Positions 1 to 64,000 of a DNA stretch of 64,000 bases are shown piece by piece. The DNA is from Malacoraja senta (Eukaryota). Under the pieces are notes generated by a model. It was not told the origin of the DNA and made no database searches. It saw nothing but the letters and a program-made list of their open reading frames with translations. Where the stretch lies: NCBI GenBank assembly GCA_038087875.1, contig JAXLNO010005151.1, positions 186,001-250,000 of the forward strand, given 5' to 3'. The number at the start of each line of letters is the position of its first letter. Within the stretch, counting starts at the first letter, position 1. Position numbers and translations under genes: made by a program.

Positions 1-494
1 GGTGTCTGCTGCCATGTGCGGCAACAGGCAGTGGATAGGACTGTTCGGTACTTTGTAACTTTGTCTGCGCCAACACATGACGACATATTTGTACTGCCTA
101 GGTTCAGTTTAATTTATTGTCACGTGTACCGAGATACAGTGAAAAGCTTTTTGTTGCTTACTAACCAGTCAGTAGAAAGACAATACATGATTACAATCAA
201 TGCATTTACAGTGTAGAGACACATGATAAAGGAATAATGTTTAATGCAAGGTGAAGCCAGCAAAGTCCGGTCAAGGATAGACTGAGGTTGTGTGGAAAAC
301 AAAGCATTTCACTATACACAGATACCTTGGGTACATGTGACAATAGAGTATCATTCAATCATTCTTTCATTCATCAGTCCTATTCCTCCCAATTTATTTT
401 CCATATAACACTGGCACCCATGGCCGCCAATGCTCCTTTGATTTTCTTTGCCATTTACGTGTGTTGATCTGGCTAATGGGTTTTGTGAAGTACA

Positions 495-795
495 GCACAG
501 TGGTGCAATGGTAGAGAGTTGCTGCCTCATAGCGCCAGAGACCCAGGTTCAATCCTGACTTCAGGTCTGTCTATGTGGAGTTTGCACATTTTCACTGTGG
601 GTTTCCTCCAGGTGTTCCGGTTTCCTCCCACAACCCAAAGGCATGCAGCTTTGTAGGTTAATTGGCCTATGTAAATTGCCCCTAGTGTATAAAGAGTGGA
701 CAAGAAAGTGGAATAACTAGAGTGAATGGGAGATCAATGGTCAGCATGGACTCAGTGGGCCGAAAGGCCTGTTTCCGCTATAACTCTAAACTAAC
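495..795 (+). mobile_element. tRNA-derived V-SINE (HE1-like)
   Basis: tRNA-like head (gcacagtggtgcaatggtag...ggttcaatcc), V-domain-like core gggtttcctccaggtgttccggtttcctcccac, and a ctaaa-type tail. Confidence 0.8.
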
Positions 796-1870
796 CTTAA
801 AACCCACTAAAATTACTGATTTATTGCAAGTAGCTAGATTCAAAACTATTTAAACTACTGAAGACGGGTCCTGACTCAAAACATTACCTGTCCATTCCAG
901 CCACAGATGCTGCCTGACTCACTGAGTTCCTCCAGTATTTCATTGCTCAAGATTCCAACATATCTTGATATATAACTACTTGTTTGAATAACACTGTTGT
1001 TTGGTATTTTTATGATCTTTTTACGGTAGAATTGCATGCTGAAATGTTCATACCTTGAACATAGTTGAAAAGGATAGTAATTCATTAATGCATGCAGGAA
1101 TAGTATTATTAAAATTGACTTTAGTAAAATACCGAATACACTGGCAATATGCAGTAGGTCAGGCCGCATCTGTGGGCAGGAAAGCAGAGCTAATGTTTCA
1201 GGCCAGAGACCCTTCAGGACTGGGAAGGAGGAGAAAGAAGAAAGGAGGAACTGAAGATGCTGGTTAACATAAAAAGATACAGTGTTGGAATAACTCAGTG
1301 GGACAGGCAGCATTACTGGAGAGCGTGGGATGCTAAGGTTTTGGGTCAGGACCATTCTTCAAACTGATTGTGGGGGTAAATAAAGTTAGAAGAGAGGAGG
1401 GGCAGAACAAAGTATGGCAGATGATAGGTGATAGATACCAAAATGAGAGAGCAGTCCTGAACTACTATCTGCATCATTGGTGACCCTCGTACTTTCTTTG
1501 ATCGGACTTTACTGGCTTTACCTTGCACTAAATGTTATTCCCTCATCATGTATCTCTACACTGTAAATTGTTAGTTTGTAATCATGTATTGTCTTTACGC
1601 TGACTGGTTAGCAGGCAACAAAAGCTTTTCACTGTACCTCTGTACACGTAACAATAAACTAAACTAAAATGTTGCAGAGAGGATTTTCCGACAGGCAAAT
1701 GATTGGACAAAGGCCAGAGATGAAAAGACAAAAGGAATTAAAGAATGGTGAATTGTGAAAATAGAGGAATGGATGAACGGGACGGGGGAGGGCAGAAATA
1801 GATGCAAGTCCAGATGGGGCACAGGGGAGGGCAAGAAATGGGGGGGTAGGTTACCTAAAATTCTCATCAC

Positions 1871-2730
1871 TTCCCACCCAAACCATCGCATCCCAGGTAA
1901 TCTCCCCTGCAACTGCGGATGTAACATCTATTCCTGTACCTCCTCTGTGGTCTGCCCCGAGGGACCACAGCAGCCCTTCTAGGTGAGACGAGGTTCATGT
2001 ACACCTTCTCTAAACTGATCTATTGCATCCGGTGTTCCCAATGTGGCCTTCTGTATATCGACGAGACCAAGCATTGACTCCACGACCATTTCGCCGAAAA
2101 TATGCACTTGATCTGCCATGGACTTCTGCACTGGATCTCCTGGTTGCTAACCATTTGAACTTCCTTTCCCATTGCCATATTGACCTTTCTGTTTTGGGTC
2201 TCCTCCATTGCCAGTGTGAGGTCACATGCAAACAGCCCCTAACATTCTTCTTGGGTAGCTTTCAACCTGATGGTGTGAACATTGAACTCGCCAAATTTAG
2301 GAAACCTAAGCCCTACTCTCCTCCTCCTCCCCTTTCTCCCCCACACCCATATTTCTCCCCACTGTTGCCCCCCTCCCCTGTAGCCCACCTGGACTAGCAC
2401 CTATTTCCCTCCTCATCCCCTTCCTTCTAAATTTGCCATTTGCAACTTTTCAATTATTTTGTTGCGCACCTTCTGTATTTTTAACTCTGGCCCTTGTCCA
2501 ATAATCTCCCTATCAACTCCCCCCATTACCGCCTCCTCACCTATGTCCACATATTACCTGCCCCTCCTTTCATCCAGTTAATTTCATCTCCCCCTCCCCC
2601 TTCCCCCTCTACAATGCCCATACCAACCCGCCCCCCAACCTCCCACAATTAGTCTGAAGAAGGATCCTGTTCCACAACACCACATATCCATGTTTTCCAA
2701 TGATACTGCCTGACCCGTCGAGTTGTCCCA
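1871..2730 (+). mobile_element. Degenerate Penelope-like element 3' part (GIY-YIG remnant, pyrimidine-rich UTR, tail)
   Basis: Reading resembles ...VANHLNFLSHCHIDLSVLGLLHCQ...FQPDGVNIE, like the PLE ORF at 9595-10179. Ends in a ctgaagaagg core plus tail. Confidence 0.7.
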
Positions 2731-3306
2731 GCACTTTGTGTCTTTTTCCAGGAGAAAAAAAAGAAGCATGTTAAGCTGCAGGAAGTGTGGGGGAGGGAGA
2801 ATGTCTTTCAATGATAGACACAGAAAGCTGGAGTAACTCAGCGGGACAGGCAGCATCTCTGGAGAGAAGGAATGGGTAACGTTTCGGGTCGAGACCCCTT
2901 TTCAGACTTTCCAAGCCTTATCTGGTAGAATTTAATGAGATAGACATCTGTTTGTGGTCGAATGCATTATCTGAAAGCTGAATGTAAATTGTACTGTTAA
3001 GGCTTTACAATATGTCATTGGTAAAAATGTGCATGGATTGAGCATATGGGCTTAATTGTCCTCCTGCTTTGAAGGAAAGCTCACAGCGTGTCTCAATTGC
3101 ATGTCAACCTAGTATCATAAAAACAACTACTGTAGGAACTCAGGTGGTAGAGGAACATCTTTGTAAGAAGGAACTGCAGATGCTGGTTTACACTGAAGAT
3201 AGACACAAAATGCTGGAGTAACTCAGTGCAGCATTTCTGGCAAAAAGAAATAGGTGACATTTCAGGTTGAGACCTTTCCTCACATCTTCAAGAGTCAAGA
3301 GTATTA

Positions 3307-4053
3307 TAGACAATAGACAATAGGTGCAGGAGTAGGCCGTTCGGCCCTTCGAGCCAGCACCACCATTCAATGTGATCATGGCTGATCGTCCCCAATCAGT
3401 ACCCCGTTCCTGCCTTCTCCCCATATCGCCTGACTCCGCTATTTTTAAGAGCCCTATCTAGCTCTCTCTTGAAAACATCCAGAGAACCTGCCTCCACCGC
3501 CCTCTGAGGCAGAGAATTCCACAGACTCACCACTCTCTCTGATAAAAAGTGTTTCCTCGTCTCCGTTCTAAATGGCTTACTCCTTATTCTTAAACTGTGG
3601 CACCTGGTTCTGGACTCCCCCAACATCGGGAACATGTTTCCTGCCTCTAGCGTGTCCAAGCCCTTAACAATCTTATATGTTTCAATGAGATCCCCTCTCA
3701 TCCTTCTAAACTCCAGAATGTACAAGCCCAGCTGCTCCATTCTCTCAGCATATGACAGTCCCGCCATCCCGAGAATTAACTTTGTAAACCTACGCTGCAC
3801 TCCCTCGATAGCAAGAATGTCCTTCCTCAAATTAGGGGACCAAAACTGCACACAATACTCCAGGTGTGGTCTCACTGGGGCTCTGTACAACTGCAGAACG
3901 ACCTCTTTGCTCCTATATTTGATTCCTCTTGTTATAAAGGCCAACATGCCATTCGCTCTCTTCACTGCCTGCTGTACCTGCATGCTTACTTTCATAGACT
4001 GATGTACAAGGACCCCCAGATCCCGTTGTACTTCCCCTTTTCCCAACTTGACT
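3307..4053 (-). mobile_element. CR1-type LINE 3' fragment
   Basis: ORF 3396-4118 encodes a CR1 RT C-terminus (RPHLEYCVQFWSP, RRMRGDLIETYKI). (gacaata)n tail. Confidence 0.9.
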
Positions 4054-4221
4054 CCAGTTAGATAGTGTTTTATTGTCATATGTCCCAGATAGGACAATGA
4101 AATTCTTACTTGCTGCACAACAGAAGGGAATGAAATTTGGAGGGAATTAAGTTTTTCACAATGATTTTTAACTGGTACAGTAAGTCACTTCTATTATTCA
4201 TAAACCATTTGCTGGAGTCTG

Positions 4222-5914
4222 TAGCAATGTTACAAAATTTTGAGATTTTAAAAATCAAGTCTGCAATTTATCCCATCAGATAAAGCATAAAAGAAGTTTA
4301 ATTTGACACCTAATTCACTTTCATATCTTCAGTATTAAAAAAGTTATGGCCATTTTCATACTCGTAAATTAGTATCTTGTTCCCTATTGCTTTTCCATTG
4401 ACTTAACACAAAAGCTGTGATCGAGGACAGTCAAAAGCCCATAACGTTCTTAGAAATTAAAGGCCTGTCTCACGAGTTTGCGATCATTGGCGGTGAAACA
4501 GGAAGTATCTACCGCTCGTGGACCGCCAGAGACCGCGGGTTCGGTCAAACGCACTCTGCCGGGGCCGTGCGGCGTTGGTCCCAACACCGCACGGTGCTCA
4601 CAAAAAACCAACAATGTTGAAAAATCTTTTCCTACCGCACAGCCGCCGCCAGCGAGGCACAAGTGCAGCACGGGCACCGCCACTGCCGCCGCCAGTGCAG
4701 CACGAGCGCCGTGAGTCCAACTTTCACCGCCACAGCCGCCGCCAGTGAGGCAAGTGTGCGGCACGGGCACCGCCACAGCCGCCGCCAGTGAGGCACGTGT
4801 GCGGCACGGGCACTGCCACAGCCGACGTCACAGCGCCGCGATCACCACTACCGCCGCCACAGCCCCGCGATACGAAATGACGTCATCGCGTAGCGCGTCG
4901 CATTGCGCGATAATGTCATAGCGTAGCGCGTCGCGTTGCGTGATGTCGTCATCACCCGACGCCGCAGGCTCGTGGAACCGGCCGTAAGGAGATCACTCGG
5001 CCCCCGCGCAGCATCCGTGCGGCGCTCTCGCGGTTGTCATGCGGTCCCCTCTTCCGGCGACGCCGCGCTTCACCGCCAATGACCGCAAACCTGTGGGACA
5101 GAGCCTTAAAGAGAACTTAATGAAATTTTCAGTTATTATAGATTGAAGCATTCTGAAACAAATATGAAACAATCTTACTTAGATGACCTGAAATTAAAGC
5201 ATATAATTAGTTAGTTACCCAATTGTAGCTAATTACAAAATTCAATTACTAGATCTAAATATCTATCCATTTCTTAAGAAAAAGTTAACATTTTTAAAAA
5301 GCCTAAGTGCCCAAATAACATTCACACAAGAATTCACAATAAAACATTATTTTTTAATCTCATTGTCATTAATTTATAGGCCAAATGGAAGGAATTTAGT
5401 GTTTAATTCCTGTAAATTAATGGCCATTTAAATCATCTTGCGAGTGGGATTTTGTGGAACGCGCTGGTTTGGAACGTTGCGGTTACACTGAATTAAACCC
5501 CAATATCGGCAGGAAAAATACTGCCGGTTGGTATATTTACATAATCACATTTTCGCAACTTGAAATTTTTATTAAAGGCATCCTAAGAAGCAAGTTTATA
5601 TGAAAAAATAAACGGTGTACCTTGCCTTGTCCCGTGCGTGAAATCCGTCCCGTTGTCGGCGTTGACGGCATTTGAAGATGATTTTAATTTTACTCCAACA
5701 ATTAAATTATAAAGCGCTAATTTTAATAAACTTAATAAAACGGCAGTCGAAGCGATTTTTCTTCATCAACTATTTAACCTGTTCAAGATCGTTTAGAACA
5801 GGCTGCCGAAATATCGCATTTTAAACTCGCCCCCCTCTCAAAGGCGCCAAAGTCGCGCACACGGGCAGTGACAGAACTGCAGCGCCGCTGAAGGAAAGTT
5901 TTGTAACATACCTA
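4222..5914. mobile_element. Candidate non-autonomous TIR DNA element, family unassigned
   Basis: tagcaatgttacaaaa at 4222 versus the reverse complement of ttttgtaacataccta at 5899-5914 (14/16). Flanks gagtctg/gagtatg resemble a degraded TSD. No ORF. Confidence 0.45.
4461..5106. mobile_element. PIF/Harbinger-type MITE with internal ~43-bp GC-rich tandem repeats
   Basis: ~38-bp TIRs (aggcctgtctcacgagtttgcgatcattggcggtgaa / ttcaccgccaatgaccgcaaacctgtgggacagagcct). TAA on both sides (4458-4460, 5107-5109). Confidence 0.8.
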
Positions 5915-6030
5915 GAGTATGTAGTAATATTTTCAAAACAATATTTGAAATGACATAAGACCAAGACTGCATGAGAAGTCATCTTCTGATACAGTTTAGG
6001 ATTTGGCAGGAAATGCTAAAAATATGGTTT

Positions 6031-6324
6031 GGCACGGTGGTGCAGTGGCTGATCTGCTGCCTTACAGCGCAAGGACCCGGGTTTGATCCTGACTACGGTT
6101 TCAGTCTGCAAGGAGTTTGTACGTACTTCCTATTACAGGCGCAGGTTTCCTCCGGGTGCTCCGGATTCCTCCCACACTCCAATGACATACCAATTTGCTC
6201 AGTAAAATTCTAAATTGTCCCAAGCGTGCATAGAATAGTGATAGTGTGCGGGGATCGCTGGTCGGCGAGGATTCGGTGGGCTGAAGGACCGGTTTCTGCA
6301 CTGTATCTCTAAATTAAACTAAAT
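6031..6324 (+). mobile_element. V-SINE (HE1-like)
   Basis: Same head, core and tail as 495-795. Confidence 0.8.
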
Positions 6325-6957
6325 ACCCAGAAAGCAAGGAAAAGTTCAAGCCTAAGGAGAGGAAATCTGAATTCACGTTCTAGACCTTCATCATTTAATT
6401 TGGCAACTAAATTGTTGCAACTCTATTTACCTCCACAGATGCTGTTGGATCATTTCCAACATGTTATATTTCTGTGTCAAGTTTATAGCAACATGTCATT
6501 ATTTTACCTTATTTTCCACTGAAAATGGAAAGGTTGTTTGATAGATTTGTAATGTAATCATAGCCTAGAACATGGGTCTTTTGCTGATTAATATTGAGAG
6601 TCGAGTCCAGCAATACATTCCTCAGGGCTTGAGCAATTGTGCTCTTGACCTGCTGTGAATTTATCAGAGAGAAGAGTAAGGATGTGTAAAAGTGTAGTTA
6701 TGCCGGCTGAAGTATGTACATTTTTGAGATGGTAGAGAAAATGGGAAGATGAATCACTTCTGTTCAGAAGACATTTAACAAGGTTACACTTAAAGTGTTT
6801 ATAAACATTTGTGAGGTAGGATCAGGTTATTTGACTGGAAGGTAATTTTCCCCAAGTGAATGTGGGTGGTGGGAAAATTGAGAGAGGAGATTAATTGGAA
6901 TGTGAGATTTACATGGAAACATAGAAAATACTGTAGGTGCAGGAGTAGGCACGTAAG

Positions 6958-7410
6958 CCAGACCCGTTTAACCCCCTGGAGATGGTCTGTAGTGATACCT
7001 TCTAACGAGGTTTTATGTAACTAACAATATTGCTAGTTCAGAGTCTATAAGGCTCTTAGGGACCTTAACATTCTGGTGTAGATGTGTGACCCCACACAAC
7101 CCAAGGTCCATGGGATATGCAAACATCTAGTTTGACCTTATGCCCCTGGTCTACTCTGCTTGACTAAGTCATAAACATAAAACCTTATTATTGCCCGCAG
7201 ATCTTCCTATCCAGTGTTAACTTATGCAATGACTGGACCCGTTGCGCTGAACTCAGCGCCATGAGCATAATCACTAGTAAGTGAGTTTGACCAAGGACAG
7301 GGATGTAGCTGGAGCCCACCGGCGAATTGACGTAGCACAATGTTAACAACCCATATCTCTACGTCCCTAGGCCTGGGAGGTTTTGAGTTGAAGATACCCT
7401 TCATAATCTA
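6958..7410 (-). pseudogene. Isolated DIRS tyrosine-recombinase fragment
   Basis: MKGIFNSKPPRPRDVEIWVVNIVLR matches LMKGIFNSKPPKPRYMTIWDVSVVLK in the DIRS element at ~49600-49700. Confidence 0.7.
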
Positions 7411-7717
7411 GATGTCAGAAGGTGAAGACTGCGCCAGCACGCATGCTGATCATCCAAAATCAGTACCCCGTTCCTGCTTTTTACCCATACCCTTGATTCC
7501 ATTAGCCCTAAGAGCTAAATCTAACTCTATCTTGAAAACATCCAGTGAATTGGTCTCCACTGCCTTCTGTGGCAGAGAAGACCACAGATATACAACTCTC
7601 TGGGTGAAAACGTTTTTCCTTATCTCATTCCTAAATGGTCTATCCCTTATTTTTAAACTATGACACAAGTTTCTGTGTTCGATGACTTTATTCTCCTCAG
7701 TGATTTGGTGCACACGT

Positions 7718-8075
7718 TAATAGTTTAGTTTAGAGATATAGAGCAGAAACAGGCCCTTTGGCCCACCGAGTCTGCACCGGACAGCGATTTCCACACCTTA
7801 ACGCTACCCTACACACAAACCTGGGACAATTTAATATTTACACCAAGCCCATTAACCTATAAACATGTATGTCTTTGGAGTGTGGGAGGAAATCGATGGT
7901 CTTGGAGAAAACCCATGCAGATCACAGGGAGAACGTACAAACTCCATACAGACAGCACCTATAGTTAGGATCGAACCCGGGTCTCTGGCACTGTGAGGCA
8001 GTCACTCTACCAGGTCTACAGAACCTGGGTCTCTGGCACTGTGAGGTAGTCACTCTACCTCTACTGCACCATGCC
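7718..8075 (-). mobile_element. V-SINE (HE1-like) with small internal tandem duplication
   Basis: Reverse complement of the SINE consensus seen elsewhere. gggtctctggcactgtgagg occurs twice. Confidence 0.75.
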
Positions 8076-8096
8076 ACCCATAATAGTGCTGCCCAA

Positions 8097-9010
8097 AAGT
8101 CAAGAGAGTTTTATTGTCATGTGTCCCAGATAGGACAATGAATTCTTGCTTGCTGCAGCACAACAGAATATGTAAACATAATACAGAGATAAAAGTTCAG
8201 TGTGTCTATATACCATAGACCATATATATATATACAATAAATAAACATTTAAAGTGCAATAGGCTGTTATTGTTCAGAGTTTGTTTGATGTCGTGTTTAA
8301 TAGCCTGATGGCTGTGGGGAAGAAGCTGTTCTTGAACCTGGATGTTCCAGATTTCAAGCTCCTGCACCTTCTTCCTGATGGCAACGGAGAGATGAGTGTG
8401 TGGCCAGGATGGTGCGGGTCTGTTGGCAGCCAGTTTGAGGCAGCGACTGCGATGGATCCCTTCGATGGAAGGGAGGTCAGAGCCGAAGATGGACTGGGCA
8501 GTAGTCACAAACTTTGTGGATTCTTTTCCGCTCCTGGACGTTCAAGTTGCCGAACCCAGCCACGATGCAACCAGTCAGCATGCTCTCTACTGTGCACCTG
8601 TAGATGTCCGAGAGAGTCCTCCTTGACATACCAACTCTCCGTAAACTTCTCAGGAAGTAGAGGCGCTGCTGTGCCTTCTTTATGATTGCATCAGTGTGTT
8701 GGGACCTGGAAAGATCTTCGGAAATACGCACGCCCAGGAATTTGAAGTTCTTGACCCTTTCCACCATCGTCCCGGGATATAAACGGGATTGTGGGTTCCT
8801 ATCCTACCTCTTCCAAAGTCCACAATCAGTTCCTTGGTTTTACTGGTGTTGAGGGCCGGGTTATTGTGCTGGCACCATTTGGTCAATCGGTCGATCTCAC
8901 TAATATACTCTGACTCATCACCATCAGTGATTCGTCCCACAACAGTGGTGTCGTCGGCGAACTTGATGATGGAGTTCGGACTACGTCTGGCTACGCAGTC
9001 ATGAGTTTAG
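8097..9010 (-). mobile_element. Rex1/Babar-like LINE 3' fragment
   Basis: Minus-strand ORFs: VKNFKFLGVRISEDLSRSQHTDAIIKKAQQRLYFLRSLRR and LTKWCQHNNPALNTSKTKELIVDF. Confidence 0.8.
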
Positions 9011-9354
9011 AGTGAGTACAGAAGAACAGTTTTCTTGTTTTTCAGTCATCAATATTCTCACTAGAATGGGCCATAAAAAAGTACTTCCTGTGGAAAAAGT
9101 TCAGTAACTTGGGGGAAAAATATTTAAACTAATTGGTCAACTAAATTGTAAAAGACAATGTGAAAAGAATACACATGTGATCCATGAACTAGTTCAAAGA
9201 GCTGCCTTGCCTCAGGCACCATCCACTGAATGCTGCCGAGTGGTGTATTGTGGAATACTTTGTAAGATTGCATGGAATAAAAATATACATCAATCATAAT
9301 TAATTTAAATGGCACAGAGGATGCCAGGTTTTATTTACACTCTGTTGTGTTAAA

Positions 9355-11552
9355 GAAGGAACTGCAGATGCTGGAAAATCGAAGGTACACAAAAATGCTG
9401 GAGAAACTCAGCGGGTGCAGCAGCATCTGTGGAGCGAAGGAAATAGGCAACTTTTCGGGCCGAAACCCTTCTTCAGACTGAAAGGGGGTGGGGAGAAGAA
9501 AGGAAAAAATGAAAAAAGGCGGAGGAGGAGCCCGAGGGCTGGGGGAGGGGAGGAGACAACCAGAGGGCTGATGGAGGGGAGGGGACAGCAAGGGCTAGCA
9601 GAGTTGGGAGAATTCAATGTTCAAGCTACCAGGATGTAGACTACCCAAGCGGAATATGAGGTGCATTTCCTCCAATTTACGGTGTTGCTCGCTGTGGCCA
9701 TGGAGGAGACCCAGGACAGAGAGGTCAGATACGGAATGGGAGGGGGAGTTGAAGTGCTGAGCCACCGGGAGGTCAAGTTGGTTATTGCGGACCGACCGGA
9801 GGTGTTCGTCGAAACGATCGCCAAGCCTCTGCTTGGTCTCACCGATGTAGATCAGCTGGCATCTAGAGCAGCGGATGCAATAGATGAGGTTGGAGGAGAT
9901 GCAGGTGAACCTCTGTCGCACCTGGAACGACTGCTTGGGTCCTTGGATGGAGTCGAGGGGGGAGGTGAAGGGACAAGTGTTGCATCTCTTGCGGTTGCAA
10001 GGGAAAGTACCCGGGGAGGGGGTGGTACGGGAGGGAAGGGAAGAATTGACAAGGGAGTTACGGAGGGAGCGGTCTTTGCGGAAGGCAGACATGGGGGGAG
10101 ATACATAGATACATAGAAAATAGGTGCAGGAGTAGGCCATTCGGCCCTTCGAGCCTGCACCGCCATTCAATATGATCATGGCTGATCATCCAACTCAGTA
10201 TCCCGTACCGGCCTTCTCTCCATACCCCCTGATCCCCTTAGCCACAAGGGCCACATCTAACTCCCTCTTAAATATAGCCAATGACCTGGCCTCAACTACC
10301 CTCTGTGGCAGAGAGTTCCAGAGATTCACCACTCTCTGTGTGAAAAAGTTTTTCCTCATCTCGGTCTTAAAGGATTTCCCCCTTATCCTTAAGCTGTGAC
10401 CCCTTGTCCTGGACTTCCCCAACATCGGGAACAATCTTCCTGCATCTAGCCTGTCCAACCCCATAAGAATTTTGTACGTTTCTATAAGATTCCCTCTCAA
10501 TCTCCTAAATTCTAGCGAGTATAAGCCAAGTCTATCCAGTCTTTCTTCATATGAAAGTCCTGACATCCCAGGAATCAGTCTGGTGAACCTTCTCTGCACT
10601 CCCTCTATGGCTATAATGTCCTTCCTCAGATTTGGAGACCAAAACTGTACGCAATACTCCAGGTGTGGTCTCACCAAGACCCTGTACAACTGCAGTAGAA
10701 CCTCCCTGCTCCTATACTCAAATCCTCTTGCTATGAAGGCCAACATACCATTCGCTTTCTTCACTCCCTGCTGCACCTGCATGCCCACTTTCAATGACTG
10801 GTGTACCATGACACCCAGGTCTCGCTGCATCTCCCCATTTCCTAATCGGCCACCATTTAGATAATAGTCTGCCTTCCCGTTCTTGCCACCAAAGTGGATA
10901 ACCTCACATTTATCCACATTATACTGCATCTGCCAAACATTTGCCCACTCACCCAGCCTATCCAAGTCACCTTGCAGTCTCCTAGCATCCTCCTCACAGC
11001 TAACACTGCCCCCCAGCTTAGTGTCATCCGCAAACTTGGAGATGTTGCTTTCAATTCCCTCGTCCAGATCATTAATATAAATTGTAAATAGCTGGGGTCC
11101 CAGCACTGAGCCTTGCGGTACCCCACTAGTCACTGCCTGCCATTGTGAAAAGGACCCGTTTACTCCTACTCTTTGCTTCCTGTTTGCCAGCCAGTTCTCT
11201 ATCCACATCAATACTGAACCCCCAATACCGTGTGATTTAAGTTTGTATCTTAAATCACACGGGAAGATGTGGCGAGTGGTGGGGTCACGTTGGAGGTGGC
11301 GAAACTGACGGAGGATCACTTGTTGTATGTGACGGCTGGTGGGGTGAAAGGTGAGGACTAGGGGGACTCTGCCCTTGTTGTGAGTGGGGGGATGGGGAGA
11401 GAGAGCAGTGTTGCGGGGTATGGCAGAGACCCTGGTGCGAGCCTCATCTATGGTGGAGGAGGGGAACCCCCGTTCCCTGAAGAATGAGGACACTTCAGAT
11501 GCCCTGGTGTGGAACGCCTCATCCTGGGAGCATATGCGGCGTAGACGGAGGA
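9355..11552 (-). mobile_element. Penelope-like retroelement (GIY-YIG endonuclease) interrupted by a CR1 insertion
   Basis: CNTCPF...NLIYCIRCSRCQLIYIGETKQRLGDRFDEH...VAQHFN is a GIY-YIG domain. The upstream PLE part (ERGFPSSTIDEA...RVPLVLTFHP) resumes after 11261. Confidence 0.88.
10105..11261 (-). mobile_element. CR1-type LINE 3' fragment nested in the PLE
   Basis: RT motifs GVPQGSVLGP and KFADDTKL in ORF 10195-11493, which is a PLE/CR1 chimera. (acatag)n tail. Confidence 0.9.
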
Positions 11553-11620
11553 ATGTTTACACTCTATTTGGAGACACAGAACAAAGAAGTGTCTGACCCA
11601 AAACATCATCTGTCCATTCC

Positions 11621-11950
11621 AGACTGCAGGACTACGTGCTGAGGGACTCACTGGAGCTTGTTGCAGCCAACACCAAGGCTCAGTGGGGGTCTACAGTCTA
11701 GGGTCCTTCGTGGCAATACATTGGGGGGCTGCAACTGGTGAAGATGCCCCTCAAACAAGGGAAGGGCTATTAACCCAGGAGGGCTATACGAGTGCCAAGG
11801 GTGCTTGATATAAGGGTAGTTTGTGAACACAACCAAAAATAACCGTAATTAATTCATGTGTGGACACTGAGAATGGCAGAAATGTTGTTTGCCCTGTTCT
11901 TATTTTGTATACATTTCATTATTCTGAATAATATTTATCCTTGGTGGGGA
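11621..11950 (+). mobile_element. Tx1/L1-like 3' end inserted into a PLE tail
   Basis: Reads DYVLRDSLELVAANTKAQWG, resembling a Tx1-type ORF2 C-terminus, then an AT-rich UTR. The PLE tail stops at ...cattcc and resumes at ~11953. Confidence 0.55.
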
Positions 11951-12341
11951 AAACATCCCTCCAGATATTACCTGACCTGCTGAGTCCCTGCAGCCCTTTG
12001 TGTTTTGCAGTGGATAGTATATATGATGTGGATGTGAATATTGGTGGTTTGATTAGTAGGTTTACAGATGACATGTACATTGAAGAAGGTTGTCTATGGA
12101 TCCAGTGGGATACAGATTAGCTAGAGAGCTGGATGGAGCAATAGCAGAAGGAATGTAATCGAGACATGTGTGAAGTTGTGCGTGTCGGCATGTCATGTTC
12201 TGGTAGGACATAAACGGTAAGAACCTGAGGGGTGTTAATATACAGAGTGTCCTTGGGTTGCAAGTTCATTGATACGTGAAAATGCCTACAAGGGTAGACA
12301 GGAAAGCAAAAAATGCACTTTGGCATGTTTGTCCACTTAGA

Positions 12342-12930
12342 CAGAGAAACATATAAAATTGGTGCAGGAGTAGGCCATTTGGCCCTTCAAGCCAGCACCA
12401 CCATTCAATCTGGTCATGGCTGATCAACCAGAATCAGTACCCTGTTCCTGCTTTCTCCCCATATCCCTTGATTTCGTTAACCCTAAGAGCTAACTCTCTC
12501 TTGAATATATTCAGTGAATTGGTCTCCGCTGCCTTCTGTGGCAGAGAATTCCACAGATTCACAACACTCTGGGTGAAAAGGTTTTCCCCATCTCAATCCT
12601 AAATGGCCTACCCCTTATTCGTAAACTGTGACCCCTGGTTCTGGACTCCCCCAACATTGAGAATATTTTTCCTGCATCTAGTCTGTCAAATCCGTTATTA
12701 GTATTCTATTTCTATCAGATCCCCTCTCATCCTTCTGAATTCCAGTGAATATAATCCCAGTCGATTCATTCTTTTATTATATGACAGTCCCGCCATCCCG
12801 GGAATTAACCTGGTGAACTTTGCTGCACTCCTTCAATAGCAAGAATGTCCTTCCTCAAACTAGGCGACCAAGACTGCACAAAATACTCCAGGTGCAGTCT
12901 CACCAAGGCCCTGTATAACTGAATAGACTC
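12342..12930 (-). mobile_element. CR1-type LINE 3' fragment
   Basis: Same 3' UTR and RT end as 3307-4053. Confidence 0.85.
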
Positions 12931-13243
12931 TGGCATCAAGTATATGAGTTGAGAAATCAAACAAAACATTGGTTAGGCTGCACATGGAGTATTGTGTAGA
13001 GTTCTGATCGCTCCACTACTAACATTACTGTGCGGGGATCACTGGTTGGCGTGGGCCGAAGGGCCTGTTTCTGCAATGTATCTCTGAACTAAAAAGGATG
13101 TGATGGCATCAAAAATAGTGCAGAAGGGTTTTGCCAGGTTGTTGCCTGGAATAGAGGTCTGGTGTTATGTGAAGAGATTGGATAAGCTGCATTTATTCTC
13201 ACTAGAATGCAGGAGTGAAATAATGAGGGCTATAGATTGTGTC

Positions 13244-13692
13244 GGAAGGATCTGCAGATGCTGGTTTAAACCGAAGAAAGACACAAAAAGCTGGAGTAAC
13301 TCAGTGGGACAGGCAGCATCACTGGAGAGAAGGAATAGGTGATATTTCAGGTCGAGACCTTTTCGGGTTGAGTCCCTTCTTCAGGAAGGATCTACAGATG
13401 CTGGTTTACACCGAAGACAGATGTAAAAAGCTGGAGTAACTCAGTGGGACAGGCAGCATCACTGGAGAGAAGGAATGGGTGACATTTCGGGTCGACATCC
13501 TTCTTCAGGAAGGATTAACAGATGTTGGTTTACACCGAAGACCGACATAAAATGCTGGAGTATCTCAGCAGGACAGGCAGCATCTTTGGAGGGAAGGAAT
13601 GAGTGACGTTTCTAAACATCATCCATTCCTTCTCTTCATAAATACTGCCTGCCCTGCAGAGTTACTCCGTCCGGCATTTTGTGTCTATCTTT
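13244..13692 (-). repeat. Head-to-tail array of PLE tail units (3 monomers plus an inverted arm)
   Basis: Monomers start ggaaggat at 13244, 13384 and 13508. The first two end ...cccttcttca / ...tccttcttca. Confidence 0.8.
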
Positions 13693-14260
13693 GGGGTATA
13701 GATAGTATAGAGAGTAACTGTCTCTTTCCCAGGGCAGTGGAGACTAGAACTGGAGGTTTAAGGTGATGGAAGAGAAATGTCAAGGGGAGATAGTAGAGGC
13801 ACGATGTACAGGAAGGAACTACTGATGCTGGTTAAAACTCTCCAGTGAGTCCCTCAGCACGTACTCCTGCAGTCTGGAATGGACAGATGATGTTTTGGGT
13901 CAGACACTTCTTCAGACTGATTGTAATAGAAAGCTGAAAAAGAGATGTGGAGCTGCAGGGGAGATAGTAGAGGCAGACATAATCACAATGTCTATAAAGC
14001 ATTTGGACTTTTGGTAGGAAAGTCAGGGAGGGATAAGGGCATAATGTAATTGTAGACAAACATCTCGGTCAGCATAGACAAGATTGGGCAAAATGGCCTG
14101 TTTATATGCTGCATGATTCAGTATATTTTAAGATTCTTTCTGTGGTTTACATGTTGCTATCTCTATTAGCCAGTATAAGCACTGAAAATGGCTCAATCAG
14201 TCTACACCAGAGAGAACACTGCCTGAACCAAAGGAAGTGAGATATGTAACATAGGTTCTT

Positions 14261-14582
14261 TAGTTTTTTTTAGTTTAGATACACAGCACGGAAACAGGCC
14301 TTTCGGCCCACCGAGTCTGCACCGACCAGCAACTAACCCGCACACTAATACTATCCTTTGCACACGAGGGACAATTTGGCACATGCATCAAGCCAATTAA
14401 CCTACATTCCTGCATGTCTTTGGAGTGGGAGGAAATCGAAGATCTCAGCGAAAATCCAGGCAGGTCACGGGGAGAACGTACTAACTCCTTACAGACAGCA
14501 CCCATAGTCGGGATTGAAACCGGGTCTCTGGCACTGCAAACACTGTAAGGCAGCAACTCTACCGCTGTGCCACTGTGCCGCC
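14261..14582 (-). mobile_element. V-SINE (HE1-like)
   Basis: Reverse-complement SINE consensus. Confidence 0.8.
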
Positions 14583-15504
14583 CTTATTGGTAACTTTGTG
14601 TGATCTTATTTTGTTAGGATGCAAATTCTATGGGAACGCTTTCTCAATGAGTTAGATAATGATGTAGAAACAACGAACTGCAGATGCTGGTTTGTACCAA
14701 AGAGTGTCACAAAGTGCTGGAGTAACTCAACGGGTCAGAGGTGTTCTACAGCATCTCTGTAGATAAAGGATGGGTGATGCTGGGTGAAGCTTCAGGTTGG
14801 GATCCTTCTTCAGACTGATGTATCGGGTTGGGACCCTTCTTCAGAATAACCCTGCTTGAGACTGAAGTAGGGTCCCGACCCAAAGTGTCATCCAGCCTTT
14901 TTCTCCAGAGATGCTGCTGGTCTCGCTGAGTTACATTAGCACTCTGTGTCTAAGGTTGATAATGAGTTGTTCAATCCTGATGTTTTGTGATGTTAATTTC
15001 TGCATGTTCACAGGGCAGACTGTGAGAGTAAACAGTTGAAAAACTAGTCTAGCAGGAAATGTGTGGTATTTGAGTAAGTGTGAATGTGGGGCCTCTCCAG
15101 TGAGATGATTGGGGAACTCCCTGACAAAGGGGGATGTGGTGAACAAGTCACCAGGAGGTCATATCAAAGCAGAAGTTAAATATTACATTGATATTTTTAG
15201 TCTGCTCTTGATGTACTGGCATGGTGCAATCCGATTTGGACAACTTACTGTATATTGCAGCTCAAGATGATATAGATATATAGCATTGGAACAGGCTCTT
15301 CAGCCCACCAAGTCCACGCTGAACAGCGATCCCCATACAGTAGCAATATCCTATAGACTTGCAACAATTTATAATCTTTACCAAACCCTATTAAACTACA
15401 AACTCATCTTTGGAGTGTGGGAGGAAGCTGGAGCACCCAGGGAAAACCCACAGGTAGAATGTAAAAACTCCATACAGACTGATTCCCGGGATGGCAGGAC
15501 TTTC

Positions 15505-15950
15505 ATATGAGGAAAGACTGGATAGACTTGGCTTGTACTCGCTAGAATTTAGAAGATTGAGGGGGATCTTATAGAAACTTACAAAATTCTTAAGGGGTTG
15601 GACAGGCTAGATGCAGGAAGATTGTTTCCGATGTTGGGGAAGTCCAGAACAAGGGATCACAGTTTAAGGATAAGGGGGAAGTCTTTTAGGACCGAGATGA
15701 GAAAATCATTTTTCACACAGAGTGGTGAATCTGTGGAATTCTCTGCCACAGAAGGTAGTTGAGGCCAGTTCATTGGCTATATTTAAGAGGGAGTTAGATG
15801 TGACCCTTGTGGCTAAAGGGATCAGGGGGTATGGAGAGAAGGCAGGTACAGGATACTGAGTTGGATGATCAGCCATGATCATATTGAATGGCGGTGCAGG
15901 CTCGAAGGGCCGAATGGCCTACTCCTGCACCTATTTTCTATGTTTCTATG
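15505..15950 (+). mobile_element. CR1-type LINE 3' fragment
   Basis: Near-identical to the 3' end of 20897-22852. Confidence 0.85.
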
Positions 15951-16490
15951 ACAGCACCCATGGTCACGATTGAACCTGGCGGTCTCTTGAGCTGTAAGGC
16001 AGTAACTCTACCGCTGTTCCACCGTGTCATCCTTTTGTGGGGGATCATGCAGAAGCCTCCTCGTGGCGATCCACGGAACCGACAACACGATGCACTCTGA
16101 GACGCGTCGGGCGACCTATTCTGTCAACATGTTGGACGACGACAGAAGCCAACAGTGAGCTACACCTCGTCTGACACACGAGCGAATGAACCCTTGTTAG
16201 ACTAATCAACTGAAGGTTACGACTTATAAATATGATGTGATGCAACTAATTGAGAGTGCAGCATAGAGAGTGCAGCACAGAAACAAGCCCTTTTACCTAT
16301 TGTCCATACTAACTATTTTGGGACCTGATCTCTTTTTATCTTCCTGATATTTCCAATACCTACCCCTAGATTTTACTCTTTAACGACACACGGAGCAATA
16401 AATGGTGGCCTGTGAACCAAATAACTGCCGTGACTTCCCTTTGTGGGTGGAATATCTGAATATCATATTTCCAAATGTTGATCAGTAAGG

Positions 16491-16780
16491 GCGACATGGT
16501 GGGGCAGCGATAGAGTTGCTGCCTTAAAGTGTCAGAGCCCCGGGTCCGATCCTGACTATGGCTGCTGTCTGTACGAGTTTGTACGTTCTCCCCATGACCA
16601 GTGGGTTTTCGCCAAGATCTTCGGTTTCCTCCCACACTCCAAAGACGTACAGGTTTGTAGGTTAATAGGCTTGATATAAATGTAAATTGTCCTTCGTGTG
16701 TAGGATAGTGTTAATGTGCGGGGATCTGTGCCGACTCGTGCTGAAGGGCCTGTTTCCACACTGTATCTCTAAACTAAACT
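16491..16780 (+). mobile_element. V-SINE (HE1-like)
   Basis: SINE head, core and (ctaaa)n tail. Confidence 0.8.
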
Positions 16781-17152
16781 AAAATAATCTAAGTAAGCTT
16801 GACATTTAGAATCATGTACAGCATAGAAACAGGCCCTTCAGCCCAGCTTATCTATGCCAGCCAAGATGCCCCATCTACCCTTGACCCACCTATCTATATT
16901 TTAGCTTAGTTTAATTTATTATTAATGTCACGTGTACTGTTTTGCAGTGAAAATGTTTCTTGTGTGCTATCCAGTCAGTGAAAAGACTACATTACAATGA
17001 AGCCGTTCACAATCTATAGATACAGGGTAAATGATATCATGTTTAGTGCAATGTAAATCCAATTGGTGTTTTGCCGATTTCCCTCCAAACCTTTCCTATC
17101 CATAGAAATTTCTATTACTTGACAATAATTGTATTATTTTATTTGTGTCTAG

Positions 17153-17413
17153 GGCCTCACACACTGATCTATTACTACACCCTGAACCACGGGAGTACTC
17201 ATCTACCAGAATATAGTGTCGTGGGTGAACTGGATGGTTGTGAGATACAGTATTATGACAAAAACATGGTCATTACAGTTCCAAGACAGAAATGGATGGC
17301 GGCTGCATTTGACAGGAATTACTGGGTAACAAATACGGTCTCTGAAACTGGTTTCCATGGAATCATCAAAGGGCAAGTCGATGAATGGATGCGGAGGCAG
17401 AACGAAACTGCAA
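17153..17413 (+). CDS. MHC class I-like alpha1 domain exon (phase 1-1, 261 nt)
   Basis: Acceptor ...tttgtgtctag| and donor |gttagt. Translation (x)GPHTLIYYYTLNHGSTHLPEYSVVGELDGCEIQYYDKNMVITVPRQKWMAAAFDRNYWVTNTVSETGFHGIIKGQVDEWMRRQNETA aligns by eye to class I alpha1 (GxHxLxY, PEY..VG..D, PR..WM, YW, N86 glycan site NET). Confidence 0.93.
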
Positions 17414-18139
17414 GTTAGTTCATTCATTTCAATACATTTGAGTGTGACAATGTTCATAAAAAAACATCTCAAAGAAATTTCTCGCTGTGCCAGAGACCCA
17501 GGTTTGATCCTGACTAACGTTCTCCCTGTGAACACAGATATTTCCTCAGGTTCTCCTGTTCCGTCCCATACCTTGAAAATGTGAGAGTTTGTAGGTTAAT
17601 TGGGCTCTGTAAATTACTCTTGCTGTGCTGAGAATGGGTGAGGAAAGAGGGATTACATAGATGTGTAGGAGGAACTGAAGATGCTGGTTTACAGCAAGAT
17701 AGGCACAATGTGCTGGAGTAACTCAGCGGGACAGGCAGCATCTCTGGATACAAGGAATGGATGACTTTTCAGTTCAAGACCCTTCCTCAGACAGAGTGTT
17801 TCCTGACTTACTCCAGCATTTTGTGTCCATTTTGGGATAACATAGAACTAGTGTGAAAGATGATCGATGGTTGGCATGGAATTGGTGGGCAGAATGGCCC
17901 ATTTCCATGCTGAGTCACTAACCTAAGAACTGCAGATGCTGCAAATGTGAAATAAAAACCAAAAATTGCCATTGTCTGATGGGCTTCATTGTCAGTTTAT
18001 CACCATGGAAAACCTGTAATTACCTTATCAGTGATACTCCCTATGTCCAACCATGCCTCCCACTCCTGTCCTGTAACTTACACATTCTCACAATTCTGAA
18101 GCATTAATTTTGTATCTCTTTCGATAGGTTCCATAGGTA

Positions 18140-18206
18140 ACCAATATTTCAATGATTTGTAAAATGCTGTGCTTTCCAGCATTTTACAAATCATTGAAAT
18201 GTTGGT
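18140..18206. repeat. Near-perfect inverted repeat (30-bp stem, 7-nt loop)
   Basis: accaatatttcaatgatttgtaaaatgctg-tgctttc-cagcattttacaaatcattgaaatgttggt. The single deviation is a T:G pair. Confidence 0.9.
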
Positions 18207-19564
18207 GGCTTTTTGAATGGTTAAAATCCCTTGCGTACCTCACCAATTGTTTTATTACTTTTATTGACAAATTTAGAATGAAAAAGTTGTGTGAAATATT
18301 TAAAGGATAACCTAAATGTCATTGTGGTTCAGCCGTAGTGATGGTGCCGTAGTGCTATTGACCCAGGGTTGATCCTGGCCTCAGGTGCTGTCTGTACATA
18401 GTTTGTACGTACTCCCCGTGACCTGTGTGGGATTTCCCCGGGTTCCCCGGTTTCCTCCCACACTCCAAGCTGTATGCCAAAGGGGATCACTGGTCACTGT
18501 GGACTCTAAGGGCTGTTTTCGTGCTATATCTCTAAATATCTTGGGCACCAATTGTAAAGTAAGCTGTCCAAATCCATCTGCACCACACTTGTATATCCAT
18601 ATAAGTTGCAATTGGACATGTTTTATATTGTAAATCAATAAGTCCTATCACCATTACTGTGTTAATTCAATGACATTCGTAGTGTACCATTGAACAAAGC
18701 AGGACCAGGCGTGGGGGAACCATGGTGAGGTGGGGACAAAGGAGGACCTGGTGTGGGAGACTTTATAACTTTGTCCGGTGCCCTTTATGTGAAGAATCTT
18801 GACATACGTTGGGTTTACAAAACAAAGACTTTCACTGTGACTTGTCACATGGTCACAATAAAGTATCATTCATTCATGATTAATTATTGCTGAAAACATT
18901 GCTTTTTGTTACCTCTTCGGTTACACATTAAACAAATTATATTATTAATCTTTAACTGGACTAAAACAGGGTGAGGGTACAAACAGGGAACAATACATCC
19001 AAATATTATGCACTGGGCATAATTTCTATCAATTTTCCACATCTTTGCAATATTTATTATTATTTTCAAATTATATGTGAATACATGTGAATGACATTTA
19101 TTACATTATCATCTGATTCATTGAACCATGTTTATTGAATCATATTGCCTTCAAAATATTTTTTTAATTTGCATTATTTATGGTGCACATATTATCTGCA
19201 ACATTGTTATGTTTATGAGATTTATGAGGCATATTGTCGGGGCTCAAGGGTGTGAACAAGAGGGCGAGATTGGGCAAGCCAGGGCTTTATTCCATGGAGC
19301 ACAGGAGGCTGAGGGGTGATCATATAGGGGTGCTTAAAATCATGAGGGGAATTGATAGACTGTATGCCCAGAGCCTTTTACCCAGAGAAGGGGAATCAAA
19401 TAACCAGAGGACATGGGTTTAATGTGAGAGGGGGAAGATTTAATTGGAACTTGGGGGCAAACTTTGTGCTCAGAGAGTGGTCAGCATATGGAATGACCTG
19501 CCAGAGAATGGAGTTGCGGCAGGTACAATAACAATATTTAAAAGACACATGGACAGGGACATGC

Positions 19565-20042
19565 ATAGGTAGATAAAAGTGCTGGAGAAACTCAGCGGTT
19601 CAGGCAGCATCTATGGAGCGAAGGAAATAGGCAACGTTTCGGGCCGAAAACCCTTCTTCAGACTGATGTGAGGGTGGGTGGGAGGGGGGGAGTGGGGCGC
19701 AGGAAGAAGAAAGGAAAAGGTGGAGCCAGTGGGCTGAGGGAGAGCTGAGTAGGGGAGGAGAAAGTAAGGACTACCTGAAATTAAAGAAGTCAATGTTCAT
19801 ACCGTTGGGGTGTAAACTGCCCAAGCGAAATATGAGGTGCTGCTCCTCCAATTTACGGTGGTCCTCACTCTGGCCATGGACGAGGCCGAGGGCAGAAAGG
19901 TCGGATTTGGAATGGGAGGGGGGAGTTGAAGTGCTGATCCACCGGGAGATCAGGTTGGTTGTTGCGAACTGAGCGGAGGTGTTGGGCGAGGCGATCGCCA
20001 AGCCTGCGCTTGGTCTCACCGATGTAGAGCAGCTGACATCTA
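19565..20042 (-). mobile_element. Penelope-like element 3' end with hammerhead-like core
   Basis: GIY-YIG C-terminus (SHSKSDLSALGLVHGQSEDHRKLEEQHLIFRLGSLHPNGMNIDF), followed by the core at 19630-19663 and the tail. Confidence 0.85.
19630..19663 (-). ncRNA. Candidate minimal hammerhead ribozyme (PLE type)
   Basis: Minus strand GU-CUGAAGA-A-GGG-UUUUCGG-CCC-GAAAC-GUU-GCC: the hammerhead core boxes, stem II, and the palindromic AC/GU mini stem III. Stem I is very short and there is an extra A. Confidence 0.5.
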
Positions 20043-20896
20043 GAGAGAAACGTTTTGAATGATGTCTACCCATTGCAGGGTAAATGGGACTAGCTTAAAT
20101 GGGGTATCTTGATTAGCATGGACAAGTTGGGCCAAAGGGCTTGTTTCCCTGCTGTGTGACTCTCTCTATGACTGCTTTATAGCAAAGAGCGCTGCTGTCT
20201 CACAGCTCCAGTGATCGGGTTCAATCATCTCCAGTGCAGTCTGTGTGGAGTATAAGCATTCTCCCTGTGACAATGTTTGTTCTCCAGTTTCCTCCCACAT
20301 ACCAAAATGTGCTGAATTAGTAGATTAAGCCACCGCTGCAAATAGGTGGATTTGTGGCATTGATAGAAATGAGAAAGATCCGTTTTGGGGAAAATTAGTG
20401 TTGGAATAATTTTGTTCTCTGGGCTAGAGTGGGCTCAGGAGGCTGAAAGGCCTCTTTCTCTGTCACATGGATTTATGGGCCGTTATTTATCCTTGAATTG
20501 CCTTCTTTCTCAATTTAGTCAACAATGTAAAATTGAAGTAATTGTCTGGATTGAACTATTTAACAATTGTAGATGAAAGGAAGAGCAGAGGCTGCTTTCC
20601 TCCACACACAAAGTGCTAAGGAACTCAACGGGTCAAGCGGCATCTTTGGAGAACATGGGAAGGCAGATATTTCGGGTGAGGATCCTACTTCAGACTGAAG
20701 TTGGGACACGTTAGAACATGCTTTGTACTCACACTTGCAGTCCAGTGTTAGTTTTCAAGGATTTTTTGTTATTCACAGCTTGTAGTTGTTACATATTCAG
20801 CAGACAGAAGATGAGCAAACTAAAGCACCTGCAAAGCACAACTAAAAGACCGCAGAAAGAAGCTTGAAAAGAAGGCTCTTATCTAAACAAAGTACT

Positions 20897-22852
20897 TTCA
20901 AGAGAGAGTTAGATTTAGCTCTTAAGACGAAAGGAATCAAGGGATATGGGGGAAAAGGTTAGTTAAAACAAATGTAGGTCCCTTGCAGTCAGAAACAGGT
21001 GAATTGATCATGTGGAACAAGGACATGGCAGACCAATTGAATAACTACATTGGTTCTGTCTTCACTAAGGAAGACTTAATTAACTGCCGGAAAGAGCAGG
21101 GGACCGGGGGTCAAATGAGATGGAGGAATTGAGTGAAATCCAGGTTAGCCGGGAAGTGGTGTTAGGTAAATTGAATGGATTAAAGGCCGATAAATCCCCA
21201 GGGCCAGATAGAGTGCATCCCAGAGTACTTAAGGAAGTAGCCCCAGAAATAGTGGATGCATTAGTGATAATTTTTCAAAACTCTTTAGATTCTGGAGTAG
21301 TTCCTGAGGATTGGAGGGTAGCTAATGTAACCACACTTTTTGAAAAGGGAGGGAGAGAGAAGTGGGGAACCTGCTAGAGTCAGTTATTAAAGATGGGATA
21401 GCAGCACATTAGGAAAATGGTGAAATCATTGGACAAAGTCAGCATAGATTTATGAAAGGTAAATCATGTCTGACGAATCTTATAGAATTTTTCGAGGATG
21501 TAACTAGTAGAGTGGATAAGGCAGAACCAGTGGATGTGTTATATCTGGACTTTCAGAAGGCTTTCGACAAGATCCAACATAAGTGATTAGTATACAAACT
21601 TAAAGCACATGGTATTGGGGGTTCAGTATTGATGTGGATAGAGAACTTGCTGGCAGACAGGAAGCAAAGAGTAGGAGTAAACGGGTCCTTTTTAGAATGG
21701 CAGGCAGTGACTAGTGGGGTACCTCAAGGCTCAGTGCTGGGACCCCAGCTATTTACAATATATATTAATGATTTGGACGAGGGAATTGAATGCAACATCT
21801 CCAAGTTTGTGGATGACACGAAGCTGGGGGGCAGTGTTAGCTGTGAGGAGGGTGCTAGGAGGCTGCAAGGTGACTTGGATAGGCTAGGTGAATGGGCAAA
21901 TGCATGGCAGGTGCAGTATAATGTGGATAAATGTGTGGTTATCCACTTTGGTGGCAAAAACAGGAAAGTAGACTATTACCTGAATGGTGGCCGATTAGGA
22001 AAAGGGGAGATGCAACGAGACCTGGGTGTCATGGTACACCAGTCATTGAAAGTAGGCATGCAGGTGCAGCAGGCAGTGAAGAAAGCGAATGGTATGTTAA
22101 CATTCATAGCAAAAGGATTTGAGTATAGGAGCAGGGAGGTTCTTCTGCAGTTGTTCAGGGTCTTGGTGAGACCACACCTGGAGTATTGCCTACAGTTTTG
22201 GTCTCCTAATCTGAGGAAGGACATTGTTGCCATAGAGGGAGTACAGAGAAGGTTCACCAGACTGATTCCTGGGATGTCAGGACTTTCATATGAAGAAAGA
22301 CTGGATACACTCTGCTTGTATTCGCTAGAATTTAGAAGATTGAGGGGGGATCTTATAGAAACTTACAAAATTCTTAAGGGGTTGGACAGGCTAGATGCAG
22401 GAAGATTGTTCCCGATGTTGGGGAAGTCGAGAACAAGGGGTCACAGTTTAAGGATAAAGGGGAAATCTTTTAGGACTGAGATGAGAAAAACATTTTTTAC
22501 ACAGAGAGTGCTGAATCTCTGGAATTCTCTGCCACAGAATGTAGTTGAGGCCAGTTCATTGGCTATATTTAAGAGGGAGTTAGATGTGGCCCTTGTGGCT
22601 AAAGGGATCAGGGGGTATGGAGAGAAGGCAGGTACAGGATACTGAGTTGGATGATCAGCCATGATCATATTGAATGGCGGTGCAGGCTCGAAGGGCCGAA
22701 TGGCTTGCTCCTGCACCTATTTTCTGTGTTTCTATGTTTCTAAAAGCAGGAATGGGGTACTGATTCTAGATGCAGGCATGATCATATTGAATGGCGGTGC
22801 TGGCTCGAATGGCCGAATGGCCTGCTCCTGTGCCTATTTTTCTATGTTTCTA
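20897..22852 (+). mobile_element. CR1-type LINE, ~2 kb 3' portion with doubled 3' tail
   Basis: Open 338-aa RT ORF 21629-22645 (GVPQGSVLGP, KFVDDTKL). Upstream KSPGPD/RVLKE/YLDFQKAFDK motifs are broken by stops and frameshifts. Confidence 0.92.
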
Positions 22853-23338
22853 TAATTAGTATACATTCGGCTATTGGTGGTGTTTCTTGAAAACACGAAG
22901 ACGAGAGAATGTAAAGGATCTGCAGAACAACTAAAAGACTGCAGAAAGCAGCTTGAAAAGGAGGCTCTTCATCTATACAACATAATTATGTTTTATTCAG
23001 CTATCATTGTTTGTAGAGTTTCTTATTGGTATGAAAACATCATCCAAGTTTTGACCCTTCCTTATTACTCCTGGTCCCAGGGGCATGGTTGGCATTAGCT
23101 CATTACATTCATCCTAATAAAGGGTTGGTGTTCACAGTTGTGCCTAGATTTTTATCAATTACAACCTTGAGTTCACAAACTGTTCTTTGTCTCTGGGCTA
23201 AAGTTCACAGACTCTCCTTTTCAAGGAGTGAGCAGTTTTAAGCAAACTGACTTCAGCAAATCCTTACAAATTCCATCACCCCCCCCCCCCCACTTTGATT
23301 CATCAATCAATGCCAGAGGGAATGAATCATCTAAGTAA

Positions 23339-24019
23339 AGGGGCCTGTCCCACTTACGTGTCCTTGGAATGCAAATTACGCGTTGAGCCACGATGGTCCG
23401 GCGAAGGTCGGGTGCGATTACATGCGTACGCACAGCCGTCTGGAGCGCGTGACGTTATTTGAAGATGGACACAAAGCTGGAGTAAGCCAGTGGGACCGGC
23501 AGCATCTCTGGAGAGAAGCAATGGGTGACGTTTCATGTCGAGACTCTTCTTCAGTCTGAAAAGAAGGGTCTTGACCCGAAACATCACCCATTGCTTCTCT
23601 CCAGAGATGCTGCCGTCCCGCTGAGTTACTCCTGCATTTCGTGTCTATCTTCAATTTTTTTGGCCCCGCTCTGGGAGTAGAAGTGGGGGCGGATCCGGAC
23701 TGCAACGGCTGTGAGCCCCAGGCCGAGTTCGGCGATCGTTCGCCTGCTTCTGCTCCTGTTGAAAGTGAGACTTTGCGTCGCGCCAGGGTCTTGGGCCTGT
23801 CCCACTTTGGCCGTCAGTTCCGCGACAGGCCGTTGGCGCGCGAAGATTTAGTTCACTACAAAATTATTGGAGCCCCGCGCGATGTCGCGCACAACTCCAT
23901 AACCCTCCGCGCTTCCAAGTGGGACCGGCCCCGCGCGGCCATACGATGCCCGTGCGCTTCAACGCGACCACAAGGTCGCATAATTTGTGTGCCAAGGACA
24001 CGTAAGTGGGACAGGCCCT
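23339..24019. mobile_element. PIF/Harbinger-type MITE
   Basis: TIRs gggcctgtcccacttacgtgtccttgg / ccaaggacacgtaagtgggacaggccc. TAA at 23336-23338 and 24020-24022. TIR start is related to the MITE at 4461. Confidence 0.85.
23461..23652. repeat. Palindromic PLE-tail element nested in the MITE
   Basis: gaagatggacacaaagctggagtaa...cttcttcagtctgaaaagaagg...ttactcctgcatttcgtgtctatcttc: two PLE tails joined back to back. Confidence 0.85.
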
Positions 24020-24367
24020 TAAGAATACCAAGGAAAGGTAGCGCAGCTACACATCACTGGATATCTTTAACCTGTTCAATGCCACCGCCGAGTACACTAG
24101 GGGTCATGGCCAATAGTGAAAAATAAACTTGGCAGTGAACAGCTTAATGGTCTCCATATTTTAGAGAAAGCCTTCAATGCCCATGAGGGGTGAGCCTTAT
24201 TATATCTATGTTTCTCTAAATATAGGAAGCACTTTTGTGGTAAAAGATGGGGCAGCTCGGGCCTCGAAAAGATCCAACCTTATGTGCAGCTTTATATTTG
24301 TTTATATGCAATAAGCAAAAAGAACACAATAGAAGATAAAACATGATAATAACTATAAGCAAAGCCA

Positions 24368-40100: not shown

Positions 40101-40282
40101 TGTTGGAAGAATGATCAAACTCACACATAGTGGTTAGAATCCATAGTCTTTTATTAGTAACTCTGCAGAGGAAACACAAGGTGCTTTCTTCTCAGCATGC
40201 TTACTACCAGTCTACCAGAGAGAGAGAGAGCTGTCTAATAAGCCTGTGGGCGGAGCCACAGTATGAGTGACACTAATCTACA
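40101..40282 (-). mobile_element. Solo LTR (182 bp)
   Basis: TG...CA termini and perfect 5-bp TSD gatag (40096-40100, 40283-40287). Minus strand carries CCGCCC and AATAAA. Confidence 0.7.
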
Positions 40283-40321
40283 GATAGGCACAGGGATAAG
40301 TTTCGGTTTATTATTGTCACG

Positions 40322-40612
40322 TTTAGTTTCGAGGTACAGCATGAAAATAGGCCTTTTGGCCCACTGAACCTGTGCTGACTAACGACCACCCAAATATTAG
40401 TTCTATCCTACACACTAGGGACAATTTACAGAAGCCAAAAAACTTACAAACCTGCACGTCTTTGAATGTGACGGAACTGTAGCACCCGGAGATAACTCAC
40501 ATGGTCACAGGGAGAATGTATGAACTCTATATAGACAGCACCCATTGTCAGGATTGAACTTTGGTCTGTGGTACTGTAAGGCAGCAACTTTCCCTCTGTG
40601 CCACTGTGCTGC
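40322..40612 (-). mobile_element. V-SINE (HE1-like)
   Basis: Reverse-complement SINE consensus. Confidence 0.75.
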
Positions 40613-41917
40613 CCATGTACTGAGGTAGAGTGTAAAGCTTTGTTTTGCATGCTATCCAATTGGATGAGGTAACAAAATACATATATATGATCATCAAACT
40701 CAAGTACTGTAGGTAGAGCAAAGGGGAAGGTACAGAGTGTGGCATGTAGTTCTCAGCAATGTAGCACACCAGTTCCATTAGATAAGTGTTTCGACACGAA
40801 ACGTGACACATTCCTTCTCTCCAGAGATGCTGCCTGACCCGTTGAGTTACTCTAGCATTTTGTGTCTATCTGCGGTTTAAACCAGCATCTACAGTTCCTC
40901 CCTACATAGTTCTATAAACAAAGTCCACTGTCTTTAATGGGGTAGTGGTCAATTGGACAGTACCCTAGCTTATGGAACGATCATTCAGAAGCCTGATTTT
41001 CTCCTCGGTTATTAAGTTTCCGAGTAAGCCATTTGGTCCTCTAACCTGCCCACCATTCAATATGACCATGGCTGACGTTCCTCAGGCATCAACTCCTGTT
41101 CGATATCAGTTCCTCATTGCACTCAGTTCTCCAATTTAAGTTTAATTAAGTTAACTAACGCCACATTAAATGCTTCCAATGATTTTGTCTTCACAAATCT
41201 CTGGCGCCAGAGAATGACCACACTCTGCAAAAAGAGATTTTGTAAACAAATGACTGGTCTCTTTTATCTCTTATTGAAGAGGAGTGAAAATACTGCCAAT
41301 TTTAAGCTTGTCCCCTCCCCAATTGACCCTCATTTCGTAACTTGTCAATTATTTATTATTGTCAATAATATGCCCTAGTGAAAAGATTTGCCGATGGTAT
41401 TAGTTTATTATTGTCACATGAACTGTGATATAGTCAAAAGTTTGTCTGTGTGTTATCCAATCAGATCATACTACACATGTGCAATCAAGCCATCCACAAG
41501 TAGAACAGTGCAAAGAGAAAAATTCTCAGAGTGCAGAATATCGGGTTACAATATCATAGCATTACAGTTACAGAGAAAGTGCAGATCAAAAAGAGTTGCA
41601 AGGATCACAATGAGATTGGTTGGAAGATCAGGGCAACATCTTATCTTACATGAGAACCATTCAGTAGTCCAATAACAGTGGGGAAGAAGCTGTTCCTGAA
41701 TTTAATGGTACGTACTTTCAAACTTTCTTGTGTACTGTCTTAACAGGGAGCGTGCGATCCCTTTTAAACCACGTGGTTGGTTGATGGTGACGAAAGAGGC
41801 AAAATGGGGCAGATGTGGACAGTAACTTGGTTGTTGTAGTGGACTGAAGAATATTTTGTGGTGGGTGACTGTGCAAGTTTTACTGAAGATGAAAATAACC
41901 ATCTTACTGTCTTGTAG

Positions 41918-42184
41918 TTTCCCCTGAGGTCACTCTCGCTGCCCGCCCTGATGATCATTCAGTCCTGTACTGCACTGTGTTTGGATTTTACCCACCGGCC
42001 ATCAATGTCAGCTGGTTGCAGAATGGTCAACATGTCTCTGAGACCAAATCTTCTGGGGTCATACCCAACAACGATGGAACATATCATCTAAGGTCTGTCC
42101 TTGAGTATGATCCGTATGATGGGAAACAGTATTCCTGTCATGTCGATCACAGCAGCCTGCCCGGTGGGAAGACCATCATCTGGG
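41918..42184 (+). CDS. MHC class I-like alpha3 (Ig-C1) domain exon (phase 1-1, 267 nt)
   Basis: Acceptor ...cttactgtcttgtag| and donor |gtaaga. Translation SPEVTLAARPDDHSVLYCTVFGFYPPAINVSWLQNGQHVSETKSSGVIPNNDGTYHLRSVLEYDPYDGKQYSCHVDHSSLPGGKTIIW has the C1-set motifs C..GFYP....W, PN.DGTY and YSC.V.H.SL. Confidence 0.95.
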
Positions 42185-44867
42185 GTAAGAACGTTAAATA
42201 TTCTTTCATAGATAATCATTATCTTCTGTTGTTTCCATTTTAATCATCATGAATACATCCCATATTCCAAGATGCTTAAACTTTCTTTGTTTAGTGGTGT
42301 TGCTCTAAGTAATCACGTAATCAGCACCCACTCTCCGCATGAGCAGAAGACTTTGTCAACAGAACATTTATCAAAAGTAAATAAATAACTAATATATAAG
42401 GAAGGAGTATTTGAGATTCTCAGTGGTGGAACTGAAATCTATGAAAGGTATGTTTAAATAAAAAATGAATCTTTCCTCATGATGTGATTAACAGCAAGGC
42501 ACTGGGGGAGTACATGCCCCAATCTGAATCAATGGTCCGAAGTGGAAATGATTGAGAGCTTCATGTTCCTTGGCATGAATTTATCCAATATTCTGTAAAG
42601 GACTGACCACATAGCCAAGGAGGCACACCGACACCTCTACTTCCTCAGGAGACTGAGAATATTCATCATGTCTCTGGTGACTCCAGCAAACATCTATAGA
42701 TGCCGCTAGAGAAAGCATGTTGTTGGGTTGCATCACATCTTGATTTGGGAACTGCACTGCCCAAGACTGCAAGAATATACAAAGAGTTAAAGATCATCAC
42801 ACAGGCCAGACTTCCCACTATTGGCTCAATCTACACTAGGTTGCCTTGGAAAACGAGACTTATCCCAACCTTCCTCCTTCTTGCTCCCATCAGGCATTAG
42901 GTACAGAAAGTTGAAAATATGCACTGCCAGACTCAGGAACACCCCCTTTCCACCTGTTAACAGGCTTCGGAAGGGTCCTTCCATAATGTAGGTTTAATGC
43001 CCGATTCACCTCAACCTCATTGAACATTGAACATTGTCCATGGAACTGATGTGTTACAATGCTGAGAACTATATTCTGTACTCTGTATCCTCCTCTTTGC
43101 TCTATCTATTGTTTTTGAGTTTGTATTTATGTATAGTTTTATAATTTGTTTGGATAGCATACAAAACAAACTTTGCTCATATTTTGAAACATCTGGCGTT
43201 AATAAAACTAAACCTAATGAAGTAAGTTCCATGACGCAAGTTACAGATTCAGCAACGAAAAATATAACTGCCTGACAAACAGCGATCGTAGAAGTTTGAT
43301 TCCAAGTATGCTGCACTAACCTACACAAATGCTCACTTTTGAAGATTCCCTCGAACAATGCACAACTAAGGAATCTGATGTTTCACTCTGAAGACTGTTG
43401 ACATACCCCAGAACTTAATTTCCAACCTATCTATGTATCATCAGCAATCTAGGCTACAGCGCCACCAGTCCCTTCATCTGCTCTTAATACCAACGATAAG
43501 TAGTTCACTTTCTTGCATTGATTCCCAACCTGCAGTTGCAGTTTCCCAACCAGAACACTCCTTTAAGACAACTCTCTGCTTGCTCTTAATTGTTTTTCCA
43601 TTCATGCTAATTATTACCCCCAATGTCATAAGCCATGTGCCTTTGCATCACTTGATCAGATATCTTATGAAAATCCAGATATTGTGGCGACATCTGGTGG
43701 TCAGGCCACTTATTGCTAGAACCCTCGTCAGGGGAGCTGGGACTATCACGTGACAGGGTTTTGGTGGGAGTTGGTGATGAGTTAATCGCCAGTCAACTGG
43801 TGTGCCCGATAACAACGGCAGGAACTTTGCTCAAGTCCTTACTAAACGCGAGTGGGCCAAAACTGTATTTCTTTAAAAAAACATTGATTTGTTCACGACG
43901 TTTGGATCTCTACAATATATTGTATTTCTTTTGTTTCTCATTCCAATTTTGTTACCTATTCTGCTTTTCCATCATTTGGTTTATGAATTTTAGGCTTTTC
44001 ACACCTGCTGCTCGAATATACATTGTCTACGGGTTCCTGTTGCATTTTCAAAGAGTTCTAATCAATTTCTCAAACAAAGTTTGAAGAAGGGTCCCAAAAC
44101 GAAACGTCACCTGTCCATGTGTAAGAAGAAACTGCAAATGCTGGTTTACACCAAAGATGGACACAAATTGCTGGAATAACTCAGCTGGTCAGCCAGCATC
44201 TCTGGAGAAAAGGAATAGGTGATGAATCCATGTTCGCCAGAGATGCTGCCTGTTCCGCTGAGTTACTCCAGCATTTTGTGTCTATTATGTATATTCTTTC
44301 CACTGACTGGTTAGCATGAAACAAAAGCTTTTCACTGTACCTCAATACATGTGACAATAAACTAAACTAAAGCTTTTGTGTAAATCAGTATCTGCATCTC
44401 TTTCTTTCTACAATTTTCCTGATAATGCCCTGATAATGCACTTTATTGTTTTGTTATTACTTAAATGTTCTGCCATTATTGAAAGGAATCCAGCATTTTC
44501 CCCAAAACAAATGTTAGTTTATATAGGGTTAAAGCTTTCTGCTTTCAATTCACCTTCTTTCATGAATTAAGTTGTGGCTGTGATGGTGCCATATATCATA
44601 GTTGTACAGAACATATATTGTCCCTTTGCCATGCTGCAGAACTCCGTGATTCAAAACACCATATCATCTTATATACCTTGAAAAGCGCCAAATATAGACA
44701 CAAAATGCTGGAGTAACTCAGCGGTCAGGTAACATCTCTGGAGAAAAGGAATAGGTGGCATTTCGGGTCGAGACCCTTCTTCACCCTGAAGTCTTCAGAC
44801 AGTGCCCATCTATTTAGCTGCACAGCTTAACAATTGATTTGTAAAATTATGCATTCTTATTTTTCAG

Positions 44868-44975
44868 AAGGAAATAGGAAGAAAGACAGGCACATAGGCC
44901 TTATTGCCGTGTGTGTGCTGATATTGCTGGCTATTGTCTTGGCAGTAATTGTTTGGTGGAGAAAAAAGAGGAGAG
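44868..44975 (+). CDS. Connecting peptide/transmembrane exon of the MHC class I-like gene (phase 1-1, 108 nt)
   Basis: Acceptor ...ttcttatttttcag| and donor |gtaaga. In frame with the alpha3 exon: EGNRKKDRHIGLIAVCVLILLAIVLAVIVWWRKKRR, i.e. a hydrophobic span followed by a basic stop-transfer. Confidence 0.88.
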
Positions 44976-45227
44976 GTAAGATGGAAAAATTGTGATGCAC
45001 TGTTGCTAGTAAAGGTATTGGGCTTGAAGAAATGATCGATCTCAAGTAGGATAAGGCAGCAGCTACACCTGAAATGCCTCGACAGTCACCACTGTCAACT
45101 AGCCTTTGTGCTGTTGTTAAATGTTTCTGATAATCAGATATTTAAAAATTGTGAATTCAGTGTAAAAAAAAGTTAAACATTATGGATTCACTGCCCCAAA
45201 TCCTAGAAATATCAATGAGTCATTAAA

Positions 45228-45905
45228 AAGTACAGCATGGAAGCAGTCCTTTTGGCCCACCGTGTCCATGCCAACCACCAACCACCTGTTCTCATGAATT
45301 CTATCTCATTGCACCTTCTCATCCAGTCACCCACCCACTAGGGGCAATTTACAGTGGCCAATTAAACTATAAACTGACACATCTTAGGATGTGTGAGGAA
45401 ACCGGAGCCCCTGGAGGGATCCAATGCGGTTACACGGAGAACATGCAAACTCCACATAGATGGCACTCAAGGTCAAAATTGAACCCGGGTCTGTGTCGCT
45501 GTGAGGCAGCAGCTCTACGAGTTGTGACACTGTGCTGCTCTGTTGGGGGCTCGCACTGTTCATGATCCAAGTCAGCTACGAGGCAGATTGGTTGCAGTTT
45601 AACATTTACTAGTTTTGTTTAGTTTAATTTAGAGATACAGTGACGAAATAGGTCCTTAGGCCCATCGAGTCTGCGCTGACCAGCGATCCCCGCACATTAA
45701 CACTACCCTATACACACACACCATGCCAATTAACCTACATACCTGTACGTCTTTGGAGTGTGGGAGGAAACCTTAGATCTCGGAGAAAACACACGCGGTC
45801 ATGGGGAGAACGTACAAACTCTGTACAGACAGCATCAGTAGTCGGGATCGAACCCGGGTCTCCGGTGCTGCAAGCGCTGTAAGGCAGCAACTCTACTGCT
45901 GCACT
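45228..45905 (-). mobile_element. Two tandem V-SINEs (~45228-45542, ~45613-45905)
   Basis: Reverse-complement SINE consensus twice. Confidence 0.75.
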
Positions 45906-46838
45906 CAGTAGCTGCCACCAAGGCCGCTGTTGCTGGAAGACTCTATGTTTCTATGACTCAAAATTAAGTGGGAATGTGAGTAGTGGGAGAAATGGTTCAA
46001 TGTGGAAAGTCGAATGAATGAGCAACAACATGACAGGTGGACTACAATGTGAAACAGGGCAGCACAGAGCCAGAGACCTGAATTAAATACCGACATCGGC
46101 TGTTGTATCTGTAGAGTTTGCATGTTGTTCCTGTGACCATGTGGGTTTCCCCAGGTGCTCTGGTTTCCTCCCACATCCCCAAAACATGGTTTGGTAGGTT
46201 AGTTGTCCCCTAGATTGTGCATGATACAATGTGGGGAGAGCTGATGAGAATGTGGGACAAATATAGGATTAGTGTACATGAATGGTTGGTGCAGGTCAGT
46301 GGGACAAAGGCCATGTTTGTATGCTGCATATTTCCATGACTCTTTATGATGTAGAAAGATGTTGACTATTTTTGATTTATAAGATTGGGAAAGACTGTGA
46401 GGGACAGTGCTAGAGTAACTCAGCAGGTCAGGCAACATCCCTGGAGACCATGGATAGGTGACAATCTGGTTCGAGACTCTTCAGGCAAATTACAATGGGT
46501 ATTCCTCCGCTTAAGTCTGATAGTAGTGTACAGATGCACCTCAACCACTGACTTGCTCAACAAGTGCTTAAATTAGTTGAATTAAAGTATGTTTGGAGTA
46601 ACATGCAGCAGTCCTTAAAATCTACCATTTCCCAAATCCCAAGAGAGCTGGATGATCAGGGTTTTAGTGTAAATTCAAAGTCATCTATATCACTGATTTC
46701 TTGCCTGTGATCACACTGTTGTAAGATATATTCTGGTGATGAATTGCAGTTCACTTTCCTCCTGTGTAAAGGAGTTATTGTGTTGAATATAACAAGTGGA
46801 GGGAAAGTCAGTGTAGGATTTAGAGTTTGTACGTAATG

Positions 46839-47130
46839 CAGCATGGTAGTGCAGCTGGTAGAACTGCTGCCTCACAACGCCAGAGACCCAGGTTCAATCT
46901 GGACCTCGGGTACTGTCTACGTGGAGTTTGCATGTTCTCCTTGTGACTATGTGGGCTTCCTCAGGGAGCTCCGGTTTCCTCCCATATCCCAAAGATGAGC
47001 AGGTGTGCAGGTAATCATCCTCGGTAAGTCACCCTGATAGTGTAGGGGGTGGATGGGAAATCTATTATGAATGGGTGATTGCTGGTTAGTATGGATTTGG
47101 TGGCACAAATGGCCTGTTTACACACTGTAT
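46839..47130 (+). mobile_element. V-SINE (HE1-like), followed by a CR1 tail to ~47310
   Basis: SINE head and core, then a CR1 3' UTR. Confidence 0.75.
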
Positions 47131-48537
47131 CACTGTTTTCAAGAGAGAGTTAGATTTAGCTCTTAGGGCTAAGGGATTCAAGGGATATGGGGAAACAGCC
47201 AGATCGGAGTATTAATTTTGGATGATCAGCCATGATTGTATTGAATGGCGGTGCTGGCTCAAAGGGCCGAATAGCCTATTCCTGCACCTATTTTTTTATG
47301 TTTCTATCTTTCTATTAAATAAACTAAATTGGAAGACAGAAGGTATTTACTGATGCATCTTCACACCAGCTGTAAATGTCATAAACTGTGAGAATTGATT
47401 GCAAATGTTATACAATATTATAAACTAAACTGGGTGATCAAAATGACAAGATGGATGAAGAGCAGAGTTTTCATTGAAATAACAGACGTGCAGCTTTCTC
47501 GAGCACTTGGCCTTGGTTGTGTATAATTTCCTCTTCAAAATACAATGTTCCCTGGCATTTCTGGTCTGAGGCACCATTCAGCAAGTATATTTCCTGAAAC
47601 GGAGGTTCTGCTTTCATGGTATCAAGATGTCCAACAGCTCCAGCACCCAGATCAGAACCTTGCCAAAACTAAGAATGCAGCAACAATTTAGTCATTGAAC
47701 ATCAACGACATGCATATTTGAACTGAGGCAATGGTTAGCTTATTATCACTGTAAACCAGTCGTGGTCATGGGTCTGCCATTGTGGTCACTATTAGTGAGG
47801 GTGATTAACTATCATGTAGCAGTGAAACGGAAAAGAATTGGCTTTTCAAGCCCACGGAGCCATAGAGTCATACGGCATGGAAATGGCCACCTCAACTTGG
47901 CCATGTCAACCAAGATGCCATGTTTAAACTACAATTTACCTGCAATTGACCCATATCTCACTGAACCTTTCCTATCTACAGTATGTACCTGTCCAAGTGT
48001 GTTCTAAATGTTTTTTAATACCTGCCTCAACTCCTTCTGCTGGAATGTTCTTCCATATTCCCACTTCCTCTGGTTCCGAGTAACTCGTTTCCTTCTCACC
48101 TTAAACCTAAGTCCTCTGGTTCTTGATTACACAAGGCTGGTTAAAAGATTCCGTGCATTCAATCTATCTATGCTCCTTGATTTTATAAACTTCTATAAGA
48201 TCACCCCTCAGCCTCTTGCGTGCCAAGGACTAAAGTCCAAGCATTCTCATCCTCTCCCTGAATCACAGGCCCTGTTAATGACATCCTTCCGATAGTGGAG
48301 TGACCAAAACTTAACACATTACTCCAAGTGTGACCTCACCAACATCTTGTACAACTGTAGCAGAACATCCCAACTTTTTTATTCAGTACCTTTCTTTTAA
48401 AATCTTTTTATTGTTTTTTTTCAAAAAAACAAAAACAAAAATAAAACATAAAAAACAGAGCAAAAAGAATAATGATAAACATAACAATGGTATTGATACA
48501 TAGGGATCATGATTACATTAATAACAGGTATAAACTA

Positions 48538-51500
48538 ATAGTAAGATTAAACGAGAACTTACCTAAGTTTGAAGTTTGATCTTTATTTTATGAGGAGTTA
48601 CGTAGGTGATTACGTGAAGAACCCCGCCAGTGCGCCAATCTTCAAAGCAGCGGTGTGAAATCACAAAAAACAACAACCGAAGTAATATAGTCTCATAATA
48701 AAACGAGTAATACAAGAACTTCAATCTGACCTTTATGATAGAGGGTAGGGTCATGGCGGGCACGTAATCACCTACGTAACTCCTCATAAAATAAAGATCA
48801 AACTTCAAACTTAGGTAAGTTCTCGTTTAATCTTACTATTTTACTTCGGAGTCACGTGAGTTACTACGTGAAGATTTTAAAGCTTTGTGATTTCATGCCG
48901 TAGATCAATCCCGGCTTCTCACTGCATAGATTGACTCGGAACGAGAATAATCAATCATGCATTCATAATAACATTTGTACCACAAATGCAGTCATTCATT
49001 TCAATAATGAAATTAATCAGATCCCCTTTATACCAGAGGAATTTACACAGAACTTAAAATAGTTTCTGCACACAATCCCGCATTAACAATAGGCCGATGG
49101 TAAAAATGTTGAAACATCAACTCATTGGACCATCCGGCGGCTGCGAGGATATGGTCGACGGGGACGTCTTATGCCCTGGCCGCCGACATTTCTGCTGCCC
49201 TAGTCGAGTGAGACGTAAAAACATAAGTGTTAATATCAGCAGCTGTTATGACTTCTTTTATCCATCAGGAAATAGTCTGTATTGAAACTCTCTTGTGTGG
49301 TTTCTTGTGTGTGATTAACAACCCAGTTTCCGTATTTCTTAAATGCTTTGTGACCTCAATGCATTGTCACAAATATGTCTTAACACAGAGACAAGGATCA
49401 TTTGGATATGCTGCTAGCATAATTTTAAATCCTGTCACACCTGGCCTAATTTGCTTTAATAGGTCATAGATATAGAATGTAACCTTGTCTTCAGTTACTT
49501 CCATAGTATCTATTTGTAATTTTCTAAGTGTTTGCACTCGTTGTGCAGTCACTCATGCCATAAGCATGAATACTTTCATCCTGAGCTTGACCAAAGGTAA
49601 AGACACACTTGGTGACCATTCACGAAGTAGTTTCAGTACCACACTTACATCCCAGATTGTCATGTACCTAGGTTTCGGTGGTTTGGAATTAAAGATTCCT
49701 TTCATTAGTCTGGAAAGAATTGGGTGTGACCCAATTGGGTTTATTTCTGAATCCAGAACCAAATATGAGGGCAATGCACTTATGGCTGAATTAATTGCAC
49801 TACAACTCAGACCTTCATCATAATAGAGTTTTGACAGATTTTCTAAACATTTGAAATATCTGCAGTACTATATTGCAAATTCTTTTGTACACAGAACTTT
49901 TCCCATTTCTTAATATAAGAAAGGTACTGTTTTTGGAGTGCTCTTCCTCCAGGCTGCCGTAAGCATGTCCACAGTACGTTCAGACAGTCCTCGCCCCAGA
50001 AAAGGCCTTCTTAAACCTGCAAATCAACAAATCCAAACAATCATTAGATTAGATAGATTAGATTAGATAGCCCTTTATTGTCATTCAGACCGAAGTCTGA
50101 ACGAAATTGCAACAGTCATACATAAAACAACAATAAACACATATTAACATCCACCACAGTGAGTCCACCCAACATCTCCTCACTGTGATGGAGGCAAAAG
50201 TCTTAGGTCTGCAGTCTCTTCCCTCCTCTTCTCCCTCTGCGCTGAGGCGATACCCCCCGGGCGATGTTTCCCGCGGCTCAAACACCGCGGCCCGGGGTGG
50301 TCGATATAATGGATGTTGTTTCCCTGTTACAGGGTGCAGCAACAAATTACTCCTTTTGGGGACTTTCATCAACATTTGTGTTGTTAATTCTAATATCAAC
50401 AGATACCATGGCTGTGTAGGCCAATCTGGTATTACCAATACACCTGAATCAGCATCTTGCCTGACTTTAAGCAAACACTGGCTTATAAGGCAGAAAAGTG
50501 GAAATATATATGACAACATATCACTCCAATGTAGCGAGAAAGAATCAATCGCCACTGCTCCTGGATCTGATTCACATGAGACATATCTCGATAGCTGATG
50601 ATTCAGCCTAGATATAAACAAGTCAATGTTGGGCATTCCAAATCTGATTACTATATCATTGAATACCTCTCGATTCAACATCCATTCTTATTATCATGGA
50701 ACTTTCGTGACCTGGTGTCTGCTATCGTGTTCATTCTACCTGGTAGATAGATAGCTGAAATCCAAATATTCTTTTCAATACACCCAGTCCAAAGTTGATT
50801 AGCCATTTTGTCACATGACCCTGACTTGATTTCATCCATATCATTAATATAGGCAATTGCTGTTGTGTTTATCAATCTGAACTTGGACATGCCTTTTAGT
50901 TGTGTTAGAACAATAACCTTGGAGTCCATAGAAACATCCTAAAACTCCAAATAGTTAACTCCCCATGTCTGCAGTAACAATGACTCTTCCTGATTCCATC
51001 TGCCTCCGCAGCTAGATGCTAAGTCAGTTTCACCCCATCCTAGTGTACTGGCATCTGTTTGTAATATCATGGAAGGTTTGTTCAATCAGCACTCTGCTGG
51101 AACTGCTTGAGACATGTAGAATCCACCACTGCAGATCAGAAACAGCATTTGTTGTCAGTTGCATGGTTCTATCAAAATGACCAACATGCATTCTCAGTGC
51201 CTGTTCTTTAACTCTCTGCAGCTGTTGATAATATAATGGTCCGAATTGGACTGCTGGGAATGCTGCTACTAATTTTCCCAGTACTCAAGCCACCTGTCTG
51301 ATCGAGGGGTTTTGCTCGTTTACCAGATTACTGCAATCTTTAATCAACTCCACCCTTTTTTCACTGGGCAAAGTAATTTTCATTTGGACTGAATCAATTG
51401 TGAACCCCAAATAATCAATCGAGGTACATGGTGTTAACCTTGATTCCTTTGGATGAATTAGAAACCCCAAACTTTCAAAAGTTGATTTCACAACTGCCAC

Positions 51501-53557
51501 AGATGCTTCTGTTGACTGTTTTGTCCTTCCTATTATCAGCACATCATCCAAAATATGCCACTAGTACATGCCCCTGGCTTCTTAGCAACCCCAGAACTGG
51601 TTTTAATAATTTTGTGAATATTCTGGGAGCGGACGTTAACCCATTAGGCAAAGCTTTGAACTGCCATAACTGGTTCATCCATGTAAATTTAAGATACTGA
51701 ATATGTATCTTTTAAATTTATAGTTGCCATATGACATGCTTCTGAAATAAGTTGTTTGGCAGTCACAAATATCTCTTTTAAAATGTTTAAATTAAACAAA
51801 AGGATTCAGACTTGTCAAGTCTAGAATAATCCCACATCCTCAATCCTTTTTTGATCGATGGAATATATTTAACACAAATTGGTGAATTTGGTAGACTGAT
51901 TCTTCAATAACACATTTTATATATAGGGTTTGAAACGCAGCTTGAACCTCCATCACTTCTTTTTGTGCAAACCATATGACAATTACAGCAGGAAAACAGG
52001 CCATCTCGGCCTTTCAAGTCCATGCCGAAGAAGTGGAGAATTCTGCTAGGAACATGCTGGACAGGCAAATCATAATTTGGATTGAATTCAATTCAAAATC
52101 CTTGTATACTATTCAGAATTACCACATCTGAAGTAATCTTCCAATTGTTTATAGAAGAGACATAATCTGCCGCCAACTTTTGGACTTAATCCAGTTAGTA
52201 TGTTCCCATGAGAACCAGGTCCACCTACCTCTTGAGTCATTTGAGTACTCTGAGATTCCTGGATTCTCCCGGAAGCACCCTCACTGGTTCTTGCTCCCAC
52301 TGCAGGCCGCCAGCTACGTCCCTGCGTTAATGTGCGACTTGGTCCTGTCCAGGATCCGTATGACATCTGAAAGGATATTCCTCTTTACAGACTTTTCAAC
52401 CATTGATGTTTTCATCAATCCTGTTTTCGCTTCATCTTCCAACTCTTTAACACATCTCTCGAGATCCTCTCCAAAGAGTAAGTTGGGTAATTGTACATTA
52501 CTTGGTTTGCAGAGTGCTGCGAATTTCGGATTCATAATAGGCCGTATAGCACCTTTCCTCGGACAATTGATCTCGAAGTGGGTGCTGCATAGCAACCCCA
52601 GTGCTTTCTGATGCAACTCCGTCATCTCTTGGCTTTTATCCGCTATTCTGGCAAAGCAGTTATTCCAGCAGCTTTAATATTCTCTGCCATTTCAATTCTT
52701 GAGTTCTCATAATCATACTCAACTCATATTTTCTTGCATTCTCATTCATTTCCTGCTGTTCCAGCTGATGGGAAACCAAGTAATTTATTAGGGAGGCCAA
52801 TTCTCTTCTAATGGCTCTCCTGACTCTGACGGGGCAGCGAATCATACTGCCAGGGGTGGAACATCTGTACATCACGTACATCACGGCTACTGTGACAAAT
52901 CACATAGAGCCTCACCGTCAGAATCAGGGTCTGAAATCTCATGACCCGTGGCACGCTCCTCATCCCTGAGGGTGCATTCTATCAGCCCTGAACCAGGAGC
53001 TGTTGAGCTGCTTCCAGCAGCTTGGTTTTCAGTACACTCTTACCTGAGTGTGCTTTGCTCCAACAGCCTATGTAGCAGGCTTTCCATTTGGGCAATACGC
53101 TTTAAAAGCAGTATCTAGCCCTGGAGCTTCCATTTCCTGGGACTCCTCCTCCGTGGCCCGTTTCAATTCGGACTTGGCCTTGCGCCCGACAGGCGTTGAC
53201 TGCCCCAGGTCCACAGTCGCTATGCTCACCGCTGACGACTGTACCGGGGTTAGAGGCGGTTGGTCGCTACCCGCAGACTCCCGACTTTCCCGACTTTCTG
53301 TCGGCTGTGTCGCTCGCCTCTTCCCCCTGCCCATTTTTTCCCATGGCATCTGTGGAAGAAATCCCCACAGACCCACAGTAAACGGACATGAAAAAATACT
53401 AAAAAAGTTTTTACTTACCTTGTAGTTAAAAAACTACAAATCCACTGAGGAGCTCTGCTCCTCACGTCCGTTTGCGACAAGGCGTATGACGTAATGACGC
53501 GCAGGCGCACTGGCGGGGTTCTTCACATAGTCACTCACGTGATTCCGAAGTAAAATA
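48538..53557 (-). mobile_element. DIRS1-type tyrosine-recombinase retrotransposon, near full length, degenerate ORFs
   Basis: Inverted termini (aagaaccccgccagtgcgcc at 48617 vs ggcgcactggcggggttctt at 53504) and an ICR at 48761-48874. RT (MDDVLII, IDYLGF), RNaseH (AIYLPGRMNTIAD..SR), MTase-like (IDLF...WSDMLSYIFP...IPDWPTQPW) and YR-like segments. Confidence 0.92.
48761..48874. repeat. DIRS internal complementary region (ICR)
   Basis: Reverse complement of 48538-48616, joined directly to the reverse complement of 53520-53557. Confidence 0.92.
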
Positions 53558-54535
53558 TGAGACCAGTGTCAAAATACACAATGAATATAGACCTCTCCAT
53601 CTCTATGTAAATATAGTTAAATCTTTAAAAGGAAACATAAATGTTAAAAAAAAGCAAAGATAAAAAGACAAAAAGAAAAAGAAAAAACAAAACCCCCCTA
53701 AACTAAAAAAAAATTAAAAAAATTGGATAATAATAAAATAAGAATAAAAATAATATAAATAAATAAAACAAAACAGAGCAAAACCGAATCTGAACTGAGA
53801 AATTCAACAATTTACGTCTGTTTGTCGTCAAGTCCGTTCCACCCTATGAAGGTAAAATAATTTTTATAAAGGTTAAAGAGGGAACAATTTATGTTGTATG
53901 AAAGTGTTCAATAAATTTTCCCCAAGTCTTATCAAATTGAACCAAGGGTTCAACAATGTCACTTCTGATTTTTTCTAAATTTAAACATGATATCGTTTCA
54001 GAATACCACTGGAGTGTGGTCGGAGGGTTGGAATCTTTCCATTTAATGAAAATAAATCTTCTGGCAATTAATGTGGTAAAAGCAATCAACCGATGGGCGG
54101 AGTGGGACAAATGAATAGAATCTAACATTGGTAACCCAAAAATTGCAGTAATAGGATGAGGTTGTAAATCTATACCTAAGACTACCGAAATAGTATCAAA
54201 AATTTATTTCCAATATTTTTCCAAAAGAGGGCAGGACCAAAACATATGGGTCAGTGATGCCACTTCAGAGTTACATCTGTCACAGGTAGGATTTATATGA
54301 CCATAAAAACGAGCTAACTTGACTTCCGGTGGCGCTATGGAGGCTTGAGTCCAGTACCAACTAGCTCCGTGCCGAAGAATCTGAAAACGGGAGAAAATCG
54401 GGTCTTACCTGCAGCGATCGCGATCTGAACGGCTGCCTGCCGCGTGACGTCATCAGGCGCGCGACTTTGACGGTATGTCGACGCAACATACCCCCCCCCC
54501 GTGTGCCAAAAAAACCCGTTAAAGGGAAACCACCG

Positions 54536-55531
54536 ATGGAAGAGGTAGGCCTAACTGAGGCCTCGGCCTCAGGTACAATGACGGCCCAGGAAGACCCAAC
54601 GAAGAAATCAAAGCAGAAAAAGTCTGAAATTGAAGATCTTAAAACTTTTCTCGCTGTTGAAATTAAACAGATTCAACTACAGTTGAAAACCTTTGAAGGA
54701 AAATTGAATTTTAAAGAGGAACTTAACTCTTTTAAGGTAGATTTTAAAGCAGAAATGCTTTCTACCGTTCAAGAAATACTGGAAGTCTGGAAGAGGTCGA
54801 GGGACGATGAGGTCAAGGAACAGATGGAAGTGCTGGAAGCCAGGTTCGTTTCGGTGGAATCGAACGCTAATATGGAGGTGGTCCCCATTCATCAAGCACT
54901 TGATCAACATAGAACAGCGATAACCGAACTTGAGAAATGGGCGGCGACAAGTGAGGAAACTGTAAATCGACTCCTTATTGAAAACCAACGCCTCTCCGGT
55001 ATGGTGATCAAATTAAGTGATAAGTGTACCGATTTGGAGGGGCGTCAAAGACGCAAGAATTTAAGAATTGTAGGGGTGAAAGAAGGAAGTGAGAGGGAAA
55101 TGGGCCCTCGGGATTTTGTGGCAGACCTACTACAAAAAGCCTTAAAATTGGATCAAAAACCTTCACTCGGTCGAGCACATAGAGCGCAGGGGCGTCGTAC
55201 ACAAGATGATGCCCATCCAAGACAAATTATAGTAAAGGTGCAACTTGATCATGAATTTGACGAGATAATGAAGAAAATCGTCCGAAGCGGACAGCTCTAT
55301 TTTGAAGGTGCGAGGTTCAGTATTTACCGAGATTATCCGGCAGAGGTCTTCAAGAAAAGAGCACTGTTCACTGAGACAAAAAGAATACTGAAGAAGGTAC
55401 CTGATTTGAGATACGGCTTGCTTTACCCCGCAAGACTAAGAGTCACCTACAAGCAAAAGGAGCAATTTTTTACAGACCATGAAAAAGCACTGGAATATGC
55501 CAAAGAAATCGGGAACGTGACCACAGACTGA
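54536..55531 (+). CDS. L1 ORF1p (coiled coil, RRM, CTD), uninterrupted
   Basis: From ATG 54536: coiled-coil region, LEGRQRRKNLRIVGVKEG, RAHRA, PRQIIVK, IYRDYP, YGLLYPARLRV. Confidence 0.9.
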   Translation: MEEVGLTEASASGTMTAQEDPTKKSKQKKSEIEDLKTFLAVEIKQIQLQLKTFEGKLNFKEELNSFKVDFKAEMLSTVQEILEVWKRSRDDEVKEQMEVLEARFVSVESNANMEVVPIHQALDQHRTAITELEKWAATSEETVNRLLIENQRLSGMVIKLSDKCTDLEGRQRRKNLRIVGVKEGSEREMGPRDFVADLLQKALKLDQKPSLGRAHRAQGRRTQDDAHPRQIIVKVQLDHEFDEIMKKIVRSGQLYFEGARFSIYRDYPAEVFKKRALFTETKRILKKVPDLRYGLLYPARLRVTYKQKEQFFTDHEKALEYAKEIGNVTTD

Positions 55532-56147
55532 AGAATTTACATTACTCCTCAGGAGTCAAGGATTAACGGGACTTCACCAGATTTAAAAGGACCTTTAAAG
55601 TTCTTTTAAGAGCTTTAAGGACATTCGAAAACCGAAATGGACGGTGGACATTGGAGAAACCCGTGGGTTTTTTTTTGGTTTTTTTTAAATCTTTTTTTAT
55701 TTTTAGTATAAACTTTAAGAACAATAATATCATAGTTGTGACCAATTGTTATTAATCACTATTACTATTTAGTATATTCATATCTAACTATATATGTAAC
55801 TGCTAATACTTATTAAATATCTATATTACTACTAAAATTATTAACATTTATATTACTCATAAAAATTTAATACTGGGTATGATCGATAACAATGATTAAT
55901 AACTAACAATCTCTGGTTAACGTAGAAATGAGTTACATACTTATATTCTACAGGAAGATGTGCAAGAGGTAATTCAGCCTACGTCATAATAAGGTTTGAC
56001 GGTTTTTCTCTTTATTTTTCAATTTAAAATTAAATTTATAGATTTAGCGAAGATATTAATATGGTATGTAGAGAATAATAACGTTGTGAATTTATGTTGT
56101 TTTCGGACTTTTCTGCAGGGATATGTGCGTATATATGTATGCATATG

Positions 56148-56150
<3 letters not shown>

Positions 56151-56199
<49 letters not shown>

Positions 56200-56230
56200 T
56201 GTGTGTGTGTATGTAGGGGTATATATATAT
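56151..56230. repeat. (TA)n/(TG)n microsatellite in the L1 inter-ORF spacer
   Basis: Direct reading. Confidence 0.95.
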
Positions 56231-56610
56231 GTTTGCTACTCCCAAAGAAGTTAATTGATTGTCAGAAATATTCTTTCTTTTTTTTTTCGGGCACGGAGCT
56301 GGGAATTTTTTTTTTACAAAGGCTACGGAAGTCTTTAGAATTCTAGCCACGTTAGTGTGGCTATCACTAACTACACTAATTGTAGATGTAGTTTTTTTTC
56401 TTTCACCCTATACTAACCAATTCTATCACTTTTTTCACTTTAAATATTTTTATAACTTAATGTTTGAATGGAACAACAAGACTAATTCAAGGAGATGTGT
56501 TCGGAAGAGCGATGTATATGATTTTAAATTCATCTATTCGAGGTTCGGGAGCAGGGTCAGGTTTTATGTGTTGCACCTTCTGCTCGGTTATAGACCACCT
56601 TAGAAACAAT

Positions 56611-59600
56611 ATGCAAGATGTTAATATGACAAGAGGGGGTCAGGGAATAACATTTTGTAGTTGGAATGTTAAGGGAATCAATGAACCAATTAAGAGAGGT
56701 AAAGTTTTGGCACATCTAAATTCAATCAAAACAGATATAATATTCCTTCAAGAAACACACCTTAAAAAGGAATCTCAACATAGACTTAAAGCTAAGTGGA
56801 TTGCTGAATCATATCATTCCTCTTTTTCCCATAAGTCCAGAGGAGTTGCAATATTAATTCGTAAAGGAATACCTTTTACGAATTCATCAACAATAGCGGA
56901 TATTGATGGTAGATATATTATATTAGTTGGAGAGTTAAATGGAGAGAAAGTGATTCTTCTTAATGTATATGGGCCTAATTTTGATAACCCTATGTTTTTT
57001 AATAAAACATTTAATAAAATTCCTGAATTTACACAATATAAATTAATAATTGGAGGAGACTTCAATTGCACATTAGATTCATACTTAGATAGATCATCAA
57101 GGCAAAAAAAAGTAAAATCTCAATCAAGTGTATTTTTAAATTCATTTATTAATACCACTAATATTAAGGATGTCTGGAGAATTGAAAATCCAACTGGACG
57201 GGAATATTCATTTTACTCACCAGTACATAAAACATACTCAAGAATAGATTATTTTTTAGTTGACTCCACGTTTATCCCATTTACTTACAACTCAAAACAC
57301 CATAATATTATAATCTCAGATCACGCACCTGTAACATTCATGATTAAATTAAATGGAATGTCCGAGAAACAAACATATTGGAGATTTAACCCACAAATTT
57401 TGAACGAAAGATCATGCGAAGAATATCTTACTAAACAGATTCAAATATTTTTTGTGGTATATGACAACCCTGACACACCTACTTCTCTTATGTGGGAAAC
57501 GTTTAAAGCGTTTGTTCGAGGTGCATTAATTTCTGCTCAAGTATTTTATAATAAAGAGAACAGGATTAAACAACAAACATTGGAAAGGGAAATCAAGCAA
57601 CAAGATATAGAAAATGCGAGAATGCCATCTATTTTAAAACATAATAAAATTGCTGTATTGAAATATAAATTAAACAAAATGTATTCAGAACAAGTAATAA
57701 AACTTTATCAAAAAACAAACAATTACATTTTGAGTTTGGAGACAAACCACAAAAACTATTAGCACGTCAGTTACGAAAAATGGAAGGGGAAAAAATAATT
57801 CATAAAATTAGAACAGAGACAGGAGAATTATTAAAAATGCCCAAGGATATAAACGAAAGATTTCTCCAATACTATCATAATCTTTATTCAACTAAAACTG
57901 TAGTACAACCAGAAGGAATAGCAGATTTTTTACTAAAATGTAATTTAAAAGGTTTAGATTCAAACGATAGAGAATTATTAGAAAGGGAGATTACGATAAA
58001 GGATATTGAGGAGTCTATTGGCTCTTTAAAAAATGGTAAAGCAGTAGGACCAGATGGTTTAGGCTCTGAATTCTATAAAAAAAATTATGACTTGCTCTCC
58101 CCACGTTTACAAAGGCTGTATGAGCATATCTATACTCAACAGAAACTTCCAGATACTTTAAATGAATCTATAATAACACTTATTCCTAAAGTTGATAAAG
58201 ATCCGGAAGATCCGGGATCATATAGAGCAATTGCACTTTTAAATACAGATCAGAAAATATTAACTAAAATACTAGCGCATAGATTAAGTACAGTGATGAA
58301 TAAATTAATACACCCTCACCAAACAGGCTTTACTCAGAAACGGTACTCATATTATAATCTAAGAAGATTATTTAATATTATTTATTCTAAGAGAATTATT
58401 AATGAAGATCTAGCAATAATCTCACTTGACGCTGAAAAAGCATTTGATCAGGTTGAATGGTCTTATTTATTTTCGGTGATGGAAAATATGCAGCTAGGGG
58501 AGAAATTCTGCACATGGATAAAACTGTTATATACAAACCCTACGGCTAGAATATTAACAAACCAAAGGTTGTCATCTAAATTCAGCCTATCTAGAGGTTG
58601 TAGACAAGGATGCCCGTTATCTCCATTATTATTTGCGCTTGCTATTGAGCCACTCGCAGAAAGAGTTAGGGGTCATCCGGAAATACATGGGTATAACACA
58701 AAGGACACAGTGAATAAAATTTCTCTATACGCAGATGATGTACTAATTTACATTACAAAACCAGAAATTAGTATTCCAAACTTATTAAAGCTAATAACCC
58801 AATTTGGTTCACTCTCAGGATACAGAATAAATTGGAATAAAAGTGAAATTATGCCAATAAGGGAACACAACAAACAGATAATACAACAATTTCCATTTAA
58901 AATAGTAAACGAAAAATTTAAATACCTAGGCATTTACGTAACTAAGATATATACATCATTATTTAAAGCAAATTTCCCCCCATTACTGAACAAACTACAT
59001 AAGAATATTCAATATTGGAAAACACTTCCTATCTCAATGGTTGGCAAAATTAATGCCATAAAAATGATTTTTTTACCGCAAATATTATACCTTTTTCAGA
59101 CAATTCCGATATATTTGTCAAAAAACTTTTTTAAAAAATTGGATTCCATTGTTAATGATTTTATCTGGGATTATAAGAATCATAGGATAAATAAAAGACA
59201 TTTGTGTAAATCAAAAATAAATGGAGGCTTGGTTTTACCCAACTTTCTGTTTTATTTTTGGGCAGTTAATATTAAAAATATGAATTTCTGGTTGGAAGAA
59301 ATAGATCAACAACTAGATTGGTTAAAAATGGAAAAGGAAGATTGTTTACCTTTTGATATCGGCTCGATATTATTTGCTACGTCTAAATTAAACAAAAAAA
59401 ATTGTAGGAAAACCCTATAATATTTAGTGCTATACGAATTTGGAAACAATTAAAAAAGACATTAAAATTAGATAATTTATCACTTTTTCTTCCAATTGTG
59501 AATAACCCTTTGTTTAAGCCCTCATGGTTGGACAGGGGTTTTACACAATGGAAGAATTATGGAATTAAAAATATGGGACAACTTTACAAGGAAGGCACCT

Positions 59601-60424
59601 TTCTGACATTTCAGGAGTTGCAACAGACTTATGGACTTCAAGGAAATGATTTTTTCAGATATCTTCAACTCAGAGATTATGTAAAATCGAATACTCAAAA
59701 TTTTTGAATTAGAAATTCAGAAATTCTTGACGAATGTTGGAATAAACATCCTAATACAGAAAAAATAATATCTTATATATATAATATTTTATTAGACAGT
59801 GACATTCCATCGACGGACTTACACAGACAAACATGGGAAAAATAATTAAATCAAATAATAACGAAAGATACTTGGGAAGAAAGTTTACAACACATACATC
59901 AATGTTCATTAAATGCCAGACATTCATTAATACAATTTAAAGTAATACATAGGTTACATTATTCAAAAACAAAATTACATAAAATCTTTCAACATATCTC
60001 ACCTATATGTGATAAATGTCAACATTTAGAAGCTAACTTATCTCATATGTTTGCAAACTGTATAAAAATAAAAAAATTCTGGGTAAATATTTTCAGTATA
60101 ATATCTAAAGTGACCAGCACACAATTGGACCCGGATCCAAAATTAATAATACTCGGAACATTAGAATTAAATCAAACATTTAAAACAACACAAAGAAACT
60201 TTATTGATTATAGTATAATAACGGGAAAAAAATTAATTCTAAAATTTTGGAAAGGCCCTATAACCCCCACAATCAAAATGTGGATTATAGAAATGACGGA
60301 GACCTTAAACGTGGAAATAATCAGATTTTCCCTGTTGGACAAACAGGAATTATTCGTTGGAACATTGTCTCCCTTTATTGATTATTTAAAGGGTCAGAAT
60401 GGTTCAGCACAGGAACCTGACTAG
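56611..60424 (+). pseudogene. L1 ORF2p (APE endonuclease, RT, C-terminal Cys motif) broken by frameshifts
   Basis: SWNVKG, FLQETHL, GGDFN, SRIDYF, SDHAP in 56611-57762; GPDG, SLDAEKAFD, RQGCPLSPLLF, LYADD in 57780-59420; further pieces to 60424. Confidence 0.9.
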
Positions 60425-63400
60425 CACTCGGGCTAAAGAATGGATGAAATGCTATACTCTGAAATGTACGAATATATCTCGAATGAAGTTTTTTATTTTA
60501 ATACATTTTTCCATTCTTCTTTAACTATCTTTTTCTTTTCTGTTTTTTTTTTTTTTTTTTTTTTTTCCTTTCTTTCTCTTTTCTTCTCTCCCTTTTCTTT
60601 CTTTACTTCATCTATCTTTTTAGTTCTATCTAGTTTAAAAAAAACAAAAAAAGGCAAAAGGTATTGGAGACAATGTAATAATAATTGACAATATTATCAA
60701 TTCAAAAATGTAAGACTGGTAATGATGTTAATAGGTTGTGTACTTATCTCCAATAAAAAATATTTTCAACAAAAAAAAAAACGAGCTAACTTATCTTTTG
60801 ACATATGAGCTCTGTGAACCACCTTGAATTGTATCAAAGCGTGTCTGCACACATTGAAGAGGTATTAACTAATTGAAGGATCCTCTCCCATTTCTCTATA
60901 GATAAAGACATTTGGAGTTCTCTTTCCCAGTCATTATTAATTTTATCAAATGTATCTATTTGTAATTTTAAAATCAACTCATGAATAGTCGTTATTAATT
61001 CTTTCTGATAAGGGTTCAACTGTAAAAAAAAATCAAAAATTTTGGGTTGATGTGGTAGCGGAAAAAGGGGTAGTTCCTTTTGTCTAATTTGTAAATATCT
61101 AAAAAAGTGTGAATTAGGTAAGTTATTGGAGAGTTGTTCGAAAGACATAAAACAACCCTCCAAAAACAAATCACAAAAAGCTACTAATCCCTTCCTCTTC
61201 CATAACAAAAAAACTTGATCAGTACTAGATGGTTGGAAGAGAAATTTGGATAAAATCAGATAGTCCAAAAAACTTATGAAATTGAAACCGTATTCGGAAC
61301 GTATGTCTTATTATTGGGTTCGTCATATATTTATTCAATCTCGTAATTGTAAAAGGTAACGAGGTCCCTAGAATAGAAGCCAATTATAGCCCTTGTAAGG
61401 AATCACGTTCTAGGTTTATCCATCCAGGGCATTGGGTATCTTCTAAATCTTTTGTCCAAAATGTTAAATAACGAACATTGACTGCCCAATAGTAGAGTCT
61501 AAGGTTCGGCATTGCCAAACCACCAACTTTTTTTGATTTCTGTAGGTATTTTTTACCTAGTCTGGCATTTTTATTCTGCCATATATATGAAGAAATTTTA
61601 GAGTCTATAATATCAAAGAAAGATTTGGCAATACAAATTGGTATCGTCTGAAATAAATACAGAAATTTAGGTAAAATGAGCATTTTAATAGCATTGATTC
61701 GGCCAATTAAGGATAAGGACATTGGTGACCATTTAGTGAACTGATGTTTAATATGGTCAATTAAAGGAATAAAATTAGCTTTAAATAAATCCTTGTGTTT
61801 CTTGGTGATCTTAATACCTAAATAAGTAAAACTTTCGGTAGTCAATCTAAATGGAAACTGTCCATAACTCGAAACAAAATTATATAATGGGAAAGCTCAC
61901 TCTTACTAAGATTTAGTTTATAACCAGAAAAACTACTGAATTGATTAAGTAATGCTACTATTGCCGGAATAGATTTCTCAGGGTTAGAAATAAATAATAA
62001 CAGATCATCTGCATAAAGAGATAGCTTATGTGTCTTATTCCCACGGACAATACCAAAAATATTAGGGGATTCCCTAATAGCAGTGGCTAAAGTTTCCAAA
62101 GCAATATGAAATAGTAAAGGACTTAAGGGACAGCCCTGTCTAGTACCTCGAAAGAGCCTGAAAAAAGGGGATCTCTGATTATTAGTAAATACAGAAGCCT
62201 GAGGTATAAGATATATCAGTTTGATCCAAGAGATAAATTTTGGACCAATCTTAACTTTTTCAAGTATATTGAATAAGTATTCCATTCTACTCTATCAATA
62301 GCCTTCTCGGCATCAAGTGAGATGACACATTCTGGGGTTTTATTAGACGCTGTATGTACAATATTTATTAATCTCCTAACATTAAAGAATGAGTAACGAT
62401 TTTTAATAAAACCTGTCTGATCTTCAGAGATAATTTGCGGTAAAATCTTTTCCAATCTAATAGCTAATATTTTGGAAAGAATTTTAAAATCTACATTTAA
62501 CATTGATATAGGTCTATATGATGTCACTTCAGTAGGGTCTTTATCTTTTTTTTAAATTAAAGAAATAGAAGCTTCATAAAAAGATTGTGGTAATCTATTC
62601 CTTTAAAAAAGCTTCTTTAAATACCTTGCATAGCCATGGAGACAATAAATTTGAGAAATACTTTAAAAATTCTACTGTAAACCCATCTAAACCGGGTGTT
62701 TTACCAGAATTCATTGAAAAAATTGCTCTCTGTATTTCTTCTTCCGTGATGGGTTCATCTAACAACAGAGACTCATTGTATGGTAAATTTGGTAAGTTCA
62801 GTTTCTTTAAAAACTCATGCATTATATTGGAATCAGTAGGAAAATCTGATTGGTATAGGGAGGTATAAAATTCCTGAAAGGATTTATTAATTTCGTCATG
62901 GTCTACAGTTACTGTACCATCCCGTTTACTCACTTTAGTAATCTGACTCTTGGCCGACACTGCTTTCAATTGATTAGTAAGTAATTTACCAGATTTTTGC
63001 CATTTATATAAAATTTACTTTTGGTTTTAAGTAACTGGTTCTCAATCGGTGATACTAATAACAAATCATATCTCAATTGAAGTTCAACTATTCTTATAGA
63101 GCTCTAAACTAGGAGCTTTTGAATATTTTTTATCAATTTCTTTAATCTCGTCAGCCAATGTGCGTATTTCTTTTTGTGTTTGTTTTTTTAATCCCGCGGA
63201 GTATGAAATAATTTGTCCATGAATATATGCCTTAAAAGCATCCCAAACTATATCATTCGATATCTCTTCATTAGAGTTTGTCAAGAAGTAAAAAGCAATC
63301 TGATCTTTCATAAACTTAATAAAGTTTAAGTCTTGAAGCAAAGTAGCATTAAATCGCCATTGTTTAGCACTAAACTTGGAATCAGGTAGTTTGATCAATA

Positions 63401-64000
63401 GTTTCACTGGTGCATGATCAGAAATAGCAATTGTATCATACTCACATGCAATGACGAATGGAATTAGCCGAGAATCTAGTATAAAATAGTCGATCCTAGA
63501 ATAATTATGATATACATGAGAGAAAAATGAAAATTCTTTGTCATTTGCGTGTAAGAATCTCCAAATTTCTAACATTCCCGAGTCAAGTAAAAAAGAATTA
63601 ATAAAATTAGCTGATTTATTTGGAAGCACATGATCAGATGTAGACGTATCAATCGAGGGATTCAAACAGCAATTGAAGTCTCCACCCATTATTAAAAAGT
63701 GTTCATTTAAGTTAGGAAAGGATGTAATTAACTGTTTAAAAAACTCAGGGTGATCAATATTTGGTGCATAGACATTCACCATAGTGACTTTTTGCCTATA
63801 AAGGACACCGGTAATCACCAAGAATCTGCTATATGGATCAGAAATTGTTTCATGGTGAACAAACGGAAATGAGGGGTCGATAAAAATAGAGACTCCTTTC
63901 CCCTTAGCCTGTGAATTTGAATGAAACTGCTGTCCTCTCCAAAACTTGAAAAATCGTGACTTGTCATCTTGCCTTACATGAGTTTCCTGAACAAAGATAA

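Follow-up and report, generated by a model that had tools for sequence, protein, structure and literature searches.

The closest described counterparts of the gene analysed here are the skate genes annotated as "class I histocompatibility antigen, F10 alpha chain-like", namely XP_032898133 in Amblyraja radiata, XP_055521884 and XP_055486429 in Leucoraja erinacea, and the XP_078272153 cluster in Rhinoraja longicauda. The normal gene structure of this family is a leader, alpha1, alpha2, alpha3, a transmembrane (TM) exon, and a short cytoplasmic exon, and in the closest relatives the Pfam MHC_I model (PF00129) extends over alpha1 plus alpha2, followed by a C1-set domain. The family is multi-copy, with units at least 90% similar and a high transposon load. 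In Rhinoraja, at least eight full-length paralogues of 334 aa fall in one 90% cluster, a multiplicity that marks the family as one of birth-and-death evolution, with some dead copies to be expected. Among solved structures, PDB 9CH4 (chain A, deposited as an "Ig-like domain-containing protein") matches the full Amblyraja chain at 9e-118 and may correspond to one of the CD1-like UFA/UGA molecules to which PMC12562908 refers. Further, cartilaginous fish possess W-category chains, which carry class I motifs (Okamura et al. 2021, PMC8713811).

Set beside these systems, the window (the whole 64-kb stretch of DNA that was analysed) contains a copy with a deletion, in which the alpha2 half of the class I alpha1/alpha2 platform is not encoded.

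A class I gene with three exons in the window

The copy comprises the following exons, whose coordinates, splice sites, open frames, and phase 1 junctions are all as the original prediction had placed them:

17153-17413, plus strand: alpha1 exon, 261 nt, open, phase 1 at both ends (ag/GG...CAA/gt)
41918-42185, plus strand: alpha3 exon, Ig C1-set domain, 268 nt, open, phase 1 (ag/TT...GGG/gt)
44868-44975, plus strand: TM exon (connecting peptide, transmembrane segment, and start of the cytoplasmic tail), 108 nt, open, phase 1 (ag/AA...GAG/gt)

The window begins downstream of the leader exon. When alpha1 is joined directly to alpha3, A+TT gives Ile and the frame is kept; re-deriving this join returned 637 nt in total, and thus the same 212-codon product that had been claimed. 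The alpha3 exon matches the Pfam C1-set model at 3e-20, and the alpha1 exon by itself has no Pfam match. Searched against PDB with phmmer, alpha1 retrieved 9CH4 at 6e-37, with about 62% identity over 84 residues, and roughly 24 classical class I chains at 3e-9 to 4e-4. By these similarities, the alpha1 exon is a homologue of the class I alpha1 domain, and on the membrane-proximal side the C1-set domain and the TM segment behind it give the class I heavy-chain layout.

In sequence, the gene is nearest to proteins of Leucoraja, Amblyraja, and Rhinoraja that are annotated as class I heavy chains. Over the skate relatives as a whole, protein identity in alpha1 is 85-93%. Identity to the F10-like genes named above is 88-93% in alpha1, 93-94% in alpha3, and 89-97% in TM (34 of the 35 TM residues match in Amblyraja), the exon phases are the same, and the introns are colinear at 85-93%. 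Both the nearest sequences and the colinear gene structure thus place the gene in the class Ib family formed by 9CH4 and the skate F10-like cluster, which, as judged from sequence, is a conserved elasmobranch (sharks and rays) non-classical class I family. As for a lineage name, the literature lists UBA, UDA, UEA, UFA, and UGA and gives no sequence-level assignment.

The window copy deviates from these relatives in specific ways. First, all of the skate F10-like genes keep a 279-nt alpha2 exon, whereas the window copy has repeat DNA instead; the solved 9CH4 chain likewise has alpha1, alpha2, and alpha3, in contrast to the window copy. Second, its leader exon is outside the window and its last exon was not found in the window. 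The terminal cytoplasmic exon, which lies 4.4-6.8 kb downstream of TM in the relatives, was not found in the 19 kb downstream of TM by regex, blastn-short, or colinearity. Colinearity with both Rhinoraja and Amblyraja stops at a single position:

48392, no strand: end of colinearity, with only transposon DNA from there to the window end

The last exon may also have been lost from the gene.

A mapped deletion at the alpha2 site

At all three of the relatives' loci (3/3), alpha2 is located between alpha1 and alpha3. A comparison with orthologues and paralogues had been proposed along with the original prediction; run on these three skate loci, which may be paralogues rather than strict orthologues, it mapped the expected alpha2 site by intron colinearity to 35748-37206, in readable sequence 5.5 kb downstream of the N gap. 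Intron homology to the relatives ends at 35747 and restarts at about 37207, and at this site about 1.4 kb, including alpha2, has been exchanged for 1.46 kb of LINE and other repeat DNA. The alpha2 exon has been lost by this deletion, the surroundings of which are as follows:

17414-24575, plus strand: 5' part of the alpha1-alpha2 intron, colinear with relatives to 18837 and containing lineage-specific repeats beyond
21587-22642: RT fragment, a lineage-specific repeat within that 5' part
33172-35747, plus strand: remainder of the alpha1-alpha2 intron, colinear with sequence that, in Amblyraja, Leucoraja, and Rhinoraja, stops about 480-500 bp short of alpha2
35745-35757, no strand: left deletion junction, with a 13-nt filler that is a perfect inverted copy of 35678-35690
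35748-37206, no strand: replacement patch, 1,459 bp, without an alpha2 remnant
35771-35946 and 36792-37211: LINE-like parts of the patch, 79-81% like the 3' part of a LINE at 59338-59923 (minus strand)
36052-36766: another repeat in the patch
37207-41917, plus strand: 3' part of the alpha2-alpha3 intron, colinear with relatives, in Leucoraja starting 664 bp beyond alpha2

Searches for the exon itself agree with this map. The original prediction had reported nothing alpha2-like and suggested tblastn as a check, and that search, made with the alpha2 of the closest relatives on both strands of the 64 kb, bears it out: the best E value was about 0.6, compared with 1e-46 to 1e-54 for the alpha1 and alpha3 exons in the same searches. 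No alpha2-like sequence was present in the six readable frames of the window. A degenerate remnant in the patch was also considered and dropped, as neither a permissive tblastn (word 2, E up to 100) nor a blastn (word 7) against the relatives' alpha2 regions gave a match.

We consider it probable that the gene is a young alpha2-deleted copy of the multi-copy skate class I family, and most likely a null or pseudogene. In the mechanism that we propose, a double-strand break in the intron would have been repaired with the loss of the alpha2 exon together with about 480 bp upstream and about 660 bp downstream, and the lesion would have been filled in with the LINE and other repeat DNA, leaving at the left junction a short filler made by fold-back; the 13-nt inverted filler is, on its sequence, a fold-back repair signature. 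The remaining exons would still be intact because alpha2 was lost only recently, measured against the age of the copy itself. If the copy is transcribed, alpha1 would be spliced in frame to alpha3, and the resulting chain would miss half of the ligand-binding platform, which is why the copy is most likely null or a pseudogene; the loss of the alpha2 exon is a lesion that removes an essential part. Counting against a dead copy, the three exons are open, with good splice sites and in-frame joins, and contain no stop or frameshift (0 in the remaining exons). The original prediction had left a choice among a half-groove chain, a recent alpha2 deletion or pseudogene, and an assembly artefact. Of these, the deletion or pseudogene fits best, given the colinear introns that bracket the 1.46-kb patch, while nothing positive emerged for the half-groove chain.

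Alternative readings

The alternative that survives best, although we regard it as unlikely, is a working class I chain of two domains (alpha1-alpha3-TM), encoded in the germline and belonging to an amplified alpha2-less subfamily, acting, for example, as a homodimer like HLA-G2 or as a receptor ligand. The intact, in-frame exons and splice sites are what such a chain would need, and the alpha2-less HLA-G2 isoform is reported to be active as a homodimer. Further, exons have changed 5 times more slowly than introns on the window lineage, with lineage-specific substitutions at 4/529 exon sites (0.76%) and 75/1820 intron sites (4.1%). In the reading that we favour, this slow change means that the exons were constrained for most of the branch and that alpha2 was lost late. 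Such a late deletion explains the exon conservation equally well, and it follows that the intact exons say nothing about function. The window-specific exon changes (two synonymous and two non-synonymous in alpha1, none in alpha3) are too few to show relaxed selection, and the pairwise dN/dS of 0.26-0.40 reflects the history of the family rather than that of the window copy. DNA contigs from the same species depart from the window at about 0.7% of positions in intron and exon alike, and such near-identical copies are too young for intact frames to be informative. The absence of the last exon from the window and the retention of alpha2 by every annotated relative also speak against a working two-domain chain.

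The alpha1-alpha3 junction, GAAACTGCAA/TTTCCCCTGAGG, by which the original prediction proposed to recognize the transcript, was not seen in the protein and RNA data searched, in which the RNA runs are not clearly of this species. No alpha2-less product occurred among the protein-database hits of 219-696 aa, no protein-database fragment of 47-150 aa matched alpha1, and none of the sequencing runs searched contained all words of either exon. One contig from RNA run X1, the organism label of which differs from that of the DNA runs matching the window exactly, carries a window-like alpha3 with one difference in 198 nt; it aligns from 41916 and is unbranched there. The alpha3 in this contig is thus preceded by AG, like the end of alpha2 (..AAAAG) and unlike that of alpha1 (..GCAA). 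The X1 RNA contigs begin or stop at the borders of the TM exon.

A more elaborate form of the same idea, which we hold to be rather improbable, is that a single deletion was followed by amplification of the alpha2-less unit in this skate, and that the unit was kept because it is expressed and works as a germline counterpart of HLA-G2, its chains either pairing in the class II manner or being recognized, as ligand or decoy, by a receptor for alpha1 or alpha3.

It is very unlikely that the missing alpha2 is an assembly artefact, in which a collapse or mis-join of near-identical paralogues skipped the exon. The similarity among family units, their transposon load, and the repeat DNA at the junction are the sort of setting in which such an error could arise. 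Each flank, however, can be followed colinearly along a single locus in each of the three species, and the left junction sits in unique sequence with its specific fold-back filler. No repeat common to both sides of the alpha2 site, able to drive a mis-join, was found. Runs X4 and X5 are genomic DNA, and their contigs are identical to the window where they align (alpha3-TM).

That alpha2 is present but concealed in the N stretch, the 1,356 unread letters of which could fit a 279-nt exon, is highly improbable given where the stretch lies:

24576-33171, no strand: hAT-like insertion, 8,596 bp, with 13-nt terminal inverted repeats (TIRs; CAGTGGTTCTTAA) and an 8-bp target-site duplication (TSD; CTCCAAAG/CTCTAAAG)
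25107-28481: satellite array with a 103-bp unit, inside the insertion
28805-30235: N gap with its 1,356 unread letters, wholly enclosed by the insertion

The original prediction had set the gap within two nested hAT elements. The outer one holds, on the evidence of its TIRs, its TSD, and an insertion-free site with one CTCTAAAG in Rhinoraja (near 29119-29127 of its locus L001), and the second, nested element was not confirmed. The gap lies in a lineage-specific insertion that is absent at the Rhinoraja site, and alpha2 is therefore not hidden in it. Further, the 33172-35747 segment, downstream of the gap, matches the intron upstream of alpha2 in all relatives, and simple sequence rich in GT makes up the edges and islands of the gap. 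Synteny and the empty site in practice refute a concealed exon.

Finally, the notion that the gene is natively of class II-type architecture, a W-category chain rather than one of class I type that is short of an exon, takes its appeal from the layout of a membrane-distal domain, a C1-set domain, and TM and from the class I motifs of W chains in cartilaginous fish. It is refuted by the gene structure of the nearest relatives, which are 85-93% identical three-domain class I chains matched by Pfam MHC_I over both alpha1 and alpha2, and the mapped deletion at the alpha2 site also speaks against it; we give it next to no credence.

Comparison with two-domain MHC molecules

As a single locus, the alpha2-deleted copy would be nothing unusual, a gene that fell victim to birth-and-death evolution within an MHC class Ib cluster. 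Its main value is that it shows, cleanly and to the base, the loss of an exon to what would be the repair of a break with a patch of transposon DNA. Should an alpha2-less unit prove to have been amplified from the same breakpoints and to be expressed, it would be the first class I chain of two domains to be encoded in a germline, and a natural experiment on the interconversion of class I and class II architectures, which the W-category work has put up as a question.

The W-category molecules (WA/WB, PMC8713811) likewise have two extracellular domains and class I-like sequence features. They are natively two-domain, however, and encoded by paired alpha and beta genes, whereas the close relatives of the window gene are three-domain and it has no partner gene: neither a partner chain placed head-to-head nor any second MHC-like gene was found in the window. 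HLA-G2/G6, the human HLA-G splice isoform without alpha2, offers the other comparison. The predicted window product has the same alpha1-alpha3(-TM) order through an in-frame phase-1 join and shares no sequence relationship with HLA-G2 beyond the class I fold. The two differ in how alpha2 goes missing, in that HLA-G2 arises by exon skipping from an intact gene, whereas in the window gene the exon is missing from the DNA itself.

Three exons of a class I-like gene and the absence of alpha2

The original prediction described an MHC class I-like gene with three intact exons, and its positions, AG/GT flanks, phase 1 junctions and in-frame direct join of alpha1 to alpha3 (A+TT = Ile) were all reproduced here:

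17153-17413: alpha1 exon, open, AG/GT flanks, phase 1
41918-42185: alpha3 exon, open, AG/GT flanks, phase 1
44868-44975: connecting-peptide/TM exon, open, AG/GT flanks, phase 1

The alpha3 exon encodes an Ig C1-set domain (Pfam, 3e-20). The alpha1 exon on its own has no Pfam match, and in a PDB search it resembles class I alpha1 domains, with 9CH4 chain A, a solved relative of the elasmobranch class Ib family, as the top match (6e-37, ~62% identity), followed by classical class I chains from several vertebrates. The alpha1 cysteine in LDGCEIQYYD (~17236-17238) is conserved family-wide, 9CH4 included, and lacks an equivalent in the alpha1 domain of classical class I chains.

When full-length relatives were used as tblastn queries, alpha1, alpha3 and TM were recovered from the window at 1e-46 to 1e-54, with zero matches to the relatives' residues 111-203. 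A permissive search of the window with alpha2 domains alone returned only chance-level matches (E of at least 0.6), and the predicted lack of any alpha2-like sequence is upheld by both searches.

The sequence gap, and the deletion and repeat patch at the alpha2 site

The window sequence carries no soft-masking and contains three N runs (28805-29253, 29312-29933 and 29951-30235), the edges and two readable islands of which are GT-rich simple sequence. The gap had been placed inside two nested hAT elements, and screening for terminal inverted repeats bordered by 8-bp target duplications confirmed one enclosing element (24576-33171, 8,596 bp; TIR CAGTGGTTCTTAA, flanks CTCCAAAG and CTCTAAAG). The Rhinoraja site is uninterrupted, with a single CTCTAAAG, and the joined window flanks match it. 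Since this lineage-specific insertion contains all of the N stretch, and the alpha2 site is by synteny 5.5 kb further downstream than the gap, an alpha2 exon hidden in the gap is effectively excluded. Within the hAT-like element, immediately upstream of the gap, is a satellite array:

25107-28481: satellite array, 103 bp, ~31 copies, 91% matches, higher-order periods 214 and 312

Exons were mapped in three comparison loci, from Rhinoraja (L001), Amblyraja (L002) and Leucoraja (L003), and in all three alpha2 lies between alpha1 and alpha3. The window introns are colinear with each of these loci (identity ~85% to Rhinoraja, 88-93% to Amblyraja and Leucoraja). Specifically, window 33172-35747 corresponds to relatives' sequence ending ~480-500 bp upstream of alpha2, and the window from 37207 on to Leucoraja sequence starting 664 bp downstream of it; in base-level alignment, homology stops at 35747 and restarts at ~37207. 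Between these breakpoints Leucoraja has 1,422 bp, including alpha2, whereas the window has 1,459 bp of repeat DNA with no similarity to that Leucoraja segment. The pieces of this patch, and the LINE to which two of them are related, are as follows:

35771-35946 and 36792-37211: patch pieces, 79-81% identical to the LINE 3' part at 59338-59923, other strand
36052-36766: patch piece resembling another repeat, found in the Amblyraja locus
54365-60020, plus strand: LINE with long open frames of 388 aa, 432 aa and 546 aa

At the left deletion junction itself, the first 13 nt (35745-35757) repeat 35678-35690 in inverted orientation without a mismatch, and are the kind of fold-back filler that error-prone break repair leaves. 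We infer that a double-strand break was repaired with loss of the alpha2 exon and capture of repeat DNA. Alternatively, a LINE may have inserted and a deletion followed. The patch includes a diverged piece of the family of LINE 54365-60020; this piece misses ~97 nt of the 3' end and is therefore not a standard insertion.

In LINE 54365-60020 itself, the 432-aa frame has an AP-endonuclease domain, the 546-aa frame has a reverse transcriptase domain and the 388-aa frame has no Pfam match; the element may be young or active. A LINE copy also lies ~0.8 kb downstream of alpha2 in Amblyraja (L002 54548-57648) and is absent in Leucoraja. A second retroelement type is repeated through the window, its terminal part (~390 bp) occurring at least five times; some copies share 94-97% identity with one from Rhinoraja (L001 9397-9782):

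9598-11556, minus strand: Penelope-like retroelement, RT then GIY-YIG nuclease domain
3313-3693, 12345-12722, 15475-15950 and 21587-22742: related Penelope-like pieces

Age of the loss, gene ends and sequencing runs

Pairwise dN/dS for alpha1 plus alpha3 against the three relatives is 0.26-0.40, a value that mirrors the family's history and not that of the window copy. Changes unique to the window were counted in four-way alignments (window, Amblyraja, Leucoraja, Rhinoraja): the introns have 75 over 1,820 sites (4.1%), and the exons 4 over 529 sites (0.76%; two synonymous and two non-synonymous, all in alpha1), where ~22 exon changes would be expected had the exons drifted over the entire branch. 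This suggests that the exons were constrained, or homogenised with constrained paralogues, through most of the branch, which would make the alpha2 deletion late. After a late deletion, intact frames are expected by default and are no argument for function, and a functional alpha2-less subfamily, with which such frames would agree, is a minority reading; no alpha2-less product was found in protein databases. Among the interpretations first offered, an alpha2 deletion or pseudogene is supported by the mapped deletion, the gap as a hiding place fails, and an assembly artefact has little likelihood. The window copy is a damaged new member of a known gene type. In the tree from the four-way alignments, Amblyraja and Leucoraja are 2.3% apart, with the window ~9.6% from both and Rhinoraja at ~13.5%, and the window copy is either a third skate's sequence or an older paralogue.

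Relatives have their leader exon 15-32 kb ahead of alpha1, and colinearity puts that of the window copy before the first base of the window. Their terminal exon (13 codons, DYQ.I.PNQN..C), 4.4-6.8 kb after TM, was not found in the 19 kb after the window's TM exon. Colinearity with the Rhinoraja and Amblyraja loci stops at the same base, 48392, followed only by transposon DNA to 64000, in which the 3' end of the gene was likewise not found; either a second lesion or displacement of the exon past the window may account for this.

No public run contained all sampled words of the alpha1 or alpha3 exon (best 0.68-0.77), and four sequencing runs were aligned to window 41600-45050. In two of them (X4 and X5), coverage extends over introns as well as exons, and the contigs show no difference from the window where the intron meets alpha3; these runs are hence genomic DNA, probably of the window's species. 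Their variant sites (~0.7% in intron and exon both, at varied fractions) fit several near-identical copies or alleles. A further run, X1, covers only exons, repeats aside, and is therefore RNA; it contains only 0.08 of alpha1 words and bears a different organism label, and thus says little on the window locus. One of its contigs, without a branch at the exon junction, has 28 unaligned letters before 41916-42113 aligns with one difference, so that AG precedes the alpha3 exon. Given that the last letters of alpha2 are ...AAAAG in each of the three relatives, and those of alpha1 ...GCAA, alpha3 in this X1 transcript has an alpha2-type partner, not alpha1.

The gene family and its relation to class II-type chains

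An exhaustive profile-free search found the nearest relatives of alpha1 to be three-domain proteins, in which Pfam MHC_I spans alpha1 and alpha2 and is followed by C1-set, and which source records name class I 'F10 alpha chain-like' or 'MR1-like'. Their hosts are Leucoraja erinacea, Rhinoraja longicauda, Amblyraja radiata, sawfish, stingray, manta and many sharks, a range that, together with the three-domain class I structure, marks the family as a non-classical class I lineage conserved among elasmobranchs. The window matches relatives at 76-80 of 86 alpha1 residues and 82-83 of 88 alpha3 residues; no protein identical to the window exons was present among the relatives compared. Skates carry the family in multiple copies, with two loci in Leucoraja and one 90% cluster that includes ten Rhinoraja proteins from a single chromosome, of which at least eight are full-length (334 aa). 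Four Leucoraja proteins (P0152, P0166, P0167 and P0169) come from NCBI models in which the class I gene is merged with a GPR139-like receptor gene downstream of it, and one isoform of these also lacks alpha3 (alpha1-alpha2-TM); such models are probably read-through artefacts of annotation.

The window gene has the class II layout, a distal domain followed by an Ig domain and then TM, and cartilaginous fish possess W-category genes, class II-type chains with class I motifs (PMC8713811). A W-category origin was rejected, since the nearest relatives are three-domain class I proteins with MHC_I across alpha1 and alpha2.
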